DNA from: Methanosarcinales archaeon
Lineage (GTDB): Archaea > Halobacteriota > Methanosarcinia > Methanosarcinales > Methanocomedenaceae
Direction of reading: 5' to 3'
Assembly: GCA_030627385.1 (NCBI GenBank)
Contig: DAOUSF010000001.1
Location: 12,077 to 76,076, forward strand
DNA length: 64,000 nucleotides
Shown in pieces: positions 1 through 64,000 of this stretch. Under the pieces are notes generated by a model. That model made no database searches, was not told the origin of the DNA, and worked only from the letters and a program-made list of their open reading frames with translations. The translations under genes and the position numbers were made by a program. Every line of letters starts with the position of its first letter. Positions within the stretch are counted from its first letter, which is position 1.

Positions 1-59
1 CCTGAAGATAGACTGGACACAAAATTGTCAAGTTCCTCTTCCAGATCATCTATGGCCAT
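1..59 (-). CDS. hypothetical protein, N-terminal fragment (continues past window start)
   Basis: Minus-strand ATG at 59-57 opens MAIDDLEEELDNFVSSLSS with no stop before the window edge. It lies directly downstream of the 84..242 minus-strand ORF. Confidence 0.25.
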   Translation of the reverse strand, partial: MAIDDLEEELDNFVSSLSS

Positions 60-83
60 TGCTTTGAACTCTTTAATTTTCCA

Positions 84-242
84 TTAAAAAATCACTAACT
101 GTTCGTCTTCAACACCTATGATTATATCCTGATTAATATCCATCACTCCAGCACTGATATCAATGCAATCTATTTCAGGATCTTGTACGTCATTGTTTTC
201 CAATACTTCATCAACCATTATTTTAAATTCTGACCATTTCAT
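84..242 (-). CDS. hypothetical small acidic protein (52 aa)
   Basis: Minus-strand ORF MKWSEFKIMVDEVLENNDVQDPEIDCIDISAGVMDINQDIIIGVEDEQLVIF with GGAGA about 5 nt upstream of the ATG. Too short to appear in the ORF track. Confidence 0.4.
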   Translation of the reverse strand: MKWSEFKIMVDEVLENNDVQDPEIDCIDISAGVMDINQDIIIGVEDEQLVIF

Positions 243-273
243 ATTATCTCCAGTTATCTTCGGTTATCTTCTT

Positions 274-855
274 TTACGCCTTTGTATGGCTCATTATCAT
301 CTGGTAAATAGAGTGATCTTCCATTTCAAGTGCATCCTCTATCATAAGCTCGGTAACAAAATCAGATAATCCTTTACCTGTATCGTGATCCCAATCATTA
401 AGGCTCCTGTATACAAAACGTGTTACCATTTCCTTTATGGTATCCTCTTTGACAGGCAGTCCTTCTTCAATCAAGCTCACTACCTGTTCGGGATCTGATT
501 TAAGAGGTGTTCTGTATAGTATCCATATAGCAATGATATTCTTCTTTATGGTCAAAGATGTTACAATGCCTCTTGGTAGACGGACTGATATTTTGATATG
601 TTGGGAAGTGGGCAAGGACTTAACAAGAGTGCTTTGAACAGTGGAGCCGGTGGAGCCCGTGGAGCCCTGAAGGTCTGGTGGTGCGGAGTCTTGATTGTAT
701 TGCTCCTTGAAACCCTTTTTATAGTCCGACTGTTCTGGGACAGGTGAAGTGGCAATGGTCTTAACAATGGTCTTAACAACCTTCTTACGGTTGTTTGCAC
801 GGCTGACTGGGTTTTGGAATTCAAACTTGTTTTGGAGATTGTTGATACTGTTCAT
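274..855 (-). CDS. hypothetical protein; possible ribbon-helix-helix-like DNA binder
   Basis: 193-aa minus-strand ORF with AAGGAAGG upstream. It contains a GSTGSTGST repeat, and the ISVRLPRGIVTSL segment resembles an RHH beta-strand. It abuts the large non-coding region. Confidence 0.55.
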   Translation of the reverse strand: MNSINNLQNKFEFQNPVSRANNRKKVVKTIVKTIATSPVPEQSDYKKGFKEQYNQDSAPPDLQGSTGSTGSTVQSTLVKSLPTSQHIKISVRLPRGIVTSLTIKKNIIAIWILYRTPLKSDPEQVVSLIEEGLPVKEDTIKEMVTRFVYRSLNDWDHDTGKGLSDFVTELMIEDALEMEDHSIYQMIMSHTKA

Positions 856-961
856 AGGTGCCCTTCCTTGTTAGTTGTGTCTGGTCATACAATACATAAG
901 ATAGACGGCTTTAATTGGTTTGTCAAGAACTTTTTTATAATCATACTACGCAGGGGTCCAA

Positions 962-1050
962 TTCAGTATAGCGAAATAGGCGCGGTACAGAGGTCGGGAT
1001 ACAGCTTTCAGTATTCAGTGGTTCAGTGTGGAGTGGTTGCGGGGTTCAGT
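962..1050. repeat. cluster of five TTCAGT motifs
   Basis: TTCAGT occurs at 962, 1007, 1014, 1022 and 1045, all in the same orientation. Confidence 0.5.
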
Positions 1051-1189
1051 ACTACATGGGACGGGATCTTATGATACTACTTAGGGGTTGGTAAATATTT
1101 ATGATGTGAGAAAGGGCCCCCGGCCATTTTCAGAAAAGGGGTTCCCGCCGCCTTTGGTGATATCATTGTTATCCTCAGTGAACAACCGT

Positions 1190-1451
1190 GGCAGGATGTA
1201 TATATCGTTGGCAGGATGTATACATTGTTTGCCTAATAATAACAATGTTCTGCCCATGATAACAATGTTTATTCTCCTATAACGTTGTTCTGCCTATGAT
1301 GCATGTGTTTATCCTATGATAACATTGTTTAGCCTATAGTTACATTGTTTAACCTATGATAACATTGTTCATCCTATGAGGCATACGTGTAGCCTACGCC
1401 ACTCATGTATAGCCTATGAGGCATACGTGTAGCCCATGATAACATTGTTAT
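1190..1451. repeat. tandem array of about 13 x 20-bp iterons (candidate replication origin)
   Basis: The units read GGCAGGATGTATAYAYYGTT x2, then (G/T)CCYATGATAACAWTGTTYA and GCCTATGAGGCATACGTGTA variants. The 20-bp period is strict and there are no spacers. Confidence 0.85.
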
Positions 1452-1699
1452 TGTATAGTGAACGCCGTTCGGTAGGTGATAGTGTTGTTATTACGATATA
1501 AACAAGGATCTACGATATGAATGGCATACCATCCTGTGTGGGCGTCTATGCAAGTACCGTGCTAAGGCGTATATTTCCTGCCCTTGATATAAGACGCTTT
1601 ATGGGTGATATAAGAGCGGTATATGAGGGACAGGACCACTCACCCAGGCAAAGTCTGAATCTCAATATTCGGTTTTTATCCTATGATATCGGTACTTTA

Positions 1700-1910
1700 T
1701 ATAGGCAGGTTTAGTATAGGCTTATATATCGGTAGGTTACAGTGATTTAGGCAAAGTCAAGGAAATAATGCGGTTTCTATCATATGGCTGAATATTTGTG
1801 GCCGGACTTATATCAAGGCAGACTTATATTGTTAGGCAGGCATAACTATAAGGCGAGGACGGATGTGGCAGATATCGAGGCACGGACTGAGGCAGATATG
1901 ATCCGGCATA
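1700..1910. repeat. dispersed GGCAG/TAGGC short-repeat cluster
   Basis: Examples are aaGGCAGactta, taGGCAGgcata, gtGGCAGatatc, gaGGCACggact and gaGGCAGatatg, spaced about 10-14 bp apart. TAGGCA and TAGGCT copies occur at 1706-1750. Confidence 0.5.
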
Positions 1911-1958
1911 TTTGAGTCAATCAAACGACAATAAAACGCCGTACAAGACAAATCCTTG

Positions 1959-2040
1959 CTGTTTTTACGCTGTTTTAGTGTATTGCGTATATAATCGCCG
2001 GCATTTGATATAAACAGCGTTTAAATAGCACTAAAAACGA
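1959..2040. repeat. copy of the intergenic inverted-repeat / ATAGCACTAAAAACG element
   Basis: ACGCTGTTTTA (1967) pairs with TAAACAGCGT (2011) and is followed by ATAGCACTAAAAACG (2025). The same core occurs at about 5574 and 29336. Confidence 0.5.
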
Positions 2041-2230
2041 TTATTAATGAATATGGCGCGGATATTGCTTAAAATAACAATGTTATCGGTAAAAAAACAA
2101 TGTTAATTAGGCAAAACAGCGTTATTTGCACTCCAATAGCGGTATTTCAACATTTATTTTGCCCTGTAAATAGCCGTATTCATTACATTATTTGAGAAAA
2201 CGCCGCAAATCGCCGCATATGTATGCTAAT

Positions 2231-2260
2231 ATTATGTATTATTATGTATTATTATGTATA
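2231..2260. repeat. 3 x 10-bp tandem repeat ATTATGTATT
   Basis: attatgtatt attatgtatt attatgtata, read directly from the sequence. Confidence 0.8.
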
Positions 2261-2271
2261 AAGCAATTGAC

Positions 2272-2365
2272 AGTGCCTATTCATGGCACTCTTGACTGAT
2301 AATTTATTTTCATTTATCTTTCAGGGTGGGCACTAATTGCCTATCATGGGCACTTAATTGCCTAT
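2272..2365 (+). promoter_or_regulatory. candidate promoter with GGCACT operator sites
   Basis: The palindrome AGTGCC-N7-GGCACT (2272-2290) abuts TTGACT (2292-2297), followed by a 17-nt spacer and TATCTT (2315-2320). Two direct repeats GGGCACT(T)AATTGCCTAT lie at 2328 and 2348. Confidence 0.35.
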
Positions 2366-2629
2366 AACGGAGTTTTACTGCTATCCGGTTCTATTATAGA
2401 TTGAAATCGAACAACAAACGGGACGGCGCATCTGGCGCAACAGGCAACAAAGTAAACGCCGACGCAGGCAACAACATGCACCGCATATGAGGCAGCGGGT
2501 TATGATCTTTGAAAATTTGTAAAATCGGACGTAAAGGCGGGACGCCATTTGGGATGCTCGGAAGAGTTCTTAAAAATCAAGGAAAGTGGTTGATCCAGGA
2601 AAACAAGCCAGTCCGTAGGTGCTATATAG

Positions 2630-3060
2630 AATCGAAGGAAGGTAGGCGCCTTGAAGGAACATAAAAAAAGATTAATTACAAAAACGTAGGTTTTAAGGAA
2701 AAGGTTAAAATAGGACTTAAAGCGTAGGTTTTTGTGCTTAATAACTGATAAAAAAGGAGATTTAAAATGAATTTATGCAAATTGATAGGATACGGACTTG
2801 TTTGGGGAACGGCAGTAAACGTGGCAATTATTTTGATTCTGGCTGGGATGTAATACAAGAAATTCAGGAGAACATGAGAAAAAATGGCTATTTTTAGCCC
2901 AATCCATGTCGACCAAAGGCAGAGTAAGCGATCCAGCAGAGTATAGCCTAATAGGAAATATTGTAGGATAGGCTTATCTTATATAATCTTATAGCTTTTT
3001 TTTAATGAAGGTATAATGAAGGTAGGTTGTATATACAAGGTAGGATGGTAAAGATAATGA
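2630..3060. repeat. dispersed (A/C)GTAGG(T) motif cluster
   Basis: Copies include gaaGGTAGGcg 2640, acGTAGGtttt 2686, gcGTAGGtttt 2733, tGTAGGatagg 2962, gaaGGTAGGttg 3027 and caaGGTAGGatgg 3046. Confidence 0.45.
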
Positions 3061-3115
3061 GGATAAGGCGGTCTTGTTCTTAATAGTCATATAATCGAAT
3101 GAAAAGGAGTAAATC

Positions 3116-3625
3116 ATGGGAAATCTTAAGGATGTTGTAACTGTTGATTGTAAGTCATTTGGCAAAAAAAGTGCTAATTTTAAAAAATGTTTGACCTGTG
3201 AGGATGAGGTGAAGAAGGCCTGCCAGGATGCTTTTATTGCATTAAGTGCCGAAAAAACTGAAGTAAAAGGAACTGAAGTAAAAGAAATTACCAATAATCA
3301 GGAGAATCAAAAGAATCAGGAGATTAAAACAATGAAAAACTTGAAAAATTCCACAAATTCAACAACTGCCGCAACAAATGCAAAAATTGGAAAAGCCCAG
3401 ATGGTTAAGGATATGATCTTTAGCCTCGCAAGAAAAGCCGAATATACTCGGAAAGAATTGGGACAGGCTATTCAAGCTTCCTTTCCTGAGTATAAAAATT
3501 CTACTTTGTCCACTTATATCTCTGATTCGTTTAATGTGAAATATGCAGGAGTTACAGGATGTGGCGCCCATCGGATGTTGTCATATGTCCAGACTGGCAA
3601 GAAAAAAATCATAGTAGTAAGATAA
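3116..3625 (+). CDS. hypothetical protein; C-terminal domain paralogous to the 32379..32948 protein (putative DNA-binding)
   Basis: RBS AAAGGAG. The C-terminus ...YTRKELGQAIQASFPEYKNSTLSTYISDSFNVKY aligns with ...HTKKEIVDEVAPKFPDVTVSTISTFVQDCMNVKY of the 32379 ORF. Confidence 0.7.
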   Translation: MGNLKDVVTVDCKSFGKKSANFKKCLTCEDEVKKACQDAFIALSAEKTEVKGTEVKEITNNQENQKNQEIKTMKNLKNSTNSTTAATNAKIGKAQMVKDMIFSLARKAEYTRKELGQAIQASFPEYKNSTLSTYISDSFNVKYAGVTGCGAHRMLSYVQTGKKKIIVVR

Positions 3626-3637
3626 AATGAACAGGTG

Positions 3638-3680
3638 GGAAGGGCGTCGGTTGTGATGGCGTCCTTCCTCTTAGGTTTCA
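3638..3680 (+). terminator. stem-loop terminator candidate
   Basis: GGAAGGGCGTC (3638-3648) pairs with GGCGTCCTTCC (3658-3668). A T-rich stretch follows, 13 nt after the stop codon at 3625. Confidence 0.5.
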
Positions 3681-3756
3681 TTGTTTTAAGTGTTTATATG
3701 GGTTCTGAAATATTCAGGACGGATATAAGTATTTAAACAATAAAAGGAGATATAAA

Positions 3757-3948
3757 ATGGAAAAAATAACTATTAAGAAGATCGGTCCCTTTACGGATAC
3801 GGAATGTCCTAATGGGCAAAAAGAGTACAATATTTCCGGAGCTGAAAAAATTGTAATGGCTGGATCAGGAACCTGCAGGCGCTGTAAATATTATACTTTT
3901 TTACCTCTGGCAGGAGCGGATACTTTCGGTTGTACTTTCAAATCCTAA
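3757..3948 (+). CDS. hypothetical protein (63 aa, Cys-containing)
   Basis: RBS AAAGGAGA; co-oriented ORF. Confidence 0.5.
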   Translation: MEKITIKKIGPFTDTECPNGQKEYNISGAEKIVMAGSGTCRRCKYYTFLPLAGADTFGCTFKS

Positions 3949-4143
3949 AACGGATCGTAATATCAAGAAAAGGGGGTTGGTTTGAGGACATTTTTGGCAA
4001 TAATTGTGGTGCCTTTCTTGAAAGTATCTGGCTGGAGATTCGGCAAGGATTTCAGGAATGCGGATAGTGGTTGGAAGTTGGTTGTTTATTCGTGTATCAA
4101 TACAGTCCAGGCGAATATCTGGGCAAATTAAAAGGAGATAGAT

Positions 4144-4401
4144 ATGGACCCGAGAATGGAAGAAATTTACGGAAATCCGGATATCGGAATGGAGTGGATT
4201 GGTGAGGCTATTTGTGTGGAACCTGAGATTGAAGTGGAAGAGGATGATTCGGAAAAGGATCTTGTTTGTCTGTTTAAAGGGTGTACGCCAATTAATTCCT
4301 TGCTTGCAAAAATGCAAGAGGATGCGGAGGCTATGACGGCAGAGGAAAGGGAAGTTTATTTTGACGATCTTGACCAGGCCATTGTCCGTCTATGTGATTA
4401 A
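4144..4401 (+). CDS. hypothetical acidic protein
   Basis: RBS AAAGGAGA; 85 aa, rich in E and D. Confidence 0.55.
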   Translation: MDPRMEEIYGNPDIGMEWIGEAICVEPEIEVEEDDSEKDLVCLFKGCTPINSLLAKMQEDAEAMTAEEREVYFDDLDQAIVRLCD

Positions 4402-4461
4402 TTTGATTAAAATCGAAAATGGGTTTAGGAATCCTATTATAAGAAAAGGGGGTTAATTTTT

Positions 4462-4761
4462 ATGAGGAATGGAACAAAGTTTTATCGGACTTCTGGCGGC
4501 AAAAATATCAGGATGAAGGAGCTGGTTTTCCGTGGGGAGAATCTTGCAATTTGTCCGGCCTGTGGAAGTGGGAATGCCATGTTGTCTGGGAGCCGAAAAA
4601 CCAGTGCCACAACGGTTTGCGATTCCTATAAATGCAGGGATTGTGGATTCAAGGTGGATGATCAGGATGCTGTCAAGATTTATACCGAATTGGATAAGCC
4701 CGGAATGGGCAATAATAGCACCTATTCGGAAGTGAGGCGGGCCATTGGTCTTGGAAATTAA
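4462..4761 (+). CDS. hypothetical zinc-ribbon protein
   Basis: RBS AAGGGGG; CPACG...CRDCG Cys pairs. Confidence 0.55.
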   Translation: MRNGTKFYRTSGGKNIRMKELVFRGENLAICPACGSGNAMLSGSRKTSATTVCDSYKCRDCGFKVDDQDAVKIYTELDKPGMGNNSTYSEVRRAIGLGN

Positions 4762-4765
4762 TTCA

Positions 4766-4812
4766 TTATCAGGTGATATAATTCGAGGATTGTGTCGCCG
4801 AATAAGGTGTTA
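4766..4812 (+). ncRNA. conserved intergenic hairpin element, copy 1
   Basis: ttatcaGGTGATAtaattcgaggattgTGTCGCCgaataaggtgttaa. The stem GGUGAUA/UGUCGCC includes G-U pairs. It shares loop and flanks with copies at 6066 and 7052. Confidence 0.55.
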
Positions 4813-4863
4813 ATTTGTTAATTTATAAAGGAAATATAAATTGTTTATAACAGGAGGAAGCCA

Positions 4864-5019
4864 ATGAAATGGTTTTCAATTATTTGTTGGGCAATAGGTA
4901 TTGGTACGTATATCCATATCTATTCAATTCATACGAAAAATACAGATTATCCGACCTTCTTGGAGTTCTGTGGAATGACAATCAAGGCTGTATTTGAAAA
5001 ATGGTTTATGTTCTCATAA
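4864..5019 (+). CDS. hypothetical small membrane protein (51 aa)
   Basis: RBS AGGAGGAA. The hydrophobic N-terminus reads MKWFSIICWAIGIGTYIHIY. Below the ORF-track length cutoff. Confidence 0.45.
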   Translation: MKWFSIICWAIGIGTYIHIYSIHTKNTDYPTFLEFCGMTIKAVFEKWFMFS

Positions 5020-5040
5020 TGAAAAAAAGGGGGTTATTAA

Positions 5041-5238
5041 ATGGGCAAGAAAATTGACCATCGTCCTTACCGGACAAACTCTCCTGGGATATTTATTATC
5101 CAGGATGTGGAGTTAATTGAAACCACTGGTTGTGATAGTGATTATGTGATAAGGTTGAAATGTGGTGATGATCATTATTACCGTTGTTCCTGTGCTATCA
5201 CATTTGAAAAGTCAGGTAAATTTCTAACTATAAAATAA
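5041..5238 (+). CDS. hypothetical protein
   Basis: RBS AAGGGGG; 65 aa. Confidence 0.5.
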   Translation: MGKKIDHRPYRTNSPGIFIIQDVELIETTGCDSDYVIRLKCGDDHYYRCSCAITFEKSGKFLTIK

Positions 5239-5251
5239 GGGGGGGTCAAAA

Positions 5252-5524
5252 ATGTATGAGGATTGTCAATTACCAGAAGATTATAAACCATTGCCTGAGT
5301 GGGTTTCGGGGTGGGGATGGTCTGACCAAAGGAATCATGAAACGTGGTATCTGTTTGATACAATGCCTACCGACTGGATAGAAATTGGGGATTACCATAT
5401 CTGGGTCGATTTCCACATGTCCGCCAGACTCGTTCTTTTCCACGAAAAAAAGATGAGGAAGGAAATGAAGGCTTTTGAGGAATACCGAGACCTGATGGGT
5501 GAACTCCACGGAAGGAATTATTAG
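5252..5524 (+). CDS. hypothetical protein
   Basis: RBS AAGGGGGGG; 90 aa. Confidence 0.55.
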   Translation: MYEDCQLPEDYKPLPEWVSGWGWSDQRNHETWYLFDTMPTDWIEIGDYHIWVDFHMSARLVLFHEKKMRKEMKAFEEYRDLMGELHGRNY

Positions 5525-5540
5525 GAAGATCGTTTTAATT

Positions 5541-5610
5541 GCTGTTTTAAGCGGCTTTTTTAATACTGATATCATAGTACTAAAAAACTTTAAAAAGCCG
5601 TTAAAACAGC
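5541..5610. repeat. long inverted repeat with ATCATAGTACTAAAAA core
   Basis: GCTGTTTTAAGCGGCTTTTT (5541-5560) pairs with AAAAAGCCGTTAAAACAGC (5592-5610). The loop carries tatcatagtactaaaaa. Confidence 0.6.
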
Positions 5611-5681
5611 AAGGTTTTGACTCACAATTGATGGGTTTAATTAATATTGATCTATAAAGCAGAACAAAGGGAGATTTAAAA

Positions 5682-6014
5682 ATGGCAGAAGGAATTATCA
5701 TGGGCAGAATGGACAAGGATTTGATTGATCATGGAATCCTGGCTGAAGGAGAGGTTGACAATGCCTCTCATGGAATAATCTTATTGAACCAATGGGCAAT
5801 TCCACACTTTGATTGGGCCATAATAGTCAGAATAGGAGCGGTAAAAGTAAGTAAGACTACCTCAGAATACCTAATTGGAAGATTGAAGGAACTTTTGCCT
5901 GATCAAACTCGGGAAGTAATGATGCTCTGGCTAAACTATGGGTGGTCAATCAAAGAGGACATGCCTGATTGGCAGTGCTGGATTGACTTTTCCAAAATTG
6001 ATTATAAATCGTAA
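5682..6014 (+). CDS. hypothetical protein
   Basis: RBS AAGGGAGA; 110 aa. Confidence 0.55.
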   Translation: MAEGIIMGRMDKDLIDHGILAEGEVDNASHGIILLNQWAIPHFDWAIIVRIGAVKVSKTTSEYLIGRLKELLPDQTREVMMLWLNYGWSIKEDMPDWQCWIDFSKIDYKS

Positions 6015-6065
6015 ACCTAAATTAAGGGGGTATACCAAAAGGAAAACTATATAAGTTAAGGATTC

Positions 6066-6112
6066 TTATCAGGTAGCATAAATTGAGGTTTGTGCTACCG
6101 AATAAGGTGTTA
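6066..6112 (+). ncRNA. conserved intergenic hairpin element, copy 2
   Basis: ttatcaGGTAGCAtaaattgaggtttgTGCTACCgaataaggtgttaa. The 7-bp stem is perfect and its sequence covaries relative to copies 1 and 3. Confidence 0.55.
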
Positions 6113-6132
6113 ACTTTAAAAAGGAGGATGTT

Positions 6133-6357
6133 ATGGTTTCATTTCCAGGAATGAAAGGAATGATAAAGAGGAAGACTTCTTTTTACGACAGGGAGTTGCA
6201 AGGACTGGTACCAAAAAAGGGTATTAAACCTGAGATCAAGATCAAACTGGCAAATGAGGATAATAAATCCACTAAATGGATGAACCTTAATCTTGATAGT
6301 ATTGAGAGCCTCCAGGCTTTCATTGACATAATCAAGGAAGACTTAGAAGGAGAGTAA
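6133..6357 (+). CDS. hypothetical protein
   Basis: RBS AAAGGAGGA; 74 aa. Confidence 0.55.
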   Translation: MVSFPGMKGMIKRKTSFYDRELQGLVPKKGIKPEIKIKLANEDNKSTKWMNLNLDSIESLQAFIDIIKEDLEGE

Positions 6358-6545
6358 TGGCAGACGTATTCAAGGAATTAGAGGAGACTCATTCCCAAGG
6401 AGTTATCAGTATTGAAACCGTTCCTGATATTGGTGTTATGAATGGTGATCTGGGAATCCAAATTGCACCCGATGGCCGTGTTTGGGTGTGCATTAATGGT
6501 ATAGCATTCCTTAGGTTTAATCCAAATGTCAAATTGAAGGAGTAA
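6357..6545 (+). CDS. hypothetical protein
   Basis: RBS GAAGGAGAG. The start overlaps the previous stop (TAATG). Confidence 0.5.
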   Translation: MADVFKELEETHSQGVISIETVPDIGVMNGDLGIQIAPDGRVWVCINGIAFLRFNPNVKLKE

Positions 6546-6723
6546 AAATTGCATATCTTCAAATTATTGAGGTGGTTATATTCTTATAGGTACCCCGTGG
6601 TGCCCCCAATTAAGGTTATGAATATCAAACCTAAAACAGGCATCTTGAATCGTAAACCAAATACCAATATCAAACAACCCACAAGTAGGGCAGGGTTTAA
6701 AAGAGGAAACAGGAGAAATTAAG

Positions 6724-7047
6724 ATGGAAAAACTGTTCGGAATGCAGAAGATGGAAAACATGACTGACCTTGAGTTTGCAAAATATCTCAAGGCTAAGGA
6801 TCCAAATTGGACTTGGGATTCAATTAATGACTTTAACAGGTTCATGGCACATGGGAAGGTGGTTGCTGTTGTCAAGTACCATAACAGCTATCCCGTTGGA
6901 AGAGTGATCTGGGTTGAAATTGAAAAGAAAGTCAAGAAGGAACGAGAAAAGACAAATACGGACGGGTGTCCTGAATGTGGAAGACCTTTAAAGATGGTGG
7001 CAAGTGGAGTCAGGTGTGATGGTTGTGGGTATGCATTCTGTTTTTAA
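6724..7047 (+). CDS. hypothetical protein with C-terminal zinc ribbon
   Basis: RBS ACAGGAGA; CPECG...CDGCG. Confidence 0.55.
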   Translation: MEKLFGMQKMENMTDLEFAKYLKAKDPNWTWDSINDFNRFMAHGKVVAVVKYHNSYPVGRVIWVEIEKKVKKEREKTNTDGCPECGRPLKMVASGVRCDGCGYAFCF

Positions 7048-7051
7048 TTAA

Positions 7052-7098
7052 TTATAAGGTGATATGATTTAAGGATCGTATCGCCGAATAAGGAATTA
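7052..7098 (+). ncRNA. conserved intergenic hairpin element, copy 3
   Basis: ttataaGGTGATAtgatttaaggatcgTATCGCCgaataaggaattaa. Confidence 0.55.
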
Positions 7099-7119
7099 AA
7101 TTATATTTTTTAAAGGATA

Positions 7120-7148
7120 TTGACTATTACGTTTTTTTATGTAATAAT
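7120..7148 (+). promoter_or_regulatory. class-1 phage promoter, copy a
   Basis: TTGACT-17 nt-(TGT)AATAAT followed by GTGTATG. It belongs to a five-member near-identical family, consensus TTGACTTTTAYGT...TTATGTAATAATGTGTATA. Confidence 0.7.
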
Positions 7149-7197
7149 GTGTATGTAGGATGAAGTTTGAGTAACCGCTCATAAAAAGGAGGCAAAT

Positions 7198-8361
7198 ATG
7201 CCCACCTATGAAGCAAAGGTAAGTGATTACAAGTGGACCAAATTCAAAAAAAAGTTCAAGGATTACAAAAAGAGGGCTGAAAAACTTGGCTTTCCTGAAC
7301 CTACTTACAAGATCATCAAAGATTTTGGAGAGCCTGCAAAGGGTTGTACTCCTCTTTCCCATGTTTATCGTTTCAGGATTCTTGAAATTACCTATGAAAT
7401 GCCGATCATTGATGGCTGGGAAGTAGTAGGAAACAGAGAGAGAATTGACGGGAAAATCTTTACCAACGTAGTAACGGGTGATGATTGCACTAACTTTCAT
7501 AAATCAGATCTAATAGGGTGCGGTCATTGCCATACAAATCGGTATAGGAACAAGTCAATCTTGCTGAAAAACAAAGTAGATACCATTATGGAAGTTGGAT
7601 CTACATGTGTAATTGACTTTTTTGGACACAAAGTAACCAACCTTGATTGGTTCGTGGAAAGGCTCTTTGAAGGTAATGAGTGGAGCAACGTCGGCGGTGG
7701 AACATATAGTTTCAATCTTGAGCAGGTTCTTGAATATGCATCATTCTATATACGAAAATTCGGCTATCAAAAGGCCAGCGGAGAAGGTGAAGGAACATAC
7801 AATACCAAAGAAAGAGTTTGGGATTGTCACCTTGAACCTCATTTCAGGAGTACACAATTTATCAAACCTGATGTGTCCGTGGAAGATGAAAAAATGGCTC
7901 TTGATACGATATGTCACTGGAAGGGGATGAATGCTGAGGAGAATTACTCCAATTCATATATTACCAATCTGATAAAAATTTCCCAGGAAGAAACAATGAA
8001 TCCCAAATTACTTGGGTATGCAGTATCAATGGCATCCTCTTATCAAATGTATCTGGAAAAAAGGGCCGCAATGAATGCTCGTATTCAGCTTTCCAAATAT
8101 CAAGGACAGATCAAAGACAGAATAAAGGGTGTTCCTGTCAAGCTGACATTCAAGAAGGGATGGGAAACAATGTTCGGATGGACTGACCTGATGTCATTCA
8201 CTGACCTTGATGGAAACGTGTATGTCACATTCTATAAAGGAACAAAGTCAACTCCCGAACAAGGACAGAACATTGTACTTGATGGCACCATTGTTGATCA
8301 TACGGAATATAAAAACGTGGAACAAACAATCGTTAACAGAATAGCCTGGAGGAAAGTTTAA
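7198..8361 (+). CDS. hypothetical protein (387 aa) with Cys/His cluster and OB-fold-like C-terminus
   Basis: RBS AAAGGAGG. It has a GCGHCHTNRYRN...GSTCVIDFFG segment. The OB-like reading of the C-terminus GVPVKLTFKKGW...NIVLDGTIVDH is only an impression. Confidence 0.7.
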   Translation: MPTYEAKVSDYKWTKFKKKFKDYKKRAEKLGFPEPTYKIIKDFGEPAKGCTPLSHVYRFRILEITYEMPIIDGWEVVGNRERIDGKIFTNVVTGDDCTNFHKSDLIGCGHCHTNRYRNKSILLKNKVDTIMEVGSTCVIDFFGHKVTNLDWFVERLFEGNEWSNVGGGTYSFNLEQVLEYASFYIRKFGYQKASGEGEGTYNTKERVWDCHLEPHFRSTQFIKPDVSVEDEKMALDTICHWKGMNAEENYSNSYITNLIKISQEETMNPKLLGYAVSMASSYQMYLEKRAAMNARIQLSKYQGQIKDRIKGVPVKLTFKKGWETMFGWTDLMSFTDLDGNVYVTFYKGTKSTPEQGQNIVLDGTIVDHTEYKNVEQTIVNRIAWRKV

Positions 8362-8789
8362 TGCCTGTATCCAAACGCCAAACAACCTTATATAATAAGG
8401 CAGATAGAGTGGAACAAGCCATACGTGATTGCTTCCAAAGAACAATAACTTACCATGCATCATTCGATCAGTATCTGGAGTGGAGTAAAAAGACATATGA
8501 ACATCCTGACAGGAAAGGATTGACTTCTTACTATGTGGGATATTTACATGGTGTCTCCTCAACCCTCTTTGACCATATTCAAAGGGATTGTGTGGAATGG
8601 ATGATGTATTACACCAACAGAAGGGGCAGGGTCGTTTATGTCCGAAGATGGGAAAGGTTGCCGGCGTATATCAAAGACTCTGGAAACTTTAACGGGAATC
8701 ACTTCTGGAAAAACAAAAGAGGACATAAACGAACTGGGAATCCTAAACCTTTCGGGAATAGTCCTTCTAAAGGAGTTGGAAGAAAATGA
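8361..8789 (+). CDS. hypothetical protein
   Basis: RBS GGAGGAAA; start overlaps the previous stop; 142 aa. Confidence 0.6.
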   Translation: MPVSKRQTTLYNKADRVEQAIRDCFQRTITYHASFDQYLEWSKKTYEHPDRKGLTSYYVGYLHGVSSTLFDHIQRDCVEWMMYYTNRRGRVVYVRRWERLPAYIKDSGNFNGNHFWKNKRGHKRTGNPKPFGNSPSKGVGRK

Positions 8790-9235
8790 AATCCAATATC
8801 ATCTACTTTGGGAAAGAGGTAGTTTTGAGTTGTGATGGTGAATGTTCCAAAGCATGGGGCAGGAACTGGCATGGTAAGAAATGTGGGGAAGCTCCTTCAG
8901 ACCCCGGCATATACGAAGGGAGTAATGCGAAACCTACCGATAAAACACACAATAAATGGTGTGCAAGATCGTGTGAAAGGTCACACTTGATTGGTACGAA
9001 ACCCCTGGACAGTGTAGCAGGAGTGAAGGAATGTATCAACACTATTTATGGTGATACATTCCTAACTCCTGATATTGTAATGCCTGATCCTTGGGTATCC
9101 TGTGTTTGGATAGCAATTGACACCAAGAAAGAAAAGGCAATCGTTGTGTATCTTAAAGAAGAGGGTGCCGAAGAAGTGCCTTATAAAGGTGCTGATTACC
9201 AAAACTATTTATCAATAAGAGGGAATAATGAATAG
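8786..9235 (+). CDS. hypothetical Cys-rich protein
   Basis: RBS AAAGGAG; overlapping stop and start; 149 aa. Confidence 0.6.
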   Translation: MKSNIIYFGKEVVLSCDGECSKAWGRNWHGKKCGEAPSDPGIYEGSNAKPTDKTHNKWCARSCERSHLIGTKPLDSVAGVKECINTIYGDTFLTPDIVMPDPWVSCVWIAIDTKKEKAIVVYLKEEGAEEVPYKGADYQNYLSIRGNNE

Positions 9236-9662
9236 ATACCTTGATCTAAAAAAACAACAGGAAACGGAATTTAATGCATTCCCAATGTTCTTTGCCTTTA
9301 ACAAGGAACAGTTTGCAGATGGAATGAAAAAACTGGGACTGCTTCCTGATCAGCTTGACATGATCTATAAATTTAATGGTGGTGGATATTACAGAAGGTC
9401 CGATGCTAAGGACTTTCATGCTCTCCTCGGGAGACACACAGAGGAAGTGGAGGACGCCATCGTTGCTGATATTAAGGGTGATGGTTATATCTATGAAATG
9501 TTCAGGTATGAACTTGCCAATCATGAATATGGGTATACCTGTGACGATTCTGATACCCTTAATGCGCTGGGGTTGTCCCTGGAAGAGATTGAGGCAAATC
9601 CCGCTCTTAAAGAAGGATTGAAGAATGCCAAAATAACCTGTCATTCTGAATTTATAGGATAA
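9228..9662 (+). CDS. hypothetical protein
   Basis: 144-aa ORF, co-oriented, immediately upstream of the ArdC-like unit. The antisense ORF 9246..9644 is judged a shadow. Confidence 0.6.
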   Translation: MNRYLDLKKQQETEFNAFPMFFAFNKEQFADGMKKLGLLPDQLDMIYKFNGGGYYRRSDAKDFHALLGRHTEEVEDAIVADIKGDGYIYEMFRYELANHEYGYTCDDSDTLNALGLSLEEIEANPALKEGLKNAKITCHSEFIG

Positions 9663-9674
9663 GGGGGTTCTACA

Positions 9675-10049
9675 ATGAAGGATTTTAATGGAAACGTATT
9701 GAAACGGGATGATACTGTGGTGTTTGCTGATAGCAAAGGGAAGTTATTATTAGGAAAAATAGATTGCCTACGTAAAGATAACATTGGCATAATCAGTGAA
9801 CAATCCGCTGGAAACATCACTTACTGGAGAAAGGAAAAAGAGATAGTAAAAATCATTGAGATTCCCCAGGTGGAGAAAATATACATAAAAGCTGACATGT
9901 ATCCCACTGGTTGTGAGCCTGAATGTTTGATCCACGAAGATGAAAAGGGAACTTATTACCTCAGGGATGATGTAAATAAATGGAGAAAGAAAAAATACAA
10001 TCCTCTAAGGGTATCAAAGAAATTGCGGGAGGAAAAATTAAGTGACTAA
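9675..10049 (+). CDS. hypothetical protein
   Basis: RBS AAGGGGG; 124 aa. Confidence 0.6.
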   Translation: MKDFNGNVLKRDDTVVFADSKGKLLLGKIDCLRKDNIGIISEQSAGNITYWRKEKEIVKIIEIPQVEKIYIKADMYPTGCEPECLIHEDEKGTYYLRDDVNKWRKKKYNPLRVSKKLREEKLSD

Positions 10050-10224
10050 AACAGAAAAGGTAATCATGTGTGTTATCATAGTTCTGGTAATGCTTTCTAT
10101 TACCATGATAAGTTATTCCATTATTACAATCAAAAGGCACGGAGGCGTTAATCGGGTCATTATTGAAACGGGAAAAGAAATCATAACCATCAAAAAGCCA
10201 TAGAAAAAAGTTGAAAAAAAACTC

Positions 10225-10254
10225 TTGACAGGTTACGTATTTTTATGTAATAAT
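10225..10254 (+). promoter_or_regulatory. class-1 phage promoter, copy b
   Basis: TTGACA-18 nt-(TGT)AATAAT followed by GTGTATAG. Confidence 0.7.
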
Positions 10255-10300
10255 GTGTATAGTTGAGTATGGAACAAATCATAAGAAAAGGAGATCGAAA

Positions 10301-11155
10301 ATGTCCGATAAAGTTTATACAATTTTACAGGAAAAGATTTTGCAGAAACTTGCCGAGGGAGTTATTCCTTGGAAGAAAAATTGGAACGAATGCGGTGGGT
10401 TTCCCAAGAACATCATTTCCAATAAAGCTTACAAAGGTTTCAACCACATCATGCTTATCTGCCAGGGATTTGCATCCCCTTACTGGATGACCTTTAATCA
10501 GATCAAACAGCTTAAAGGTAAGTTGAAAGAGGGTGAAGGTAAGAACTATGCCATTATCACTTACTGGAAGTTGCTCAAGAGTGAAGACAAGGAAACGGGT
10601 AAAGAAAAGAGTTTCCCAATGATCAGATATTACCGAGTTTACAACTTGGATCAAACTGAGGGGATCACTCCTAAATGGAAAGTTGAAATTCCAAAGTATA
10701 ATAATGACCCAATTGAAAATTGTGAACGGATGCTGGCCGAAATGAGGGAACCCGCCGAAATCATATGGGGAATGAAACCCTGTTATATCTCTGCCAAAGA
10801 TAAAATCGGAATGCCTGAAATGGATCAATTCAAAACTGCCAGTGATTTCTATGATGCCTTGTTTCATGAAACCGCACATAGCACCAAATCAATGCAAAGG
10901 ATGAATCGTGACAAACATTCCTATGCCAAAGAGGAATTGATTGCTGAAATGACATCTTGCTTCCTGTGCGGAATGGCTGGAATTAATCAAGCTGTTATAG
11001 ACAACCAGGCCGCTTACTTAAAAGGATGGGTGGAAAAGATTAAAGGCGAAAACGTAAAGATGATCGTCCAGGCGGCCAGTGAGGCTCAGAAAATTAGTGA
11101 CTGGATACTTAATATAAACGAATTTACCGAAATGAAAAAGGGGGCAGCGGCTTGA
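10301..11155 (+). CDS. ardC: ArdC-like antirestriction protein (ssDNA-binding N-domain plus zincin metallopeptidase domain)
   Basis: The N-terminus ILQKLAEGVIPWKKNW...GFNHIML...WMTFNQIKQLKGKLKEGEGK matches the ArdC N-domain pattern. The C-domain carries HETAHS (HExxH). ATG at 10301 follows AAAGGAGA. Confidence 0.8.
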   Translation: MSDKVYTILQEKILQKLAEGVIPWKKNWNECGGFPKNIISNKAYKGFNHIMLICQGFASPYWMTFNQIKQLKGKLKEGEGKNYAIITYWKLLKSEDKETGKEKSFPMIRYYRVYNLDQTEGITPKWKVEIPKYNNDPIENCERMLAEMREPAEIIWGMKPCYISAKDKIGMPEMDQFKTASDFYDALFHETAHSTKSMQRMNRDKHSYAKEELIAEMTSCFLCGMAGINQAVIDNQAAYLKGWVEKIKGENVKMIVQAASEAQKISDWILNINEFTEMKKGAAA

Positions 11156-11271
11156 GTCCTATTTTAGTTATCCTGGGGATTGTTGGGGCACTTGTTGCCT
11201 CAGCATTCATCCTCATTTACGTAGTTGCCACCGCCAATGACGATATAGACTTTATCCTATAAGGAGTAGCT

Positions 11272-11655
11272 TTGAAGGAATTTAATAACATTCAAATCAC
11301 TGTCCTAAGAAAGGACATGGAGACGGCCTTAAAAGAGGTAGCCAATAAACATGACATCATTATCAACTTGGGAAGGATTACGTATTCCTCCTTTGAATGT
11401 CGCGGAAGTTTTACCAGTGTATGCCAGAAGGATGAGAAAGAGAATATTATCTCTCCAATGGAAAAGGCATACATTGATAGACAGAAATCATCATCAGGAA
11501 TGTTAAATCTGGGTGATACTTTTGAGAGCCGGCGGAGTACTTATACCATCGCTGGATGGAAACCGAAGAATACAAAGTATCCTTTGATTGCAAATAATGA
11601 AGTTGGTCAATCCTATAAATTCGCTGGGAGGTTTGCAATTAAAGATGGCTACTAA
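11272..11655 (+). CDS. hypothetical protein
   Basis: 127-aa ORF with a non-ATG (TTG) start in the track, so the start is uncertain. Confidence 0.5.
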   Translation: MKEFNNIQITVLRKDMETALKEVANKHDIIINLGRITYSSFECRGSFTSVCQKDEKENIISPMEKAYIDRQKSSSGMLNLGDTFESRRSTYTIAGWKPKNTKYPLIANNEVGQSYKFAGRFAIKDGY

Positions 11656-11830
11656 GGTAAAAAGTAAATGTTGGTTTTGCAAGACTTCCGTTGTGTTGGT
11701 ACTGAAAACTCCTGAAAAATACAAAGGAAACGATACGGAATACTATATATGTACTTCTTGCAATGCCGCAAATTCAACTGGTAGAGTAGATGGTGAAATC
11801 AAATCAGGTAAATCAAAAAGGGTGATCTAA
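11645..11830 (+). CDS. hypothetical zinc-ribbon protein
   Basis: MATKVKSKCWFCK...CTSCN; ATG at 11645 within the track ORF 11588..11830. Confidence 0.5.
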   Translation: MATKVKSKCWFCKTSVVLVLKTPEKYKGNDTEYYICTSCNAANSTGRVDGEIKSGKSKRVI

Positions 11831-12051
11831 TGGATCTCAAAACTGCTAAGGGACTAAAACAGGGGCAGGAAATCTGGCACAAGACTTTAAAGAACGCGGA
11901 TGGTACGGCCAGAAAGGCAAAAGTCACATCTGTTAAAACCTGGAAAACAAGACCAGATGAAGTTCTCGTAAATACCAAACGAGGCCTTTATGAATATGGT
12001 GCTGTTGATGAAAAGGAAATACATCTTATTACCAACGTGAAGCCCAAGTAA
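11830..12051 (+). CDS. hypothetical protein
   Basis: 73 aa; start overlaps the previous stop (TAATG). Confidence 0.55.
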   Translation: MDLKTAKGLKQGQEIWHKTLKNADGTARKAKVTSVKTWKTRPDEVLVNTKRGLYEYGAVDEKEIHLITNVKPK

Positions 12052-12077
12052 GGTTCGCTGTATTTTGTCTATTTTAG

Positions 12078-12126
12078 ATCGTTTTGAATTGTTTGATAGT
12101 ATGACATTCAAATAATTCAAAACGAT
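12078..12126. repeat. perfect 13-bp inverted repeat with GATAGTATGACA loop
   Basis: ATCGTTTTGAATT (12078-12090) pairs with AATTCAAAACGAT (12114-12126). It is related to the 5541, 14703 and 29330 elements. Confidence 0.6.
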
Positions 12127-12172
12127 GTAAAAGTGACAAGGTTTCAACTCAAAATCGAAAGGATATAACATT

Positions 12173-12325
12173 ATGAAAAGACTTTTTGAACGGTTTAGAA
12201 AACAATGTGAGGTGTGCTGTTGTTATTCAGGAAATGCAGAAGGGGAAGAAATTGATCCTGATAATGAATGTTCTTTGGGCCATAATATCACAGGTAACAC
12301 AGAATGTGAGGATTTTTCAGAATGA
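12173..12325 (+). CDS. hypothetical small Cys-rich protein (50 aa)
   Basis: MKRLFERFRKQCEVCCCYSG...; the stop overlaps the next start (ATGA). Confidence 0.4.
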   Translation: MKRLFERFRKQCEVCCCYSGNAEGEEIDPDNECSLGHNITGNTECEDFSE

Positions 12326-12549
12326 GTGATAGTACCGAAAAAGTAGAAAAGGCTATTGACCTAATTGAGCAAGCAAGGGAATTGATGAATGATGTGGTAT
12401 CGGGACCATTAGCAGATTACCGAATATGTTCTGAATACTACGCCTATGGTGAGTTTGGTATCCGACAAGCTGGGTGGGGGGGGAAAGGAAATCCCAATGA
12501 TGGTAAGTTACAGGACATCATAGACAAACTGGAAGAGGAGGGACTTTGA
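12322..12549 (+). CDS. hypothetical protein
   Basis: 75 aa, co-oriented, coupled starts and stops. Confidence 0.55.
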   Translation: MSDSTEKVEKAIDLIEQARELMNDVVSGPLADYRICSEYYAYGEFGIRQAGWGGKGNPNDGKLQDIIDKLEEEGL

Positions 12550-12761
12550 AGGATTATAAAAAGAAGTATTACAGGGTGCTTACTACCTTGTGGGTAGTTA
12601 TGATAATTGGTGGTATCTTCCTTTGGAACATTCACAGCACTCTGGATGAAATTGATCAGGAGATTGTTAAAATGGAACAAAGGAAGGAACAAGAACTCAT
12701 CCAGGCATATCATGATGCCGGATGGTTACCTTACGAAAAAACAAAAAGGAATAAAAAATGA
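12546..12761 (+). CDS. hypothetical membrane protein
   Basis: Non-ATG start in the track. One hydrophobic helix, LTTLWVVMIIGGIFLW. Confidence 0.45.
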   Translation: MKDYKKKYYRVLTTLWVVMIIGGIFLWNIHSTLDEIDQEIVKMEQRKEQELIQAYHDAGWLPYEKTKRNKK

Positions 12762-13021
12762 AATTCGATTTTTATGCAGATCCGGGACATGGATGGGTAA
12801 AGGTCCCAAAAAAACTACTAAAAACACTGGTAATTGAAAAGGATATTAGTACCTTTTCTTACATGAAGGGAGTTAATGCTTACCTTGAAGAAGACGGGGA
12901 TCTTAAAAAATTCCTTGATGCAATGAAGATAGCCGGAAAGATTGTTGAGTTCAGAGAACACCACACCGATAAGTCATCTAAAATCAGAAATTATAGAACC
13001 TATAATAAAAATGAAGAATAA
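12758..13021 (+). CDS. hypothetical protein (FYADPGHGW motif)
   Basis: 87 aa, MKFDFYADPGHGWVKVPKKLL. The motif is recalled from other uncharacterised phage proteins. Confidence 0.6.
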   Translation: MKFDFYADPGHGWVKVPKKLLKTLVIEKDISTFSYMKGVNAYLEEDGDLKKFLDAMKIAGKIVEFREHHTDKSSKIRNYRTYNKNEE

Positions 13022-13197
13022 AATTTAGGATTAATAGTGCCAGGAAAATTGATCCCAAATATAACATATTTACATCTGGCATAGAATTGCCTGGATAATT
13101 AACGAACACGTAAAGGAGGAGTGAATGAATTGGACGATCAGAAGAATAAACCCTAATTGGGGGAGGGGGTGTTTCGCTCCCTCTCCCGGAGATTCCT

Positions 13198-13773
13198 ATG
13201 GATAACGAAGGACACAAAGATTCTATAATAAATAAGGGCACTATATCCTGTAGAAGTGATTCAACCAAATGCAATATATCCCAAATAAGCAAAAACGAAG
13301 GATACAAAAAAGGACAGATGGTTATGATAGTGGGGTCAGGTCGTGGTACAAGTGATATCCATGAAAGAGTCAAGGAACATGTTAAACAAATGCAGAAAGA
13401 CATGGATAAAATGAAAGTTACCCTGATTAATCTCGGTGAAGCGGGCAGAGCGGGAGCATCCGCTGGACTTGCATTATCAGAAGCCTTAAAAAAGATGCAC
13501 CTTATTTGTCCTGATGATATGATCCACGTTATGGACAATATGGATTTCAGCAAAGTGGAGCAAACCGTTCTTGACTCATTTGGAGGGTATGGGGGTCCTA
13601 AATTTCCTGGACGATGCTATGATGAATCAGGTCCTATTTCAAAGAAGGCATATAAAAAATTAAAACAACTGGCAAAGAAGAGGGACAGGGCTAACGCAAG
13701 AAGCCACAAACAAGATCAAACAGACCGTTGGTGTAATAAATGGGATAAAAAAATAAAAAGGAAACTGAAATGA
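13198..13773 (+). CDS. hypothetical protein
   Basis: 191 aa with GGAGA upstream. A 26-aa RBS-bearing ORF (13135..13215) overlaps its start. The antisense 12984..13553 is judged a shadow ORF. Confidence 0.55.
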   Translation: MDNEGHKDSIINKGTISCRSDSTKCNISQISKNEGYKKGQMVMIVGSGRGTSDIHERVKEHVKQMQKDMDKMKVTLINLGEAGRAGASAGLALSEALKKMHLICPDDMIHVMDNMDFSKVEQTVLDSFGGYGGPKFPGRCYDESGPISKKAYKKLKQLAKKRDRANARSHKQDQTDRWCNKWDKKIKRKLK

Positions 13774-14333
13774 AATTAATGCAGGATTTTATTATCATAT
13801 ACGCGGTTGGGTGTTTGTTTTCATGGGGGTGCCTTTATTTCTGTATAATGATTGGAGGACAGGAAAAGTTAAAATCACCTGTGATACGTTTGGGTGCAAG
13901 TCTTTCCTGGTTGGTAGTCATTTACTTTTTCATTCTCCTAATCAGGGGATATTTTATAAAAAAGGCAGAAAATAATAAAATAAAAGAGTTTGAAGGTGGA
14001 GGGATTGTACCAAAATTATCTAATGCGGAAATGATAAAAGAGACCATTGATAATTACTGGGTGTATGCTGTTGGGGATGATTTGTTTGATCAAAATGCAT
14101 CCTTGCCTATCAAAGATTCTCCTCTTTGTGTCGTTTACTATTATACTGAAAGGAGAAGTACCTGTGAATCGTGTCCTATTCATAAATTAGGATTTGGATG
14201 CACATTACAGGGATCACTGTGGAGCAAATATGCCGCTATGTGTGGCACAGGCACTCCAAGACAGGATATGGCTATTAAAATGGCAAGACTGTTTGAAAGT
14301 ATATATAAGGAAGAACTTTTAGGTAGAAAATAG
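13770..14333 (+). CDS. hypothetical membrane protein with Cys-rich C-domain
   Basis: Two N-terminal hydrophobic segments; C-terminus CESCPIHKLGFGC. Confidence 0.6.
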   Translation: MKLMQDFIIIYAVGCLFSWGCLYFCIMIGGQEKLKSPVIRLGASLSWLVVIYFFILLIRGYFIKKAENNKIKEFEGGGIVPKLSNAEMIKETIDNYWVYAVGDDLFDQNASLPIKDSPLCVVYYYTERRSTCESCPIHKLGFGCTLQGSLWSKYAAMCGTGTPRQDMAIKMARLFESIYKEELLGRK

Positions 14334-14336
14334 TTA

Positions 14337-14365
14337 TTGACTTTTACGTTTTTTTATGTAATAAT
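14337..14365 (+). promoter_or_regulatory. class-1 phage promoter, copy c
   Basis: TTGACT-17 nt-(TGT)AATAAT followed by GTGTATAC. Confidence 0.7.
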
Positions 14366-14397
14366 GTGTATACATAATAAAACAAAGGAGTCACACA

Positions 14398-14601
14398 ATG
14401 AACAAGATCACGGGCAAGTTTACGGGCACCGCATATTTTAACAGCAAGTCACAAGCCATAGCCTACTACGCCAAGCAAGATACCGACAAACAATCTGTGG
14501 AAACATACATAAAGGAGGATCTGATTCACATCGGTCCTCCTAAAGGTGTTTCTGAGCTTGATCTGGAAATTGACGTTGACGGCAGATATTGGAGGAAATA
14601 A
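14398..14601 (+). CDS. hypothetical protein
   Basis: RBS AAAGGAG; 67 aa. Confidence 0.55.
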   Translation: MNKITGKFTGTAYFNSKSQAIAYYAKQDTDKQSVETYIKEDLIHIGPPKGVSELDLEIDVDGRYWRK

Positions 14602-14702
14602 TGGATCTTTTCGGAATGTTCGATAAATACAAAAACCGGATAGTTGTCATTGTTCTATTGCTTGTCCCGTACTATTTTCGTGAAGGTTTTTATCATTTTT
14701 TA

Positions 14703-14759
14703 ACGTTTTAAAGATTTTGTATAGTAGACATTGCTTTTTACTTAAAACACGCTTAAAAG
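14703..14759. repeat. intergenic element related to 5541, 12078 and 29330
   Basis: CGTTTTAAAG...TGTATAGTAGACA...CTTAAAACACGCTTAAAAG. Confidence 0.4.
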
Positions 14760-14771
14760 ATAGATTTTGAA

Positions 14772-15059
14772 ATGCCAAAAATTAATAAAAACACGGACCT
14801 AAAGCCTTTAGAGGAGTTCTTCTTGGGCAAGGGAACAATTGAAATATTTCCTTTACCTGGAAAAAAATTAAATGTATCTGATTTAGGCGAATATTATCAT
14901 TGGATTAAATTAGATCAAGCTCCTCCATTTCATATTGAATGTAAGGATGTGAAATGTCCAATCTGTGAAATGCTGAAACCTAAAACAAGATGGCAGAAAT
15001 TTAAAATAAGGATATCAAAATTATGGAAACACTTGAATCCCTTCACGCAAACACCTTAA
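14772..15059 (+). CDS. hypothetical protein
   Basis: 95 aa, co-oriented. Confidence 0.5.
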   Translation: MPKINKNTDLKPLEEFFLGKGTIEIFPLPGKKLNVSDLGEYYHWIKLDQAPPFHIECKDVKCPICEMLKPKTRWQKFKIRISKLWKHLNPFTQTP

Positions 15060-15493
15060 ACTATAACCATATTAAAAAGTATGGGATAAGTGAAAAAGAC
15101 CTTGAAGACGTTAACTGGACAATTGCTATAATTGAAACATCCAGACGAAAAAATACCCCCTGGACTGGTGATATTATTGAATGTTCCTCTCCTCAAGATG
15201 GTATGATCAGATATCCTAATGGGCATCTTGACCAACAAATTCATACAGAATTTGCCTCAATATGTGTTCAAGGGGCCACTCCTTTTGTATTTCATAATGG
15301 TAGAGAAATTACATCTTTTTCATGCTCAGGCGGTTATTGGACAAGGGAACAGGAATTAGAAATGTATACGTATCAAGGTCAAAAAGAAAAGATGTTTTGT
15401 CAGTGGGGATCATGCGGGATGGCCCATAGCGGCGCAATCTATTTCCGGGCTATCGTAAATGTCTGGAGACTTATAAAGGAGGGCATTTACTAA
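15023..15493 (+). CDS. hypothetical protein
   Basis: 156 aa. It overlaps the previous ORF by 37 nt, so the start is uncertain. Confidence 0.55.
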   Translation: METLESLHANTLNYNHIKKYGISEKDLEDVNWTIAIIETSRRKNTPWTGDIIECSSPQDGMIRYPNGHLDQQIHTEFASICVQGATPFVFHNGREITSFSCSGGYWTREQELEMYTYQGQKEKMFCQWGSCGMAHSGAIYFRAIVNVWRLIKEGIY

Positions 15494-15756
15494 TGGCGGA
15501 AAGAATAGGAAAAGGACCTCCTGCTATTGTTAGAAACATTGAATTTAGTGTGGACGTTCCGACTCTGTTGAATTTGATGGCTACGGGGGAGGAACATGTT
15601 AAACACGTCCAAGCTATTCAGATTTTTTCTGCCCTTCTTGATGCTGTAGCTAAAAAGGCAATAGATATAAATAATCCTGAATTAACTGAATTGATGTTTA
15701 AAATGAAACTTTTAAAGGTCATGAATAATGAAGGGGATAATTTCAGTGACATATAA
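15493..15756 (+). CDS. hypothetical protein
   Basis: 87 aa; TAATG coupling. Confidence 0.55.
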   Translation: MAERIGKGPPAIVRNIEFSVDVPTLLNLMATGEEHVKHVQAIQIFSALLDAVAKKAIDINNPELTELMFKMKLLKVMNNEGDNFSDI

Positions 15757-15890
15757 AAAGGAATACTTAACTTTGTTAGCTTTAAAGTATAGACCTTGGC
15801 AATTTAAATGGTGTAGCCAAGAATCAGGTTCTGTTGATGTCAGTTGGGTGGAAATTGATGAATGGCTATATAAATACAAGGAGATTTAAA

Positions 15891-16250
15891 ATGCCCACTT
15901 TTTGTAATTGCGAAACTTGTAGGAAATTAAAAAAAGAAATGGAAAAAAGAACGAAAAATCCTTTTTGTTTATACTGTAAGGAAATTCTGGAAGAAACTTC
16001 AAACTACTTTCTGGATGTGGCAGATAATAAATATTCTGTATACCAGAATAAAGATGGATCATTACACGCCTTAAGGCACGGAGTATATTGGCAAGATCTG
16101 ACAGGGAATAATTTAGTGTTCAACCTAATGATTGAGTTACTTGAAGCCAAAGAAAAAATTCAAAAAGTTTTAAATGAATTTCCTGATATTGATTGTGATG
16201 CAAATGATAAAAATTATCTTACTCTAATCTTAAAAGGAGAAATAAAATGA
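15891..16250 (+). CDS. hypothetical Cys-rich protein
   Basis: ATG at 15891 after AAGGAGA; MPTFCNCETCRK...CLYCK. Confidence 0.55.
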   Translation: MPTFCNCETCRKLKKEMEKRTKNPFCLYCKEILEETSNYFLDVADNKYSVYQNKDGSLHALRHGVYWQDLTGNNLVFNLMIELLEAKEKIQKVLNEFPDIDCDANDKNYLTLILKGEIK

Positions 16251-16489
16251 ATCTTGCATCCTGTAAAAATTGCGGCAATGTAATAGATCTGGATAAGGTT
16301 AAATTCATCAATATGGATAATCCTGATGATCCTGGAGATGAAAAATTCAGGGACAAAGATGGTTACTTTGATATGGAAATAGATTGCCATTATAATTCTG
16401 ACTGTGTATGGAACGGCGTTGGCTGCTATCCTCTTGATACGTGGCAATGTACGATCTGTAAAGAGTTTAATGGAAAGGAGGAAGAATAA
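16247..16489 (+). CDS. hypothetical zinc-ribbon protein
   Basis: CKNCG...CTICK; ATGA coupling. Confidence 0.55.
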   Translation: MNLASCKNCGNVIDLDKVKFINMDNPDDPGDEKFRDKDGYFDMEIDCHYNSDCVWNGVGCYPLDTWQCTICKEFNGKEEE

Positions 16490-16568
16490 TATGAGGGCTT
16501 TAAAAGCTGACCAGATTAGGGGTGTTGCCTCAGAACTCCAAACACTGGGCTATTAAAAGGTGATAAAA

Positions 16569-16922
16569 ATGACCAAAAAAGATGCACAGGAAGGAGTTTT
16601 ATACCTTCTCTCATTGATGGAAGATAAAGGATGGGAATCCAGGGTTTGGGAAAATTTAGGGTGGCATTATAGTATCAACAAGGCTGGAATGACTATTTAC
16701 ACCGCACACACTACTCCGGGTGAAGTTCAAAAATACCATTCACTTTTTACCCGGAGCCAAACACATAAAGGTTATGGGGATGTATTTTGGGAAGATATTA
16801 ATTCCAACATAAATCCAAATAAACTGGTAAAAGAGCAGGTGAGAGTGGTTAAAGAGTACATTGAACAATTCAATAAGGAATGTGAGATTGCGTTAAAAGG
16901 GTTAACAAATGAAAATCCTTAA
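16569..16922 (+). CDS. hypothetical protein
   Basis: ATG at 16569 after AAGGTG, within the track ORF 16560..16922. Confidence 0.55.
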   Translation: MTKKDAQEGVLYLLSLMEDKGWESRVWENLGWHYSINKAGMTIYTAHTTPGEVQKYHSLFTRSQTHKGYGDVFWEDINSNINPNKLVKEQVRVVKEYIEQFNKECEIALKGLTNENP

Positions 16923-17289
16923 AAGTAAATTCAAAAAGATTATAATCAAAAGGACACAGGAAGGGATTGTAATTAAACCCCAAAATAATACACACAAGAC
17001 ACCTTTGAAGCCGATCAAGATTAAAAAGAAACTCGGTCGTTGGTGTGAGTATTATGAAGGTAGACTACCCTATCCCATTGAATGTAGTAACAACAAGTCA
17101 ATGCCAACCTCATATATGTTTAAAGGTGAAGAGAAAACTAAGGTAAGGGACAATTCTAACTGTCCTAACTGTAAAAGGGCCCCCTCATTCATTGCATGGA
17201 AACGTGGAGTGTGGGATAAGATAAAAAATGCTATTACAAATGGTGAAGATCTGACTGACATGGATTCTCCTCAAGATGTGAGAATGTGA
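16909..17289 (+). CDS. hypothetical protein
   Basis: 126 aa, basic, with CPNC. Confidence 0.55.
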   Translation: MKILKSKFKKIIIKRTQEGIVIKPQNNTHKTPLKPIKIKKKLGRWCEYYEGRLPYPIECSNNKSMPTSYMFKGEEKTKVRDNSNCPNCKRAPSFIAWKRGVWDKIKNAITNGEDLTDMDSPQDVRM

Positions 17290-17427
17290 TGGACGTTAAA
17301 CCTTTGTTTATAAAGATTGTAAAAGGCAATACAAGTTCAGAAGTCCTTGAACGTATTCAGGAAATGAAACATGGGCATGTTTCCGATGGCTGGACACTAT
17401 GAATTGAATATGGATTAAAAATAGTTG

Positions 17428-17456
17428 TTGACTTTTATGTAAAATTATGTAATAAT
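17428..17456 (+). promoter_or_regulatory. class-1 phage promoter, copy d
   Basis: TTGACT-17 nt-(TGT)AATAAT followed by GTGTATAT. Confidence 0.7.
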
Positions 17457-17487
17457 GTGTATATAATAAATTAGACAAGGAGATTAA

Positions 17488-17637
17488 ATGAGAAAGGTAA
17501 GAGTTAGTTTTTCGTTTCCACAAGAAATGAAAAAAACCTTAGAAAAATTAGCCAAAAAGTCAGGATTCAAGCTTATGGGGTATATTAAGCTGATAATGAA
17601 TCAGGAAGTAAAAAGGCTAAAAGGGGAGGGCAAATGA
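17488..17637 (+). CDS. ribbon-helix-helix (CopG/Arc-like) protein, 49 aa
   Basis: RBS AAGGAGA. MRKVRVSFSFPQEMKKTLEKLAKKSGFKLMGYIKLIM fits the beta-strand, helix, helix pattern. Below the ORF-track cutoff. Confidence 0.55.
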   Translation: MRKVRVSFSFPQEMKKTLEKLAKKSGFKLMGYIKLIMNQEVKRLKGEGK

Positions 17638-17798
17638 GTTCCGCAAGAATTACAATACCCTATCCCGAAGAGGGTGCCGAACTACTGGTAAAAGAATCCA
17701 AAGCCCAGAATAGAACGTTTTCTGGGTATATGCAAAATGTCATAACCAATTACATCAAAGAGAAGAAGGAGGAAAAAGATGGGTCTGATGTCGAATAG
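17634..17798 (+). CDS. second ribbon-helix-helix-like protein, 54 aa
   Basis: ATGA-coupled to the previous ORF. ARITIPYPEEGAELLVKESKAQNRTFSGYMQNVI fits the RHH pattern. Confidence 0.5.
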   Translation: MSSARITIPYPEEGAELLVKESKAQNRTFSGYMQNVITNYIKEKKEEKDGSDVE

Positions 17799-18252
17799 AA
17801 AAAGGGTTTTAATAAAGGAAGAAACAAAGAAGACTACCAAAAAACTGCCGATCAAAAAGATTCCGCAGAAAAAAGAAGTATCCGCAGATGACGGCAGGTC
17901 CATCCTTCTTGAAGGTGATCGGGCTTTATTACTGGCTGAGGCCTGCAAGCTAAACAAGACAAAAAAGGCGGCAGAGAAAAGGCTTAAGGCAATCAAAAAG
18001 GAGATGGATCTTACAGTTGCCTCTGATTATGAGAACAAAGCGGGTGATACTCTTGCTCTAACCTTCTCTGACAAGTTCACCGATGTTGAGCCTGAAAAGC
18101 TGTTTAACCTGTTTGTTAAGAACAGGAAAAAAGCAAAGTTCTGGGGTATTGTAAAAGTGCAGTTAGGTGAACTGGTAAAAATAGTTCCGGAATCATCTAT
18201 CAAAAAGATGAGGGAAAAACTTGATCCCACAGCAAAATGGACATTTAAATAA
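17779..18252 (+). CDS. hypothetical coiled-coil protein (possibly Gp157-like)
   Basis: 157 aa, Lys-rich N-terminus, upstream of the helicase. The family assignment comes from position and size only. Confidence 0.6.
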   Translation: MGLMSNRKRVLIKEETKKTTKKLPIKKIPQKKEVSADDGRSILLEGDRALLLAEACKLNKTKKAAEKRLKAIKKEMDLTVASDYENKAGDTLALTFSDKFTDVEPEKLFNLFVKNRKKAKFWGIVKVQLGELVKIVPESSIKKMREKLDPTAKWTFK

Positions 18253-18452
18253 TGGATTTTATTATAACGGGACTTATTTATTGGATATTCAATATCTTTT
18301 GTCCCAAAAATCCTGTGCAGAAAAATGTCCAGTCACATAAACCAGTAAACGAATGGGGTTATTTCATCTTTAGTGAGGAACGGGGTTGTAATCAATCAGA
18401 TAATGATCCGTTCCTCAATGAAGATTACAACGAAGGGGGGCCTGATTGGTAA
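18252..18452 (+). CDS. hypothetical protein
   Basis: 66 aa; TAATG coupling. Confidence 0.45.
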   Translation: MDFIITGLIYWIFNIFCPKNPVQKNVQSHKPVNEWGYFIFSEERGCNQSDNDPFLNEDYNEGGPDW

Positions 18453-18454
18453 AT

Positions 18455-19819
18455 ATGAAACCTATAATTACCATAGGGAAGGGAGTCGTGGGTGAAAACT
18501 TGCCCACGGCTCTGATTAAAAAGATCAAGAAGGATCTTACCTTCAAAAATCCTGACTATGAAAATGCCATGAAATTCGGGAAATTTATTTCTGCGGATAT
18601 GCCCTCCCATCTTCATTTATTTGATATTGAGGATGACAATGCATGGGTGCCAAGGGGTTATATTCACTGGTTAATGAAGTGGATGCATAACAAAAAAGTT
18701 AAATTCACTTTGAGGGATAAAACCCTGCTCTTGAAACCACTGAATCTGAAATTTATAGGAAAACTCAGAGACTATCAAGATGTAGCCATGACGCCTCTAT
18801 CAAGGTATCCTTGTGGAGTTTTGGAAGCCGCAACAGGATCAGGAAAAACGGTTATAGGCATAAATATGATCGTAAAAAGACAGCAACCTACACTTGTAAT
18901 TGTTCATAGCAAAGAATTAATGTACCAATGGAAGGATCAAATAAAATCTTTTATAGGATTGGAGGCAGGGTTAGTAGGGGACGGTAAATTCAATATACAA
19001 CCTGTGACTATAGGAATAATTAACACAGTCAGAAACAAGGTAGAGCAATTAGAACCTCATTTTGGTCATATAATCTGTGACGAGGTACATAGGATAACCT
19101 CAGAGTCATGGGCAGGAACTATGCAAGGGTTCAGAGCGAGGTACACACTTGGACTTACTGCTACTCCCTTCAGGGCTGATGGACTCGGAAACGCTATCTT
19201 TGCATCTATTGGTCCGCTAAGATGCACAATAAATAAAAAAGAATTACAAAAAAGAGGAACAGTTCTTACTCCTGATATTTACAGAATAAAATCAAAGTTT
19301 AATTATATGTTCCTAAATGATTATTCAACTATGATCTCAAGTCTTATTGAAGATACACAAAGAAACAATCTTATAGTCAGAGGAATTGCCGCAGATTTCA
19401 ATAAGCACAATGAACATATACTGATAGTATCAGACAGACAGAAACATCTTAAAATCATGCAGGAAATGCTTCATAAAAAATATAATATTTTCGGACATAT
19501 ATTAACAGGAAGTGTTGCGGATAAAAAAAGAAAAACAATAATTGAGGAAGTAAAATCGGGTAAATGTAAAATACTATTTGCAACTACTTCTTTAATTGGT
19601 GAAGGGTTTGATCTTGACAAATTAAATTGTTTGTGTTTAGCTACTCCTATAAAGTACAGTGGCAGATTAATTCAAGCAATTGGGAGGATACTTCGTCCCG
19701 ATAAAGATAATAAACGAAAAACTCCAAGAGTTTATGATATTAGGGATGAAAATGTAAGTGTCTTACAATATTCTGGGTATAATCGTGATAGGATTTATAA
19801 AAAGGAGTGGAATAGGTGA
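18455..19819 (+). CDS. SF2 DEAD/DEAH-box DNA helicase
   Basis: Motif I AATGSGKT, motif II DEVH, motif III GLTATP, motif V TTSLIGEGFD, motif VI QAIGRILR. The start may be ATG 18455 or TTG 18446. Confidence 0.85.
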   Translation: MKPIITIGKGVVGENLPTALIKKIKKDLTFKNPDYENAMKFGKFISADMPSHLHLFDIEDDNAWVPRGYIHWLMKWMHNKKVKFTLRDKTLLLKPLNLKFIGKLRDYQDVAMTPLSRYPCGVLEAATGSGKTVIGINMIVKRQQPTLVIVHSKELMYQWKDQIKSFIGLEAGLVGDGKFNIQPVTIGIINTVRNKVEQLEPHFGHIICDEVHRITSESWAGTMQGFRARYTLGLTATPFRADGLGNAIFASIGPLRCTINKKELQKRGTVLTPDIYRIKSKFNYMFLNDYSTMISSLIEDTQRNNLIVRGIAADFNKHNEHILIVSDRQKHLKIMQEMLHKKYNIFGHILTGSVADKKRKTIIEEVKSGKCKILFATTSLIGEGFDLDKLNCLCLATPIKYSGRLIQAIGRILRPDKDNKRKTPRVYDIRDENVSVLQYSGYNRDRIYKKEWNR

Positions 19820-20470
19820 AAAGATTAAATCTAAAAGGAATAAAAAGAGGGAAATTAACTTTTATTGAATTTTCACATATTGAAAATAAAAGTACATATT
19901 GGAAATGTCGATGTGATTGTGGTAATTTTATAACGGTAAAAGGAGCAGGAAAAACAAAATCATGTGGGTGTTTGGCATTAAAAGCAAGAAGTATTAATGG
20001 GAAAAATAATGAAAATAAACAGTCTCCTATTGATTTCATAAAAACAAGGATAAAAACAAATGATAAAACAGGTTGCTGGGAGTGGGCGGCTTCTCTTTTA
20101 GAAGGATATGCACGAATATCAGACAAAAGGGGGTCGTAAATCAGAAATAGCATCCAGGTATGTTTATGAACATATAAAAGGGATTGATCCGGGAAATAAA
20201 TGTGTTTGTCATACTTGTGATAATCCCAAATGTGTTAATCCCAATCATTTGTTTTTAGGAACATATCTTGATAATTTTGAAGATATGAAAAATAAAAAAA
20301 GATCAGCATGTGGGATAAAAAATTTCAAAGCCAAATTAACTGAAAAAGAAGTGCTTCAAATTAGAAGATTACATAGGAAATTAAATATAAAAGAATTAAT
20401 AGACATTTATGAGGTGGATGAGTCAACTATCCGGAGAGTAATTAAAAGAGAAACATGGAAACATATATGA
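19816..20470 (+). pseudogene. HNH homing endonuclease gene interrupted by a frameshift
   Basis: ORF 19816..20139 (...CWEWAASLLEGYARISDKRGS*) continues in another frame as GGRKSEIASRYVYEH...CHTCDNPKCVNPNHLFLGT (20108..20470). The break is at the A4G5 run, 20125-20133. Confidence 0.75.
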
Positions 20471-20549
20471 TCCACGGGATGATCGTGTTTCCGTTCTTCA
20501 ATATTCAGGGTATAACAGGGACAGAATCTATAGGAAAAAAGGATGGTAA
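20469..20549 (+). other. relic duplicate of the SF2 helicase 3' end
   Basis: It encodes DPRDDRVSVLQYSGYNRDRIYRKKGW*, compared with the helicase C-terminus YDIRDENVSVLQYSGYNRDRIYKKEWNR*. There is no start codon, and the nucleotides differ at many synonymous positions. Confidence 0.8.
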
Positions 20550-20726
20550 ATGAGCCTAAATGAAGAGTATCACCTGGAGACGGGATTGCATTCCCATTAT
20601 TTGGCAAAGGGAGGATCACACAAATACGGAACAAAAGGGTTAATATACACCCGTAAATATGTTTGGTGGTTGGAACTAAAAATTAAAAAACTCAGAAAAG
20701 AAAAACAGGATAAAAACAATTCTTGA
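20550..20726 (+). CDS. hypothetical protein (58 aa)
   Basis: ATG coupled (TAAATG) to the stop of the relic helicase end. Confidence 0.4.
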   Translation: MSLNEEYHLETGLHSHYLAKGGSHKYGTKGLIYTRKYVWWLELKIKKLRKEKQDKNNS

Positions 20727-20751
20727 CTTTTATGTAAAATTATGTAAGAAT
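20723..20751 (+). promoter_or_regulatory. class-1 phage promoter, copy e
   Basis: TTGACT-17 nt-(TGT)AAGAAT followed by ATGTATAG. Confidence 0.65.
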
Positions 20752-20793
20752 ATGTATAGTTAAAAACGCTCACAAATAAACAGGAGGAAGACA

Positions 20794-22317
20794 ATGAGTT
20801 TTAAAGAGAGAATGCAGGCCAGAAAGCAGAAACCAGTAGAAGTGCCTACGGAGTTTAAAGGGCACAAAATGACTGAGGAACAACTATTTGCCATTGAGTG
20901 CATTATCAGTGGGTATGATACAAAGGCACAGGCTCCTGCTGGTAGCGGAAAGACTTTCACTCTGGAGGCGGCTGCAAGCCAAAAGAATAGAGAACTGGGC
21001 CTTTACCTCGCATTCAACAAAGCCATTGCTGATGAAGCTGGCAGAAAATTTGGTAACAATACTGATTGCAGGACGGGTCATAGTCTTGCTTTTCGTGGTG
21101 TTGGGTACAAATACAAAGATCGTCTGGGAAAAATCACAGGGATGATGATAGCCAATAGCGGTAATATGGGTGATCTATCTTCATATCCCACAAAGTCAAA
21201 TAAAGGATATGTCGTCCTGGATACAATTCGGAGATTCTGTTATTCAGATGATCCCGAATTTAAATTTCACCATGCTCCCGTCATCAAAGGACCATACTCT
21301 GATCTCCAGGTCAAACAGATGCGGGAAGAAGTCTACCCTATTGCCGCAAAAGTCTGGGAAAAGATCCGTGATGAGAAAGGAAGTCTTCCTATAACTCATG
21401 ATCACTATTTGAAAATGTGGGCCCTGTCAAATCCTCAGATAAGCAAAGGATACATCTTGTTTGATGAGGCGCAGGATGCCAATGCGGTTATTCTTGGAGT
21501 TGTTAAACGCCAGAAGAACTGCCAGAAAATCTACGTTGGTGATAAATATCAACAAATCTATTCGTGGAGAGGTGCTGTCAATGCAATGGACTCCATTGAA
21601 ACCAAACATCATGCCTTTATCACCCAGTCTTTCAGATTCGGGCAAGGTGTTGCTGATATGGCAAATAAGATTCTGGGATGTTACATGCATCCTTCTGAGG
21701 CTCCGCCTGCTATCATTGGTTTCCAGGAAAAAGAAAGTATTGTTTCACGGAAAGCGATTGATGATCCAGATGTTCTTATCTGCCGGACCAATACAGGCGT
21801 GATTACCAATGTATTCAAGTACCTTGAGGAGGGCAAGGCAGTCTATGTCCAAGGGGGTGTGACTACAATGATGAACATGCTCCGTGGTGCTGATGACTTG
21901 ATGAACGGGAAAAGAACATATGTTCCTGACCTTACACTATTCAGCAATTGGGCAGAGGTTGTGGAATGCTCTGAAACAGAATCAGGTGCTGATCTCAGAA
22001 CACTGGTAAGCATGATAAAGGATCATGGAATACCCAAACTCCTGGAAGCTTTGAACTGCACTCACAAATCGCACTTTGGTGCTGATATAACCATTACTAC
22101 TGCTCACAAAGCAAAAGGTCTTGAATGGAGTAGGGTTAAACTGTACAATGATTTCCTGAGTCCATCCACAAATGATGCCGGTGAGGTGGTACCCATGCAA
22201 CAAGGTGAAATCAATGTCCTATATGTGGCTGCGACGAGAGCGTTGGATGTTCTTGATATTTCAGCTTGTTCCGCTTGCCGTGACGAGGTTCTTTTCAGTT
22301 CAAAAAACTCTTTCTAA
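20794..22317 (+). CDS. UvrD/Rep/PcrA-like SF1 DNA helicase
   Basis: APAGSGKT (I), ILFDEAQD (II), GDKYQQIYSWRGA (III), SFRFG (IV), TAHKAKGLEW (V), LYVAATRA (VI). Confidence 0.85.
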   Translation: MSFKERMQARKQKPVEVPTEFKGHKMTEEQLFAIECIISGYDTKAQAPAGSGKTFTLEAAASQKNRELGLYLAFNKAIADEAGRKFGNNTDCRTGHSLAFRGVGYKYKDRLGKITGMMIANSGNMGDLSSYPTKSNKGYVVLDTIRRFCYSDDPEFKFHHAPVIKGPYSDLQVKQMREEVYPIAAKVWEKIRDEKGSLPITHDHYLKMWALSNPQISKGYILFDEAQDANAVILGVVKRQKNCQKIYVGDKYQQIYSWRGAVNAMDSIETKHHAFITQSFRFGQGVADMANKILGCYMHPSEAPPAIIGFQEKESIVSRKAIDDPDVLICRTNTGVITNVFKYLEEGKAVYVQGGVTTMMNMLRGADDLMNGKRTYVPDLTLFSNWAEVVECSETESGADLRTLVSMIKDHGIPKLLEALNCTHKSHFGADITITTAHKAKGLEWSRVKLYNDFLSPSTNDAGEVVPMQQGEINVLYVAATRALDVLDISACSACRDEVLFSSKNSF

Positions 22318-22519
22318 GGAGTATTAAATTGGATTATAAATTTGCCATAGTCAATCATACCACGTTACACATTTCCAAGTTCATGTCACGGGATGAATTA
22401 TCGGATGCAGTTATTTCCTTTAAACACAAGGATATTGAATTTACTGCATTAAGGTATTATGAAAATATTAAAAGATGGGTTGCCTTTGACAAATGGGAAT
22501 AACTGTAACAAACAGCACT

Positions 22520-22666
22520 ATGCCGGGAGGGTACACTCCTATTTGTGAAAAATGTGGAGTGTGCCTTTGCTGGGATATCTCAGAAGAGGAATACCAAGAA
22601 CGCCCATTATTTTGGGATAACTGGACTTGCAAAGAATGTAGGGAGTATCATGAAAATAACAATTAA
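22520..22666 (+). CDS. hypothetical small zinc-binding protein (48 aa)
   Basis: MPGGYTPICEKCGVCLCWD...WTCKECREYH has two CxxC pairs. Below the track cutoff. Confidence 0.4.
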   Translation: MPGGYTPICEKCGVCLCWDISEEEYQERPLFWDNWTCKECREYHENNN

Positions 22667-23075
22667 TGGACATGTATACACCGAGGCGGAGATTATGACG
22701 GTAAAATCAGCTTTAACTAATTTTACCAGTGATTTAAATCATGGTGCAATGGGAGAAGATGAACGTGGAGAAGCGATAACCAAAGGGTATATAAGTAATA
22801 TCAAGAGTTTACTCCAAAAACTCCAAACCAAATGTGACAAGGTAGATAGAATCAAGTCACATAAAAATATCACACAATTTCCTGGAGTATTGTTAAAAGA
22901 GGATGGGGATCCTAATGTAATTATTTCTGGAGTATACGATGAGGTGGATTCAGTAATAATTATGGGAGATGGAAAAGATGGGGAGCCCTACTTTGCTTCA
23001 TCTATTGCTGACGGTGCTGAAATCTTGTGGTTATTGAAAAAACTGGAACTCAAATTGTTGACAGATTTCACATGA
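22650..23075 (+). CDS. hypothetical protein
   Basis: ATG at 22650 after GGGAG, within the track ORF 22545..23075. Confidence 0.55.
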   Translation: MKITINGHVYTEAEIMTVKSALTNFTSDLNHGAMGEDERGEAITKGYISNIKSLLQKLQTKCDKVDRIKSHKNITQFPGVLLKEDGDPNVIISGVYDEVDSVIIMGDGKDGEPYFASSIADGAEILWLLKKLELKLLTDFT

Positions 23076-24040
23076 AGATGAAAAGACAAGTCCAACTCCG
23101 CAAAGAGAATAAAGGCAAGGGAAAAGTTCAACTAAATTTCGATGCCATTGATATGCGGGAAGTCCTTTCTCATTGTGGAATAGAGTACGATGAAACAGGA
23201 AAAAACGTATCTAATGGATGGCTGGGCACACAATGTCCTTTTCCTGGATGTGACGATCATTCAAACCATATGGGTATTTGTCTGACAAGTCCAGTTGTGA
23301 CTTGTTATAAGTGTGGTGGAAAAGGAAACTATCTCACCTATCTGGGTGTACAACTTGGTAATTTTGGACAAGCTATTGATATCCTTCAAAAATTCACTCC
23401 CAGAGAATTACGCCTGTACAAGAAAGAGGAAAATGAGTTCAATGTGGTTCACGTTGATCTGCCTGAGGAAGCTGTAAAAGAAATCCCAAGGGCTCATTAT
23501 GACTATATCAGAGGACGCGGATTTGATCCTAAAGAGTTAACCTTAATGTACGACCTATACTTTTGTGAATATGGTGATTGGGCAGATAGAATTATTGCTC
23601 CCATTTACAATAGGAACAGATTGATCACTTTCACCAGTATTGATATCAATGAGGAGTCTGATTTAAGGTACAAACATCTTAGAAAAGAGGATTCAATAAC
23701 TCATTGCAAGAATTACCTATATGGGCTTGAGCAATGTACTGGCAGGACTATTGTGGTAGTTGAGGGGTATTTTGATAAACTCAGAATAGGCCCTGGGTGT
23801 GTTTGTACATTCGGGACCAAAGTGACTGCTCATCAAAAGAGGTTATTAGTTAAGTTTAGTAAATCCATTATTCTATTCGATGGGGATGAGGCTGGGTGGG
23901 TAAATGGCAAGAAGCTTGCTCATGATATGAGTTCCCATCAAGAGGTGGAACTGATAACACTTGAAGAAGGGATGGATCCCGATAAGTTACCAAAAGAAGA
24001 TGTTAAGTATTTAAAACAGTTACTTAGAACGAGGTGGTAG
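23072..24040 (+). CDS. DNA primase (zinc finger plus TOPRIM)
   Basis: CPFPGC...CYKCGG zinc motif. TOPRIM residues are VVVEGYFD and LFDGDEAG. ATGA-coupled start at 23072. Confidence 0.8.
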   Translation: MKMKRQVQLRKENKGKGKVQLNFDAIDMREVLSHCGIEYDETGKNVSNGWLGTQCPFPGCDDHSNHMGICLTSPVVTCYKCGGKGNYLTYLGVQLGNFGQAIDILQKFTPRELRLYKKEENEFNVVHVDLPEEAVKEIPRAHYDYIRGRGFDPKELTLMYDLYFCEYGDWADRIIAPIYNRNRLITFTSIDINEESDLRYKHLRKEDSITHCKNYLYGLEQCTGRTIVVVEGYFDKLRIGPGCVCTFGTKVTAHQKRLLVKFSKSIILFDGDEAGWVNGKKLAHDMSSHQEVELITLEEGMDPDKLPKEDVKYLKQLLRTRW

Positions 24041-24127
24041 TATTCGGTATTTGCGAATAGCGAATACAGAGTGCCTTGTAATAAATTCGGTGTGTTAAGT
24101 ACTCAAAACACATAAAAGGAGAAAAAA

Positions 24128-24361
24128 ATGTCAACAAAAAGATTAAGGAGAAAGATAAAAAAATCCGCGGTTTCTCAAGCATATACGGAAATGAGTGCCA
24201 CTAAAAAAGTTATGAGGCAACAAGCTCATGGATTCGTGTGTCACGGGTTTATTTCCGAACCTGAGTATAAAAAGGTTATCAAGAGAATCAGTGAATATTA
24301 TGATCCATTATTAAATGCATTCAGGAAAAAAATGGAAAAGGAGAAAGATGGCAGTTCCTAA
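24128..24361 (+). CDS. hypothetical basic protein
   Basis: RBS AAAGGAGA; 77 aa. Confidence 0.55.
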   Translation: MSTKRLRRKIKKSAVSQAYTEMSATKKVMRQQAHGFVCHGFISEPEYKKVIKRISEYYDPLLNAFRKKMEKEKDGSS

Positions 24362-24572
24362 AAGTATCATAGAAAAGTATCTTCCACAGGATAAGGAATC
24401 TCTTATGTACGGAGTCCCTGTCCCAGAACTGACAAGAGAGGAGCTTGAATCACTGTTGGTGTTTTCAGAAATAAAAGGCAGTAAACAAAGTGAAACCCGA
24501 AGATCAAGGAGAAATTACAATGAAATGTCCCGCATGTGGTGGAAAGGGCTATCTTATTCCGGACGATCCTGA
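24348..24572 (+). CDS. hypothetical protein
   Basis: ATG after AAGGAGAAAG. It overlaps the next ORF by about 50 nt, so its end is uncertain. Confidence 0.35.
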   Translation: MAVPKSIIEKYLPQDKESLMYGVPVPELTREELESLLVFSEIKGSKQSETRRSRRNYNEMSRMWWKGLSYSGRS

Positions 24573-24939
24573 TATAGATATCTATAATATCTATATTTGC
24601 CCTGTTTGTAGAGGTGATGAAAAAGAAAAAGTAAAACCTTATGCAAACAGGAGCCGAGACGGCGAAAGAGTAACACATTACAGGAGAAAATATCCAGATT
24701 CAGCCTACCATAATATAGTGACAAAGAAGGCAAAATTCTTTGGACATTTGATGTACTGCATTTTGATTGCGGGGGGTGCTCCAAGTTGTTTCACTTATAT
24801 GAGGCTGAGAGATAGAACAATGGAAGAGATTCTGGACTCACTTCTGCCAAATGGTGTAAATTTTACTGTAACATACGATGGACCAAAAGAAAGTTTATCC
24901 AAGTACAGAAAAAGTGTTGACAATGACATAAGCCCGTAG
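24520..24939 (+). CDS. hypothetical protein with DnaJ-type zinc-finger-like repeats
   Basis: RBS AAGGAGA; MKCPACGGKGY...CPVCRGDE. Confidence 0.55.
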   Translation: MKCPACGGKGYLIPDDPDIDIYNIYICPVCRGDEKEKVKPYANRSRDGERVTHYRRKYPDSAYHNIVTKKAKFFGHLMYCILIAGGAPSCFTYMRLRDRTMEEILDSLLPNGVNFTVTYDGPKESLSKYRKSVDNDISP

Positions 24940-25128
24940 TATAGTTGAATTTCATTGATTATAAATGCTGTTCAGCGTGGTTGCTTTACAGAGCTATTAA
25001 TGAATCGGGTAAAGATTGAAAGGGAGTAAAAAGACTCTTTTTAAAAAAAAATGGTCTTGATTGCCCATTGAATGTTACCAGCATTCGCCCTTTCAAGATC
25101 GGGATCATTTTTTTTAAAAGGAGTTTTT

Positions 25129-25827
25129 ATGTTTATTGACATTAATAATCTTTCTATATTGGATTTAACTGGCCTACGGGAAATTAAAACCAATATAGAA
25201 AGAGAAATTAAACTAAGGGAAAAAACATTAAAAGAAAAAAGAAAAAAGATTCAAGAAGAAAAAGATAAAATAACCATAAAAAAAGAAAATAAAACAGAAA
25301 AAAAACGGCAAGACTGTAAAAAACACAAACTGTATCTTCCCCTCCCCATAAATGGACATTATTGTAGATGTCTGTCATACCTTCCTTACCTACTTAGTCA
25401 AGATTGGACACATCTGTATAAAGATGCCTGGTTAGATGATGAAAAAAAATACTATGTATATGCCCACACAAATCCTTTAAAACAAAATACACACATAACA
25501 AGTAGGTTAATAATACCTGGTATTCCTTTTTATATAGGAAAAGGTACAGGAGATAGAGCATGGGATTTAAAAAGAAATCAAGGGCATGGTAAAGAAATAA
25601 AAAAAATATCACTATTTGTACCTGAAAACGATATTGTTTTTATAGTTAAAGATAATCTTACAGAGGAACAGGCATTTATATTAGAATCAAAACTTATATA
25701 TTTCTTTGGTACTATATATGGATTAAGAAAAAAAGGTATATTATATAATTTAAATGAAGAAAGAACTCCTTTGTTTAGTGAACAAAAATTTGTGTTACGA
25801 AAAAAACAAAATAGGGGTGTGGTATGA
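25129..25827 (+). mobile_element. GIY-YIG family (homing) endonuclease-like gene
   Basis: YYVYAHTNP...IPFYIGKGTGDRAWD resembles the YVY...PFYVGKGxGxR GIY-YIG core. The N-terminus is Lys-rich. RBS AAAGGAG. Confidence 0.55.
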
Positions 25828-27194
25828 AACATGGTGAAGAATTTAATCCTAGAATAAAGTTCTACGGACTTTTTGTTCCTAATTGCATAGCTATGAATGA
25901 TAAAATACTTGATGCTCCTAAGTTACTGTTAGGAAGATTAATGCAGTTTGCAGGAAAAGATGGAAAAGCTTATCCTACTGTGGGCAGATTAGCTATGGAG
26001 CTTGGATGGAGCAAAAAGAAAAGTCAAAGAAATATAAAGGTCCTGAAAGACATGGGCTTAATAAATGTAAGTAAATTAGAGCCTGACAACCCTATCTCTC
26101 CGAATATATACGCATTCCCATATAGCCCACTATACGACTTTGAACCGGGTGACAATGTTGACACCGGGTGTGATGGAGAAGACGATGGAACCTCTATACC
26201 GGGTGACACGGATGTCACCGGGCCGGTGTCACGGATGTCACCACATATAATAGAATCAGAAATAATAGAATCACCTATTTGTAATTCTTCTAAAGAAGAA
26301 TATGCTCCTGCGGAGCCTACCTCTGCGAGTGATAGTCCTCTTGATTACAATGGCTTACTTTGTTCAATGTGTAATGAACCTCAATTCTCTTGTAAATCAG
26401 GAGATACCTGCAAGAATGGGCATGGAGGAGTTGAAGGCATTGAAAAAGAAGAAATTGCTCCTATATCAATATTTCCTACTAAGTTAAAAAGGATTATTAA
26501 AACTCCGAATCCTTTCAAATATTCCCCTAAGACATTGAAAATCATTGTTCATTGGGAAAAACGTGGAGGTAAAGTTCATTATAAAACAACATCAGGCAAT
26601 GGGCTTGATAAAATCAAAAATATGATTGATTATGAATTATTAACTCCTGGATTAAACTCTTGCTATTCCCGACATACGAAAAATGATGACCTTAAAAAGA
26701 AACAGTGGACTGTAAATGAAATTTTGCAGTCAATTGATTTTTATACCCAAACTTTGAACAAAGATGTTTCCAAAATGTATTTCAGTCAGTTTGTGTGGAT
26801 AGAGTATTTTGGACCCGCATCCCGTCATCTTAGAAACCACTCACCTTTGCTTGACAGCTTTAGAAATCTTCCCGATGAAGCTACAGAAAAATGGCAAGCA
26901 TTGCTCAGGAAGAAATTCAATAAACTGTTTCCTTCAGTTGATATCAACTCCACAGTTCTTCTCAATACTGCCGCCTATCTTGTTCAACAAGATATAGAGT
27001 TTAAGGTTGTTGATAGTGGAGTACTTGGCAATCATATGGTGAATCTATATGTTGCCTATATGAGAAGGATAGTAACTGCTAAAGGTGATTATGAATCCTT
27101 AAAATATATGTCGGGACAAAAGAATCTGGATGATTTCGTCACATACTTCCTAACTAAATCAGTAAAGCTGAGAAAGAGGTCAAAACTTGCTTGA
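25824..27194 (+). CDS. putative replication initiator / helicase loader (N-terminal winged HTH)
   Basis: AYPTVGRLAMELGWSKKKSQRNIKVLKDMGLINV reads as a DnaD/replisome-organizer-like HTH. It lies directly upstream of the DnaB-like helicase and overlaps it. Confidence 0.5.
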   Translation: MKHGEEFNPRIKFYGLFVPNCIAMNDKILDAPKLLLGRLMQFAGKDGKAYPTVGRLAMELGWSKKKSQRNIKVLKDMGLINVSKLEPDNPISPNIYAFPYSPLYDFEPGDNVDTGCDGEDDGTSIPGDTDVTGPVSRMSPHIIESEIIESPICNSSKEEYAPAEPTSASDSPLDYNGLLCSMCNEPQFSCKSGDTCKNGHGGVEGIEKEEIAPISIFPTKLKRIIKTPNPFKYSPKTLKIIVHWEKRGGKVHYKTTSGNGLDKIKNMIDYELLTPGLNSCYSRHTKNDDLKKKQWTVNEILQSIDFYTQTLNKDVSKMYFSQFVWIEYFGPASRHLRNHSPLLDSFRNLPDEATEKWQALLRKKFNKLFPSVDINSTVLLNTAAYLVQQDIEFKVVDSGVLGNHMVNLYVAYMRRIVTAKGDYESLKYMSGQKNLDDFVTYFLTKSVKLRKRSKLA

Positions 27195-28701
27195 TACTAA
27201 AACCATTTCTTCCACAGAAGAAAAGCGGATTGTGACGGGTATGATTGTCTCCACTGAATTTATGCAGGCCATCAAGCCCATCTATTCTCTGGACTACTTC
27301 AAAAATTCTTATTTAAAAACAGTCGCCGAATGGGTGGATATATTCTTTGAGGAATACGGTAAAAGCCCTTTCCTGCATATAAAAGATATATTCGAGGCAG
27401 AGTCACATTATCTGGATGAAAATGATGTGGAAATGATTGAAATGCTTCTCGGTGATCTGGATGATAAATTCGATGAAGGAGAGATAAATCTAAAGTATTG
27501 GACAGACAGTGCAAATGATTATTTCCGTTCCCGGGAACTTGAGATAACGGTCAACAATATTTCCGTATTAAATGAGAAAGGAGATCTTGAAGGTGCTGAA
27601 AAGGAAATAGAGAACTTCAAGAAAGTTACCCTTGAGATTGATCAGGGGGCACTTATTAATCCTGGTGACTTAAATCAACAGGAGAGAATCTATGAAAAGA
27701 GGGAAAAGGATGATAAAAACTTTTTTCAACTTCCAGGGGATCTGGGAAAATATCTTGGTAATCAGAAACGTGGTGATGTTGTTGCTTATTACGGACCCGC
27801 CAAACGTGGTAAAACTTTCACCCTAATCAATCAATTCAAACATGGTGTCCTGAATAGACGTAAAACCTTATTCTGGTCCATAGAAATGACGGATACAGAA
27901 TGTCTCCCAAGAGTAAACAAATCCTTCTATCCTATGATAGACAAAGAACCCGGAATATATAAATTTCCTGTATTTGATTGTGTTCACAACCAGACTGGGG
28001 ATTGTGGGGATGGCTTGTCCCCTGCTATTCTTTATCAAGATGGAGATTTCGTAGACGACCCTACTCATATTCCTTGTACAAAGTGCCGAAAACATCCTGA
28101 TAATGCTGAATCAGTAAGGTATGAAATGGCAGTATATCAGGACTCTATTTATAGGGAACATGATGATATTTTTGCTATTCGTGAAGTCCATAAAAAATAT
28201 AAGAGGATGTTTGATAAATATGGCAGATTATCAATTCATCCCAAGTACACACTTACCTATGAAAAGATGATGCGTGATCTGGATGTTTTTTGGAGAACTC
28301 AGAAATGGTTTCCTGATATCCTGATCATTGATTATATTGACATTCTTGGAATTAATTCAAGCTTTGATGATTACAGGCTTGAAGATGAAAGATGGAAGTT
28401 ACTCGCTAAGATTGCAGGTGAAACAAACACACTGGTAATCACAGCGACACAGGCAAATAAAGCGGGCCATACTACTGATGTCTTGGACGCAACTCACCAG
28501 GGTGGATTTTATGGCAAGAACAGGCACGTTAACTTAATGGTTGGCTTAAATCAGCCAGCAGAAGACAAGGCACGGGGAATAATGAATTTTGGTATAACCG
28601 AAGCAAGGGACAAGGAATATATCCCAGGTCAAACATGTGCTGTATTACAGGACTTTAAGACCGGCCAAGCTTACTTAGATTCATATTACGCCTACGTGTA
28701 A
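27187..28701 (+). CDS. DnaB-like replicative DNA helicase
   Basis: Walker A YYGPAKRGKT, Walker B ILIIDYIDIL, and ITATQANKAG. TTG start in the track, so the start is uncertain. Confidence 0.75.
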   Translation: MLDTKTISSTEEKRIVTGMIVSTEFMQAIKPIYSLDYFKNSYLKTVAEWVDIFFEEYGKSPFLHIKDIFEAESHYLDENDVEMIEMLLGDLDDKFDEGEINLKYWTDSANDYFRSRELEITVNNISVLNEKGDLEGAEKEIENFKKVTLEIDQGALINPGDLNQQERIYEKREKDDKNFFQLPGDLGKYLGNQKRGDVVAYYGPAKRGKTFTLINQFKHGVLNRRKTLFWSIEMTDTECLPRVNKSFYPMIDKEPGIYKFPVFDCVHNQTGDCGDGLSPAILYQDGDFVDDPTHIPCTKCRKHPDNAESVRYEMAVYQDSIYREHDDIFAIREVHKKYKRMFDKYGRLSIHPKYTLTYEKMMRDLDVFWRTQKWFPDILIIDYIDILGINSSFDDYRLEDERWKLLAKIAGETNTLVITATQANKAGHTTDVLDATHQGGFYGKNRHVNLMVGLNQPAEDKARGIMNFGITEARDKEYIPGQTCAVLQDFKTGQAYLDSYYAYV

Positions 28702-28715
28702 AAGGAGGCATTACT

Positions 28716-29312
28716 ATGCCAGAAAAAATGTGGGAACCTGTAGAAGGTGTGAAAAGAGAAAAAGAGTGGATTGGTGTTAATCTTGATGGAACTCTTTCCG
28801 TTTACCATAATGAAGAATTTTATGGTAAATACGGTCCAGAAACAATTGGCGAACCTATCCCTGAAATGGTTGAAAGAGTAAAGTGGGGGGTCATGAACGG
28901 AAAGAGAGTAAAAATCTTTACTGCTCGGGCCTCTTTTAAAACAGCCAAGCATCTGGGAACTCAATCCTGGAAAATGAAAAAAGCTGTTCATCAATGGTTG
29001 CTTGACAATCTTGGATTTGATCTTGAGGTAACAAATGAAAAAGACTTTGCAATGGTTGAACTCTGGGATGATATCAGTCTTGTCTGTGTAGAACGTAATA
29101 CAGGAAAAGTATGTAATACTAATTTGGTAGAAAACCACACGGTTGTTAAAAAGGGAACTTTCATCTTGCGTTGTGAGCCTTCCGTTCCTATTGAGTTACG
29201 CCACCAAATGGGAGAATTGATCGGACAGCATGGATTTGATGTGCATGGATCTGGTGAAAGGCTTAACGGTAAATCATGTGATATCTCCTTTTCAAAAAAA
29301 CAGTTGATTTAA
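28716..29312 (+). CDS. HAD-superfamily phosphatase-like protein (motif I NLDGT)
   Basis: IGVNLDGTL (DxDxT-like), KIFTARA, ELWDDIS. RBS AAAGGAGG. Confidence 0.45.
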   Translation: MPEKMWEPVEGVKREKEWIGVNLDGTLSVYHNEEFYGKYGPETIGEPIPEMVERVKWGVMNGKRVKIFTARASFKTAKHLGTQSWKMKKAVHQWLLDNLGFDLEVTNEKDFAMVELWDDISLVCVERNTGKVCNTNLVENHTVVKKGTFILRCEPSVPIELRHQMGELIGQHGFDVHGSGERLNGKSCDISFSKKQLI

Positions 29313-29329
29313 GCTCTTTTAAACACAAA

Positions 29330-29371
29330 GCAGTATCATAGCACTAAAAACGCTTAAAACGCTTAAAAAGC
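29330..29371. repeat. intergenic ATCATAGCACTAAAAACG / (CGCTTAAAA)x2 element
   Basis: gcagtatcatagcactaaaaacgcttaaaacgcttaaaaagc. It shares its core with 5574 and 2025. Confidence 0.5.
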
Positions 29372-29409
29372 ATCAAATCCTTGTACACGGTTTGAAAGGA
29401 TTAAAAACA

Positions 29410-29619
29410 ATGATCATACGAATGAATCAAACAGAAGTAAAAATGGCGGAAACTTTTTTAGAAAAAGTAAAAACGGGTGAAGTGACTCACGGAGTTGTTT
29501 GCTACAGAGATAAAAAAGGAACAGTTTCTTATCAATTGTTTAGTCCTGAACATGTGACATATATAATAGGCATGATGGAAAGATGCAAGCATAAAATCAT
29601 GAATGATTTCGGAGAATAA
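29410..29619 (+). CDS. hypothetical protein
   Basis: ATG at 29410 within the track ORF 29392..29619. Confidence 0.5.
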   Translation: MIIRMNQTEVKMAETFLEKVKTGEVTHGVVCYRDKKGTVSYQLFSPEHVTYIIGMMERCKHKIMNDFGE

Positions 29620-29623
29620 ATTT

Positions 29624-29803
29624 ATGAAGGCATTTAAAAAAGATGAAAATTTTGGGGAAGCAGGTGAATGGCAAATTTGTGCTAAAGATAGAAGGGAAGT
29701 TGAATTAGCCTTTCAAGAATATTCTGATTTCTATATACAGGATGAAGCAATTGATGATATGATAGTGGTTCTTGAAAAATTAGGATATGTGAAAATTGAA
29801 TAA
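29624..29803 (+). CDS. hypothetical acidic protein
   Basis: ATG at 29624 after GGAGAA. Confidence 0.5.
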   Translation: MKAFKKDENFGEAGEWQICAKDRREVELAFQEYSDFYIQDEAIDDMIVVLEKLGYVKIE

Positions 29804-29914
29804 ACAAAAGGAATTTTTTAATACACCGACAATCGCAAGTAGCATTTACCAGGAGGAAGAGGATCAGGCAAGAAGGCTCACCCTTTGTTCATGAAACCAT
29901 TAAAGGAGACTAAA

Positions 29915-30409
29915 ATGAAGTATTTTCAAATTGAAGATCATTGGGATGAATTACTTCCCATTTATACTTGTAATCAGGCAACTGAAATTTGGTATAATGA
30001 AATGGAAGCCTATGGTAGAGGGAAAGATGAAGATTATGGATTAACAAACTGCCGTACAAACCCATTAACACCCGAATTAACACCTATGGATTATGATAGC
30101 TGTGATTGGAGACTTAATATAAACGAGGATGGTAGTTGTGGTCCTGTCATAGTAAGACCCGAATTTTGGAAATATGTTTGCCATAGTGCTTGTCATTGGC
30201 TGGTAAATTTAAGTTTATTTGTAGCACAACAATATACCCCTGAGAAACAATGGAGAATTGTTTCGGGTAAAGAACATTCTACTGTTTGGGATGGAGAAGA
30301 CACTTTATGGGATGCTAATTTTTTAGCTTTAGGTATTGATGCTGATGAAGCATGGAAGTTAGCTAATGATGTGCATTATCAACCAAATGAGTACATGCAA
30401 CACCTTTAA
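29915..30409 (+). CDS. hypothetical protein
   Basis: ATG at 29915 after AAAGGAGA; Trp- and Cys-rich; directly upstream of the que cluster. Confidence 0.6.
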   Translation: MKYFQIEDHWDELLPIYTCNQATEIWYNEMEAYGRGKDEDYGLTNCRTNPLTPELTPMDYDSCDWRLNINEDGSCGPVIVRPEFWKYVCHSACHWLVNLSLFVAQQYTPEKQWRIVSGKEHSTVWDGEDTLWDANFLALGIDADEAWKLANDVHYQPNEYMQHL

Positions 30410-30443
30410 GAAGTTTTTAAAATCGGTTAAAAGGAGGTAAATT

Positions 30444-31556
30444 ATGAAAGCATCCATAACTAATGTAATAAAATTTGAGACCGCTCACCAGTTGACTGAC
30501 TCTTACTCTGAGGAAGATAATACCTATACTTGCCCTGTGTGTAATAAGGAAGGAATAAAAAGCATATTTTCTCATTGCAGTAATACAGGTGATAGTGTTC
30601 ATTTAAACTGGATACAAAAATTAAACGATGAAATAAATGAAGAAATTGACAATCTTTTTCCTGATTATATGCAAATGGAAATAAATTTGAAATTGCAGGA
30701 GATTTTACCCACCCTGTCTCCTAATATTATTGCAAATAAGATCAGAAGCAGAGCAAAGGAAACAGGTATAAATACCAGAAAAGTATTAGGGAAATGTAGA
30801 ACTGGGTTAAATAATCCTGTACATACGAAAGGAACAAAGGATAAAATATCTAAATCAGTCAAGAAGAAGTGGGAAGAAGGTTCTTATTCAGATAGAATAA
30901 ATGGAATGCAAGGGAAATTAGGGCCTTTATCAGGAAGATACGATCCATCAATTCATACCATAGAACATAAAGGTCTATATTATTTTAATTCTTTTTTATC
31001 TGAATTTCAAGATATTTCAGTGTGTTCAAGATGTAAGGGTGTTGAAAATAAAATTAATGTACACCACATTGACGAGGACCATAAAAACTTTCTACCGTCA
31101 AATCTTGAGCCCTTGTGTGTGCTCTGTCATATGTCCAATCACTACAAACAAGTTAAGAAGCCATTCGTTACTATAGGAAAAGAATTTACATTTGCGGCGG
31201 CACATCAATTACCAAACCACCAAGGGATGTGTCAATATCTCCATGGACATGAATGGAAGCTTAGAATTGAGTTGAAAAAGAGGGTAGATTTTAAAACAGG
31301 AATGGTAATGGACTTTTCTGATTTGAAAAAAATAGTGAAGGAGCATGTAATATCTATACTTGATCATAACACCTTAAATGAGATAATATATAATCCGACA
31401 GCCGAGAATATCCTAATATGGATCTGGGAAAAACTAATGTTTGAAGGCCTGCTCAAGGGAATTTATAAAATTCATTTATGGGAATCATCCGATAGTGTAG
31501 CAGTACTTGACCAGAAAGGGATGTTATCCGTTTTTACTGAAAAAGGAGTAAAATAA
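30444..31556 (+). CDS. queD: HNH/NUMOD endonuclease module fused in frame to 6-carboxytetrahydropterin synthase QueD
   Basis: Residues about 240-370 form a full QueD (EFTFAAAHQLPNHQGMCQYLHGHEW, LDHNTLNE, PTAENI). Residues 18-239 carry NUMOD3-like GLNNPVHTKGTKDKISKS and HNH NVHHIDEDHKN...CVLCH. Residues 1-17 repeat the QueD start (VIKFETAHQL). Confidence 0.8.
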   Translation: MKASITNVIKFETAHQLTDSYSEEDNTYTCPVCNKEGIKSIFSHCSNTGDSVHLNWIQKLNDEINEEIDNLFPDYMQMEINLKLQEILPTLSPNIIANKIRSRAKETGINTRKVLGKCRTGLNNPVHTKGTKDKISKSVKKKWEEGSYSDRINGMQGKLGPLSGRYDPSIHTIEHKGLYYFNSFLSEFQDISVCSRCKGVENKINVHHIDEDHKNFLPSNLEPLCVLCHMSNHYKQVKKPFVTIGKEFTFAAAHQLPNHQGMCQYLHGHEWKLRIELKKRVDFKTGMVMDFSDLKKIVKEHVISILDHNTLNEIIYNPTAENILIWIWEKLMFEGLLKGIYKIHLWESSDSVAVLDQKGMLSVFTEKGVK

Positions 31557-32215
31557 TGTTTGTAGCTGATATATTTGAATCATTCCACGGAGAAGTGAAT
31601 GGACATCACCAAGGACGAATTGTCACATTCATACGCCTCTCTGGATGTAATCTTAGATGTTCCTATTGTGATACCAAAGAAACATGGGATAAACTTTATG
31701 GGGAAAATCTTAGCCCTCTTCTAATCCTTAACAGAGTTAAAGAATTAGGACATAAACACGTTTGTATTACAGGTGGCGAGCCTTTACTGGATAAGGCGGC
31801 AGTACTGGATTTAATGCATATATTATCAGAGGAAGGGTATCGCATATCCGTTGAAACAAATGGCACTATCAGTATCACTCCTTTTGTTAGATTTGTGGAT
31901 AGCTTTATTATTGATTGGAAAATACCCCCCAGACCGTTTAAAGGAAAGAATCTATTCCTTGAATCTAATTTGGTAAATTTAAGGAATACAGATATTATCA
32001 AGTTTGTGGTTATGGATGAAGATGATGTTATACTGGGAATAAAACTAACGGAAATAATTATCAGAGACAAATATAAATCAAATACTCTGGTTGCTTTTTC
32101 TCCTATTATTTCAGAAGATTTTTTACCAAAGCACTTAGCAAACGCATTGCTTTACCATAAAGCTAAAAACTGTATTTTATCTGTCCAGATTCATAAACTT
32201 ATTGATTTCAAATAA
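31556..32215 (+). CDS. queE: 7-carboxy-7-deazaguanine synthase QueE (radical SAM)
   Basis: FIRLSGCNLRCSYCDT radical-SAM cluster motif and ITGGEPLL. The start is coupled to the queD stop. Confidence 0.85.
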   Translation: MFVADIFESFHGEVNGHHQGRIVTFIRLSGCNLRCSYCDTKETWDKLYGENLSPLLILNRVKELGHKHVCITGGEPLLDKAAVLDLMHILSEEGYRISVETNGTISITPFVRFVDSFIIDWKIPPRPFKGKNLFLESNLVNLRNTDIIKFVVMDEDDVILGIKLTEIIIRDKYKSNTLVAFSPIISEDFLPKHLANALLYHKAKNCILSVQIHKLIDFK

Positions 32216-32279
32216 TGGTCCTGTGCAACATGCCGATATTACACGGATTTAATCTTAATGATTTTTTATTAAAAAGTGC

Positions 32280-32308
32280 TTGACTTCTCATTCATTTTTC
32301 ATTAAGAT
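32280..32308 (+). promoter_or_regulatory. class-2 promoter, copy f
   Basis: TTGACT-17 nt-TAAGAT, preceded by the A/T tract attttttattaaaaagtgc. Confidence 0.55.
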
Positions 32309-32378
32309 GTATTTAAATTGTTCAAGAGTGAAAAAGCAGTTCAAGAGTAAATTTAATTAATTTTTAAGGAGAAAGAAA

Positions 32379-32948
32379 ATGGCAAAACTGACAGACGCCC
32401 AGAAAGCAGAAATGGCAAAATTAAAAGCGATTCCCAATGATTTGATGAAATTATCCATTGCATCCCTCAATACCTTCTTGACCAGCAAGGAAAAAGACAA
32501 AATGCCCAAAGCAAAATCCAAGGGCGAAGCCGTAAAACTTTTTACCGATGCAATTGCAGGCCTGCTTGAAGCTGACCTGGGTGAAGAAATTCCGGAAGAT
32601 GTTGCAACTTTTTATAACGACCATGTTGTGGGTGACGATGCAGAGGCTGGTGATACAGGTGCTGATGATGGAAAAGCCGCCCCCAAGCCCAAAGCTGACA
32701 AGACCAAAACAACCAAACCCCGGAAAACCAAAGCGGAAATACAAGCCCGGTATGATGCAATCTCTGCCATGATCGTCACAGGTAAACATACCAAAAAGGA
32801 AATCGTGGATGAAGTTGCTCCCAAGTTTCCGGATGTCACGGTCAGCACCATCTCCACATTTGTGCAGGACTGTATGAATGTTAAATACAACAAATTGCCC
32901 AAGTTGACGGTTAAGGCCGAAGACGGAAAACTCTCCTTCGCCAAATAG
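32379..32948 (+). CDS. Lys/Ala-rich putative DNA-binding protein (paralog of the 3116..3625 C-domain)
   Basis: RBS AAGGAGAAAG. Central AAPKPKADKTKTTKPRKTK tract. The C-domain is shared with the 3116 ORF. The gene has its own promoter and terminator. Confidence 0.75.
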   Translation: MAKLTDAQKAEMAKLKAIPNDLMKLSIASLNTFLTSKEKDKMPKAKSKGEAVKLFTDAIAGLLEADLGEEIPEDVATFYNDHVVGDDAEAGDTGADDGKAAPKPKADKTKTTKPRKTKAEIQARYDAISAMIVTGKHTKKEIVDEVAPKFPDVTVSTISTFVQDCMNVKYNKLPKLTVKAEDGKLSFAK

Positions 32949-32985
32949 TCCTGCCCCTATGACATTTAATGAGTAACCCCGAAAA

Positions 32986-33028
32986 GGCGGAGCGTCCCTC
33001 AATTCCAACAGCTCCGCCTTTTTTATTT
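32986..33028 (+). terminator. rho-independent terminator
   Basis: GGCGGAGC (32986-32993) pairs with GCTCCGCC (33011-33018) and is followed by TTTTTTATTT. Confidence 0.8.
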
Positions 33029-33043
33029 CAAAAGGAAAACGAT

Positions 33044-33718
33044 ATGAATGGAGCCGTTGTATTGTTAAGTGGAGGACAAGATTCTACCACGTCATTATTT
33101 TGGGCTTTGTCCAAATATGATGACGTTTTTGCCTTGATTCTTGACTATGGACAGAGGCACAGGATAGAAATAGAATCAGCAAAGAAAATTGCTGAATTGG
33201 CTGGTGTCGAGTATATGGTAATTGACCTTAACTTCTTTAAAGAAATAGGCAACTCTGCCTTGATTGGGGATGTATCAGAAGTAAATGAACCGCATTCCTG
33301 TGATTCAAATCTGCCCGCATCATTTGTCCCTGGAAGAAATCTGATTTTTATCACTATCGCCTCTATGGTAGCATATAAGAGAGGACTGAACGCTGTTGTT
33401 ACTGGTGTTTGCCAAACAGATTATTCGGGATATCCTGATTGCAGGAACGCCACAATGAGGGCATTAAATGAGGCAATCGTGAAGGGCTTGGATAAAGCTA
33501 TCTTGATCAGTACACCTTTGATGTGGTTGACAAAAGAGGAAACTGTCAGACTGGCTCAGTCATTTGAAGGCTGTATGGAAGCTCTGGCATATTCTCATAC
33601 TTGTTATAATGGAGAGTATCCTCCCTGTATGCATTGTCCCTCATGCTGTTTAAGGACAAGAGGATTCAAAGAAGCAGGTGTAAGGGATCCACTGATTGTG
33701 AGGTACTATGATAAGTAG
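33044..33718 (+). CDS. queC: 7-cyano-7-deazaguanine synthase QueC
   Basis: MNGAVVLLSGGQDSTT (SGGxDS PP-loop). C-terminal Cys cluster CYNG..PPCMHCPSCCLRTRGF. The ATG at 33044 lies downstream of the terminator. Confidence 0.9.
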   Translation: MNGAVVLLSGGQDSTTSLFWALSKYDDVFALILDYGQRHRIEIESAKKIAELAGVEYMVIDLNFFKEIGNSALIGDVSEVNEPHSCDSNLPASFVPGRNLIFITIASMVAYKRGLNAVVTGVCQTDYSGYPDCRNATMRALNEAIVKGLDKAILISTPLMWLTKEETVRLAQSFEGCMEALAYSHTCYNGEYPPCMHCPSCCLRTRGFKEAGVRDPLIVRYYDK

Positions 33719-34319
33719 AAAATATCCAGGTGCCATTCTTGCCAATGCATCAAAGCATGACCGAATCAAAGCATTGGTACATGATCTTTTGGTGGAAATC
33801 AATGAAAATCCAAATAGAACGGGATTGAAAGATACCCCTGAACGTGTTGCCAAAATGTACTCTGAAATATTCAGAGGATACGATGATTCACAGAAACCGA
33901 ACCTTACTGTTTTTCCAAATGACGATGATGGGCTTTCCTTCAAAGGTATGATAATTGATCAAGGATACTTTTTCAGTCATTGTGAGCATCATATGGTTCC
34001 CTTCTTTGGTCATTATTACTTCGGATATATTCCCGATAAAACACTGATTGGCGCCTCAAAGATTGGTAGATTGATCAATTTCCATTCAGCCAAATTGCAG
34101 ATAGCGGAGCGCCTGTGTCGTGTTGTGATAGATGACATTGAGGAGGCTGTGAAACCTCAGGGTTGTATTCTCATAATGACTGCCCGCCATTTGTGTAAAG
34201 AAATGAGAGGAGTCAAGATGTTTAACAGCCCGTTTGAGGCGGACGATGCACGTGGTTGCTTCCTTGAAAATCATGCAGGATGTAAAGATGAATTTATTAG
34301 CAGAATAGGAATTAAATAA
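33708..34319 (+). CDS. folE: GTP cyclohydrolase I FolE
   Basis: TGLKDTPERVAKMY, CEHHMVPFFG, KLQIAERL. Confidence 0.9.
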   Translation: MISRKYPGAILANASKHDRIKALVHDLLVEINENPNRTGLKDTPERVAKMYSEIFRGYDDSQKPNLTVFPNDDDGLSFKGMIIDQGYFFSHCEHHMVPFFGHYYFGYIPDKTLIGASKIGRLINFHSAKLQIAERLCRVVIDDIEEAVKPQGCILIMTARHLCKEMRGVKMFNSPFEADDARGCFLENHAGCKDEFISRIGIK

Positions 34320-34784
34320 ATGAAACATAAACATCTTGGATCAAACAAAACGGACTATCAGTTCTCCGAGCCCTCGGCTGATCTTCTGGACACATTCAAA
34401 AACAAACACCCTAATATCTATCTGGTACCATTTGTTATGCCCCGGGATGAGTTCACAAGTCTTTGTCCCGTCACGAATCAGCCTGACCAGGCAAAGATTG
34501 AAATAATCTATGTGCCTTTCGATGATATGGTTGAAAGTAAGTCCTTGAAACTGTATCTTTTCTCCTTTAGAAATAACGGAGAGTTTCATGAGGATGTTAT
34601 TAACAGAATAGCCAAGGATCTGTATTCAGCAATGAAGCCCTTGTATATTCGTGTTTATGGTGACTTTGCTCCACGTGGGGGTATTGCAATCAAACCCATG
34701 GTTGAATTGTGGAATTCCAATGACCCTCATGATACAAAGCTGATTGAAAATTATGTGAAAATGTGGGACAGGAAAAGGAATTAA
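34320..34784 (+). CDS. queF: NADPH-dependent 7-cyano-7-deazaguanine reductase QueF (unimodular YkvM type)
   Basis: [14 protein letters not shown] (catalytic Cys), QueF motif [17 protein letters not shown], and FAPRGGIAI. Confidence 0.9.
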
Positions 34785-34785
34785 T

Positions 34786-36699
34786 ATGAAAACTCCAGGC
34801 AGAGAAGATGTTTCTCTAATGCTTGATTCCGGTGCTTTCTCTGCCTGGATGAAACAAGAGGAGATATCAGTCGAGGACTACGGTAAGTTCCTTCAGCAAC
34901 ATGGAAATGATTTTGATCTGATTGTTAACCTTGATGTAATTCCGGGCAAATTCGGGCAGAAGGAAATACCCGAAGCTGAAATGATCAAGTCCATTGAACA
35001 AGGCTGGAGAAATTATTACAGACTAATTGAAATGGGAGTCCCTAAGAATAAGCTCCTTCATGTATTTCACCAAGGAGAGCCCTTTCACTATCTTGAAAAA
35101 ATGGTAAAGGAGATGGAATATATAGGAATCTCTCCTGCAAATGATAGAACCACAAAAGAAAAGAAAAAGTGGCTGGACGAGTGCATGAAATATATTGTGG
35201 ATAGTAAGGGAAAAGCCCAAATCAAATTCCACGGGTTCGGTATGACTTCTTTGCACTTGATCTGGCGTTATCCTTGGTTCTGTATGACAGAAGAGGATCA
35301 TGAGGTATTAACAAAAACTGGATGGAAATTTAGAGAAGATTTATCCATAGGGGAGGAGGTATTAACATTCGATAAAGGAGCATCTAAGTGGGAACGTATT
35401 TTAGATATTCCTACATTTCCAGTAAAAGATATTGATATCAATGTAATGGAAAATAGAAACTTTTGTGCCAAAGTTACAGATAATCATAATTGGATTACTT
35501 GTCCTCAATATAATAGAGGAAATAATTGGAAGTGGAAAACAACACACACACTGAACTCCAATGATTGTATACCTAGAATAGGAAAATACACTTTCCCTGA
35601 AACTAAAATATATATGGACAGTTTCATTGAATTATTGGCTTGGTTTTGGACTGATGGAACAATCAACAAAAGGGAAAAATATAATCAGGATAGTATTTCT
35701 ATTTATCAATCTGAAAGTGCTAATTCCGATAAATGTAAGATGATCCAGGATTTGTTAAATTACAGTGGAGAACCGCATTGTAAAAGTGTGTCAAAAGAGG
35801 ACAATTTAGCAAATTTTGAAATGTATGGAGACATTACTAAGGCTATATTAGAATTTGCTCCATTTAAAAAACTACCTTTAGATTTTATATTTGATCTTAC
35901 TAAGGAACAGTTACAGAAATTTGTAGATATTTGTGTCCTGGCTGATGGCACAGACACAAAACTGGTAAGACGTGATTCATTTAATATTACAGTTTCAAGA
36001 CAGGTGAAAAAAGACAATCTTGAGGTTCTCCGTATAGCTTGTTTATTGTTGGGTATACCTACTTCTATTTCTTATGGAAACCAAGGGTATAAGACTTTAC
36101 AATCATCCTCAGTTGATTATGTGTATAATCATTCACTTAAAAAACACAAGGAAAAATATACAGGAAATATATGGTGTTTACAGGTGCCAAGTAAAGCTTT
36201 TTTTACAAGATGTGACAATAAGATATATGTCACAGGAAACTCAATTGACAGTACTACATGGGTTTTGGTTGGTGCTATGGGGGGTGTTATGATGCCTAAA
36301 ATTAAGTATGGCAGATACACTTACAGGCAATCACCAATCATACTTCCCATCACCACAAAGAACGACATAAAAAAACCTTTCCATTATCAAAATCTATCAG
36401 AAATAGAACAAAGCAAGGTGCAACGATACTTTAATGATCGTGGCTTTGATGTCAAAACCCTGGAAACGGAAGGAATGGAGAGAGACAGAGCCAACATGAG
36501 GTTCTTTCTTGATCTTGAACAAACCTTGACTGATACAAAGGTGTACTTTGCTGGTAACTTTCCCATGCTTCATAAGATGGAGAGAGAGTTCAAGACAATG
36601 GATTTGGCTTTAAAAATAACTGATAAGTGGAGAAGGCTGGGCTCTTATTATCACCAGAACTATCTCCTTAAATTACTTGATCTAAAACGGAGGAAATAA
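34786..36699 (+). CDS. dpdA: DpdA-like DNA-guanine transglycosylase candidate interrupted by an intein
   Basis: The extein (about 317 aa) has LMLDSGAFSAW, GISPAN, FHGFG and YPWF|SIDSTTW. It lies immediately downstream of folE-queF. The assignment rests on context plus recalled TGT/DpdA-like motifs. Confidence 0.65.
   Translation: MKTPGREDVSLMLDSGAFSAWMKQEEISVEDYGKFLQQHGNDFDLIVNLDVIPGKFGQKEIPEAEMIKSIEQGWRNYYRLIEMGVPKNKLLHVFHQGEPFHYLEKMVKEMEYIGISPANDRTTKEKKKWLDECMKYIVDSKGKAQIKFHGFGMTSLHLIWRYPWFCMTEEDHEVLTKTGWKFREDLSIGEEVLTFDKGASKWERILDIPTFPVKDIDINVMENRNFCAKVTDNHNWITCPQYNRGNNWKWKTTHTLNSNDCIPRIGKYTFPETKIYMDSFIELLAWFWTDGTINKREKYNQDSISIYQSESANSDKCKMIQDLLNYSGEPHCKSVSKEDNLANFEMYGDITKAILEFAPFKKLPLDFIFDLTKEQLQKFVDICVLADGTDTKLVRRDSFNITVSRQVKKDNLEVLRIACLLLGIPTSISYGNQGYKTLQSSSVDYVYNHSLKKHKEKYTGNIWCLQVPSKAFFTRCDNKIYVTGNSIDSTTWVLVGAMGGVMMPKIKYGRYTYRQSPIILPITTKNDIKKPFHYQNLSEIEQSKVQRYFNDRGFDVKTLETEGMERDRANMRFFLDLEQTLTDTKVYFAGNFPMLHKMEREFKTMDLALKITDKWRRLGSYYHQNYLLKLLDLKRRK
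35281..36240 (+). mobile_element. intein (320 aa) with LAGLIDADG homing-endonuclease domain in the DpdA-like gene
   Basis: It starts with Cys (CMTEEDHEVLTKTGW). Block B is TDNH. LAGLIDADG motifs are LLAWFWTDGT and CVLADGT. Block F/G is IWCLQVP...KIYVTGN, followed by Ser as the +1 residue. Confidence 0.8.
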
Positions 36700-36881
36700 T
36701 GACTGAGGAAGAATTTAAACTTTGGGCTACATTAAAAATCCTAAAACTCAGGGAAATGTTAGATTTTGATAATTCATTATTCACCACAACTGAATTAGAT
36801 ATGTTGTTCGCAATAAAGGAGCAACACAAAAATGAAGATAGGAAAAAAGAAAAAGGAAAAATCGTACAATTATTCCAATAA
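36699..36881 (+). CDS. hypothetical protein
   Basis: 60 aa; TAATG coupling to dpdA. Confidence 0.45.
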   Translation: MTEEEFKLWATLKILKLREMLDFDNSLFTTTELDMLFAIKEQHKNEDRKKEKGKIVQLFQ

Positions 36882-36893
36882 AGGAGCAGAATA

Positions 36894-37910
36894 ATGGATA
36901 GGAAAAAGTTACTGGATGTCTTAAAGAAAGTTAAACCCGGAATAGCAGAAAAGGACATAGTTGAGTCAATGACCTATTTCTATTTTTCTGGGAAAGAAGT
37001 TGTAACCTATAATGACAAGATATCAATCTTGCATCCTCTTGAAACTGACTTCAATCTGTTTGTGAAGGCGGCTGATCTATACAAGATTGTCTCCTTGTCA
37101 AAAGCGGATGTTCTTAAAATTGAGGAAAAAGGGAATAATCTCAATATCAGATCACCCAAAATGAATGTCAATCTCACTACTATTATTGATGAGGAGATAG
37201 TTGATAGGATTGGACTGATTGATAAATCCCTTAAAGATGTTAAGTGGAAAAAACTCCCTGCAAACTTCATGGAAAATGCTGTTCTTTGTGCATTTGCGGC
37301 GGCCAAGGTAGAGGCTGAATCAACTCTTTCCTGTGTATATTTCAACGGAGAGAACAGCATGGCGTTTGATAATGACCAGTTTGCTTCTGCCAAGCTTGCT
37401 GGCAAGGTAGATGAAATGTTCATCAAAGCTTCCCAGCTTTCAAACCTTTCGTCAATCAATCCTACGATGTATGTCCGAACAAAAGCTTGGATCCATTTCA
37501 AGAGTACAGATGGATGCATCTTTTCTATAAGAAGAATTGATGGAGACTTTCCCCAAAAAGACATGGAAGATGCTCTTGACTTTGAGGGAAGGACTGTTGA
37601 TCTATCAGAGGATATACTTGAAGGAACTGATATTGCTTCCATCTTTGTTGATACAATGGAACCCGTGGTTACTATCAAGATCACAAAAGGCAGATGTATT
37701 GTATCGGTAAAATCTGAAGGAGGGGGATCACAACATAGATCCAAGATCGAATATGAAGGTGCGGATATAGAGTTCAACTTAAACCCTGATTTTCTAAGGG
37801 AAATGCTAAATCATTCCACGACCATCACCATTGATGATGAGTCCACAAAGGCAAAGTTGTCCACTGAAAACTTCACTATGATGACCAGTTTGAAATCAAT
37901 ACAGGAGTAA
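36894..37910 (+). CDS. putative sliding clamp (DnaN-like)
   Basis: 338 aa with RBS AAAGGAG, sitting between the modification genes and the polymerase. Size and alternating beta-pattern fit a clamp. No diagnostic motif was seen. Confidence 0.45.
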   Translation: MDRKKLLDVLKKVKPGIAEKDIVESMTYFYFSGKEVVTYNDKISILHPLETDFNLFVKAADLYKIVSLSKADVLKIEEKGNNLNIRSPKMNVNLTTIIDEEIVDRIGLIDKSLKDVKWKKLPANFMENAVLCAFAAAKVEAESTLSCVYFNGENSMAFDNDQFASAKLAGKVDEMFIKASQLSNLSSINPTMYVRTKAWIHFKSTDGCIFSIRRIDGDFPQKDMEDALDFEGRTVDLSEDILEGTDIASIFVDTMEPVVTIKITKGRCIVSVKSEGGGSQHRSKIEYEGADIEFNLNPDFLREMLNHSTTITIDDESTKAKLSTENFTMMTSLKSIQE

Positions 37911-37914
37911 TTCT

Positions 37915-40900
37915 ATGGGATTTTTCACTAAATCCCAGTTATCTAAGCGGTCCGAGGTCAAGGTTGATGTCAATGACTTGGAATCGGATTGCTTGGCTTG
38001 TGGGTTATTCAAAGACACAATCCATCCAAAGATGGAATACTCAGGACAAGGTCAAAAGAAGATTCTCATTATAGGTGAATTTTCAAGTGACGAAGATGAC
38101 CAATATGGTCAACATTTCTATGGAGAACGAGGCGATCCATTAAGACAGCAATTAAGGTTCAATAATGTCAATATGAACAAGGATTGCTGGAAAGTTAACG
38201 CTGTTCGATGCAATCCTGATGGACTTAATTTACCCAGTCCTGGCCAGGTTCAAAACTGCTTCCCGTATATCAAAAAAATGATCAAACAGTTAAAACCTAA
38301 ATTGATACTTCTTCTGGGTGATTTGGCTATTTCTTCATTGTACGGAAAGGATTTTTCAAACAGAAGCATACACAGATGGAGAAAGTATGTTATACCCGAT
38401 CAAGAGTTCAGTTGTAATGTTATTCCTCTATATCATCCCTATCATCTTTTCCGTCAATCCAAGAAAAAGAAGAAGAAAGACAAAAACCTCGAAAGTGTAT
38501 TCAATCGGGATCTAAAATTTGCTCTCAGACAGTTGGAACGCCCGGTTTTAACGACAAAGAACTATGAAAGCAATGTCACACTGTTAACAGACTTCAACCG
38601 CGTTAAAAAGCTGTTAAATCGAATCCTCAAGCGTAAATCAAAAATCTATTTTGATTATGAGTCCACAGGACTAAAGCCTTTCAGAAAAGGCCATAAGATT
38701 GTGACCATTGGTGTTGCTGTATCTGCCTCAAAAGCGTTTGCGTTTCCTTATCAGTGGAAAAGTTTCTGGACTCCCTCTGAATTAAAGGTTATAAAGAAAC
38801 TCTGGAAAAAGATTCTCAGGGATGATGAAATCCTAAAGATGGCGCACAATTGCTTTTCAGGTGATACAAAATATATAACTAAAGAAGGATTGAAGTCCTT
38901 TATTGATACAGAGAACACTACCCAAACAGTGTGGACAAAGGAAGGATGGAAGGATGCTAAAGTTAAATGTTATGGAAAAGATCATCTTTCTAAAATAGTA
39001 GTAGGCCCTGAACTTAGAAGTAGATCCAAGATTAAAAGAACTATTCACAGCACTGAAAATCACCGTTGGATTGTAAAAAGAAAATTCAATCATTGTTACC
39101 CTAATCCCTCTACCTTTAAAACTATAGAGGTTACCACAGACCAATTGAAATTAAGGGATAATATAATTTCGGAAATGCCCGAATTCACAATTGATCAAAA
39201 TACAGAGGCTTTTAGACATGGATTAATCCTTGCGGATGGAGGTCGTTCCAGTAAACATTCCCTTCATTTTCAAATCAGACTATGTGGTAAAAAAGAAAAG
39301 TATAAAGACATTTTTCCTAAATATACGTACCCCCTTTCTGCTAATGGTGATCCGGTTGTGAATTACTATAAAGCCTCTTGTGATATGAAGAAAGTTCCTG
39401 AGAATCCTACGGCAGAGTATGTAGCAAACTTTATAGCAGGATGGGATGCTGGTGACGGCACAGATTCAGCAACTGGAAGATCAAGAGTCATAACTACCTT
39501 TAATAAAGAACACGCTACATGGTTAAAGGACAATGCAGAACTTGGTGGATGGAAATGTACTGGATTTTCAGAACATATTAATTCGAAAGACTTTGATGGG
39601 AATTATATAGACCCGCACCCTTACTGGATGATAATATTAACAAAGGAGAAAGTAAACTGGACAGTAAAAGAAATAAAACACAAGGATAGATACGAGAAAG
39701 TGTACTGTGTTTCTTTACCAAAAGAGGAATTTACTCTCCAATATGGTATTTACACAAGGAATTGCAAATTTGAGCAAGTGTGGTCAAAGGTTATGTTCAA
39801 TGTAATGCCTAAGATTCACTTTGATACTATGATGGCAGAACATATCTTGGACAATAGATCAGCCTCAACAGGTTTGAAATTTCAGACGTTCATAAGGTTC
39901 GGTGTTAAGCCCTATGATAAAGATATTGCTCCCTTCCTAAAAGCAAAGAATGGAGAATTTAATACCATAGAAAAAGCACCATTCAAAGAGTTATTAACAT
40001 ACAATGGACTTGACTGCATTTATGGATGGATGGTATACGATAGACAGATCCTTGAAATAACCAAAAGACGGGACGTAAAGGATGCAATGAAAAGCGTTCT
40101 CGGTGAGGTTGATGCTCCCGAAAAAAGCCTACTTGGTGCTTACAATTTCTTCATGCGTGGTAACGAACAGATGGCTATTATCCAGCTTAACGGGATCAAT
40201 ATGGATTCCATTTATTATCAAAAAGCTGAAAAGAATCTGGAAAAGAAAGTCAAGGAGTTAAAGCACGGATTGGAGAATGGTCGTGAAGCGGAAATGTTTC
40301 ATAAAATGTTCGGACGACCAATCAGGATCACATCCAATCAAGATCTCGGAAAACTATTCTATGAAGTTCTGGGAAAAGATCCCGTCTATACTGCTAAAGG
40401 GGGGTATAAGACAGATAAAATGACTCTGGAGAGTTTGAATCTACCTTATGTAAAAAACCTCCTTAAAATGAAAAAGTACGAGAAAGCCAAGGGAACTTAT
40501 CTTGGTCAGTTTGCAAGAGAGATATTTAGGACAAAGATGTATCCATTCTGGGATCTTAATATTCCTGTCAGTTATAGGAGTTCATCATCAAAACCAAACT
40601 TTCAGAATATTCCTAAACGTGATGCAGAGATAAAGGCAATCATTAGAATGGGAATTGTTCCGAAAAAGGGATGTGTGTTAAGTGAAATTGATTTTTCAGG
40701 TGCGGAGGTTATAACTTCCGCCACTTACCACAAGGATCCAACATTTATTGCCTACTTGACAGAAAAAGATGCATCAGGTGAGTTGATAAATGATATGCAT
40801 AGAGATAATGCAACTGACCTTTTGATGTTACCTCCTGATATGCTTGAGAATCCTAAGTATTCAAGGGACCAGAAAAAGTTAATTAAAAAGATTCGATTCT

Positions 40901-41592
40901 TTGCCAAGAACAATTGGACTTTTGCTCAGTTCTACGGTGATTGGTTTGGTTCGTGTGCTCCTATGTTCTGGGAGAATGTTATTGAGGTGGACTTAGAACT
41001 TCCTAATGGCATGACTTGCCGAGAATGGCTTGAAGAAAAAGGCATCTATGAACTCGGAGAAGTAAAAGATGGAACTCCCACAGAGGGAAGCTTCATGGAG
41101 CATTGTGCCCATGTCCAAGAAAAGATGTGGAATGAACGATTTCCTGTATATACTCAGTGGAAGAAGGATATAGTTGAGAAATATAGAGAACATGGTTTTA
41201 TTCCCAATCATTTCGGTTTCAGATTCACAGGATATATGTCCGATAATCAGTGTACAAACTATCCCATCCAGTCAGCAAGTTTCCATCTGTTGGTTCATAC
41301 TCTGATTGAGGTACAGAAGTTCATTGATAAAAATAACCTGAAAACAAAGATAGTTGGGCAAATTCATGATAGTATTATCAGCAATGTTCCTGAAAATGAG
41401 ATCAAATTCTACCATGCAGGTGTTAACAAGATTGTAAAAGGCCTGATGAATGAATTTAAGTGGTTGATAATTCCAATGGAAATCGAAGCTGAAATAACCA
41501 AGTTAAGAGAAGATGGAGGAAACTTTTCTGACCTTAGAGAAGGTGACCCTGATAATATGGATTATGAAACAATCTGGAAGGAGGCAGCATGA
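37915..41592 (+). CDS. family A DNA polymerase with N-terminal UDG-family-4-like domain, 3'-5' exonuclease domain and an intein
   Basis: UDG-like IIGEFSSDEDD..FYGERGDPL, PLYHPYH. Exo I FDYESTGL and Exo II AHN|CKFEQVW. Pol motifs A (IDFSGAEV), B (RFFAKNNWTFAQFYG) and C (QIHDSI). Confidence 0.9.
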   Translation: MGFFTKSQLSKRSEVKVDVNDLESDCLACGLFKDTIHPKMEYSGQGQKKILIIGEFSSDEDDQYGQHFYGERGDPLRQQLRFNNVNMNKDCWKVNAVRCNPDGLNLPSPGQVQNCFPYIKKMIKQLKPKLILLLGDLAISSLYGKDFSNRSIHRWRKYVIPDQEFSCNVIPLYHPYHLFRQSKKKKKKDKNLESVFNRDLKFALRQLERPVLTTKNYESNVTLLTDFNRVKKLLNRILKRKSKIYFDYESTGLKPFRKGHKIVTIGVAVSASKAFAFPYQWKSFWTPSELKVIKKLWKKILRDDEILKMAHNCFSGDTKYITKEGLKSFIDTENTTQTVWTKEGWKDAKVKCYGKDHLSKIVVGPELRSRSKIKRTIHSTENHRWIVKRKFNHCYPNPSTFKTIEVTTDQLKLRDNIISEMPEFTIDQNTEAFRHGLILADGGRSSKHSLHFQIRLCGKKEKYKDIFPKYTYPLSANGDPVVNYYKASCDMKKVPENPTAEYVANFIAGWDAGDGTDSATGRSRVITTFNKEHATWLKDNAELGGWKCTGFSEHINSKDFDGNYIDPHPYWMIILTKEKVNWTVKEIKHKDRYEKVYCVSLPKEEFTLQYGIYTRNCKFEQVWSKVMFNVMPKIHFDTMMAEHILDNRSASTGLKFQTFIRFGVKPYDKDIAPFLKAKNGEFNTIEKAPFKELLTYNGLDCIYGWMVYDRQILEITKRRDVKDAMKSVLGEVDAPEKSLLGAYNFFMRGNEQMAIIQLNGINMDSIYYQKAEKNLEKKVKELKHGLENGREAEMFHKMFGRPIRITSNQDLGKLFYEVLGKDPVYTAKGGYKTDKMTLESLNLPYVKNLLKMKKYEKAKGTYLGQFAREIFRTKMYPFWDLNIPVSYRSSSSKPNFQNIPKRDAEIKAIIRMGIVPKKGCVLSEIDFSGAEVITSATYHKDPTFIAYLTEKDASGELINDMHRDNATDLLMLPPDMLENPKYSRDQKKLIKKIRFFAKNNWTFAQFYGDWFGSCAPMFWENVIEVDLELPNGMTCREWLEEKGIYELGEVKDGTPTEGSFMEHCAHVQEKMWNERFPVYTQWKKDIVEKYREHGFIPNHFGFRFTGYMSDNQCTNYPIQSASFHLLVHTLIEVQKFIDKNNLKTKIVGQIHDSIISNVPENEIKFYHAGVNKIVKGLMNEFKWLIIPMEIEAEITKLREDGGNFSDLREGDPDNMDYETIWKEAA
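38851..39762 (+). mobile_element. intein (304 aa) with LAGLIDADG domain inside the Exo II motif of the polymerase
   Basis: It starts CFSGDTKYITKEG. Block B is TENH. LAGLIDADG motifs are GLILADGG and FIAGWDAGDGT. It ends VYCVSLP...GIYTRN, followed by Cys as the +1 residue. Confidence 0.85.
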
Positions 41593-41617
41593 AAATAATA
41601 ACCGCAGAATCGGCAAT

Positions 41618-41672
41618 GTTAATGATTTATCATTAAAAAATACTTGACTTTTCATTGAAATTAGAATACTGT
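41618..41672 (+). promoter_or_regulatory. class-2 promoter with upstream palindromic box, copy g
   Basis: GTTAATGATTTATCATTAAAAAA (palindrome AATGAT-TT-ATCATT), then TTGACT (41644)-17 nt-TACTGT. Confidence 0.6.
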
Positions 41673-41714
41673 ATAAAAATAAATGAAAATCAATACGTAT
41701 ATAGAGGAAACATT

Positions 41715-42029
41715 ATGGGCAAAACAATCAGCGTTACAATTCCTGAGCCTTTGGAAGCCTTATTGCAAAATAAGGCTGATATAGCAGGGATGTCAAGATC
41801 AAGGTTTATATGTAACATTCTATTAAAGTGGGAAGAAAAGATGAAACAACCAAGAAGGCCCACTGAAATACCGGATAATATGGACATGGACACTGTTCCG
41901 AATGATTGTCCGAATCGGGATTCTGATGGGTTTTGTGTAGTGTTTGATCTTGTATGTAATGCTCCGCAACCTGAAGCAAATACATGTGTGGGTTGTCCGC
42001 GTGATGGTGACAAAGGGGGTGGCTCTTGA
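41715..42029 (+). CDS. ribbon-helix-helix protein with Cys-rich C-terminus
   Basis: MGKTISVTIPEPLEALLQNKADIAGMSRSRFICNILLKW fits the RHH pattern. ATG at 41715. Confidence 0.55.
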   Translation: MGKTISVTIPEPLEALLQNKADIAGMSRSRFICNILLKWEEKMKQPRRPTEIPDNMDMDTVPNDCPNRDSDGFCVVFDLVCNAPQPEANTCVGCPRDGDKGGGS

Positions 42030-43006
42030 GTTTGCAAACTGTTTATAGACCATCAACATTGAAAATGCTGGCAGGAAACCCTGATATCAAAAACAACCTC
42101 GAGACTATGTTAAAGAGAGACCAGCCTCCGGCTGCATTCTTAATTGTTGGACCTTCTGGATGCGGTAAAACTACTTTGGGAAGAATTATAGCCAGAGGGC
42201 TTGGGTGCTCCAAATCATCATTTAAGGAAATGAATACTGCAAATGACAGAGGACTTCCTGCAATACGAAAAGTTCTTGAAAAATTACATTATCTTCCTTT
42301 AAAAGGAAAGAAAAAGGTCGTATTGTTTGATGAAGCTCACCAAATAACACATGCATCACAGGAAGCATTATTGAAAGCATTGGAAGAGCCTCCCAAGCAT
42401 GTTCATTTCATAATCTGCACCACAAATCCCGAAGCTCTTAAAGACACATTTAAACGGCGTTGTCACATTTATGAAGTTGCACTATTGACAAGCAATGAAC
42501 TCTTAAAAATGATGCGGCGGATCTTATCTAATGAGTTCAAAAAGACTCCCGACAAAGCAAAGAACTTTCCGATTGACATTCTTGACAGGATAATTGAACT
42601 ATCAGGTGGATCCGCAGGAATTGCTCTGAAAAATTTAGATATGGTAATTGATATGAGTGATGACATTAAGGGAGCTTTGAAAACCCTAAAATCATCAGGC
42701 ACTACTGAGGCAGAAGTTCTGGACATTTGCCGTGCCATTCTCAATTTCGGTATCTCAGATAAAGCAAGATGGACCAGAGTTCGTAAACTCCTCACCTCTC
42801 TAAAAACAGATGGAGAATCAGCAAGACGGCCTATCATGGGTTATCTTTCCAAAGTACTCATCAATAATTCTATGGACAACAATAATGACCTCATTGCAGA
42901 GATCATGATGGAGTTCCGTAAAAACTTCTATGACAGCGGAAAGGACGAACTAAGGTTAGCTTGCTATGCCGCCTGCTCTGCAGGAGAAGAGGAGGAGGAG
43001 GAGTAA
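42026..43006 (+). CDS. clamp loader AAA+ ATPase (RFC / Pol III gamma-like)
   Basis: YRPSTL, Walker A GPSGCGKTT, Walker B LFDEAH, sensor 1 TTN, and an SRC-like FKRRC. TTG start in the track. Confidence 0.8.
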   Translation: MSLQTVYRPSTLKMLAGNPDIKNNLETMLKRDQPPAAFLIVGPSGCGKTTLGRIIARGLGCSKSSFKEMNTANDRGLPAIRKVLEKLHYLPLKGKKKVVLFDEAHQITHASQEALLKALEEPPKHVHFIICTTNPEALKDTFKRRCHIYEVALLTSNELLKMMRRILSNEFKKTPDKAKNFPIDILDRIIELSGGSAGIALKNLDMVIDMSDDIKGALKTLKSSGTTEAEVLDICRAILNFGISDKARWTRVRKLLTSLKTDGESARRPIMGYLSKVLINNSMDNNNDLIAEIMMEFRKNFYDSGKDELRLACYAACSAGEEEEEE

Positions 43007-43010
43007 TAAA

Positions 43011-43535
43011 ATGCCTGAACTTAGGAATTATAATATTGATATTGAGGTTGATGAGAATGACCTTGAGGGTGAATGGATAACTCATGCCTCCCTTTACATG
43101 CATTACGCAAAGATCCTTGCAGATTCCATTGCCAACCGTGATGAAGCAAAATTGAAGATGGACTGGGTTGCTGCTAATATTGACCTTGATGTTAGAAAAC
43201 ATTGGCAATCAAAATACGGTCTGGAGAAGTTAACTGAAGGTGCCGTAAAAAACATTACTATGATCAATAAAAAATATCTTAAGGCATATAGAAAATTCAA
43301 TAAATGTGTTAAGATAGTTAATTCCATGACCGGAGTTAGAACGGCTTTTGAGCATAAGAAACATGCTCTCGGAAACCTTGTCTCAATGCAGATATCGGGT
43401 TTCAATTCGGAGCCGAGAAACAAGGTCAGGGACTTACAGAAAAATATCAGTTCTGGCGATAATTTTAGACACAAAAAGGATCTGAATACGAGGATGAAAA
43501 ACAGGAGTAAAAAAAAGGAGGAGACAAGTGAATGA
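43011..43535 (+). CDS. hypothetical protein, possibly a UvsY-like recombination mediator
   Basis: Helical; IDENDLEGEWITHASLYMHYAKILA loosely resembles the T4 UvsY N-terminus. It lies upstream of the SSB and recombinase genes. Confidence 0.3.
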   Translation: MPELRNYNIDIEVDENDLEGEWITHASLYMHYAKILADSIANRDEAKLKMDWVAANIDLDVRKHWQSKYGLEKLTEGAVKNITMINKKYLKAYRKFNKCVKIVNSMTGVRTAFEHKKHALGNLVSMQISGFNSEPRNKVRDLQKNISSGDNFRHKKDLNTRMKNRSKKKEETSE

Positions 43536-43713
43536 AACACAGGCACAAATTTTATTAGATTTTGTTGATGAAAATTGGGCAAATTTTGAATTAAGATGTT
43601 CTGAGAAAAATGAGGACCCAGAACACATACGGAGTGAACTTGAAAAAATTGCTATAGGATAGGATTAAAGGGCTTAGACCCGTATTTCATTAAAACAGTA
43701 AGGAGAAAGTATT

Positions 43714-44634
43714 ATGAGTTTCAGGGACAGAATGAAACAACGCAAAGGTGGATTGAAAAAGAGGCACAATACGGCACCCAAGAAAAGTGGAGGCAGGTAT
43801 CCAACAGTATTTAATAAGAAGAACATTCCCGAAGGAGTGAACTTCTTTTCCTGTAAAGAAGGACAGCACATTGTTGATATCCTCCCCTGGGAAGCCGGGC
43901 CTGATATGCCTCTTGATGATCAGGGCCAGCCTGTCGTGGAAGAAGGCGGATTTGACTATGTTCTGGATTTGTATGTCCATCAGAATGTGGGTAAGATGCA
44001 GAAGCCCTACGTTTGTCCTTTTGAAAACTTTGGTGAATCATGTCCCATTTGTGAGTACATTAAAGCGAACAGATTGCCCAAAAAAGAATGGAGCAAGATT
44101 CGGGCAAAAAGGCGTTCCATATATCTGTTATGGGACAGAACTACTCCAGAATCGGAGAAAAAAGGTGTCCAGATTTTTGATGCCGCTCATTTCTTCATGG
44201 AAGAAAAAATCCTCGAAATCGCAAAGCTTCCCAGAGGTGGAGGATATGAAGTCTTTTCCGATCCTGATACAGGGAAAAGTGTATGCTGGACTCGTAAGGG
44301 TTCGGGGCAGGAAAATACACAGTACTTGGGCCACAGATTCATTGACAGGGAAGCACCAATCCCTGAAAGGATCCTTGACCAGGGCTTTGCTCTTGACCAG
44401 TGTATCAATATGCACCCTACTTATGAAGAAATCGCAGAAGAAGCGAAGGAATTACTTAGTAAGGGAAATCAAGCAACAGAAACGGATGACGATGTACCAT
44501 TTAAGGGTGATGAAGATATTCCGGATGATCATGTTCGGACGAATCGAAACCAAAAACAGGACAAAAAGGCGGGGGCAAAAAGTCCCAAAGCTGGCTTGAA
44601 TAAACGTGTGGTCCGCAGAGTTGTGAAAAAATAA
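43714..44634 (+). CDS. gp32-like ssDNA-binding protein
   Basis: YVCPFENFGESCPICEYIKANRL...KRRSIYLLW parallels the T4 gp32 region [24 protein letters not shown]...KRKTSYWAN. It has an acidic TDDDVPFKGDEDIPDD tail. 306 aa. Confidence 0.7.
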   Translation: MSFRDRMKQRKGGLKKRHNTAPKKSGGRYPTVFNKKNIPEGVNFFSCKEGQHIVDILPWEAGPDMPLDDQGQPVVEEGGFDYVLDLYVHQNVGKMQKPYVCPFENFGESCPICEYIKANRLPKKEWSKIRAKRRSIYLLWDRTTPESEKKGVQIFDAAHFFMEEKILEIAKLPRGGGYEVFSDPDTGKSVCWTRKGSGQENTQYLGHRFIDREAPIPERILDQGFALDQCINMHPTYEEIAEEAKELLSKGNQATETDDDVPFKGDEDIPDDHVRTNRNQKQDKKAGAKSPKAGLNKRVVRRVVKK

Positions 44635-44648
44635 AGGAGCATTGAAGA

Positions 44649-45830
44649 ATGAAAAAGAAGATCATCCTCAAAAAAAAGACTCCCATAAAGTTGCCCGTGA
44701 AGCTACCTGTTAAAAAGCTACCCGTCAAAAGTGAGTCGGAAGCAGTGGCAGAACAGTTTGACGAGCAACGGGAGGCAGAAGATTTCTATGATTATGAAAA
44801 GGAATCGTTTGTGGATCCTCTTACTCTAATTCCGACGGGCTCAACAACTTTCAATCTTGAATGCTCCGGACGTATCGAAGGGGCATTCAGGACTGGAAAA
44901 ATGGTCAATCTAATAGGAGATTCTCATGCTGGCAAAACTCTTTTTGCCTTTACAGTATTTGCGGAATGCGCCCTGCTGGAACGATTTGATAACTATAGGT
45001 TTATCTATGATGATGTTGAGGCCGCCAATGAGTTTAACCTTGCTTTATTATTCGGTAAGAAATGTGCCGACAGGATAGAGTTGGTCCGTTCCAAAACAAT
45101 TGAGGACTATAATGACAATATTGCCCGATACTTGGATGAGGGTCGTCCTTTCATTCATGTGCTGGATTCCTTTGATGCCTTGACTTCTGAGGCCGCCATG
45201 GAAAAAGATGCAGAGAACCGAAAAGCAAGAGAGAAGGGGAACAAAACCAAAGGAGATTATGGTGATGGTAAACCTAAGACATTCTCCCGTTTCTGTTCTC
45301 AAAGAATACAGGACCTAAGTGACAATGGATCCGCTTTAATCATTATCTCACAAACAAGGGATAACATAGGCTTTGGTGCTATGTTTACTCCCAAAACCAG
45401 ATCAGGAGGGAGGGCTCTAAAATTCTACGCCTTTCATGAAATTTGGCTTGCATGTCAGAAGAAGGAAAAAGAAGGGAAACGCACCATCGTTACAAATGTC
45501 CAGGCAAAAATCACCAAGAACAAATTGACTGGAAATCATGGTGAAGTTTATTTCCCTATACTACGTGATTATGGCGTTGATAACCTAAAGTCCTGTATAC
45601 ACTTCTTACAAGATGAAGGAGACTGGACGGGTACTGACGGAGCAATCAATACAAAAGGGTTTCTGGCACCCGATTTAACTTCTACCAATAAAAAGAAACA
45701 CCCATCCATTAAAATGATCATTGATGATATTGAACAAAATGACCGAGAATTGGAAATGTTCCGTCTCTGTCAAAGAACATTTGATCAAATTATGGAAAAT
45801 CTTAAACCTAAACGTAAACGAAAGTACTAA
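44649..45830 (+). CDS. RecA-superfamily recombinase (UvsX/RadA/Sak4-like)
   Basis: Walker A GDSHAGKT, Walker B HVLDSFDAL, IISQTRDNIG...RSGGRALKFYA. Confidence 0.7.
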   Translation: MKKKIILKKKTPIKLPVKLPVKKLPVKSESEAVAEQFDEQREAEDFYDYEKESFVDPLTLIPTGSTTFNLECSGRIEGAFRTGKMVNLIGDSHAGKTLFAFTVFAECALLERFDNYRFIYDDVEAANEFNLALLFGKKCADRIELVRSKTIEDYNDNIARYLDEGRPFIHVLDSFDALTSEAAMEKDAENRKAREKGNKTKGDYGDGKPKTFSRFCSQRIQDLSDNGSALIIISQTRDNIGFGAMFTPKTRSGGRALKFYAFHEIWLACQKKEKEGKRTIVTNVQAKITKNKLTGNHGEVYFPILRDYGVDNLKSCIHFLQDEGDWTGTDGAINTKGFLAPDLTSTNKKKHPSIKMIIDDIEQNDRELEMFRLCQRTFDQIMENLKPKRKRKY

Positions 45831-45847
45831 AGCCCTTGGAGAGAAAC

Positions 45848-46438
45848 ATGACTGGAAAGAAAACTGTAGTAAAAGACAATGGCGCCTTGAGCAGAATAAT
45901 CAGGGTAATGGTATCAAGACAAATTGATTATGCAAAGGTCAAAATTGAGTTTGAAGTGACTGAAAGCCTGTCGGAAGATCAGGAATGTGTAGAGGCGTTG
46001 ACAGGACTCTGTGAAGAATTGGAAACCCTTGCTGATAAGCGTATTGCCACTTATGATGAAGATTATGATCCCGATTCTGAACCCGATGCGGGAACAGACA
46101 AACCCGATTCTGAACCCGATTCTGAACCCGATGACACAGGTGACGACACGGGTGATGACACAGGAGCCGAGGAAATTGAACTTTCTGAGGATCTGATCAA
46201 TTCAATGAAAAAGGATGAGTTGATTGAACTCTGTGAAACTACAGAAGGCCTGGAAAATGTCGATACTTCCAAAAAAGTTACCCTTCTTAAAATGCTCATT
46301 ATTGATGCCCTTTTTGATGAAGAAGGGGGAGATGATACAGGCGGAGAAGATGACAACGGCACCGAAGAAGGTGATAGTGATGCCGGTGACAAAAGCGGTG
46401 ACGATGAGTGGCAGGATGATGACTGGCAAGATGATTAA
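45848..46438 (+). CDS. highly acidic repeat protein
   Basis: PDSEPD x3, DDTG x3 and a DDEWQDDDWQDD tail. ATG at 45848. Confidence 0.6.
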   Translation: MTGKKTVVKDNGALSRIIRVMVSRQIDYAKVKIEFEVTESLSEDQECVEALTGLCEELETLADKRIATYDEDYDPDSEPDAGTDKPDSEPDSEPDDTGDDTGDDTGAEEIELSEDLINSMKKDELIELCETTEGLENVDTSKKVTLLKMLIIDALFDEEGGDDTGGEDDNGTEEGDSDAGDKSGDDEWQDDDWQDD

Positions 46439-46471
46439 TGCATGATCAAAGTAATTTGACCACATAAATAA

Positions 46472-46502
46472 GAGATTCCCTGAGTTCTGCTTAGGGAGTC
46501 TC
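46472..46502 (+). terminator. 13-bp stem-loop (terminator or RNA-processing site candidate)
   Basis: GAGATTCCCTGAG-ttctg-CTTAGGGAGTCTC. There is no clear U-tract, and it sits just upstream of the FEN RBS. Confidence 0.35.
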
Positions 46503-46521
46503 CTTCACTTAAGGAGATCAG

Positions 46522-47403
46522 ATGGCACGGAAAAGGATTCTGTTAATGGACACCTCAAGTGTCCTACACATTGTAAAACACGCAGGAGGTAAACACCTCA
46601 AAGAAAAGGATAAGTCCACTTATATCATTCTTGGCTTTCTTTTTAAACTTCAATTATTAATGCAAAAAACCAAGCCTAATGTTTGTGCTTTTGCAACTGA
46701 CAGTCTTCCGGAAGATTCTGTCAGGAGAAAAATGTATCCAGGCTATAAGTTCAAAAGAAATACCCGAGAAAAGTCGGAGGCTGATCTTGCATTGGATGCA
46801 ATAGCATGGCCACAATTTGATGCTATGGAACAAGAAGTGTTGCCTATGATGGGATACTCTAATATATTCCTCACAAAGGGTCTTGAAGCTGATGACATAA
46901 TCGGAAAAATCTGTAAGTCCTACAAAAACTGTGAAATCATCATAGTAACCTCAGATCAAGATATGTATCAATTATTAACTCCCACCACATGCATCTTGAA
47001 ACCCAAAACCTCCACGTATTATACAAAGGCAATGTTTTTGAAGGAATATGGAATTGAGCCTTATATGTGGAAAAGAGTAAAAGCAATCGGGGGTTGCTCA
47101 ACTGATGAGGTTAAGGGCGTTCAAGGAGTTGCTGAAAATACTGCTTTGAAATATATTAAAGGTGAATTACCCGAGCATTGGAAATCATACAAAGCCATAA
47201 TCAGTAAGGAAGGAAAGAGAGTAATCAATCGAAACAAGTCCCTTGTGATACTTCCGTTTAGAAGAACACCTGAATACGATGTTCAACCTGATAGGGTAAG
47301 CAAGATCAGAGTTCAAGGAATGGCCAAACAATATGGATTCAAAGCAATATTGTCTGACCTGGAAAACTGGACAAGAATATTAAAAGGATGGGGATCGGTA
47401 TGA
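46522..47403 (+). CDS. 5'-3' exonuclease / flap endonuclease (T4 RNase H-like)
   Basis: ILLMDTSS, YPGYKFKR, GLEADDIIG, VTSDQDMYQLL and GGCSTDEVKGVQGVAENTA (H3TH). Confidence 0.85.
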   Translation: MARKRILLMDTSSVLHIVKHAGGKHLKEKDKSTYIILGFLFKLQLLMQKTKPNVCAFATDSLPEDSVRRKMYPGYKFKRNTREKSEADLALDAIAWPQFDAMEQEVLPMMGYSNIFLTKGLEADDIIGKICKSYKNCEIIIVTSDQDMYQLLTPTTCILKPKTSTYYTKAMFLKEYGIEPYMWKRVKAIGGCSTDEVKGVQGVAENTALKYIKGELPEHWKSYKAIISKEGKRVINRNKSLVILPFRRTPEYDVQPDRVSKIRVQGMAKQYGFKAILSDLENWTRILKGWGSV

Positions 47404-47930
47404 TAAAATTAACCCATAAAGAGTTATTAAGACAATTAATGTACAATCCTTGGAATGGTTTGTTTTATTGGAAAGTATCTAATTATTGGTCTGTAAAAGT
47501 TGGAAGTATTGCGGGAAGTTCAGATAAAGATGGGTATATCATAATAGGCATTAATGGAAAATCATATAAAGCACACAGGCTTGCTTGGTTTTATGTTTAT
47601 AATTGCTGGCCTGGAAAAAACTGTCATCATCGGGATGAGATAACATATCACAATTGGATTAGTAATTTAGGTGATGTATCACGTTCTGTCAATAACAGAA
47701 TCTCAGGAAATAATAAAAATAATACGAGTGGAGTAAAAGGTGTAAAATGGGATAAACAATCAAACAGATGGGAAACAGAAATTCATATAGATAGCAAATG
47801 TGTATATCTTGGTCGCCACAAAGATTTTGATGAGGCTGTTTGTCATAGATTAGCCTGTGAACAATGTATAGGTGATGAAAATTCTGAATCAACCAGTCCT
47901 GCTTATTTATACGTACAAGGAATGCTATGA
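47388..47930 (+). mobile_element. free-standing HNH homing endonuclease with AP2-type DNA-binding domain
   Basis: FYWKV...DGYIIIGINGKSYKAHRLAWFY...HHRD...N (HNH_3 type); NTSGVKGVKWDKQSNRWETEI...LGRHKDFDEAV (AP2). Confidence 0.8.
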
Positions 47931-48529
47931 AGAAAATATCAATAAGACAACCAAGACAACCAAGACAACCAAGACAAATTAAGCAGGAAGAATTAATCAA
48001 AATAAGGAAATTTTTTCATAAGAAACAAAATGGAATTTGTCCTATACTTAAATTACGTTTTAATGTATCTAAAATGTGTGTGGATCATGCTCATACTGCA
48101 AATTCAAATAATCTGGGTAGACCAGAGGAGGCGGGATTGATTCGTGGAGTTATACACAGACAAGCAAATACAATGGAAGGTAAGATAACAAATTCCTTCA
48201 TTCGTTGCGGTCTGCATAAGTTTGATATCACTATGCCTGACTTCCTTAGGCATCTGGCTGACTTCATTGAAAAACCTACTATGACTCATTTGGGATACAT
48301 TCATCCGAATGAAGTGCCCAAAGGTAAATATCTCGGAAAAACTTGTATGAATAGATTGGTAAAAGCATACAATCACAAATATCCTGGAAGAAATATTCCT
48401 GACGTTATGATATACAAAAAATGGAAAAAAGGAAAGAAAAAAGGAAAAGAAAAAGGCAAGAAGTTAACAGCAGGACTGGAGCGATTGTTCGAGGAGTTCA
48501 GTATAGAACCCAGTTTTTTAAAAGGATAA
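47927..48529 (+). CDS. endonuclease VII (T4 gp49)-like junction resolvase homolog
   Basis: QNGICPILKLRFN..CVDHAHT...AGLIRGVIHRQANTMEGKI...IHPNEV is collinear with T4 gp49 QNGKCLICQREL..HLDHDHE...GKVRGLLCNLCNAAEGQM...IHPNFV. The N-terminus carries an RQP x3 repeat. Confidence 0.65.
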   Translation: MKKISIRQPRQPRQPRQIKQEELIKIRKFFHKKQNGICPILKLRFNVSKMCVDHAHTANSNNLGRPEEAGLIRGVIHRQANTMEGKITNSFIRCGLHKFDITMPDFLRHLADFIEKPTMTHLGYIHPNEVPKGKYLGKTCMNRLVKAYNHKYPGRNIPDVMIYKKWKKGKKKGKEKGKKLTAGLERLFEEFSIEPSFLKG

Positions 48530-48530
48530 T

Positions 48531-48905
48531 ATGATAAACACGGATGAAATAACCAAACGAATCAATCAGCATCATTGCAAAATGTTTGGAGTTGATACCT
48601 TCAGTTCAGAAATGAGGCTTGATTATAAGCCCACAACTAAGAAAGAAATAAATTATTTTAAGGTATTCTTCTTCTTTGAGTTTTGTTCCGAACATGTGAA
48701 GTCTTTTTATCCATGGCTATTTAAATGGACAGTGGATGGCAAAAGTTGGGAAGGGCTTATTGATCCTATAATTAAAATTACACAAGATGGTAAAAATATC
48801 TCTTATGATTTGGATGAACATGCAATGAGAGAATCGGTATATAAGTTAATCCAAGCAAAAAAAGCAAATAATAACTATGGAGAATTACACAATGAATTAC
48901 ACTGA
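48531..48905 (+). CDS. hypothetical protein
   Basis: 124 aa, co-oriented. Confidence 0.55.
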   Translation: MINTDEITKRINQHHCKMFGVDTFSSEMRLDYKPTTKKEINYFKVFFFFEFCSEHVKSFYPWLFKWTVDGKSWEGLIDPIIKITQDGKNISYDLDEHAMRESVYKLIQAKKANNNYGELHNELH

Positions 48906-49467
48906 GGCTATAATAGTACTGGCACAACACCACATGACTCCCGAAGGATTTGATTTGTTGATGAAAATAGAAGGAAGAATGCCTGATATCTGGAACAAGC
49001 CCTCATCAAGCACAGGGAAATATCACAAGAAAGAGGATGGATCAGTTCCCACAATTGCTCATCATACCTATGAAATGCTTTATGCAGGAGCAAAGATCAT
49101 CCGCATGTTTGGCGGCAAAGTTGTTTCCATTCAAAATGATGCGTATATTATGGCGATTATTCTCCATGATATTCAGAAGTATGGCCCCAAAGGTAATATG
49201 CCTCACACAAATAATTATCATGATCGTTCAATGGCAGATCTGCTTGAGAAAAACAAGAGTGCCCTTAAAACACATTTCACAACCACTCAGGCAGATCTTG
49301 TTATTGCAGGAGTAAGATACCACAGTGGTAGATGGAGCAAGAGTGTCCCGAACATGAACGATTTCACCTTTGAACAATACCCTTCCGTTGTTATGTTTCT
49401 GCATATGCTGGACATGATGAGTACTGCGGACGTTTTGAAATTTCCTGATGTAAATAATGGGAGATAA
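48877..49467 (+). CDS. HD-domain phosphohydrolase
   Basis: KYHKKEDGSVPTIAHHT, IILHDIQKYG (HD) and RYHSGRW. The start is either 48877 or 48892. Confidence 0.6.
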   Translation: MENYTMNYTEAIIVLAQHHMTPEGFDLLMKIEGRMPDIWNKPSSSTGKYHKKEDGSVPTIAHHTYEMLYAGAKIIRMFGGKVVSIQNDAYIMAIILHDIQKYGPKGNMPHTNNYHDRSMADLLEKNKSALKTHFTTTQADLVIAGVRYHSGRWSKSVPNMNDFTFEQYPSVVMFLHMLDMMSTADVLKFPDVNNGR

Positions 49468-49512
49468 TGTCTTTAAGGATAAAAAATTATACCACTATAG
49501 GAGAATGCAGTT

Positions 49513-49806
49513 ATGTTAAAAAAGATCCTTGTTAAAAAATACAAATATAAAAATGGCTGGGATGGTACAATTAAGAAGGTTGAAATAATAAGAGAAACAG
49601 ACCGTAGTGTTTTCTTTTTGGGGGGAGGTAGATCTCCTAAAAATTCCAATAGTACAGTTTTCAGAGATACCCCCAATGAGGTTTTCCTTTGGCTTAAAGA
49701 ACGTCTTGAAAATGAAATGGATAGAGCGCAAAAGGAGTATATACGCAGAAAAGGAAAATATGATACACTGATAAACATGGGAACAGGATGGGAACAGGGG
49801 GCATAA
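49513..49806 (+). CDS. hypothetical protein
   Basis: 97 aa, basic. Confidence 0.5.
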   Translation: MLKKILVKKYKYKNGWDGTIKKVEIIRETDRSVFFLGGGRSPKNSNSTVFRDTPNEVFLWLKERLENEMDRAQKEYIRRKGKYDTLINMGTGWEQGA

Positions 49807-50100
49807 ATGATACCGTTCATAAATCTAAAGTGGAACAAAGAGAACGTATGGGTCGGTGATGCAGTTATCAAGTTCTATCATGGACAGAAATGTCCTTATT
49901 GCAGTTTTGCAGGAAAAGGCTACAATGATCTTGATAGTGAAGGCCCTTGGGATTTTGAATGCTATAACTGTAAACGGGAATGGTCAGTTGTTATGGATGA
50001 AGATGCTAAGGAAAAGAGAAAGTATCTTCTTGACACCCTCCATGAAATTGATTTTCTAATTGGAAGTGCCAAAGCGGTAAGGGGGTTTAAAAAAAGATGA
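49807..50100 (+). CDS. hypothetical zinc-ribbon protein
   Basis: CPYC...CYNC. Confidence 0.5.
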   Translation: MIPFINLKWNKENVWVGDAVIKFYHGQKCPYCSFAGKGYNDLDSEGPWDFECYNCKREWSVVMDEDAKEKRKYLLDTLHEIDFLIGSAKAVRGFKKR

Positions 50101-50402
50101 TTGAATTTTCCTGTAAAGATTGTGGAAGACTTCTGACAATTGATAGCTCATTAACTATTACCAGCCACACTATGATCAAAATCGGACCCTGTGAAAACTG
50201 TGATAATAACAGGTGTATAAAAGATACCTGTGATAAATTTACTGAATTAAAAGACGAACTCCAAGAAACAATTACCCAGCAACAAATTGATATTGAGGGT
50301 AATGATGAAATGCTCCAAGGAGTACAAAAATTGTCAGAAAGATGGGGCGGTTTAATAAAAAGGGAAATAAATGAAATCCTTGAAGGAGATAAAAATAAAT
50401 GA
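50097..50402 (+). CDS. hypothetical zinc-ribbon protein
   Basis: CKDCG...CENC; ATGA coupling. Confidence 0.5.
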   Translation: MIEFSCKDCGRLLTIDSSLTITSHTMIKIGPCENCDNNRCIKDTCDKFTELKDELQETITQQQIDIEGNDEMLQGVQKLSERWGGLIKREINEILEGDKNK

Positions 50403-51772
50403 GTCTTAAAATCGTACATCAAAACATGATCAAAATTAAAGATACAAAGTCTACGAATGCAAAGATATCAATGCTTGCTGAAATGCTCAAAAATGATACA
50501 TTCCGCTCAGTTATCACACTAATGTATGATGATGCGAAGCATTTTAAAGTGAACAAGCTTCCAAATAAAATGAAAGTGTCAGGAGGCCTTCTGGCTCCAT
50601 CAAGTTCTAACCATAATCAAGAGTTGTTTGCCTATCTGGAAAAATTAGCCCTACAAAAGGGTACGTCCAATTTGGATAAACAGAAATTGTGCAAACTCGC
50701 CTCAGTGGATACAGAAACATTTGAGGTGGTTACTCGGATTATAAACAAGGACGCTAAGTGTGGAATCGGTGGGAAGTCTATCAACAAGGCAATGTCTGAT
50801 CTTCTTTTCCTTATGCCCTATTGTCGATGCAGTACAGAAAAGGCGAAGATGGGGAATATTGATTATGAAAGAGGCGCCATTGGCCAAGAGAAAGCGGACG
50901 GAATGTTTGATAATATCATTATCGACCGCAATGGAGGTGTGTTATTCAGAACCAGAAATGGCAACATTATCCACCAGTTAGACCACCTTAAGGAGTTCTT
51001 ACAGAAAGCTCCTGAAAAATACAGGGATACTGTTTACATGGGGGAACTCCTTGTTAGTGTTGGAGGAAAGATTCTCCCCCGAAAAACAGGAAACGGGATT
51101 CTATCTTCATGTTTACAGAATACAGCGGATCCAAAAATGGCAAGGCAAGTCATCATAAAATTGTGGGATGCTGTTCCTCAAAAAGACTTCTGGGCGGGAT
51201 CATCTGAAATAGCCTACACGTATAGACTCAGTAGAGTGTCCACGTTCGTAAGGGAAATGGCAACTATTCAGCTATTTGAACAATCTCCTATAGAAACATT
51301 CTGGGTGCATAAAATAGAGTCCGTAATGTTACATTCCTTAGAAGAGGCACAAGCGTTTTACAAAAGATTGAGAGGTGAGGGAAAAGAAGGCGCCATTATA
51401 AAGAACATCCTTGCTAAATGGAAGGATAACACTTCTCCCGATCAAGTCAAAATGAAAGCTTGCAAGGATGTTGAACTTAGGATAGTAGGCTGGAAGTATG
51501 GCAAAGCTGATACAAGGTTCCATGATTGTATGGGTTCTGTTCAGTTGAAATCCGATGATGATCTTATCTTTGTTTCCGTAAGCGGATTCACCGACGATGA
51601 GAGACTCCTTGATTGGGATGCAAGAATAGGAAAGATAGCTACCCTTGAGTGTGACGGAATCATTTCTGACAAAGGCAAACCAGGCGTATACTCTCTTTAT
51701 CTTCCCAGAAATCTTGAAATGCGCCCTGATAGATCCAATACAGATAACTTAAAAAGCTTAAAAAAGAGGTAA
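50399..51772 (+). CDS. ATP-dependent DNA ligase
   Basis: Motif I EKADGMF (adenylation Lys), EGAIIKN, DQVKMK. Confidence 0.8.
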   Translation: MSLKIVHQNMIKIKDTKSTNAKISMLAEMLKNDTFRSVITLMYDDAKHFKVNKLPNKMKVSGGLLAPSSSNHNQELFAYLEKLALQKGTSNLDKQKLCKLASVDTETFEVVTRIINKDAKCGIGGKSINKAMSDLLFLMPYCRCSTEKAKMGNIDYERGAIGQEKADGMFDNIIIDRNGGVLFRTRNGNIIHQLDHLKEFLQKAPEKYRDTVYMGELLVSVGGKILPRKTGNGILSSCLQNTADPKMARQVIIKLWDAVPQKDFWAGSSEIAYTYRLSRVSTFVREMATIQLFEQSPIETFWVHKIESVMLHSLEEAQAFYKRLRGEGKEGAIIKNILAKWKDNTSPDQVKMKACKDVELRIVGWKYGKADTRFHDCMGSVQLKSDDDLIFVSVSGFTDDERLLDWDARIGKIATLECDGIISDKGKPGVYSLYLPRNLEMRPDRSNTDNLKSLKKR

Positions 51773-51775
51773 AAA

Positions 51776-52162
51776 ATGAAAGAGGGTTATTACCATTTAT
51801 ACAGTCCTGATGAAAAAGAACCTACATTGGTTCATGGATACTATTGTACTGACGAAGGAGGACAATTCGTCTTTGGGTTTAATACACATGACGGCGGAGG
51901 ATTGGTACGTCTTGACGATTTACGCAAAGAGTCAACTGTAATTCCTGTAACATTGAAGGAGCCCAGACTTGACTCTGTAAAAGATGAAAACAAAGAAAAA
52001 GGAATGAAGTATCTTTGTGAAGAAAATGATAATACCATTGAATACAGGCCTCTGGACAGTGAATTTTATATTGGACATGAATCAGGAGTTGGTGGTTACT
52101 GGGTTATCGGGGAACAGGACTTGAAACTTGCCCTGATGGAATTCGGCATTACCATTGAATAG
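51776..52162 (+). CDS. hypothetical protein
   Basis: RBS AAGAGG; 128 aa. Confidence 0.55.
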   Translation: MKEGYYHLYSPDEKEPTLVHGYYCTDEGGQFVFGFNTHDGGGLVRLDDLRKESTVIPVTLKEPRLDSVKDENKEKGMKYLCEENDNTIEYRPLDSEFYIGHESGVGGYWVIGEQDLKLALMEFGITIE

Positions 52163-52174
52163 GGAAGTATAAAA

Positions 52175-52229
52175 GTTAATGATTTATCATTAAAAAACGC
52201 TTGACTTTATTTGTCGTGTGTAGTACGAT
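52175..52229 (+). promoter_or_regulatory. class-2 promoter with upstream palindromic box, copy h
   Basis: Its 23-nt box GTTAATGATTTATCATTAAAAAA is identical to the one at 41618. It is followed by TTGACT (52201)-17 nt-TACGAT. The next ATG (52236) lies 7 nt after the -10. Confidence 0.6.
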
Positions 52230-52235
52230 CATAAA

Positions 52236-52445
52236 ATGAAAAATTACAAAAAAAGACGGCTTTACAATAAGAATGAATTTTGCAAATCAGTTTCCTGTTC
52301 TTGGCTTCACCCGATTACAAAAACGTGTGGAGACAAGGACGGGAATTGTTGTTTTACGGCAAAGGAATTTCACCATTGGTTAATTAAAAATAACTTTAGG
52401 ATTGTAAAAGATGAAAAAGATAGTAACCAAGACGTCAATTCGTAG
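52236..52445 (+). CDS. hypothetical Cys-rich protein
   Basis: 69 aa with no SD. Its position suggests a leaderless or near-leaderless mRNA. Confidence 0.45.
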   Translation: MKNYKKRRLYNKNEFCKSVSCSWLHPITKTCGDKDGNCCFTAKEFHHWLIKNNFRIVKDEKDSNQDVNS

Positions 52446-52677
52446 GAAATTAGAACAGAAGGCAAAAGTATTGATGATCTGTAATGCCAAGAAAAAGTTT
52501 GATCATTGCCTTACTTATTGCACTCATGGGATTTATCATGAAAAAGAAGTAGGAAGAGATGCCTGCCATAATAATACCGAAATCTGTAAAATACAACCCA
52601 GGATAGTTAGAGTCACTTGTCGGCATCTTACCGCTCAGGAAAAGCGAGATTGGATTGAAAAGGAAATAAACAAATGA
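52411..52677 (+). CDS. hypothetical Cys/His-rich protein
   Basis: 88 aa. It overlaps the previous ORF, so the start is uncertain. Confidence 0.45.
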   Translation: MKKIVTKTSIRRKLEQKAKVLMICNAKKKFDHCLTYCTHGIYHEKEVGRDACHNNTEICKIQPRIVRVTCRHLTAQEKRDWIEKEINK

Positions 52678-53123
52678 AAGCTGACCACAATATGTTAATG
52701 AAGCTGGCTGAATTGGGAATTTTAAGAAGTATGCCTGATTTTCTTGGGGAACCTCTGAAACCAGGAAGACTCAGAGCAAGATTCATGGAAATTGAGTTCA
52801 TTGTGGATAATGAACTCAAACGTGTATTTGCCAATGATCCTAATATTTACAAGGACAATCTATCCGAGATTACTGCATATCTTGAAAAATTCGGTAAAAT
52901 AATGAATGTGGATAATCTTGAAAAGGCGGATATCCATGTTGCTTCTGTGGTTTGCTTCTGTATGAGCTTCCTTGAGACAACCAAAACAAAGTATCCCAAA
53001 AAGCTGTATGAATACCTCAAGGACATCATTGATTATTATGAGCGGGCCGATAACATAAAACATAGTGATTTTATGAGTGGCAGAACCTTTCATAAAGAAT
53101 GGGAGAGAATTAACAATGGATGA
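52674..53123 (+). CDS. hypothetical protein
   Basis: 149 aa, helical; ATGA coupling. Confidence 0.55.
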   Translation: MKADHNMLMKLAELGILRSMPDFLGEPLKPGRLRARFMEIEFIVDNELKRVFANDPNIYKDNLSEITAYLEKFGKIMNVDNLEKADIHVASVVCFCMSFLETTKTKYPKKLYEYLKDIIDYYERADNIKHSDFMSGRTFHKEWERINNG

Positions 53124-53307
53124 AAAAATGCTGGAGTTCACTGGCGAAGTTAAACAGATTGGAAAAAATGCAGTTCTTATCAATGTTGATGGTATAACTG
53201 GATGGGTTCCAAATTCTGAAGCTGACTACATTGATGAACCAACACGAAGAGGTGAAATTACATTTCTTATTCCAAAATGGTTGGCAATCAAAAAAAGGAT
53301 TTATTAA
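53116..53307 (+). CDS. hypothetical protein
   Basis: ATG at 53116 within the track ORF 53077..53307. Confidence 0.5.
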   Translation: MDEKMLEFTGEVKQIGKNAVLINVDGITGWVPNSEADYIDEPTRRGEITFLIPKWLAIKKRIY

Positions 53308-53525
53308 TGAATAAAAAAATACTCAGAAGATTGGCCAATGATGTTATAAATGATCACATAACGGATATTGAGATAATAGGACAAGCAGTCAACGAACTAC
53401 TTCCAAAAGAGACAAGTAGATTGCTGTTCAAAGCCGTCAATATGTGCATATCAAATAAAGGCATCAGACACAGAGCATTCAATGCGTACCAAATACGTAA
53501 TAATGGATATTCAAGAATAAATTAA
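53307..53525 (+). CDS. hypothetical protein
   Basis: ATG at 53307 (TAATG coupling). Confidence 0.5.
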   Translation: MNKKILRRLANDVINDHITDIEIIGQAVNELLPKETSRLLFKAVNMCISNKGIRHRAFNAYQIRNNGYSRIN

Positions 53526-53535
53526 AGAGGGATAT

Positions 53536-53835
53536 ATGTTATTTTTCGTATTTGGCGGAGAACAATTTTATGCGAACGGTGGATCAAGAGATTTTATATT
53601 CAGAACCTGTGATAAACAACTTGCTGAATCCACTGCACGAAGTCTCGTAGGTCAGAAAGTTCCAATGGTTGAATCTTGGATGGAAGAAGATGACTGGTTA
53701 GATATGACTATTGAATGGACACAAGTCATGGATGAAACTGGCAAGACTGTTTTTGAATTTGGAAAACCATACGGAAAGGTTGGTTACTTTGAGTTCAAAG
53801 GCTTAAATCGTATTAAATATATTAAGGAAGAGTAA
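53536..53835 (+). CDS. hypothetical protein
   Basis: RBS AAGAGGGA; 99 aa. Confidence 0.55.
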   Translation: MLFFVFGGEQFYANGGSRDFIFRTCDKQLAESTARSLVGQKVPMVESWMEEDDWLDMTIEWTQVMDETGKTVFEFGKPYGKVGYFEFKGLNRIKYIKEE

Positions 53836-53836
53836 A

Positions 53837-54229
53837 ATGGCAGATGATACTTTGAAAATTTATCTTTGGCCTGATGGAAGCTGGGAGAGTGAAGATGAAA
53901 TTGATGACATGGACTGGTATCTTTCCGGCTCTGGTAAAAGTGATGATTACGCTATTTACAATGTTCCCCTTGATCTTGAATCTGAGGATATTGAGGAGCT
54001 TATAGGATTAAACGCCTTACCCGGAATGTTGTCGGATCCCATCTCTTTTGAAGGAGTAATAGACTCCAACACAATAGCGTCGGCAGGGGAAATCAAAATA
54101 GGAGAGGATGATATTATTATCGTATCGCATTCTAAGGACGTGAATTATAATGCGGTAACTATACTCGATGATAGGGTGATAATAAATGCCCCTGGTATGA
54201 TTCTGAAAGTGGTAAAAGGTAAAAAATGA
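53837..54229 (+). CDS. hypothetical acidic protein
   Basis: RBS AAGGAAGAG; 130 aa. Confidence 0.55.
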   Translation: MADDTLKIYLWPDGSWESEDEIDDMDWYLSGSGKSDDYAIYNVPLDLESEDIEELIGLNALPGMLSDPISFEGVIDSNTIASAGEIKIGEDDIIIVSHSKDVNYNAVTILDDRVIINAPGMILKVVKGKK

Positions 54230-54720
54230 AAAAACTTAAAAGACCTACTTGGCAAGAGTACTTCTTTAACATAATGGCAGTAATTGCAACTCGTAGTTCT
54301 TGCATGAGAAGGCAAATAGCAGCCATAGCTGTTAAGGACAAGAGGATACTGGCAACAGGGTACAATGGAGCTCCAACTGGAATCAAACACTGTGTTGATC
54401 GTGGTGGTTGTATGCGGGAACAATTGAATATTCCTTCTGGAGAAAAACAAGAGAAGTGCCTTGCCGTTCATGCTGAAGAAAATCTTATTGTTCAGGCTGC
54501 TATTCATGGCATTAGTTTGAGAGGATGTGATATTTACTGCACTCACCAACCTTGTATTATGTGTGCCAGAAAAATAATAAGCATTCAACCTAAAAACCTT
54601 TTCTACACCAATCATTATCCCGATCAAGATGCCTTTGATTTATTTAATGAAGTAGGCAGATACGGTGAAAGTGTTAATAAAATAAACGACAAAACGGTAT
54701 CACATTGGGGATTTAAGTAA
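54226..54720 (+). CDS. dCMP deaminase
   Basis: WQEYFFNIMAVIATRSSC, GYNGAPTG, CLAVHAEENLI and THQPCIMCARKII (the zinc-binding HAE...PCxxC signature). Confidence 0.9.
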   Translation: MKKLKRPTWQEYFFNIMAVIATRSSCMRRQIAAIAVKDKRILATGYNGAPTGIKHCVDRGGCMREQLNIPSGEKQEKCLAVHAEENLIVQAAIHGISLRGCDIYCTHQPCIMCARKIISIQPKNLFYTNHYPDQDAFDLFNEVGRYGESVNKINDKTVSHWGFK

Positions 54721-54926
54721 TGACAATCCCAATTGATATGGATGGAAATAAACTTACACTTGGTACAAGAGTTGCGGCGGCTGATAATATTTGCGGAATT
54801 AAAATAAAAATTGGTAAGGTTGTGGGGTATACTCCAACAAGAGTCAAGATTGATTTTGAAGGAGAAGTGAAAACATCCACAAAGGCACCCCGCACAATTG
54901 CGAAGATTTTTAATCAGGAGGAATAA
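54720..54926 (+). CDS. hypothetical protein
   Basis: 68 aa. Its C-terminus IAKIFNQEE is shared with the next ORF. Confidence 0.5.
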   Translation: MTIPIDMDGNKLTLGTRVAAADNICGIKIKIGKVVGYTPTRVKIDFEGEVKTSTKAPRTIAKIFNQEE

Positions 54927-55126
54927 TGGAACTTTTATTTCATGTAGCATTTCCCGTATCAATAACTATACTTATTGGTTGTGGTATGTTATTAGGTGTT
55001 TTGTGGAAAGGATTTAAAAATTATGAATTGTATAAAGATGACAGTGAATATTTTGCATCCAGTATGGCAGATGTCAACAAAGGCGCGGCACATGTCATTG
55101 TGAAGATTTTTAACCAGGAGAAATAA
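54926..55126 (+). CDS. hypothetical membrane protein
   Basis: 66 aa with a hydrophobic N-terminus. Its C-terminus IVKIFNQEK is shared with the previous ORF. Confidence 0.5.
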   Translation: MELLFHVAFPVSITILIGCGMLLGVLWKGFKNYELYKDDSEYFASSMADVNKGAAHVIVKIFNQEK

Positions 55127-55127
55127 A

Positions 55128-55307
55128 ATGGAAATCCTTGAAAATGTTAAACTAAAGGGAGCCAAACATCCTGATGTAATTTTGATGATCACGTATAAAG
55201 AGGCAAGAGTTTTTAATGATGCTATGGAAGCTTATGTGCAAGCCAACAAAAGGAAAAAGATAGCCAAAGCATTATACAAACAAATGTATGATGATTTACC
55301 TTATTAG
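55128..55307 (+). CDS. hypothetical protein (59 aa)
   Basis: ATG after AGGAGAAATAAA. Below the track cutoff. Confidence 0.45.
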   Translation: MEILENVKLKGAKHPDVILMITYKEARVFNDAMEAYVQANKRKKIAKALYKQMYDDLPY

Positions 55308-55318
55308 GAGTAAATAAA

Positions 55319-55501
55319 ATGGGAGATGGTGCAGATCAAGCATTGGAAAGGGCCGCAGAAAAATGTGAACATTTTAACGGGTTCAGGGATTCATTTGCTA
55401 CTCAGTATGAAGAAGGCTTAATTGATGAATCAGGATCAATCATAGGAAATCCAGGATCAATTCCCGGAAATACTATTCCTTCTTTTCTGGGTGACTTCTA
55501 A
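55319..55501 (+). CDS. hypothetical protein
   Basis: RBS TAGGAG; 60 aa. Confidence 0.5.
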   Translation: MGDGADQALERAAEKCEHFNGFRDSFATQYEEGLIDESGSIIGNPGSIPGNTIPSFLGDF

Positions 55502-55725
55502 TGGATATTACAATAGAAAATTTGCAAAAGGTAGAACTCAAGAAAGGTGAAATTCTCATTATTACTTTTGATGACGAAAAAATGACAGAGGATGATATGA
55601 AAGACGCACATATAGCCTGTAAAGCTGTATTCACCAACAATAAAGTCATATTTGTCCCTAAACATATGAAATTATCTGTGATTCGAGATCCCGACACTAT
55701 TCCAATAGGCGGGAATGATGATTAA
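55501..55725 (+). CDS. hypothetical protein
   Basis: 74 aa; TAATG coupling. Confidence 0.5.
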   Translation: MDITIENLQKVELKKGEILIITFDDEKMTEDDMKDAHIACKAVFTNNKVIFVPKHMKLSVIRDPDTIPIGGNDD

Positions 55726-56815
55726 TTCCCTTACAGGTAAATTCTTTGAAACACACATTGATACCCATATTGAATTTGGACCTGGTGTCAATGTCATTAT
55801 TGGTGAATCTGATGAAGGTAAATCGGGCATTATCAGACAGTTAAAGTGGAATGCCGAGAATAGACCCCAAGGTGACTATTACAGAAATGACCAACTTGAT
55901 CCTAAGAAAAAAGAGGACAAGTTAAAACTCACTGAGGTTTCCGTTGATTACAAAGATTCAGGTATTATTACAAGGGCAAGGGACGGATTCTCAGGAGGAG
56001 TCAATCATTATCAGATAGATGATGGGGAGCCTTTACGTGCCCTAAGGACGGATGTTCCTGATGAGGTAAAAGACGTTTCAAAAATGAAAGCTGTCAACAT
56101 CCAGACACAACATCCCACTGAACAGTATTTCCTTCTTGCTGATAAACCAGGACAGGTTGCAAAAGAGTTCAATAAGGTTGCGGGTTTAACTATCATGGAC
56201 AAAGCAATCAAGGACATAAACTCACAAGTAAGAACCTGTAACACTGAAATAAAAGTGGCAAAGGAAGAAATAGAGACCAAACAAAAGGAGATAGAAGAAA
56301 CTACATGGGTTGATGACGCGGAGAAACTTGCAAACAAGCTCAAGGCGTTCAAAGCTCAGGTAAATAAAGAGCAAGCGGAATACAATGATCTCCATGATAA
56401 GATAAACCATGTCCTGGGAATTGAAGATGTTCTGGAAACACATTATAACGGAGTGGACGATGCTTTAAATGCTCTTGAAGCACTCGGCAAAGAAAAACAG
56501 TCAATTGACGATGAAAAGCACACTGTGGAGCAGATAGAGGACTTGATCTCTGCTATGACGGACGTTGATTTACAGTTAAACGCCACTACTGACATTGACA
56601 AAGCTTTAAAAGCTCTTGAAACGCTTTATTTAGAGCGGCAGAAAATTGAAAAGCTCAAGAAGGAGCACAAGGAATTAGATTACTCCTTGTGTATGCTTGA
56701 AAAGAATAGAATGGAAAGAACTGAGGCTGATATTGAACTGATAGATGCCAAAAAGGAGTACGTGAAAATCTTTAAAGAACAAGAATGTCCTACATGCGGG
56801 AGGAAAGGAATATGA
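55715..56815 (+). CDS. Rad50/SbcC-like ATPase, N-terminal half (Walker A, coiled coil, zinc hook)
   Basis: NVIIGESDEGKSG (Walker A), a Q-loop (IQTQH), a long coiled coil, and a C-terminal CPTCG hook immediately before the stop. Confidence 0.75.
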   Translation: MMINSLTGKFFETHIDTHIEFGPGVNVIIGESDEGKSGIIRQLKWNAENRPQGDYYRNDQLDPKKKEDKLKLTEVSVDYKDSGIITRARDGFSGGVNHYQIDDGEPLRALRTDVPDEVKDVSKMKAVNIQTQHPTEQYFLLADKPGQVAKEFNKVAGLTIMDKAIKDINSQVRTCNTEIKVAKEEIETKQKEIEETTWVDDAEKLANKLKAFKAQVNKEQAEYNDLHDKINHVLGIEDVLETHYNGVDDALNALEALGKEKQSIDDEKHTVEQIEDLISAMTDVDLQLNATTDIDKALKALETLYLERQKIEKLKKEHKELDYSLCMLEKNRMERTEADIELIDAKKEYVKIFKEQECPTCGRKGI

Positions 56816-57006
56816 GTGTAAAGGCATATAACACATGTGAAACTTGCCCCTCTTGTAATTCTCACCAATCTGTAGTTTATGTGGAAATGAGAAAAATAGG
56901 AGAACATATAGATTATTCTAATATGGAGAACAGTACAGTAACATACAAAAGGATTGAAAATTTCAGGTGCAAAATCTGTAAACATGAATGGAGAAAAGGG
57001 AAATGA
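56812..57006 (+). CDS. hypothetical zinc-ribbon protein
   Basis: CETCPSC...CKIC; ATGA coupling at both ends. Confidence 0.5.
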   Translation: MSVKAYNTCETCPSCNSHQSVVYVEMRKIGEHIDYSNMENSTVTYKRIENFRCKICKHEWRKGK

Positions 57007-57401
57007 AATTAATAATTGCCGGAAGTAGGCCTATAACGGGAACTTCTTTCATTTATGAGGCATTAAAAAAGTTTAAGATTACCAAAAAAAGTGTATCTGA
57101 AATTGTAAGTGGTTGTGCAAAAGGACCTGATACCGGAGGGAAGGAAGTAGCAGAAGAACACCAAATAAAAGTAAAATCATTCCCTGCTGATTGGAATAAA
57201 TTTGGAAATGGCGCAGGATACAAGAGGAATATAGAAATGGGGAATTATGGAGATAAACTTCTTGCTATATGGGATGGCAGTTCAAGCGGCACCGAACACA
57301 TGATAAATACAATGAAAGAAAGAAAGAAAGAAACCTGTGTTTGTTTTCAATATATTCAAAGACTCCAAACTCACAATCGTAAAAACATTAATAGGGGATA
57401 A
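57003..57401 (+). CDS. SLOG-superfamily protein (DUF2493-like)
   Basis: MKLIIAGSR...SGCAKGPDTGG...FPADWNKFGNGAGYKRNIEM...LLAIWDGSSSGTEHMI matches the recalled DUF2493 pattern. Confidence 0.65.
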   Translation: MKLIIAGSRPITGTSFIYEALKKFKITKKSVSEIVSGCAKGPDTGGKEVAEEHQIKVKSFPADWNKFGNGAGYKRNIEMGNYGDKLLAIWDGSSSGTEHMINTMKERKKETCVCFQYIQRLQTHNRKNINRG

Positions 57402-57648
57402 TTTTCATATAATTAGAGATTTTCATTCTGAACCTATAGACGATGCTTATTTGTATCCTAAAGTAATTCCTTCTTCTGTAAGGAAACAATTAATTAAATA
57501 TGCAAATGATAAGAATATGCCGGAATTACTTGCAATAGTGGATATAATAATCAATAAATTCGCAGGAGGAAATAATGGTAAAAAAAGAAATGATGGATCC
57601 TTTATTTCAGAAAAGGAAAGAATTAAATGCAGAATCCCTGAAAATTGA
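57337..57648 (+). CDS. hypothetical protein
   Basis: Non-ATG start in the track, and it overlaps its neighbours. Weak call. Confidence 0.3.
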   Translation: MFVFNIFKDSKLTIVKTLIGDNFHIIRDFHSEPIDDAYLYPKVIPSSVRKQLIKYANDKNMPELLAIVDIIINKFAGGNNGKKRNDGSFISEKERIKCRIPEN

Positions 57649-57763
57649 TAATGCCATAAAGGCTCTTCAGGATATATGTGATCATGATTATGTTAGTGAT
57701 GGGCATGATTCACACAAAAGCCATTACAAATGTAAAATGTGCAGGTACACTGACTCATGGTAA
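57575..57763 (+). CDS. hypothetical protein
   Basis: 62 aa after AGGAGGAAATA; C-terminal CKMC. Confidence 0.45.
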   Translation: MVKKEMMDPLFQKRKELNAESLKIDNAIKALQDICDHDYVSDGHDSHKSHYKCKMCRYTDSW

Positions 57764-58710
57764 AAAAACAATGGGAATACATAGTGGCCGCGGCGGATCT
57801 TCACATACACTCCAAAGTGCCCGAAAATAGAAAGGGCGATTATTATGGTCAAGTTATTGAAAAATTTAGAAAACTCCTTGATATTACAGTTAAATGGTCC
57901 TCTCCCAAACTCCTTCTCATTGCTGGGGATTTCTTTGATTCTCCTAATGTTCCATATAAAGTTGCCAGGCTTGTTCTTGCAATGATAAAAGAAAGTGGAG
58001 TGAACATCCTCGTTGTACCCGGCCAGCATGATCTTAGGTACCATGTCAGTGGTCTTGATAATACCCCTCTTGGTATTCTTGAAACATCGGGACAAGTTGA
58101 GATTCTTACTCCTAAAATGTCAAAAACCACATATGGCGGAACAACTTTTGTAGGAGCAGGATGGAATGAAGAACCAGAGGATGAGGCTGATATTCTTGTA
58201 ATGCATAGAATGATTACCAAGAAAGGTGAACTCTGGCCAGGTCAAACAAACTATTCCTCCGCTCATGCGATTATGAGGAAATACCCCTGGGCTCAGTGCA
58301 TAATAAGTGGAGACAATCATGCTCCACATGCATTGAGAATAGAGGGAGAAAGAGAAGGACACAGGCTTCAAGTAAACTGCGGATCTTTGGTTCGATCAAC
58401 AAAGGATCAAATAGGATTTCAGCCCAGAGCGTACTTGATAGATGTATTCCAATGGAAAGCAAAACCGATAAAGATTCCGTGTTTGCCCGATGAGGAAGTT
58501 TTTGACTTCAATAAGATTGCCATTGAGGAAGTCAAGGAAGCTTCTAAAAAAGAAGCGGAAGCAAAGATAGCGGAATTTATAAACCTCTTGCCGCAGACTG
58601 ACAGAGAACGTCCTAATTTCAAAAAGATCCTGAATAGTGTGGTAAAACATGTGAATCCAAATAAAGGTGTAATAGATATAATCAATAAAACAATGGAGAG
58701 GGTGGCGTAA
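57757..58710 (+). CDS. Mre11/SbcD-like nuclease (calcineurin-like phosphoesterase)
   Basis: AADLHIH (DxH), IAGDFFD (GDxxD), VVPGQHD (GNHD-like), LVMHRM and ISGDNHAPH. Confidence 0.8.
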   Translation: MVKKQWEYIVAAADLHIHSKVPENRKGDYYGQVIEKFRKLLDITVKWSSPKLLLIAGDFFDSPNVPYKVARLVLAMIKESGVNILVVPGQHDLRYHVSGLDNTPLGILETSGQVEILTPKMSKTTYGGTTFVGAGWNEEPEDEADILVMHRMITKKGELWPGQTNYSSAHAIMRKYPWAQCIISGDNHAPHALRIEGEREGHRLQVNCGSLVRSTKDQIGFQPRAYLIDVFQWKAKPIKIPCLPDEEVFDFNKIAIEEVKEASKKEAEAKIAEFINLLPQTDRERPNFKKILNSVVKHVNPNKGVIDIINKTMERVA

Positions 58711-58940
58711 TGGATTTGATTCAAATGACAAAGGCAGTACAAGCTAAGGAAAAAACAAGAAATAAGCTCCTTGGACAAAAGGATATGCTGATGGAAGGAC
58801 TGAAAGATTTAGGATTTGAGAATACTGGAGAAGCAAAGAAAGCGCGGACCCAAAAGAAAAATGCACTGGTAAAGATGAATGATCACTATACAAAGGGTGA
58901 GGCGACATTCAAAACAAAATTTGAGCATTTACTCCAATGA
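58710..58940 (+). CDS. hypothetical coiled-coil protein
   Basis: 76 aa, sitting between Mre11 and the Rad50 C-terminal half. It could be a coiled-coil segment of the split ATPase. Confidence 0.45.
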   Translation: MDLIQMTKAVQAKEKTRNKLLGQKDMLMEGLKDLGFENTGEAKKARTQKKNALVKMNDHYTKGEATFKTKFEHLLQ

Positions 58941-59554
58941 AGAAATTATTGGAAAATCTTAAAGACAAAATCCAAGATAGGAAAACATCCAAAAAGATCC
59001 TTGAACTCACTGAGACAAAGATGGATAAATATCTCCTGCATCTGGAGAATCTTGAGGAAGCCCGTGCCATCTTCCAAAAGGCATCACAGGTAACCCAAAC
59101 CAGGCTATCTGAACAAATAGAAAAAATTGTATCCAGTGCATTGGCGGCAGTATTCGAGGATCCTTATAAGTTCAAAGTTGGATTTGTTCTCCGAAGGAAT
59201 ACAACCGAATGTGATCTGCAATTTGAGAAAAATGGCAAAAGAAAGTCACCACTTGCTTCTTGCGGATACGGGGCGGCTGACATAGCATCCCTTGCTTTAC
59301 GTGTGGCTTATTGGAAATTAGACGGCGAGTCAAGGAATGTGTTGGTATTGGATGAACCACTCAGGAACTTAGATAAAGAAAGGCAAGTGCTTGCTTCCAT
59401 GATGATAAAGAACCTGAGCAGAATGAAAGGTGGGTTGCAATTTATCATTGTGACACATAATACCGCACTTGCTAAATCAGCGGATAGACAATTTAGCGTT
59501 ATCAAGGAGGATGCGGTAAGTCACGTAACCATGATAGAATCAAAGGTTGCATAA
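58937..59554 (+). CDS. Rad50/SbcC-like ATPase, C-terminal half (signature, Walker B, H-loop)
   Basis: Coiled-coil N-terminus, then SCGYGAADIASLALRVA (signature-like), VLVLDEP (Walker B) and IIVTHN. Confidence 0.7.
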   Translation: MKKLLENLKDKIQDRKTSKKILELTETKMDKYLLHLENLEEARAIFQKASQVTQTRLSEQIEKIVSSALAAVFEDPYKFKVGFVLRRNTTECDLQFEKNGKRKSPLASCGYGAADIASLALRVAYWKLDGESRNVLVLDEPLRNLDKERQVLASMMIKNLSRMKGGLQFIIVTHNTALAKSADRQFSVIKEDAVSHVTMIESKVA

Positions 59555-59660
59555 AATGAAACGGCGTAATTTCTTAAAATATGATAAAACCCTCCATGCA
59601 GAAATTGGCGGATGCAATTGATAAGGATTTACTGGACAAAATATTAAAAGGAGAAATCGA

Positions 59661-59972
59661 ATGCCCTTAGACGTGATCTTAAAAGGCCTGGGAGAAGAAT
59701 TTGAAAGAATGAAGAGACTCTTTGATAAGGATGATTGGAAATTCTATAAATTCGGAAGAGGAGGCCCTTACAAAAGGACTCTCACTAAATTAATGGAAAA
59801 ATCCAAAGAATATGATCAGACTCTATTTGACCATTTTGGGGCTGGAGAAGAAACTGCATCCTATAATAAATTGATTGTGCTTTGCCTTTCAGTGGCAGAC
59901 ACGCCTAAGGAAAGATATAAAAATATAGACACCTTCAAAAGACAAATTGAAAGAATGAAGGTGATTATATGA
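59661..59972 (+). CDS. hypothetical protein
   Basis: RBS AAAGGAGA; 103 aa. Confidence 0.55.
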   Translation: MPLDVILKGLGEEFERMKRLFDKDDWKFYKFGRGGPYKRTLTKLMEKSKEYDQTLFDHFGAGEETASYNKLIVLCLSVADTPKERYKNIDTFKRQIERMKVII

Positions 59973-60244
59973 GAGAGGGAATGTCCACTGCAACCTCTTA
60001 TGGTAATGAATGCGTGATTCATTATTGTAAAGCCTGTGGAGGAGATAGAGATTTCTGTGCGTGTGGGGTAGATTTTATGTCCAGTTTGGATAGAGTCATT
60101 GCCCTAAAATTGAAACTGGAAATCTATAAGTGTCTGAAAATAAAGAAAGGCATAATTAGGATTGTCGATTTGATCCGAAGAACTCCCACAAGTATCTCAG
60201 GAATGAGAGGTCTTGCGCTTCTTAAAAGAGAGGACAAAAGATGA
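59969..60244 (+). CDS. hypothetical protein
   Basis: 91 aa; CKACGG..C.C; ATGA coupling. Confidence 0.5.
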   Translation: MREGMSTATSYGNECVIHYCKACGGDRDFCACGVDFMSSLDRVIALKLKLEIYKCLKIKKGIIRIVDLIRRTPTSISGMRGLALLKREDKR

Positions 60245-60384
60245 CAAGGAAGGAAGCAATAAAAGTCATGCAAAGGATCCAGAAACATTTCATGGACATT
60301 CATTATCCATTAAAACACGCCATGTATGACAGGACACACACTGTTGGTCAAATGTTTAACAGGGTTCTGGAGGTGTTAAAGTGA
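60241..60384 (+). CDS. hypothetical protein (47 aa)
   Basis: ATGA- and GTGA-coupled on both sides. Below the track cutoff. Confidence 0.4.
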   Translation: MTRKEAIKVMQRIQKHFMDIHYPLKHAMYDRTHTVGQMFNRVLEVLK

Positions 60385-60716
60385 GTGATTTTATAGAAAA
60401 AATGTTCTCTGAACAAGGGAAAAGTAAACCCATTATGGGCAATCCTCTTGAAATGGGTGCTTCAGGAGTTGAAGTATTTAATACTCCCAGACTAAAAATC
60501 ATATCCTTTACTTTTAAAGCTATCTGGGAAATGAATGCCAGTGGAACTGTTGAAGAATACGATGAAATCCATAAAATTGCCTTAGAGGCTCTCAAAAGAA
60601 ATGTGTATGACGAGTTTTATCAAAAATTAACCAATCTGGAACTTGCTCTTTATGACCATGATATAAAGAAGGGTAAAGAAATCATTCAGGAGATCAAAAA
60701 GGAAGTAGGGATATGA
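60381..60716 (+). CDS. hypothetical protein
   Basis: GTG start; 111 aa. Confidence 0.5.
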   Translation: MSDFIEKMFSEQGKSKPIMGNPLEMGASGVEVFNTPRLKIISFTFKAIWEMNASGTVEEYDEIHKIALEALKRNVYDEFYQKLTNLELALYDHDIKKGKEIIQEIKKEVGI

Positions 60717-60982
60717 ACAAAGTAAATACCTTAAAAGAGGTTCTGGATAAAATACTTTCAGAAATGTCCTTGCCCGACAGGAATAGACTTAAAAAAATAA
60801 AGGAAGATGATTTGATCATGCTACACCATACATTAGGTATGCAGATCAGAAACGTGTTCCTTCTTTGGGATGGCAATATTAATCTGGCAAAGGACATGGA
60901 TCTGGCAAAGGATACACATGCTGATGAGGTTTCTCAAAAAATCATAGAAGCATTATGGAGGAGATTGCAAAATGAGCCATAA
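60713..60982 (+). CDS. hypothetical protein
   Basis: 89 aa; ATGA coupling. Confidence 0.5.
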   Translation: MNKVNTLKEVLDKILSEMSLPDRNRLKKIKEDDLIMLHHTLGMQIRNVFLLWDGNINLAKDMDLAKDTHADEVSQKIIEALWRRLQNEP

Positions 60983-61313
60983 ATTCATGTTCGGTACAGA
61001 TGATGATATACCTGTTAAGTTAGCAGAGGGATTCAAATTCTCCTTATGTGATGATGAATGTCCTTATCTCTGCCCTACGGAGGCAGAACAAAATGCGGAA
61101 AAGAAGAGGAAAAAAGAATACAAGGCCAAAGTCCCCAGAGATTGGTGGAAACATGTGTGCTATAGGTATAATCAGCAAGTATATCACGGACCTATTCACC
61201 CAGAAATTATAGCAGTAAAAGGATGTAAATATTCAATTAAAGGAGACAGAAAATGTCAGAAGGAAATACCAAATGTAAATTGTATGGAAATTGCCCTGAG
61301 TTCACCACAGTAG
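60972..61313 (+). CDS. hypothetical protein
   Basis: 113 aa. Its 3' end overlaps the next, well-initiated ORF by 61 nt. Confidence 0.45.
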   Translation: MSHKFMFGTDDDIPVKLAEGFKFSLCDDECPYLCPTEAEQNAEKKRKKEYKAKVPRDWWKHVCYRYNQQVYHGPIHPEIIAVKGCKYSIKGDRKCQKEIPNVNCMEIALSSPQ

Positions 61314-61714
61314 ACAAATGCACCACAGGGTGTGACTATTACAATCCTAAAAACCCTGATGAGGAAATTGACATTCCGGAAGAAGTAATAGCAAAGGCTG
61401 AGGCAGAAGAACGCCCGGAGATTAAATTGATATTCAGTGATCTTCCCAAGTTTGACAAGATCCATGAATTTTTCGTCATGAAAAAACATGTGTTCATGAT
61501 GCAAAGCATCAGCCCGAAAAAGATTATCCTCAAATACAAGAGGAGATTGAAAGATACAGATAAATTGAATGATGGTTGTTACATCTTCAGGAATCAGAAA
61601 AATGAACTGCTTGAACCTGAAAAGGTATTCAAAAAGTTTGATCGCCAATCCAAAGAAAAATTGGCAAAGGCCGGGGCGGAAATAAAGGCAAAGAACACAG
61701 AAAAGGATAAATAA
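61253..61714 (+). CDS. hypothetical protein
   Basis: RBS AAAGGAGA; 153 aa. Confidence 0.55.
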   Translation: MSEGNTKCKLYGNCPEFTTVDKCTTGCDYYNPKNPDEEIDIPEEVIAKAEAEERPEIKLIFSDLPKFDKIHEFFVMKKHVFMMQSISPKKIILKYKRRLKDTDKLNDGCYIFRNQKNELLEPEKVFKKFDRQSKEKLAKAGAEIKAKNTEKDK

Positions 61715-61715
61715 A

Positions 61716-61916
61716 ATGAGCAACCCTGATAAGACTGTGGTAGATGTGCTGGATAAACCTTTCCCTGATTATTTGACCAGATATCAAAGAAAACCCAAAG
61801 AAATAAAAGGTTTAGATCAAAGTAGAATTGATGAAATCCTTGATAGACTGGACAGAATAGAACAAGGTGTTAGAAGTCTTACAGGGTTGCAACTCATTAA
61901 TGGAATTTGGCAATAA
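61716..61916 (+). CDS. hypothetical protein
   Basis: 66 aa. Confidence 0.5.
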   Translation: MSNPDKTVVDVLDKPFPDYLTRYQRKPKEIKGLDQSRIDEILDRLDRIEQGVRSLTGLQLINGIWQ

Positions 61917-62255
61917 ATGGAAAATCCTCTTGTACTGTGTAATAGATTTCCAAACGACAAGCTGACTTTGGAAAAACTCGCTGAGGAAGCGGCAGAAGTT
62001 ATCCAGGCTAAATCAAAGATCATTCATTTTGGTTTGCTGGACACATACAATAATACCAAAAATCATCCTGATCAGACAAATCAGGAGAAACTTGAAACTG
62101 AATTAGGCCATCTTTTTGCTGTTGTGGACATCCTTGTCGCTCGGGGAATAGTGCGATATGATAGGATATATGGAGTAAAAGAAGAAAAATGGGATAAGAT
62201 GGAACACTGGAATAAACACAAAGGATCTATAACGAAAAAAGGAGAATTATTTTGA
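61917..62255 (+). CDS. MazG-like nucleotide pyrophosphohydrolase
   Basis: LEKLAEEAAEVIQAKSK...LETELGHLFAVVDIL fits the all-alpha NTP-PPase EExxE...ExxD/H pattern. Confidence 0.5.
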   Translation: MENPLVLCNRFPNDKLTLEKLAEEAAEVIQAKSKIIHFGLLDTYNNTKNHPDQTNQEKLETELGHLFAVVDILVARGIVRYDRIYGVKEEKWDKMEHWNKHKGSITKKGELF

Positions 62256-63019
62256 TTAAAGTACTTATTATGAATGGACCCGCTGAATCTGGAAAAGGAA
62301 CAGTTGCAAAGTATCTAAAAGAATTGTTTGAATTTAAAATTGGGGAATATTCTTCAATTACTTATGTCAAAGCAGTTGCAATCGGTACGTTCGACTGGAA
62401 TGGCAAGAAGGACACGGCTGGAAGAAACCTTCTTGCAGGAATCAAACAAGCCATGATAGCTTACAATGATCTGCCTACAAAAAAAGTGATTGAGGAAATA
62501 GATCGTGCGTCTGCCTATAACGTAGATATTCTTATAGTAGATATCAGAGAACCTGATGAAATTGAAAAACTGGTAACAATTTGTAAATTCAAGAGTTTGC
62601 AATGTGTTACCTGTCGTGTCATTAATACAAAGGCAGAAATCGAGGCTGAGAAAAATGATCTTAGTATAACTGGTGATCGTTTGTATGGTAAATATGATTA
62701 CGATGTGGAAATTGACAACAATGGTACTCTGGAACAGTTGAAAAATAATGTAAAGGCCGTCTTTGGGGATGTTTATGGTAGCGTGGGTTGTGGTACATCA
62801 CCCGATCATGTGATTGATTCCATGAAGTATGCCATGAAAGCGATGTCAGGCACAGTTAATGTTGTAAAAGGAAAAAACGAGAATAACCGTCAGCTTCCTT
62901 TCATTTCCTTGGTACATGGAAGGACTTGTAGTGAATGTGATTCTGAAAATGTATTCATGAGTCAGGCACACAATGCTATAGTTTGTGATTTTTGTGGACA
63001 ACGATATAACGGGAGATAA
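62252..63019 (+). CDS. P-loop (d)NMP kinase-like protein with C-terminal zinc ribbon
   Basis: LIMNGPAESGKGT (P-loop), WNGKKDTAGRNLL, C-terminal CSEC...CDFCG. TTG start in the track. Confidence 0.45.
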   Translation: MIKVLIMNGPAESGKGTVAKYLKELFEFKIGEYSSITYVKAVAIGTFDWNGKKDTAGRNLLAGIKQAMIAYNDLPTKKVIEEIDRASAYNVDILIVDIREPDEIEKLVTICKFKSLQCVTCRVINTKAEIEAEKNDLSITGDRLYGKYDYDVEIDNNGTLEQLKNNVKAVFGDVYGSVGCGTSPDHVIDSMKYAMKAMSGTVNVVKGKNENNRQLPFISLVHGRTCSECDSENVFMSQAHNAIVCDFCGQRYNGR

Positions 63020-63020
63020 A

Positions 63021-63173
63021 ATGACACAATACGAGGAATTACACAATCAATTAATGTATAATCCTTGGACAGGTAATTTTTATTGGAAAATAGATAAAGC
63101 TAACGGCAAAGTAAAGGCAGGGGAACAGTGTGTTAATTGGGCGGGATGTGATGATAACAGTCCCGCATTTTAA
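63021..63173 (+). pseudogene. truncated relic of an HNH endonuclease gene (paralog of 47388..47930)
   Basis: ELHNQLMYNPWTGNFYWKIDKANGKVKAG aligns with ELLRQLMYNPWNGLFYWKVSNYWSVKVGS of the 47388 ORF. The ORF stops after 50 aa, before any HNH or AP2 motif. Confidence 0.6.
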
Positions 63174-63207
63174 TATGTAAAAAATAATATACAAAAAGGA
63201 ATTTAAA

Positions 63208-64000
63208 ATGGCACAAAATGTAATCTTTGTGGAAGCAACAAACTTACCTGATCTATGGTATCAAACTCTATACAAAGCGGTAGAGTTTGGAAGAGATTTT
63301 ACAGTAGATACGGGATCATATGAAGGCCAAAGACGAAAAGAGTTCGATTTTGTTGTCCTACATTCTAAATGTCCTGGGGTGGGGGCACTTCTTCCGAAAC
63401 TGAATCCCGCTTTGAATCTGGATGATCCTTGTGCCCAAGATTTTCTTGATCAATATATGCCTTACCTCATGACTGGAGAAGAACAACCTGGTGAGGCGTA
63501 CACGTACGGACAAAGAATATGTGCCGCCAAACTTAGTGTGGCTGATATGAGTGCGAGTGGAATGGCTAACACTGACATCATGATATCAGGTTTCGGTGAG
63601 TTAGTGGAACAAGGAATAATTTCTTTGTATAAAAATAATGAAAATGTAAAAGAAGGCGAAGGGTGGGACCATCTTCGTGTAAATCAATTGGAACTCATGA
63701 TTTGGACATACAAAAATAAAGGATTTCGTAACAATCAAATGATTTTACAAGTAGGAAAACCTACTGACATGCTTCTGAAAGATCCTCCTTGTCTGCGCCA
63801 CATTGGTACCAGGATTCAAGACGGTAAACTTCACTTCTATCCTTATTTCAGATCATGGGATTTATGGGGAGGTCTTCCTGCGAATCTCGCTGCCATAGAA
63901 CTCATGAAACAATATTGCGCGGAACAGATTGGTGTTGAAAATGGAGAGATCATATGCTCAAGTAAAGGGTTACATTTGTATTCATATGTGTGGGAGATTG
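63208..64000 (+). CDS. divergent thymidylate synthase (ThyA)-family enzyme, 3'-truncated by the window end
   Basis: RBS AAAGGAA. EAYTYGQRI and DPPCLRHIGTRIQDGKLHFYPYFRSWDLWGGLPANLAAIELM are collinear with ThyA LPPCH...GKL...YQRS.D...GLP.N. No stop before position 64000. Confidence 0.6.
   Translation, partial: MAQNVIFVEATNLPDLWYQTLYKAVEFGRDFTVDTGSYEGQRRKEFDFVVLHSKCPGVGALLPKLNPALNLDDPCAQDFLDQYMPYLMTGEEQPGEAYTYGQRICAAKLSVADMSASGMANTDIMISGFGELVEQGIISLYKNNENVKEGEGWDHLRVNQLELMIWTYKNKGFRNNQMILQVGKPTDMLLKDPPCLRHIGTRIQDGKLHFYPYFRSWDLWGGLPANLAAIELMKQYCAEQIGVENGEIICSSKGLHLYSYVWEI

Follow-up and report, generated by a model that had tools for sequence, protein, structure and literature searches.

How is a stretch of 2,260 bp, positions 856-3115, that interrupts an otherwise closely packed series of genes in the 64,000-nucleotide window (the whole stretch of DNA that was analyzed) to be explained? 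An earlier note had singled it out as an unusual gap of more than 2 kb, with a switch of gene orientation across it and at least six families of short repeats, and had proposed that it was an origin, a regulatory switch region or a genome end joined during assembly. The observations on which these proposals were based hold for the most part. Among the 106 genes recognized by a gene caller that uses codon usage, intergenic gaps are short (median 3 bp, 90th percentile 177 bp); 856-3115 is the largest in the window, and the second-largest (709 bp, 22318-23026) has small ORFs inside it. The two genes that precede position 856 lie on the minus strand, and all called genes from 3116 to 64000 are on the plus strand. 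The gap constitutes 3.5% of the window yet accounts for 9 of its 17 TRF rows, and at least eight families of short repeats occur in it: seven of the eight exact copies of AACATTGTT (1.6 expected in the whole window) lie here, as do three copies each of AAGGTAGG and AAACGCCG, neither of which is present elsewhere in the window.

None of the ORFs that can be read within the gap scores above 0.136 per codon, as opposed to 0.198 ± 0.053 for the called genes, and one of 65 codons (1517-1714) has a weak AAGGA and poor codon usage. A search of the region against Rfam returned no family at the gathering score or at E≤1, giving no match to a known RNA family, and a search for tRNA and tmRNA genes found none. 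On balance, we favor the view that 856-3115 serves an uncultured tailed phage of ~101 kb as a control hub that is non-coding and conserved, composed of several protein-binding modules and situated between a leftward packaging/morphogenesis operon and a rightward early/replication arm.

The layout of the hub is found again in over 12 independent metagenomic contigs from related phages, some of which span it (L001, L006, L011, L012, L023, L024 and two contigs without DNA) and others of which enter it (L007, L008, L010, L013, L021, L022, L025, L026). Contigs that cross the whole hub and display this layout number at least nine, all independent and obtained from different samples; because the layout is shared, the hub is not an assembly join, and the part of the earlier proposal that invoked an artefactual one can be discarded. 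From the left, the order is a promoter, TACTAC boxes, a C-run island, a 20-bp array, A+T-rich DNA, palindromes, a mini-ORF and the AAGGTAGG units. DNA comparison with GenBank phages gave no match, neither flanking protein had a match when IMG/VR was scanned with each of the two singly, and a scan of genome contigs also gave no match, and hence no clue to the host.

The left part of the hub and the gene that it precedes contain the following features:

274-855, minus strand: gene that opens the leftward operon, 193 aa, with 22 homologues
898-926, minus strand: sigma-70-type promoter, with -35 TTGACA (926-921), a 17-nt spacer and -10 TATCTT (903-898)
944-1080, plus strand: three co-oriented TACTAC boxes (at 944, 1050 and 1075), with five TTCAGT repeats between them (962-1050)
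1075-1152, plus strand: conserved composite element, consisting of the last TACTAC box, the A/T-rich GTAAATATTTAT (1091-1102) and a GC island (GGGCCCCCGGCC at 1114-1125 and GGGGTTCCCGCCGCC at 1137-1152)

The promoter at 898-926 scored 10/12 in the scan and is separated by ~40 nt from the ATG at 855 downstream of it; on its other side are a TACTAC box and an A/T-rich upstream element. Its hexamers, its spacer (16-18 nt being the range for sigma-70/sigma-A promoters) and its placement upstream of a gene are all as expected for this class. The promoter scan as a whole did not exceed shuffled sequence (9 observed vs. 10.8 expected), but the pattern GTAGTAyrATyrTAAAA..cTTGACA-17-TAnnnT is kept in 11 related loci, and a twelfth, L026, whose row is truncated, retains the -35 box only. 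At the level of sequence, 898-926 is firmly identified as the host-type sigma-70 promoter that would drive the leftward operon.

Downstream of the 193-aa gene, this operon continues with genes for TerS, an intein-bearing TerL, the portal and the coat. Alignments of the 193-aa protein show a disordered and variable region of 85 residues at the N-terminus followed by a nearly invariant C-terminal domain (residues 86-193), for which AF2 predicts a beta-hairpin and five helices with a pLDDT of 80-93, rather than the RHH structure that the motif HIKISVRLP had suggested by eye. The protein has no matches in Pfam, PHROG or NCBIfam, and its C-terminal domain has no PDB match by fold or by sequence/profile.

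Adjoining the promoter, the TACTAC boxes and the C-run are conserved in related phages. There are 39 TACTAC boxes across 12 related hub segments, with 2-7 co-oriented boxes per hub; in the eight hubs scanned for it, the reverse complement is absent, and the first box lies 22-24 nt from the -35 hexamer. TTCAGT occurs five times against 1.5 expected. The distance from the last TACTAC box to the C-run was 42, 45, 44, 41, 42, 42, 45 and 43 nt in eight loci, and L022, L023 and L026 have the element as well. A hairpin or terminator at the C-run (CCCC..GGGG) is not consistently present among the aligned relatives. We regard 1075-1152 as a candidate for a terminase recognition/cleavage site or for a control site of the late operon. 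Because TerS is 63-88% identical between lineages, it is these conserved boxes, and not the variable repeats of the neighboring array, that would fit TerS.

Since the conserved TACTAC/C-run element adjoins the terminase operon, natural termini within the hub are plausible, and to this extent the earlier suggestion of a genome end survives. The hub would then hold the physical ends of the genome or the start of packaging (a cos site, a pac site or the edge of a terminal repeat that is long and direct), and the contigs would display a natural concatemer junction, with the TACTAC boxes bound by terminase and the C-run marking the cleavage region. We give this clearly less than an even chance; it is compatible with a control hub and not an exclusive alternative to it. 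The element immediately precedes the operon encoding TerS and TerL, and this position and the rigid geometry (41-45 bp from box to C-run throughout the clade) would fit a cos or pac site; a GC island that lies in AT-rich DNA and is flanked on either side by repeated sites resembles lambda cosN/cosB and SPP1 pacL-pacC-pacR. Contigs of ~100 kb begin at differing genome positions, as circular or concatemer-type assemblies would. However, with the single exception of L013, which ends within ~10 nt after the C-run, contigs that terminate in the hub do so in repeat arrays or before the C-run, and the TACTAC box on the promoter side could equally be the site of a transcription factor. The relatives of TerL at 39-43% identity include Salva and Siara, which have terminal repeats of 3,973 bp and 2,528 bp, respectively, as determined by PhageTerm (PMC7953286, PMC9119069). 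An identity of ~42%, however, does not fix the packaging type; in the literature on termini of TerL relatives, Salva and Siara were the only ones with long terminal repeats described, and there was nothing usable for PaMx11-like or Queuovirinae phages, and no homologous element was found at the left end of Salva.

Directly to the right of the C-run lies the only large repeat array within the 64 kb; it is listed here with the first gene of the rightward arm:

1159-1172: additional iteron-like copy, outside the array
1189-1500, plus strand: array of ~13-16 units in strict 20-bp phase, consensus TTAGCCTATGATAACAATGT
3116-3625, plus strand: first rightward (early) gene, 169 aa, with homologues

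The units share a palindromic core, AACAnTGTT, and fall into the subtypes GATAACATTGT, GAGGCATACGT and TGGCAGGATGTATA. Identity at a lag of 20 is 0.562 across the array, compared to a maximum of 0.396 in 2000 shuffles and to 0.455 in the best 312-bp window elsewhere. Arrays with a period of ~20 bp also follow the C-run in L007, L010, L011, L022 and L023; their sequences are lineage-specific, and exact searches of IMG/VR with the iteron produced single chance matches only. The number of in-phase repeats (13-25) is above that of typical operators, and fits iteron, centromere or packaging arrays equally well.

Which protein might bind such an array? TerS is unlikely, because the protein, including its helix-turn-helix, is too conserved between lineages whose iterons are unrelated, and the O-like replication initiator was rejected because its half-sites are absent from the hub. 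The 169-aa early protein has an N-terminal Cys4 motif and a conserved, winged-helix-like C-terminal domain. Its AF2 model, of low confidence (pLDDT 48), has an H-H-H-hairpin topology, and its top Foldseek matches (E 0.02-1) are the winged helices of Fur, PerR, PadR and BlaI. The family is present only where AACRTTGTT iterons occur, an association that spans five loci and is confounded by their relatedness. This protein is a candidate binder of the AACRTTGTT array.

Between the array and the first early gene, the hub contains a succession of further repeats and palindromes:

1550-1915, plus strand: segment rich in GGCAG (13 copies vs. 3.7 expected) and GATATA/TATATC
1582-1593 and 1807-1818, plus strand: inverted repeat CCTTGATATAAG, within the preceding segment
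1854-1899, plus strand: 24-bp repeat in two copies, within the same segment
1931-2260: A+T-rich tract, 28-33% GC
1934, 2198 and 2454: three dispersed copies of AAACGCCG, spaced by ~260 bp
1957-1975 and 2012-2030: inverted repeat in the A+T-rich tract
2076-2084 and 2096-2104: two outlying iteron cores in the A+T-rich tract, in opposite orientation to the array
2230-2259: three copies of TATTATGTAT in the A+T-rich tract
2268-2370, plus strand: operator-like cluster with a rightward promoter-like site
2272-2290, plus strand: palindrome AGTGCC-N7-GGCACT, all four GGCACT copies being within 80 bp
2292-2320, plus strand: promoter-like TTGACT-17-TATCTT, a 9/12 match
2327-2370, plus strand: 21-bp repeat GGGCACTTAATTGCCTAT in two copies, in the operator-like cluster
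2612-2742, plus strand: CGTAGGT/GGTAGG motif family, with three of the window's four CGTAGGT copies
2671-2697 and 2716-2742, plus strand: 27-nt inverted repeat within the CGTAGGT/GGTAGG segment
2767-2853, plus strand: mini-ORF MNLCKLIGYGLVWGTAVNVAIILILAGM, 28 codons, with AAGGAG at 2754-2759 and a 7-nt spacing
3003-3060, plus strand: three tandem AAGGTAGG-containing units of ~18 bp each, with the -10-like TATAAT, TATATA and GATAAT

Several of these features have counterparts in related hubs. L011 also has a 10-bp repeat in three copies, AAATACATAA, and at the position that matches the AAGGTAGG units, which are directly upstream of the first early gene, it has four tandem GGTAGGTTATAAT units. 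The mini-ORF requires a correction to the earlier note, according to which the gap lacks any ORF preceded by a ribosome-binding site: its AAGGAG is perfect, and its peptide of 28 aa is hydrophobic (GRAVY 1.64). L006 and L011 have hydrophobic mini-ORFs at the equivalent position with weaker ribosome-binding sites, and 2767-2853 is probably the gene for a small membrane peptide. Rightward promoters other than 2292-2320 could not be convincingly mapped.

The proposal of a regulatory switch region is supported by a leftward promoter kept in 11 loci together with TACTAC boxes, palindromes, a promoter-like site on the plus strand and tandem repeats. The features are those of a composite region, in which a transcription switch would be combined with what may be a packaging signal. 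According to the model that we favor, the TACTAC/C-run element would be read by a conserved protein, either the small terminase or the 193-aa product, and would serve as a pac/cos-like recognition site for packaging, as a control site for the late operon, or as both. A dimeric DNA-binding protein specific to the phage would cover the variable 20-bp array, the most likely candidate being the winged-helix protein encoded by the first early gene, and the nucleoprotein structure so formed would determine the balance between early and late transcription from the divergent promoters. Replication that depends on the initiator would start outside the hub, in the O-like initiator gene at ~26.15-26.30 kb. 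All assignments of proteins to sites in the hub are inferred.

The position of the origin follows from a second set of features:

26144-26301, plus strand: candidate lambda-type origin inside the O-like initiator gene (25824-27194), 23 kb from the hub
26148, 26202 and 26225, plus strand: dyad 18-mers GGTGACA-N4-TGTCACC, found nowhere else in the window
26242-26271, plus strand: A+T-rich direct repeat, after the dyad 18-mers
26284-26301, plus strand: palindrome ATTCTTCTAAAGAAGAAT, the second palindrome of the candidate origin

The initiator matches the PHROG 'replication initiation O-like' and the adjacent gene the PHROG 'DnaB-like helicase', so that, as in lambda-type origins, dyads in the linker of an O-like initiator gene are accompanied by an A+T-rich segment and a neighboring helicase gene. 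Half-sites vary in concert, being GGTGACA in the window and in L017, GGTATCA in L019 and GTGTCA in L016; the dyad 18-mers are followed by two copies of the invariant AATAGAATCA and then by the second palindrome, which is kept through compensatory changes. Copies 2 and 3 of the 18-mers are read in different frames, and a concerted change of repeats that is independent of reading frame is what selection at the DNA level would produce. Other places considered for an origin, the gaps at 22.3 kb and 43.0 kb and the A+T-rich stretch at 25.0-25.3 kb, are coding or short and have no arrays. The origin of this phage most likely lies inside the O-like initiator gene and not in the hub.

Because the signature of a lambda-style origin is found in the initiator gene and its half-sites are absent from the hub (zero copies each of GTGACA, GGTGAC and TGACAC), the earlier idea that the hub is an origin is weakened, and we consider it unlikely that the array, the GC island and the A+T-rich tract together form a replication origin, be it the primary or a second one. 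Initiation at such an origin would depend on some protein that is not the O-like initiator, or else on transcription that begins at the hub promoters. Its attraction is that iteron origins have at least three in-phase direct repeats of 17-22 bp and the sole large array of the 64 kb has 13-16 at exactly 20 bp, with the lineage-specific sequence seen when initiators and iterons co-evolve; moreover, the A+T-rich DNA at 1950-2260 contains 10-bp repeats, SPP1 has two origins (oriL and oriR), and that of the lactococcal phage c2 is intergenic, between divergent early and late genes. However, the sites expected of the phage's own initiator are missing from the array, DnaA boxes are not enriched in the hub, and the A+T-rich tract is ~450 bp away instead of adjoining: the flanks of the array have 38-51% GC, and the nearest DNA with 28-33% GC begins near 1950. 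The cumulative GC skew has a minimum that coincides, like the switch in gene orientation, with the hub, but because every gene is co-oriented with its arm, the skew is confounded. A divergent gap need not be an origin merely for being large and rich in repeats, since the better candidate here is hidden in a gene.

There is a small chance that the TACTAC boxes, the fixed 41-45 bp that follow, the C-run and the lineage-specific array constitute an undescribed element that defines a clade of ~100-kb phages with 7-deazaguanine DNA. In one version, a single nucleoprotein assembly would couple concatemer cutting or the initiation of packaging to the early-to-late switch in transcription; in the other, the array would be a second, initiator-independent origin. 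If such an element exists, exchange of the variable array would involve its cognate winged-helix early protein too, the two forming a specificity cassette.

It is quite improbable that the array is a centromere-like or genome-organizing site bound by a filament-forming adaptor protein. Its 10-25 in-phase repeats with a short palindromic core do resemble the arrays of pSK41 parC or tubC, but gene content resembles that of a lytic phage, no integrase, lysogeny or plasmid-maintenance gene was seen, and among the window proteins screened with Pfam, PHROGs and NCBIfam (part of the 106 genes) there was no ParA/ParM/TubZ-like gene; a partition centromere would adjoin the genes for such an NTPase and its adaptor. 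Least credible, and close to negligible, is that the gap is a chimeric join, or truly coding or an RNA gene: gene callers did place two ORFs (65 and 40 aa) there on a public contig, and many contigs break in the gap, but the breaks lie in repeats, the same layout was assembled from different samples, and the ORFs have non-coding codon usage and no family matches, with Rfam likewise empty.

If the favored reading is correct, the hub offers a map of sites that can be tested in a clade of uncultured phages whose DNA is modified, namely a host-type promoter, a conserved candidate packaging signal, and a specificity array with its candidate binder, along with a separate lambda-type origin. Around half of the related contigs terminate in hub arrays; because these arrays break metagenome assemblies, knowing the architecture should help to close and orient genomes of the clade.

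Among the closest likenesses are those to the divergent control regions of other phages, both virulent and temperate. Phage c2 has its early promoters, late promoters and ori in one intergenic region, and the A2b/A2c/A3 switch region of phi29 is a divergent early/late control region. Like these, the hub is non-coding DNA between opposed early and late blocks, with host-type promoters, protein-binding repeats and, by analogy, a nucleoprotein switch; it differs in being larger (2.26 kb) and in having a clade-specific TACTAC/C-run element and an array of 13-25 in-phase 20-bp repeats. With lambda cos (cosQ-cosN-cosB) and SPP1 pac (pacL-pacC-pacR), it shares a location just upstream of the terminase genes, a short GC-rich core, and repeated sites at a fixed distance from that core with an A/T-rich (bendable) segment between, whereas it has no homology to the sequences recognized by lambda Nu1 or SPP1 G1P, and the 20-bp array downstream greatly exceeds cosB and pacR in size. 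Adaptor-bound arrays are known from ParMRC parC (that of pSK41 having 20-bp repeats), TubZRC tubC and the EBNA1 repeat family; in type II/III centromeres such as pSK41 parC and tubC, too, an operon is preceded by numerous in-phase repeats that have a short palindromic core, but the hub belongs to a lytic-phage context in which no partition NTPase was found among the screened proteins. Iteron origins (lambda ori and the oriV of R6K, RK2 and P1) resemble the hub in their direct repeats of 17-22 bp in helical phase, in the lineage-specific sequence of the array and in the GC-rich patch nearby; the hub array has more copies and differs in the absence of initiator half-sites, the distance of the A+T-rich tract and the lack of enrichment of DnaA boxes. 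It is instead the in-gene element at 26.15-26.30 kb that closely matches the layout of lambda ori in gene O.

With a GC content of about 38% and strong AAGGAG ribosome-binding sites, the window looks like phage DNA; it comes from a contig of 101,489 bp. All genes called from 3116 onward lie on the plus strand and those left of 856 on the minus strand, which bears out the orientation switch described in an earlier note on this DNA. A codon-usage gene caller returned 106 genes; the intergenic gaps have a median length of 3 bp (90th percentile, 177 bp), making the 2260-bp stretch at 856-3115 the outlier that the note had taken it to be; the next-largest 'gaps' of the window are occupied by small ORFs. 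By codon usage the ORFs inside the gap look non-coding, scoring 0.136 per codon or less vs. 0.198 ± 0.053 for genes, and searches of the gap for Rfam families and tRNAs found none. As also claimed, it is rich in repeats, holding 9 of the 17 tandem repeats listed for the window, and its motif families are strongly enriched. It is not, as had been stated, free of ORFs with a ribosome-binding site: a 28-codon ORF with a perfect AAGGAG had been missed.

Features of the divergent gap and of the initiator gene
926-898, minus strand: leftward promoter, TTGACA-17-TATCTT
1114-1125: C-run, GGGCCCCCGGCC
1189-1500: array of about 20-bp period, 13-16 indel-free units with palindromic core AACAnTGTT, immediately past the GC island (1114-1152)
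within 1550-2760: GGCAG and GATATA motifs, with a 24-bp repeat (two copies)
within 1550-2760: three copies of AAACGCCG, spaced by about 260 bp
within 1550-2760: A+T-rich tract holding three copies of TATTATGTAT
within 1550-2760: palindrome AGTGCC-N7-GGCACT and a 21-bp repeat (two copies)
within 1550-2760, plus strand: TTGACT-17-TATCTT
within 1550-2760: CGTAGGT repeats and a 27-nt inverted repeat
2767-2853: hydrophobic mini-ORF, 28 codons, AAGGAG upstream
ahead of the first early gene: three AAGGTAGG units in tandem, carrying -10-like hexamers
26144-26301: signature of a lambda-type origin, within the O-like initiator gene (25824-27194)

Related contigs from many samples were reached through homologues of the 193-aa product of the first leftward gene (n = 22) and of the small terminase subunit, TerS. 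L001, L006, L011, L012, L023, L024 and two more contigs run across a divergent, ORF-poor gap 1.4-2.1 kb long at the same place; because this gap recurs across samples, it is conserved, and a genome end joined artefactually during assembly, as the note had allowed, can be dismissed. The region is nonetheless a systematic assembly breakpoint in the clade, where about half of the related contigs stop, mostly inside tandem arrays: L007, L008, L010, L013, L021, L022, L025 and L026 end within it, mostly in or before the arrays, L013 alone near the C-run, and L009 ends there too, in what resembles a hairpin artefact. The full-length contigs of two relatives, each longer than 100 kb, open at differing genome positions, as do circular or concatemer-type assemblies.

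The leftward promoter signature GTAGTAyrATyrTAAAA..cTTGACA-17-TAnnnT occurs in 11 loci, and a twelfth (L026), truncated, shows the -35 box alone. There are 39 TACTAC boxes in all, 2-7 per gap, with none reversed in the gaps scanned for that orientation; the first box stands 22-24 nt from the -35 hexamer, and the last 41-45 nt from the C-run, across an A/T-rich segment. The array varies between lineages. Its lag-20 identity in the window is 0.562 (at most 0.396 across 2000 shuffles), and two further cores lie inverted at 2076-2104. Close relatives (L007, L010, L011) retain the core, with AACGTTGTT repeated about 25 times in L011; more distant ones keep the period with unrelated units (ATGCATAACATAATGATTC in L022, AATAATAATTACCCATAACC in L023), and L006 and L012 carry other repeats in 10-bp multiples. 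L011 also has a 10-bp repeat in three copies similar to those of TATTATGTAT, and four GGTAGGTTATAAT units at the position of the AAGGTAGG units. The promoter, boxes and operator-like palindromes uphold the note's regulatory reading.

The note's other proposal, an origin of replication, fares less well in the gap. Products of the rightward arm include two helicases, a Toprim primase, the O-like initiator, a DnaB-like helicase, a sliding clamp, a PolA-UDG domain fusion, a clamp loader, SSB, a RecA-like protein, FEN, ligase and nucleases. Within the initiator gene are three dyad-symmetric 18-mers, GGTGACA-N4-TGTCACC (26148, 26202 and 26225; 0-1 mismatch), absent from the rest of the window; the reading frame differs between copies 2 and 3 (PGDTDVTG vs. 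PVSRMSP). An A+T-rich direct repeat (ACATATAATAGAAT / CAGAAATAATAGAAT) and a palindrome (ATTCTTCTAAAGAAGAAT) follow. Three homologous initiator genes (L016, L017, L019) have origin elements at matching positions, with half-sites altered jointly in each genome (GGTGACA in L017, GGTATCA / TGATACC in L019, GTGTCA / TGACAC in L016), two invariant copies of AATAGAATCA, and a second palindrome preserved by compensatory changes. Together with the neighbouring DnaB-like helicase gene, this arrangement is that of lambda ori. The gap holds zero copies of the half-sites and no excess of DnaA boxes; GC skew cannot separate the two locations, since gene orientation follows the arms throughout. From these sequence patterns, an initiator-dependent origin most likely lies outside the gap, inside the initiator gene.

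Homing-endonuclease-type genes surround the replication genes (25130-25827, 47388-47930, 47927-48529), with a GIY-YIG-like ORF immediately 5' of the initiator gene and HNH-AP2 and endonuclease VII-like genes farther along. In the 1225-aa PolA (37915-41592) the UDG domain is N-terminal, and there is a weak intein-splicing match. A complete 7-deazaguanine (preQ0/preQ1) pathway (30444-36699: QueD/PTPS, radical-SAM QueE, QueC, GTP cyclohydrolase I, QueF) is accompanied by a 637-aa TGT/DpdA-like transglycosylase, and the guanines of the phage DNA are probably modified. An anti-restriction-like ArdC-N and zincin metallopeptidase protein is kept in the early arm of this phage (10253-11155) and of L006 (729-1589).

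The leftward arm continues in L001, a public contig with an identical 193-aa protein, through small ORFs, TerS (HTH_28/HTH_23; PHROG terminase small subunit), the large subunit TerL, a DUF4055 portal and head genes. This TerL (5816-9217 of L001) has 1133 aa, vs. 487 in relatives, with LAGLIDADG/Hint intein insertions. No DNA similarity of the window to GenBank phages was found, and identity to cultured siphophages is at most 43% for TerL and about 27% for the portal. In Salva and Siara, which are distantly related through TerL, the terminal repeats are long (PMC7953286, PMC9119069). The contig ends in the gap fall mostly in repeats, not at the C-run, and no element homologous to the TACTAC boxes and C-run was found at the Salva genome end. 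Genome termini may plausibly lie within the gap.

Because TerS is 63-88% identical across lineages with unrelated arrays, it would be a poor candidate for binding the array and, for the conserved TACTAC boxes, a good one. In the TerS of the clade a conserved N-terminal Cys/His cluster (C-H-x-H ... C-x10-C-x2-H; L001 4678-5319 and alignment) suggests a zinc-binding module before the helix-turn-helix. A second candidate for the boxes may be the 193-aa protein (274-855, minus strand), whose N-terminus is disordered and variable and whose C-terminal domain is modelled with confidence (pLDDT 80-93) and nearly invariant; this domain had no relatives by fold, Pfam, PHROG or NCBIfam, and no PDB match. 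The 169-aa product of the first early gene (3116-3625, plus strand) combines a Cys4 motif with a highly conserved C-terminal domain; the protein, modelled with low confidence, shows a winged-helix topology and matches winged-helix DNA-binding domains only. Its family occurs in the window and L011, both bearing AACRTTGTT arrays, and is missing on the early side of the gap in L006, L023 and L024, whose arrays differ, a suggestive association across five loci that is confounded by relatedness. Paralogous copies of the domain occur at 32754-32888 (ORF 32379-32948), in the deazaguanine cluster region, and as a stand-alone 80-aa gene in L011 (2162-2404) adjoined by three iteron-like sites.

The gap is best read as a conserved composite control region that combines a promoter switch, a probable packaging signal and a specificity array. 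Elements of this kind are already known, and the particular architecture is new and specific to the clade. Pseudomonas phage PaMx11 (TerL 43% identical) has an 830-bp non-coding leader 5' of terS with a tandem array (CACCAG x12 at 180-250), unlike the gap in sequence. In its rigid geometry and its adjacency to the terminase operon, the TACTAC, A/T-rich and C-run element resembles cosN/cosB of lambda and pacL-pacC-pacR of SPP1.

Follow-up and report, generated by a model that had tools for sequence, protein, structure and literature searches.

A 20-bp repeat array in the early/late control region of an uncultured phage and a candidate replication origin inside its initiator gene

Known repeat systems and the locus studied here

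Iteron origins such as the R6K gamma ori, F ori2/incC, P1 oriR/incA and lambda ori are made of direct repeats of about 20 bp, in 3-9 units that are often contiguous, and the cognate initiator, whose sites match the iterons, is normally encoded adjacent to them. In lambda the origin lies inside gene O, where four 19-bp iterons with dyad symmetry are followed by an AT-rich region. In phi29, the switch region separates early promoters from divergent late ones and contains four p4 sites, along with periodic binding of p6. EBV oriP combines a family of repeats (~20 EBNA1 sites in 30-bp units) with a dyad-symmetry element ~1 kb away, and centromeres of the pSK41/R1 parC type consist of spacer-free direct repeats of ~20 bp, which are bound by ParR. 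Iteron-looking arrays in phages are routinely annotated as origins. In the present case, comparison with relatives separates two repeat systems, which appear to be a lambda-type origin hidden in the initiator gene and, in the early/late control region, a much larger array that another protein would read.

The window (the whole stretch of DNA analysed, 64,000 nucleotides) covers 64 kb of an uncultured phage genome of ~100 kb. Its array resembles iteron origins in having ~20-bp repeats at about two helical turns, an extra set at a distance (the doublet at 2075-2105) and, ~770 bp off, AT-rich DNA. However, the initiator is encoded 24 kb away from the array and has different sites inside its own gene, the number of units is larger (13-25), and one relative has lost the array while retaining the initiator. 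As in phi29, multiple candidate regulator sites occupy the spacer between divergent early and late units, and a periodic nucleoprotein complex is proposed below, although the array is spacer-free and there is no sequence or protein homology with phi29. The likeness to EBV oriP, a long array of palindromic sites with a small cluster several hundred bp off, is a purely formal analogy of layout, not of maintenance or enhancer function, with a eukaryotic virus whose units are 30 bp long.

The array and the surrounding control region

When the sequence is laid out from position 1190, the region 1190-1449 (plus strand) falls into 13 consecutive 20-mers, head to tail and with zero spacer; TRF, lag-20 identity and unit alignment recognise the same feature, and the strict 20-bp period without spacers claimed in an earlier note on this DNA was thus reproduced. 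The array is real and far beyond chance (the mean pairwise identity over all pairs of the 13 units is 0.548, while 2000 shuffles of the same 260 bases gave a mean of 0.267, sd 0.011 and maximum 0.307). Self-identity at lag 20 in 200-bp windows reaches its peak here (0.61 at 1201-1400; window-wide mean 0.265, sd 0.042), the top signal of this kind across the 64 kb. TRF reported periods of 20, 40 and 60, which points to higher-order structure in the array. The consensus unit is TAgCCTATGATAACATTGTT, with an invariant GT at positions 18-19. Information is unequally distributed along the unit, lying mostly in the 3' half and in an ATG in the 5' half.

Three unit types were distinguished, an AACAWTGTT-type, a GGCATACGTG / GCCACTCATGTA-type and a GGCAGGATGTATA-type. 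The three subfamilies named previously are real and could all be located: GGCAGGATGTATA opens two units, those at 1190 and 1210; CCTATGATAACATTGTT has exact copies at 1313 and 1353 and copies with 1-3 mismatches at 1253, 1333 and 1433; and CCTATGAGGCATACGTGTA is found at 1373 and 1413. The AACAWTGTT core that had been ascribed to all 13 iterons is present but exact in only five of them, and in these the central base does switch from A (1241, 1261) to T (1321, 1361, 1441) as described. One extra exact copy of the core lies inside a gene at 8166. With at most one mismatch, TAACAWTGTTA occurs at 9 sites (2.35 expected), 8 of which are within 1161-2105. A palindromic TAACA-W-TGTTA core is suited to a dimer, as in an array of operators, and the strict 20-bp period also gives the array what iteron origins have, several direct repeats of ~17-22 bp in helical phase.

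Degenerate units extend the array on the plus strand to ~1150-1489, giving ~16 units in all, with ~4 degenerate ones among them. Two of these are on the left (1150-1189; …ATCATTGTT, ~2 bp out of register, and …GAACAACCGT) and two on the right, in register (1450-1489; …GAACGCCGTT and …ATAGTGTTGTT). Additionally, a palindrome doublet (TAACAATGTTA and AAACAATGTTA, plus strand) is found at 2075-2105, ~630 bp right of the array, within the TRF row 2071-2116. Further core copies had been placed at 2084-2110; two do exist, 20 bp apart, but they start at 2076 and 2096, so that those positions were ~10 bp off. Because 20 is not a multiple of 3, the array cannot encode a repeated peptide. Two ORFs over the array, 1088-1282 (plus strand) and 1099-1257 (minus strand), lack support.

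No other non-coding gap of the window is as large as the one around the array (856-3115, ~2.2 kb without genes). Transcription switches strand here, the structural and packaging genes running leftward and the early and replication genes rightward. Directly left of the array, a GC-rich element (GGGCCCCCGGCC…AAGGGGTTCCCGCCGCC, 1114-1152) is the most widely conserved non-coding block, being present in every family member and having a C-rich counterpart (TTTTTGAcCCACCC) in a second phage clade. A block at 1064-1150 that is 81% identical between the window and L011 takes in this element together with a TACTAC box at 1075. Such boxes occur at 944, 1050 and 1075 (944-1080), upstream of the late-operon promoter, and in the relatives each box forms part of a repeat of 21-29 bp, of which there are 3-4 copies. 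The promoter itself is sigma-70-like (TTGACA-17-TATCTT, 898-926, minus strand, 10/12 in the promoter scan) and belongs to the leftward operon, which runs from the gene for a 193-aa protein to terS, terL and portal; it is kept in relatives, with identical hexamers in L014 and L007. The 193-aa protein, encoded by the first gene of the operon (274-855, minus strand), has an invariant motif, HIKISVRLPRGIVTSLTIKKNIIA, and no family or PDB match; it was the query with which the relatives were retrieved.

On the side of the early genes, the promoter scan and direct reading gave a promoter-like TTGACT-17-TATCTT (2292-2320, plus strand), which is flanked by operator-like repeats, GTGCC-N7-GGCAC at 2275-2291 and the 21-bp repeat GGGCACTWAATTGCCTAT at 2327-2365. 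The scan returned no convincing promoter-like site overlapping the array in the window, and promoter-like sites in the control regions of the window, the relatives and the second clade were not enriched over shuffles. Our argument uses the conserved leftward promoter and no other scanned promoter. The 100-bp bins just right of the array have 57-60% A+T, and the 40-mers richest in A+T (85%) are at 2216-2265, ~770 bp from the array. GC skew diverges at the array together with transcription, staying positive throughout the rightward genes. Searches of the window for tRNAs and Rfam families found none. Searches against cultured phages, for near identity with 1-6000 and for distant similarity with 1100-1520, gave nothing useful. 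In IMG/VR, an exact 17-mer of the array had single chance matches only, and the 193-aa protein and the 169-aa product of the first early gene had no relatives, singly or as a profile; a scan of JGI metagenomes with the flanking proteins returned two short contigs only.

The initiator and the repeats inside its gene

The gene at 25824-27194 (plus strand) encodes an O-like replication initiator (Pfam HTH_36, 3e-8; PHROG replication initiation / O-like families), which bears out the earlier identification of an initiator-like winged-helix protein at 25824. Its domains are an HTH_36 winged helix (aa 33-80), an acidic linker, a zinc ribbon and a conserved C-terminal part, and a PDB sequence search with the family gave no match. 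A DnaB-like helicase gene comes next (27187-28701), and primase, clamp, clamp loader and polymerase are likewise encoded by the phage itself.

Inside the initiator gene there are three perfect 18-bp palindromes, GGTGWCA-N4-TGWCACC, starting at 26148, 26202 and 26225 (26148-26242), all within 95 bp, while 0.49 matches were expected. They are the best candidate for the initiator's own iterons. They span codons ~108-140, after the HTH_36 domain, and are followed, as in lambda, by AT-rich DNA (26242-26303; 78% A+T in 40-mers starting at 26244-26264), in which two 15-nt direct repeats (CACATATAATAGAAT, CAGAAATAATAGAAT) mark a candidate unwinding element. The same layout was found in L037 and L036, whose initiators are 73% and 39% identical to that of the window, respectively. 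The third palindrome copy is read in another frame (PGDNVDTG / PGDTDVTG / PVSRMSP), and synonymous third-position identity to L037 is 0.81-0.94 over 26184-26450, compared with 0.25-0.69 upstream. Judged from these alignments, the in-gene repeats are conserved as DNA and not just as protein.

It is this locus, and not the array, that matches lambda ori: the AT-rich tract comes directly after the repeats, the helicase gene is downstream and the layout is kept in relatives. The differences are that the candidate origin at 26148-26303 has three copies with spacings of 54 and 23 bp, and that the C-terminal part of the initiator, unlike that of lambda O, consists of a zinc ribbon and a large conserved domain. 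Most likely, the O-like protein initiates replication at a lambda-type origin within its own gene, at 26148-26303, and in practice ~26.2 kb would be the place to look for the origin. If the initiator has its own in-gene origin, the array would more probably be a place where a different DNA-binding protein docks than the site where replication starts.

Relatives, candidate readers and the possible function of the array

An array is present at the same position in relatives including L011, L008, L014 and L013, after the TACTAC boxes and the GC-rich element. Its core and period drift among the relatives, from AACAWTGTT with 20 bp to AACGTTGTT (the core in L014) with 19-20 bp and TTATTCAT with ~18 bp, and one relative has none: in the 1.7-kb non-coding region of L007/L036 no AACRWTGTT array was found. 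Differences of this kind in core and period fit a co-evolving pair of protein and DNA, whereas a structural signal would be expected to stay fixed. There is fast turnover in the number of units, in their period and in their sequence; L011 contains near-identical 60-bp higher-order blocks, and units of the AACAWTGTT-type and of a GCCACTC-TGT-type are common to L011 and the window. Contig ends were also considered as physical genome ends and this was rejected; 3 of 5 near-end pattern matches (of 21; L015, L018 and L020) were attributable to chance or coding sequence, and the contig ends of L010 and L026 carry inverted-duplication artefacts.

The first early gene (3116-3625, plus strand) encodes a protein of 169 aa with a Cys4 zinc-ribbon-like N-terminus and a conserved C-terminal winged-helix-like domain. 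The model of this C-terminal domain had a pLDDT of 64, and its top fold matches were all winged-helix DNA binders, none of them significant; modelling at full length gave nothing usable (pLDDT 48), and a PDB sequence search gave no match. The protein is conserved in L014, which has the AACGTTGTT array, with an invariant putative recognition helix, and in L007, which is without such an array, an unrelated protein, also winged-helix-like, takes its place. In this way, it co-occurs with the array in two genomes and is replaced in one array-less genome (n = 3). From the predicted fold and this co-occurrence, the 3116-3625 protein is possibly the reader of the array. Pfam and PHROG scans of the small early and late ORFs detected no HTH, MazE or AbrB and one weak RHH_1 match only.

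Outside the family, a second phage clade (L023, L031, L034/L026 and L035) was found through the DNA pattern only. Its members carry TAACAWTGTTA in 3-unit 20-bp arrays, 118-1200 bp upstream of terS, and as single or double copies in two places, at most ~130 bp from the start of terS and shortly before the first early gene, a pattern of sites that looks like operators. The C-rich element and GGGTGGG…TTGCCTA are non-coding motifs common to this clade and the window. At the second-clade doublets, the hexamers TTGAAC-17-TAGTAT / TAATAT were read by eye (8/12, below the threshold of the scan, which did not call them). The TerS of the second clade is of the Terminase_2 type and that of the window of the HTH_23/28 type, with no detectable similarity between them, which argues that TerS is not a shared reader. 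A tblastn search with all window ORFs against the second-clade loci returned a helicase only and no shared reader protein, and there was no homologue of the 3116-3625 protein within 5-10 kb around the second-clade arrays. A scan of bacterial genomes found the same core and period mostly as a dispersed intergenic repeat in Acidobacteriota, with no consistent neighbour gene, so core and period alone do not prove a shared function; these arrays were not accepted as homologues and were treated as a product of query selection.

The earlier note proposed the array as an iteron platform and candidate origin, and pointed to the initiator-like protein encoded at 25824. What stands of this is a position-conserved, iteron-like set of sites of the kind on which sequence-specific proteins dock; an origin served by the 25824 protein is not supported, since that protein has different repeats in its own gene and L007/L036 keeps both the initiator and the in-gene repeats with no array. 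In its general form the origin reading supposes iterons for the O-like or another initiator, with melting in the AT-rich stretch to the right, and might describe a second origin beside the in-gene one; phage SPP1 reportedly has an oriL inside gene 38 and a separate oriR. The contiguous direct repeats at about two helical turns recall plasmid iteron arrays, the array is placed where transcription and GC skew diverge, the AT-rich 40-mers lie in the same gene-free region, and the phage has its own replication genes, from initiator through polymerase. However, the skew switch is confounded with gene orientation, the DNA directly flanking the array is only 57-60% A+T, and the conserved lambda-type cluster with its AT-rich tract lies inside the initiator gene. 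Furthermore, the repeats of the two loci do not match: GTGWCA-N4-TGWCAC has zero copies in the non-coding region 856-3115 and the array core has zero copies at the initiator locus. Half-sites are spaced ACA-N1-TGT in the array and ACA-N4-TGT in the gene, so one dimer is unlikely to read both. Repeats and initiator are not co-inherited either. From these comparisons the array is probably not an origin, although some chance of such a role should be conceded.

A quite improbable reading is a packaging site (pac or cosB-like), in which an oligomeric TerS would wrap the array with one subunit per repeat and the GC-rich element would be the cut site or a part of it. It draws on the position of the array upstream of the operon with terS (5309-5950 in L006), terL and portal, on the distance of the second-clade 3-unit arrays from terS, on contig L026, which begins right at the C-rich element, and on the nearest cultured relatives of TerL, the YuA/M6 group (43-44% identity). 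This group is reported to package by the headful mechanism (PMC11946847), which would require a pac site. However, terS is ~4.5 kb from the array with six genes between, the two clades that share the motif have dissimilar TerS proteins, and the second-clade palindrome also adjoins the first early gene, where no terminase role is known. Within the family TerS is 59-88% identical overall with a highly conserved HTH region, while the array core changes or disappears, so that the array does not co-vary with the DNA-binding domain of TerS as a terminase site should. The contigs that end inside arrays (L008, L011) are accounted for by repeat-induced assembly breaks, given the 60-bp near-identical repeats of L011, and the window contig and L007 read straight through the region. 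The array might instead be a (nearly) neutral minisatellite in which one or two functional operators were amplified by slippage or unequal crossing-over and most units are idle. The 40- and 60-bp higher-order periods, the near-identical blocks of L011, the rapid turnover with loss in L007 and the dispersed Acidobacteriota repeats of the same core and period fit this, but at least five diverged relatives hold the array at this position, conservation along the unit is uneven (invariant GT, preserved palindrome) with no uniform decay, and L011 has kept a variant unit type in common with the window; neutrality is rated slightly less probable than a packaging site. The faintest chance goes to a plasmid-type, parC-like centromere coated by an RHH or similar adaptor for segregation of a plasmid-prophage. 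The spacer-free ~20-bp direct repeats match the pSK41 parC layout, a motif resembling strand-helix-helix is present in the neighbouring 193-aa protein, and 17488-17798 contains two weak RHH-like ORFs. In contrast to parC systems, neither a partition ATPase nor anything actin-like turned up: ParA, ParM and ParB were all missing from the results of family scans of larger ORFs and of 67 small ORFs, ~37 kb of the genome being outside the window and not all covered, and the repeats do not have NTPase and adaptor genes beside them. In addition, the phage looks virulent from its genes, which include a replisome and a recombination set of T4-like character, and the motif in the 193-aa protein hardly changes among relatives that differ in the core of their arrays.

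Our preferred reading, held tentatively and with less than even confidence, is that the array is a multi-site platform for a probably dimeric phage regulator, possibly the first early protein, and is read by neither the O-like initiator nor TerS. Each 20-bp unit would offer one near-palindrome, (T)AACAWTGTT(A), and the spacing of 19-20 bp would put successive dimers on nearly the same face of the DNA, so that ~16 units at most might be filled cooperatively into one nucleoprotein complex. Such a complex could hold or titrate the regulator and help to set the early-to-late switch; the doublet at 2075-2105 would be a minor, outlying part of this system. The 40- and 60-bp higher-order repeats point to unequal exchange as the way in which the array may expand and contract, and its core would co-evolve with its reader. 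If the array does serve to load a regulator, a virulent phage would possess an operator system expanded to an unusual degree, and this would give a handle on the timing of gene expression in large uncultured phages. If the array were a second origin or a pac site, the family would be a ready-made series of protein-DNA pairs evolving together (AACAWTGTT, AACGTTGTT, TTATTCAT and none).

By formal analogy with EBV oriP, array and distant doublet could even form, in this family of ~100-kb virulent phages, a two-part cis element that is loaded cooperatively by one early winged-helix protein, acting as a copy-number-sensing timer or architectural hub that couples the early-to-late switch to replication independently of the in-gene origin, with reader and repeats co-evolving fast enough for incompatibility or immunity between related phages; this is a speculative extension with a rather small chance of being right.

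Several observations go against a regulator platform: 13 to 25 contiguous sites far exceed the need of a classical operator, L007 manages without such an array, no convincing promoter-like site overlaps the array in the window, and the second-clade loci gave no homologue of the 3116-3625 protein, whose link to the array comes from three genomes.

MtvA, a dimeric regulator of the Pseudomonas aeruginosa plasmid pPAD8, has the operator TAACATTGTTA, demonstrated by EMSA (PMC11826091), and the 11-bp palindrome at 1440-1450 of the window is identical to it. No MazE/AbrB-like protein was detected in the window, and the MtvA operator is a single site in a toxin-antitoxin promoter, whereas the array is multi-copy; the match shows only that a site of this kind suits a dimeric repressor.

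Layout and setting of the array

The array comprises 13 back-to-back, spacer-free 20-mers on the + strand (1190-1449, consensus TAgCCTATGATAACATTGTT), flanked by two degenerate units on each side (1150-1189 and 1450-1489). The units share a mean pairwise identity of 0.548, against 0.267 for shuffled sequences (n = 2000, sd 0.011, maximum 0.307), and the lag-20 self-identity of 0.61 (window-wide mean 0.265, sd 0.042) is the top lag-20 signal in the 64 kb. The strict 20-bp period described in the earlier note is thereby borne out, and its three repeat subfamilies and the A-to-T switch at the core centre along the array were all recovered. The two further core copies that it reported to the right exist, but they start at 2076 and, exactly 20 bp further on, at 2096, rather than lying at 2084-2110. 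The exact core AACAWTGTT is found in only 5 of the 13 units, and unit positions 18-19 (G-T) are invariant. Because TRF gives periods of 40 and 60 besides 20, two- or three-unit blocks were duplicated; because 20 is not divisible by three, the array cannot encode a repeated peptide. We regard it as a set of predicted protein-binding repeats arranged in tandem.

The window (37.7% G+C) is DNA of an uncultured phage, on a contig of 101,489 bp, and no close DNA relative was found among cultured phages. All genes from 3116 onward are on the + strand, including early genes, an anti-restriction protein, helicases, a primase, the O-like initiator (25824), a DnaB-like helicase, a 7-deazaguanine modification cluster, sliding clamp, polymerase, clamp loader, SSB, UvsX-like recombinase, ligase and SbcCD. 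On the - strand at the left are the 193-aa protein (274-855), five small ORFs, terS, a 166-aa ORF, terL with an intein, and the portal gene. The array sits in the 2.26-kb gap separating these divergent late and early arms (856-3115), by far the longest non-coding stretch of the window. GC skew is positive over all + strand genes, so any skew switch at the array is inseparable from the coding-strand switch. Additionally, TerL (1411-4812 of L006, left of the window on the same contig) reaches 1133 aa owing to intein/LAGLIDADG homing-endonuclease insertions, and TerL of most relatives (L007, L008, L010, L013) has 487 aa and no intein. The modification cluster (30444-36699) encodes QueD/PTPS fused to an HNH-like part, QueE, QueC, GTP cyclohydrolase, QueF and a 637-aa DpdA/tRNA-ribosyltransferase-like protein.

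Conservation and turnover among phages and bacteria

The late-operon control region (898-1152) is conserved in the related loci L007-L014 and L040. Its leftward sigma-70-like promoter (TTGACA-17-TATCTT), with an A/T tract upstream, is kept in relatives, in which the TACTAC boxes often lie within 21-29-bp repeats of 3-4 copies. In window orientation, the order in all relatives is leftward promoter, TACTAC boxes, GGTAAATATTTAT, GC-rich element and then the repeat array, the array itself varying by locus. The stretch 2230-2365 resembles an early promoter and its operators: three copies of TATTATGTAT (85% A+T) are followed in turn by an inverted repeat (GTGCC-N7-GGCAC), a TTGACT-17-TATCTT sequence of promoter type and two copies of a 21-bp repeat, GGGCACTWAATTGCCTAT.

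We reached seven other loci by way of homologues of the 193-aa protein. L011 carries ATGATAACAATGTT units together with the variant unit type of the window (GCCACTC-TGT) in near-identical 60-bp blocks, L008 carries AACAWTGTT units, L014 about 19-25 units of AACGTTGTT (period 19-20 bp), and L013 a TTATTCAT-type motif of about 18 bp, a similar one starting in L009. L007 has no such array and holds 10-, 12- and 37-bp repeats in its place. Array position is thus conserved while sequence and period are not, the behaviour expected of a co-evolving protein-DNA pair. The repeats break assemblies, the contigs of L008 and L011 ending within the array; the window contig and L007 read through.

Searching IMG/VR for pairs of cores at 20-bp spacing gave 21 loci, the majority being chance matches. 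True arrays (three units, or two plus two) were present in four, namely L023, L031, L034 (with its relative L026) and L035, all upstream of a Terminase_2-type terS whose products are 42-65% identical to each other, and these loci therefore form one clade. No similarity was detectable between these TerS proteins and the HTH_23/28-type TerS of the window. The clade and the window region have in common a C-rich element and a GGGTGGG…TTGCCTA motif. In the clade, TAACAWTGTTA occurs as single sites and close doublets, at most about 130 bp from the terS start, and also just upstream of the first early gene; such a mixture of scattered and clustered sites is as expected for operators that a dimeric regulator binds. 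Possible promoter hexamers overlie the doublets (TTGAAC-17-TAGTAT, TAATAT) but match only 8 of 12 positions and were uncalled by the scan, so they may be taken as a hint only. The C-rich counterpart of the GC-rich element is TTTTTGAcCCACCC, and GGGTGGGTGCTTAGTTGCCTAG, similar to sequence at 2230-2365, abuts the array in L023. A gene for a small 82-87-aa protein is first after the doublet in L023 (4708-4962) and L031 (8473-8721) and second in L026 (1150-1413); its signal-peptide-like N-terminus and conserved cysteines suggest that the protein is probably exported.

Bacterial genomes (596 Gb) were also scanned, for three cores at exact 20-bp spacing, yielding 91 loci on MAG contigs (L042-L132). 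The great majority belong to a dispersed intergenic repeat of Acidobacteriota/Thermoanaerobaculia, in which the AACAWTGTT core recurs every 20 bp over 3-11 units. Its arrays frequently separate convergent genes, the genes beside them are unrelated, and one chromosome has more than 14 such loci. Single arrays were found in Muribaculaceae, Christensenella, Cytophagia and Chitinophagales MAGs. The Acidobacteriota repeat is an undescribed REP- or minisatellite-like family and, given the 596 Gb searched, is most simply one that happens to fit the query. It warns that core plus period alone are no evidence for shared function.

The initiator and its candidate origin

The earlier note proposed the array as a candidate replication origin and pointed to the initiator-like winged-helix protein encoded at 25824 as a possible binder. 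That protein is indeed an O-like initiator (25824-27194, + strand; winged-helix domain aa 33-80). A repeat search identified three perfect 18-bp palindromes, GGTGWCA-N4-TGWCACC, inside its own gene (26148, 26202 and 26225), immediately followed by two 15-nt direct repeats in a tract of 78% A+T. Even at two mismatches, these are the only matches in the window (0.49 expected). They fall in the acidic linker directly after the winged-helix domain and translate as PGDNVDTG, PGDTDVTG and PVSRMSP, the third being in another frame than the first two, which indicates that selection acts on the DNA. L037 belongs to the L011 phage, and its initiator is 73% identical; there the matching position holds GGTGACACTGATGTCACC and GGTATCACGGATGTCACC, with the AT-rich repeats present again, and synonymous third-position identity to the window is 0.81-0.94 over 26184-26450, compared with 0.25-0.69 further upstream in the gene. 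Similarly, L036, from the phage of L007 (initiator 39% identical), has three TGTCA-N4-TGACAC repeats there, spaced 24 and 23 bp, and then a AATAGAAT-rich tract. The lambda ori lies inside gene O, and the arrangement here is the same. This makes 26148-26303 the better candidate origin, predicted to be lambda-type.

The initiator palindromes were absent from every non-coding control region examined and the array core from the initiator loci examined, and L007/L036 retains the initiator system without an array. A pairing of the array with the 25824 protein is thus unsupported. The array itself is confirmed, and its reading as an origin finds only partial support. An origin at the array, either a second one or one served by another initiator, we consider unlikely. 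Four of nine initiator homologues aligned (P0025, P0026, P0029 and P0032, among P0023-P0032) have an unrelated N-terminal domain and share the same zinc-ribbon and C-terminal part, which suggests swapping of an origin-specificity module. Just upstream lies a lysine-rich 251-aa ORF (25072-25827) with no family assignment, containing A-rich 7-, 12- and 19-bp tandem repeats (25229-25334).

Explanations and candidate readers

Directly observed are the array, its conserved position and sequence turnover, the distinct sites of the initiator, and the presence of the motif in a second clade whose TerS is unrelated. As the most probable of the readings we tentatively infer a platform within the early/late control region on which a dimeric regulator of the phage would dock; this reader would bind, perhaps cooperatively, and exert a regulatory role. 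An array palindrome (1440-1450) is identical to TAACATTGTTA, which experiments have defined as the operator bound by MtvA, a MazE-like regulator (PMC11826091); a search of the window turned up no MazE/AbrB-like ORF. A pac site or TerS platform would suit a phage whose TerL relatives are reported as headful packagers (PMC11946847), but the same palindrome accompanies an unrelated TerS in the second clade and also stands beside the first early gene, a pattern that counts against TerS as reader, and we rate this explanation below an origin. Largely neutral expansion of an operator is slightly less probable again. A partition centromere is very improbable, as no par genes turned up among the ORFs scanned and the gene content matches a virulent phage. 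Explanations other than these five take the rest of our belief.

For the regulator reading, the first early protein (3116-3625) is a candidate reader. A variable linker joins its Cys4 zinc-ribbon-like N-terminus to a highly conserved domain at the C-terminus, modelled as helix-strand-helix-helix-hairpin (pLDDT 64). The top fold matches of this domain are without exception winged-helix DNA binders, none significant. L014, with its AACGTTGTT array, encodes two paralogues in which the putative recognition helix hardly varies, and L007, without an array, has an unrelated winged-helix-like protein at this position. As only three genomes are involved, this is a lead, not a result. Two adjacent small ORFs (49 and 54 aa, 17488-17798) weakly resemble ribbon-helix-helix proteins (one member matches Pfam RHH_1 at E = 0.004; phmmer matches CopG at 0.0075). 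They are probably the RHH proteins of the earlier note, and nothing was found connecting them to the array. The 193-aa protein has a conserved motif that is nearly invariant across genomes with differing arrays; if it binds DNA at all, the TACTAC boxes, which are just as invariant, are a likelier target than the array.

What the first reader, a model, noticed from the sequence alone, without database searches (positions are those of the whole stretch)
4766..7098. Three copies of a roughly 47-nt intergenic hairpin with compensatory stem changes
The elements at 4766, 6066 and 7052 share their flanks (TTAT(C/A)AGG ... GAATAAGG(T/A)) and a loop (AATT-GAGG-TTG). The 7-bp stem differs, GGTGATA/TATCGCC versus GGTAGCA/TGCTACC, but pairing is preserved. 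That covariation is direct evidence of selection on structure. Each copy sits just after a stop codon in the early region and lacks a U-tract. They look less like simple terminators and more like RNA-processing or stability sites (compare RNase III sites between T7 early genes) or a binding site for a phage RNA- or DNA-binding protein.
Basis: partly seen in the sequence, partly recalled or inferred. Interest (0 to 1): 0.6.

Follow-up and report, generated by a model that had tools for sequence, protein, structure and literature searches.

The report
Conserved hairpins between phage early genes
Three copies of a conserved, roughly 60-nt folded RNA sit between the early genes of an uncultured phage, are kept in its relatives, and most likely mark where the early messenger RNA is cut or stabilised, as at the RNase III sites of phage T7; this is a new RNA motif of a familiar kind.

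Summary
The three copies (TTAT starts at 4766, 6066 and 7052) are the only ones in about 77 kb scanned. Each is a 58-64-nt three-helix hairpin on the + (mRNA) strand: P0 (5-9 bp, whose 5' arm holds the upstream UAA), P1 (UUAU/AUAA), a conserved 2x2 loop (CA or AA opposite GA), a 12-bp covarying P2, and an apical YRAG-G(A) motif that resembles a Shine-Dalgarno (SD) sequence.

About 17% of the paired cells are G-U, and the minus strand folds much worse, so selection acts on + strand RNA.

Related metagenomic phages carry structure-preserving copies at the same gene junctions. RNAalifold predicts 25 pairs, 9 of them with compensatory changes. Divergent versions keep the architecture, the CA/GA loop, UAAGG and the apical AGG.

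There is no Rfam match. No copy was found in cultured phages, IMG/VR, JGI metagenomes or GTDB genomes.

The architecture and location match T7 early RNase III sites, which I folded for comparison, but there is no sequence homology. None of the three is an intrinsic terminator, and only copy 3 precedes a promoter.

Best guess (0.4): host RNase III processing and mRNA-stability sites. Main rival: a binding site for 30S subunits, CsrA or a phage protein at the conserved purine motifs. The function is untested. This is a new motif of a known kind, of moderate interest.

The parts
4755..4816 (+). Copy 1, whole element. P0 4755-4762/4809-4816 (contains the UAA stop 4759-4761 of ORF 4462-4761). P1 4766-4769/4802-4805. 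2x2 loop CA 4770-4771 / GA 4800-4801. P2 4772-4783/4788-4799. Loop CGAG 4784-4787.
   Evidence: Fold: dG -20.8 kcal/mol, z -5.1; minus strand -5.6. Covariance-model score 77.2 bits. ORF end.
6053..6116 (+). Copy 2, whole element. P0 6053-6059/6110-6116. P1 6064-6069/6102-6107. 2x2 loop CA 6070-6071 / GA 6100-6101. P2 6072-6083/6088-6099. Loop UGAG 6084-6087. The SD and ATG of ORF 6133-6357 follow about 8-17 nt after P0.
   Evidence: Fold: dG -25.8, z -6.1. Covariance-model score 76.1 bits. The 5' arm of P0 matches the last codons and stop of L017 gene 4671-5012.
7043..7100 (+). Copy 3, whole element. P0 7043-7049/7094-7100 (contains the UAA stop 7045-7047 of ORF 6724-7047). P1 7052-7055/7088-7091. 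2x2 loop AA 7056-7057 / GA 7086-7087. P2 7058-7069/7074-7085. Loop UAAG 7070-7073.
   Evidence: Fold: dG -22.0, z -6.7. Covariance-model score 76.4 bits.
7120..7148 (+). Sigma70-type promoter (TTGACT, 17-nt spacer, TG-extended AATAAT) just downstream of copy 3. Copy 3 therefore lies at the 3' end of the upstream transcription unit, not in the leader of the promoter-proximal transcript of gene 7198-8361.
   Evidence: It belongs to a repeated promoter family (10225, 14337, 17428, 20723), none of whose other copies is preceded by the hairpin.
6015..6052 (+). Non-coding remnant upstream of copy 2. From about 6037 it is homologous to the 3' end of a 113-aa gene that is present in relative L017 and lost here. 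Only the part that feeds into P0 is kept.
   Evidence: blastn: window 6037-6353 matches L017 4990-5261. Sequences.

Best explanation
The elements act in cis on the + strand early mRNA, at the junctions between cistrons.

Shown:
- Each folds into a coaxial P0-P1-P2 stack of 23-27 bp with two internal loops.
- The fold is kept by compensatory change within the genome and in related phages.
- It is tied to the 3' end of the upstream cistron: the stop codon lies inside P0, while the distance to the next start codon varies from about 17 to 100 nt.

Inferred: host RNase III recognises this dsRNA-like helix and cuts at or next to the conserved CA/GA internal loop, 12 bp below the apical loop. This is what happens at T7 R0.3-R1.3, where the cut lies 3-4 nt 3' of a 9-13-bp upper stem. 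Cutting would split the polycistronic early transcript into segments. The upstream message would end in the stable 12-bp P2 hairpin, which protects it from 3' exonucleases. The downstream message would begin with the invariant AAUAAGGUG (SD-like) tail, a few nucleotides ahead of the real SD. In a host with RNase J that tail could act as a ribosome-bound 5' stabiliser, as reported for the B. subtilis RNase III sites in SP82 early RNA.

Also inferred: a ribosome terminating at the UAA inside P0 would melt P0 and P1 but not P2, so cleavage would compete with translation of the upstream cistron.
For: RNA on the + strand:
- Three copies have 100% pairing and 5 compensatory pairs.
- Eight copies from three phages are 97% paired, with 0 of 500 shuffles as good and 12 double-change cells.
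- An independent RNAalifold run returns P0+P1+P2 with 25 pairs, 9 of them compensatory.
- In P0 the first pair outside UUAA/UUAA is paired in 10 of 10 copies, as AU, GC or UA.
- There are 25 G-U cells among 143.
- The + strand folds at -20.8, -25.8 and -22.0 kcal/mol (z -5.1 to -6.7) against -5.6, -18.4 and -11.2 for the minus strand.

Conservation:
- Copies lie at orthologous junctions in L017 and L021, and a divergent one in L022.
- They are 88-90% identical where the flanking genes are 66-70% identical.

Placement: only in the early rightward block, 3 copies in 2.4 kb. None occurs in the other 61 kb of the window or in 13 kb of leftward late genes.

Not terminators: no U-tract, and the terminator scan does not call them.

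T7 comparison: the five T7 early sites fold into a 9-13-bp upper stem, an internal loop and a lower stem, in intercistronic positions just upstream of the next SD (site coordinates are from memory of Dunn & Studier 1983).

SP82 early RNA is a documented target of B. subtilis RNase III (Panganiban & Whiteley 1983 and Mitra & Bechhofer 1994, as cited in PMC4838370).
Against: - There are no transcript-end data and the host is unknown, so cleavage is pure inference.
- RNase III does not need a specific apical loop. Yet AGG is invariant at the apex (GGA in 10 of 11 copies), even in divergent copies whose stems are entirely different. This points to an additional or different ligand.
- P1, the CA/GA loop and the UAAGGUGUUAA tail are more sequence-constrained than a helix-measuring nuclease would require.
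- The covariance model finds no homology with the T7 sites.
- Part of the sequence conservation may come from concerted evolution among copies. Stems are more alike within a genome than between orthologous copies in L021.
Confidence: 0.4

Rival explanations
1. The hairpin is a binding site for a trans-acting factor that reads the conserved purine motifs. The factor could be the 30S subunit (through the anti-SD), a CsrA-type GGA-binding protein, or a small early protein specific to this phage clade. In this view the long P2 helix is a rigid spacer of about one helical turn. It presents the apical YRAGG(A) and the basal CA/GA + UAAGG module on one face. Binding would control translation of the next cistron or block exonucleases, without any endonucleolytic cut (a STAB-SD-like or standby-site mechanism).
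For: - The apical AGG is invariant in all 11 copies, and GGA is present in 10 of 11. This includes L022 and the type-B variants, whose stems share no sequence.
- The closing U-G pair is invariant (8 of 8) and never covaries to C-G.
- The loops UAAGGAU and CAAGGAU resemble the CsrA SELEX consensus RUACARGGAUGU.
- The distance from the apical GGA to the downstream SD (about 30-45 nt) lies within the 10-63-nt bridging range of CsrA (PMC7652899).
- The distance from the CA loop to the AGG is 14-16 nt in all variants.
Against: - In the minimum-free-energy fold only the first G of GGA is unpaired, at the top of a 12-bp stem. High-affinity CsrA sites have GGA in the loop of hairpins with 4 bp or fewer.
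- Copy 2 has GGU rather than GGA.
- Copy 3 is separated from the next gene by a promoter, so it cannot regulate translation of the main downstream transcript.
- No RNA-binding protein is recognisable among the window's genes.
- The downstream SDs are already strong and unstructured.
Confidence: 0.27
2. The hairpin is a passive stability and insulation element. It simply blocks 3'-to-5' (and, in some hosts, 5'-to-3') exonucleases at cistron boundaries. This would give segmental stability to the early polycistronic mRNA, as REP elements and the stable intercistronic hairpins of T4 do, with no specific nuclease or binder.
For: - The hairpins are stable (-21 to -26 kcal/mol) and lie immediately after stop codons.
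- Other, unrelated hairpins occupy other early intergenic gaps: 3637-3669, 5541-5610 and 12066-12137.
Against: A passive barrier needs only stability. It does not explain the invariant internal loop, the P1 sequence, the apical AGG, the constant 12-bp P2, or the survival of these features in diverged copies.
Confidence: 0.15
3. The hairpin is a transcriptional signal. It could be a U-tract-less terminator or attenuator, a pause site, or a nut/put-like site that loads an antitermination factor onto RNA polymerase in the early operon.
For: - It lies in the early operon, on the transcribed strand, directly after cistrons, as lambda nutR follows cro (knowledge from memory).
- An intrinsic-terminator-like hairpin lies between copies 1 and 2, at 5541-5555 followed by U6.
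- Copy 3 and its orthologue end a transcription unit ahead of a promoter.
Against: - No U-tract follows P2 or P0, and the basal helices are AU-rich.
- There are three sites in 2.4 kb rather than one per operon.
- The structure bears no resemblance to boxB (5-bp stem with a GNRA-like pentaloop) or to put RNAs.
- No boxA-like element lies 5' of the hairpin.
Confidence: 0.08
4. The element acts at the DNA level. It could be a linker for homologous recombination that shuffles early gene cassettes (like PeSL or integron attC sites), a hairpin promoter or origin extruded from DNA (like the N4 early promoters), or an operator for a dimeric DNA-binding protein.
For: - Gene content between the hairpins differs among the window, L017 and L021.
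- Stems are more alike within a genome than between some orthologous copies, which suggests gene conversion.
- PeSLs are stem-loop plus promoter units between ORFan early genes of T4-like phages (PMC2839356, PMC4122927).
Against: - All imperfections in the palindrome are G-U-compatible on the + strand only. The minus strand, which is the template strand that would form an N4-type hairpin, has A-C mismatches.
- The half-sites covary instead of being conserved.
- Only copy 3 has an adjacent promoter.
- The one indel I mapped (window 6014-6037 against L017 4674-4990) is not bounded by two elements.
- No integrase or recombinase was found among ORFs of 120 aa or more.
Confidence: 0.05

Closest known systems
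RNase III processing sites of the phage T7 early region (R0.3, R0.5, R1, R1.1, R1.3)
   Same: - Several paralogous copies of a 50-60-nt irregular hairpin lie between the cistrons of an early operon transcribed by the host RNA polymerase, on the mRNA strand.
- An upper stem of 9-13 bp (here 12) sits above a conserved internal loop and a lower stem.
- The flanks and loop are conserved while the upper stem covaries.
- The next gene's SD lies a few nucleotides downstream.
- By eye, the 3' side of T7 R1 (CCUGAAU^AGGU) resembles CCGAAUAAGGU here. This is a lead only.
   Different: - There is no detectable homology: the covariance model scores 9.7 bits or less on T7, and the MAFFT alignment is not meaningful.
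- The internal loop here is a symmetric 2x2 (CA/GA) rather than asymmetric.
- There is a third, outer helix that contains the upstream stop codon.
- The apical loop carries an invariant SD-like AGG(A), whereas the T7 loops vary.
- Cleavage has not been tested here.
[quoted passage not shown] 1995); STAB-SD of cryIIIA
   Same: - Repeated, similar hairpins in phage early mRNA.
- An SD-like purine tract that would lie at or near the 5' end of the downstream product.
- The window has strong SDs, 38% G+C and a TRTG-type -16 element in its promoters. These fit a low-GC Gram-positive-like host, but this is inference.
   Different: The references are known to me only through citation lists and from memory.
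- The host of this phage is unknown.
PeSL (promoter-early stem-loop) cassettes of T4-like phages
   Same: [quoted passage not shown]
- Copy 3 followed by promoter 7120-7148 looks like one such unit.
- Gene content between elements varies among relatives (PMC2839356, PMC4122927).
   Different: - PeSLs are composite units of terminator plus sigma70 promoter, with G/C-rich stems. Here copies 1 and 2 have no promoter, and there are only about 20 nt to the next start codon at copy 2.
- The stems here are AU-rich with G-U pairs.
- The repeated promoter family occurs without the hairpin at four other places.
- The indel I mapped is not bounded by elements.
CsrA/RsmA binding hairpins (GGA in a loop)
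   Same: - An apical RAGGA motif is present in 10 of 11 copies.
- A second purine motif lies 30-45 nt downstream, at or near the SD (for the consensus and spacing).
   Different: - GGA is largely base-paired at the top of a long stable stem.
- Copy 2 lacks GGA.
- The long covarying helix and the basal module have no counterpart in CsrA sites.

Membership tests
T7-type RNase III processing site (functional class) | Intercistronic position on the mRNA strand of an early operon transcribed by the host polymerase | tested here: met
   All ORFs from 2.7 to 64 kb are on the + strand. Sigma70-type promoters are present. The elements lie between ORFs 4462-4761 and 4864-5019, 5682-6014 and 6133-6357, and 6724-7047 and 7198-8361. 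That these genes are 'early' is inferred from their position and content.
T7-type RNase III processing site (functional class) | Irregular hairpin of about two helical turns: an upper stem of about 9-13 bp, an internal loop and a lower stem | tested here: met
   P2 is 12 bp, followed by a 2x2 loop, P1 of 4-6 bp, a second loop and P0 of 5-9 bp, 23-27 bp in total. The T7 sites folded the same way.
T7-type RNase III processing site (functional class) | Specific cleavage by RNase III in vivo or in vitro | not testable with these tools
   There are no transcript-end data and the host is unknown.
T7 R-site sequence family (homology) | Sequence and structure similarity to the T7 R0.3-R1.3 consensus | tested here: not met
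   The covariance model R1, run with filters off on T7 1-8000, scores at best 9.7 bits (E 1.9), and the hits are not at hairpins. MAFFT mis-aligns the loops to the stems.
Intrinsic (Rho-independent) terminator | G+C-rich stem followed directly by a U-tract | tested here: not met
   The terminator scan calls none of the three. P2 is followed by GAAUAAGG, and P0 is AU-rich.
PeSL cassette | Every unit combines a stem-loop with a sigma70 promoter and the downstream SD | tested here: not met
   Only copy 3 precedes a promoter (7120-7148). Copy 2 ends about 17 nt before the ATG. Four other copies of the promoter have no hairpin.
PeSL cassette | Indel or replacement breakpoints between relatives fall in the elements | tested here: inconclusive
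   Gene content between elements differs among the relatives. The one deletion I mapped has one end about 16 nt upstream of copy 2's P0 and the other end at no element.
Lambda nut (boxA + boxB) | Short boxB hairpin (5-bp stem with a GNRA-like pentaloop) with boxA on its 5' side | tested here: not met
   The stem is 12 bp with a YRAG loop and there is no conserved 5' single-stranded box. The nut features are from memory.
N4-type DNA hairpin promoter or other DNA-level palindrome | Hairpin forms on the template DNA strand, or the palindrome half-sites keep their sequence | tested here: not met
   25 of 143 cells are G-U on the + strand, which means A-C on the template strand. The minus strand folds at -5.6 to -18.4 against -20.8 to -25.8 kcal/mol. 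The half-sites covary.
Integron attC | R''/R' boxes (RYYYAAC ... GTTRRRY), bottom-strand folding and an IntI integrase | tested here: not met
   The outer boxes are UUAA/UUAA and do not fit the consensus. The top strand is the one that folds. No tyrosine recombinase was found among ORFs of 120 aa or more. The attC consensus is from memory.
CsrA binding site | Single-stranded GGA in the loop of a short hairpin (4 bp or fewer), usually with a second site 10-63 nt away | tested here: inconclusive
   GGA is at the apex in 10 of 11 copies, and a downstream SD containing GGA lies at a suitable distance. However, G-A of the motif is paired in a 12-bp stem, and copy 2 has GGU.
Any Rfam 15 family | Match at the gathering score | tested here: not met
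   There are no matches at the gathering score in the window. Around the elements only chance-level miRNA and snoRNA hits appear, at E of 0.7 or more.

The most novel reading that the evidence does not exclude
The element may be a translation-sensing intercistronic switch of a kind not yet described. The basal helices P0 and P1 contain the upstream stop codon, so each terminating ribosome melts them. The 12-bp P2 survives and displays an SD-like or GGA apical motif exactly one helical turn above a conserved CA/GA + UAAGG module. A specific ligand (a 30S subunit, CsrA, or a clade-specific early phage protein) would read both modules. Its binding would set whether the downstream cistron is translated, cut off or degraded, so that the fate of each early message depends on translation of the one before it.
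Probability: 0.15. Interest if true: 0.65.

Novelty: new member of a known kind. Interest (0 to 1): 0.4.

Why it matters
How phages split and stabilise their early polycistronic transcripts is known in detail only for a few model phages (T7 and T3, SP82, T4).

This finding adds a structured RNA motif supported by covariation from an uncultured phage of about 101 kb that modifies its DNA with 7-deazaguanine. The motif has a clear, testable prediction: RNase III-dependent ends at the CA/GA loop. It also has two features not seen in the T7 sites, a basal helix that contains the upstream stop codon and an invariant SD-like apex.

If cleavage is confirmed, the motif extends the T7 and SP82 strategy to an unrelated phage lineage. 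It would also give a compact (about 60 nt), portable part for cistron insulation and stabilisation.

If cleavage is absent, the conserved purine modules would point to a new RNA-protein or RNA-ribosome regulatory interaction.

The practical product is a candidate new RNA family of 11 members, ready for a covariance-model search of larger assemblies.

Tried and rejected
- Fixed-length IUPAC pattern with the wrong spacing: no hits, my own error. Replaced by regex and covariance-model searches.
- Rfam at the gathering score and at E of 10 or less: nothing relevant. tRNA and tmRNA: none.
- Cultured phages: megablast of 8 kb, blastn of the element, and tblastn of the DNA polymerase and the neighbouring 387-aa protein. 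No close relative and no element; the best protein identity is 23-28%.
- Pattern scans of IMG/VR (twice), JGI metagenomes and GTDB genomes. The 44 loci are chance matches to the imposed flanks, with covariance-model scores of 27 bits or less. The exception is L008 (36.5 bits), a single copy in a phage with no protein similarity to the window. I treat it as unconfirmed.
- Distant homologues of the 387-aa protein (27% identity; L052, L053) and a 60%-identical relative of the 74-aa protein (L056): no element. The family is confined to a narrow clade.
- A phage-encoded RNase III, RegB or RNA-binding protein: the RNase III signature regex and Pfam/PHROGs scans of about 70 ORFs found none.
- A zinc-ribbon protein always encoded upstream (an autoregulation idea): true for copies 1 and 3 only. 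Rejected.
- Stop-codon read-through, SECIS or translational bypass: in-frame stops follow within 4-8 codons, and copy 2 has no ORF ending in P0. Rejected.
- Stops in all three frames as a cassette boundary: holds for copy 1 but not copy 2. Rejected.
- tRNA T-loop mimicry: UUCGA occurs only in copy 1. Rejected.
- attC, N4 hairpin promoter, DNA operator and CRISPR-repeat mimic: rejected on strand asymmetry, length and the missing partner enzymes.
- Extending the window to the right: the chosen protein is not on record.


Full report

Yes. TTAT[CA]AGGT occurs in the 64-kb window only at 4766, 6066 and 7052, and CGAATAAGG only at 4799, 6099 and 7085, all on the + strand. The three 51-nt stretches are 88% identical column by column.

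A covariance model built from them (R1) scores 76-77 bits (E about 1e-13) on each copy. With all filters off it finds nothing else in the window. The next hits, at about 22 bits, are the antisense strands of the same elements. A purely architectural scan (4-bp stem, 2x2 loop, 8-13-bp stem, loop) also finds only these three with the conserved flanks.

**2. What the structure really is.**

Folding shows a larger object. From the base upwards:
- P0, 5-9 bp, built around UUAA/UUAA.
- An internal loop (3x3, 4x2 or 2x2).
- P1, (UC)UUAU/AUAA(GG), 4-6 bp.
- A conserved 2x2 internal loop: CA opposite GA in copies 1 and 2, AA opposite GA in copy 3.
- P2, 12 bp.
- A 4-nt loop, CGAG, UGAG or UAAG. Its last G, together with the first stem bases, forms an invariant AGG(A).

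The whole elements are 4755-4816, 6053-6116 and 7043-7100. They fold at -20.8, -25.8 and -22.0 kcal/mol, with z-scores of -5.1 to -6.7 against dinucleotide shuffles.

The reverse strand folds at only -5.6, -18.4 and -11.2 kcal/mol. The reason is that many pairs are G-U. In eight copies, 25 of 143 paired cells are G-U, and two U-G pairs are invariant. These would be A-C mismatches on the other strand. Selection therefore acts on a single-stranded + strand molecule, and that strand is the mRNA strand of every gene from 2.7 kb onwards.

**3. Covariation.**

- Within the window, 16 of 16 pairs are 100% paired and 5 pairs change on both sides. Only 3 of 500 shuffles do as well, and slid registers give 31-58% pairing.
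- With relatives (next section), eight copies from three phages are 97% paired in P1+P2. There are 12 double-change cells, and 0 of 500 shuffles reach the observed pairing or covariation score.
- RNAalifold, run without my structure, returns P0+P1+P2 with 25 pairs, 9 of them with compensatory changes.
- For P0 I put the copies in register on the two UUAA tetramers. The first pair outside them is formed in 10 of 10 copies, as A-U (5), G-C (3) or U-A (2). Pairs further out are less regular.
- The 5' arm of P0 is the end of the upstream ORF, stop codon included (4759-4761 in copy 1, 7045-7047 in copy 3). The 3' arm therefore tracks a coding sequence.

Caveat: the sequences are related, and stems are more alike within a genome than between some orthologous copies. 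The number of independent events is thus smaller than the cell counts suggest.

**4. Relatives.**

No cultured phage is close.

The neighbouring 387-aa protein (7198-8361, phrog_2319) has only four close homologues among 5.8 billion clusters, at 89, 66, 54 and 50% identity. Their contigs gave L017-L020, L021 and L022. L016 is a near-identical copy of the window.

The model finds the following:
- In L017: copies at 2579-2632, 5016-5066 and 5955-6005.
- In L021: copies at 916-966 and 2728-2777.
- In L022: a divergent copy at 493-541 (29 bits).
- Variant 'type B' hairpins at L017 3606-3653 and L021 1674-1721.

By synteny these sit at the same gene junctions as the window's copies. Copy 2 and its L021 counterpart are 88-90% identical, while the flanking genes are 66-70% identical at the DNA level.

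The divergent copies share no stem sequence with the window. They do keep the three-helix layout, the CA/GA loop (L022, L021b), a UAAGG-like 3' arm of P1 (UAAGU in L022), the UUAA boxes (L022, L017b) and a purine apex (AAAGGAG, GGGAGG). These unpaired or sequence-specific parts are therefore under selection in their own right.

More distant relatives (L052, L053, L056) lack the element. So do 13 kb of leftward late genes next to the window (L055). Pattern scans of IMG/VR, JGI metagenomes and GTDB genomes returned only chance matches to the imposed flanks. One uncertain single copy, L008, lies in a phage with no protein similarity to the window.

**5. Context.**

The window is part of a contig of about 101 kb from an uncultured phage. 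It contains:
- a leftward gene (274-855) and, beyond the window's left end (locus L055), leftward genes that include an intein-bearing 1133-aa ORF and a DUF4055 protein;
- a 1.9-kb non-coding region with about 13 tandem 20-bp iterons;
- rightward small ORFan genes;
- replication, recombination and 7-deazaguanine modules.

A strongly conserved sigma70-type promoter (TTGACTTTTAYGT...TATGTAATAAT) recurs at 7120, 10225, 14337, 17428 and 20723.

The three elements lie within 2.4 kb of the first rightward gene block. Copies 1 and 2 are internal to transcription units, and the next SD starts about 8-12 nt after P0 at copy 2. Copy 3 ends a unit and is followed by the 7120 promoter. The distance to the upstream stop is fixed, because the stop is inside P0, whereas the distance to the next start codon ranges from about 17 to about 100 nt.

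At copy 2 the upstream gene seen in L017 (4671-5012) has been deleted in the window. Its last roughly 25 nt, which run into the 5' arm of P0, are retained.

No RNase III, RegB or recognisable RNA-binding protein is encoded in the window.

**6. Mechanism.**

Shown: this is a conserved RNA structure on the early mRNA, tied to cistron ends, with no U-tract. The terminator scan does not call it.

Inferred: the stacked 23-27-bp helix, with a 12-bp upper stem above a conserved internal loop, is the layout of the T7 early RNase III sites. I folded the five T7 sites from NC_001604. Each has a 9-13-bp upper stem, an internal loop and a lower stem, lies between cistrons, and is cut 3-4 nt 3' of the upper stem. 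The site coordinates 890, 1468, 3138, 5887 and 6448 are from my memory of Dunn & Studier 1983, and they fall in the 3' side of the internal loop as expected.

By analogy, host RNase III would cut at or beside the CA/GA loop. That would leave P2 as a 3' protective hairpin on the upstream message. The downstream message would begin with the SD-like AAUAAGGUG tail. B. subtilis RNase III sites in SP82 early RNA are the Gram-positive precedent (references in PMC4838370). The adjacent polypurine 5' stabiliser (Hue et al. 1995) and STAB-SD are known to me from reference lists and from memory.

A terminating ribosome would open P0 and P1 but not P2. This follows from the geometry and is untested.

**7. 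What this does not explain.**

RNase III does not need a particular apical loop, and the T7 loops vary. Here AGG is invariant and GGA is present in 10 of 11 copies. The closing U-G pair never becomes C-G. The AGG lies 14-16 nt from the CA loop in every variant.

The apex resembles both an SD and the CsrA consensus RUACARGGAUGU. A second GGA-containing site, the real SD, lies within CsrA's 10-63-nt bridging range (PMC7652899). Against CsrA, most of the GGA is paired at the top of a long stable stem, and copy 2 has GGU.

A ligand that reads the purine motifs (a 30S subunit, CsrA or a phage protein) is therefore the main rival. It could also act together with RNase III.

**8. Other rivals.**

- Passive exonuclease barrier: does not explain the sequence constraints.
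- Terminator or antiterminator site: no U-tract and no resemblance to boxA/boxB.
- DNA-level roles (PeSL-like recombination linker, attC, N4-type hairpin promoter, operator): argued against by the strand-specific G-U pattern, the covarying half-sites, the absence of a promoter at copies 1 and 2, and an indel that is not bounded by elements (PeSL definition from PMC2839356 and PMC4122927).

**9. Novelty and verdict.**

There is no Rfam family and no homology to the T7 sites. This is a new, small RNA family: 8 close members plus 3 divergent ones, in four metagenomic phages.

It belongs to a known functional kind, the intercistronic processing or stability hairpins of phage early operons. Two features are unusual: the stop codon lies inside the basal helix, and the apex is an invariant SD-like motif.

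Interest is moderate (0.4). The finding is solid and testable, but it would not surprise a specialist unless the ligand-binding or translation-sensing reading turns out to be true.

Noticed in passing
window 1189-1460 (scattered copies at 1672 and 2068): About 13 tandem 20-bp iteron-like repeats (consensus near CCTATGATAACATTGTT). They lie in a 1.9-kb non-coding region between the leftward gene 274-855 and the first rightward genes. This looks like an origin, a partition site or a packaging-related site.
   Followed up: partly
window 7120-7148, 10225-10254, 14337-14365, 17428-17456, 20723-20751 (weaker at 32280-32308): A family of nearly identical sigma70-type promoters, TTGACTTTTAYGT..TTTATGTAATAATGTGTAT, with a TRTG/TG extended -10. 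The 7120 copy is 100% identical over 34 nt to L017 9003-9036. The promoters are conserved more strongly than the genes they drive.
   Followed up: partly
window 30444-36699: A complete 7-deazaguanine (preQ0/preQ1) DNA-modification cluster: a QueD-like protein with an HNH domain, QueE (radical SAM), QueC, FolE, QueF and a DpdA/TGT-like transglycosylase.
   Followed up: partly
window 5541-5610: A long inverted repeat containing two opposed terminator-like hairpins (GCUGUUUUAAGCGGC followed by U6 on the + strand, with a mirror image on the minus strand). It lies between copies 1 and 2 and is followed by a possible promoter (TTGACT at 5617). It probably splits the early block into two transcription units.
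   Followed up: partly
window 12066-12137; also 3637-3669, 13157-13189, 18357-18428, 46453-46524 and 52291-52362: Other strong intergenic hairpins unrelated to the family. These include a perfect 19-bp AU-rich hairpin (-31 kcal/mol) at 12066-12137 and a 13-bp G+C-rich hairpin at 3637-3669 that lacks a proper U-tract.
   Followed up: no
L017 3606-3653 and L021 1674-1721: A second 'type B' hairpin in the relatives. It has the same three-helix layout and UAAGG tail but a different stem and a UUGGGAGG loop, and it follows an orthologous 102-aa gene. The window lacks both that gene and the hairpin, yet keeps the conserved sequence that follows the hairpin (window 4411-4474).
   Followed up: partly
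L055 5816-9217 (leftward of the window start, same phage): An 1133-aa ORF with faint or weak Hint/intein and LAGLIDADG hits, next to a DUF4055 protein. It may be an intein-containing terminase or another structural-module protein.
   Followed up: no
window 47388-47930 and L055 11001-11534: Two HNH_3 + AP2-domain ORFs (homing-endonuclease-like) in the same phage, one in the replication module and one in the late module.
   Followed up: no
L008 2388-2438 (IMGVR_UViG_3300045988_133256): A single hairpin in a phage with no protein similarity to the window. It has the same UUUAUCAGG...CCGAAUAAGG frame, the CA/GA loop and a position between a stop codon and an SD, but a different stem and no AGG apex (36.5 bits). 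It could be convergence, a distant homologue, or a chance match favoured by the search pattern.
   Followed up: partly
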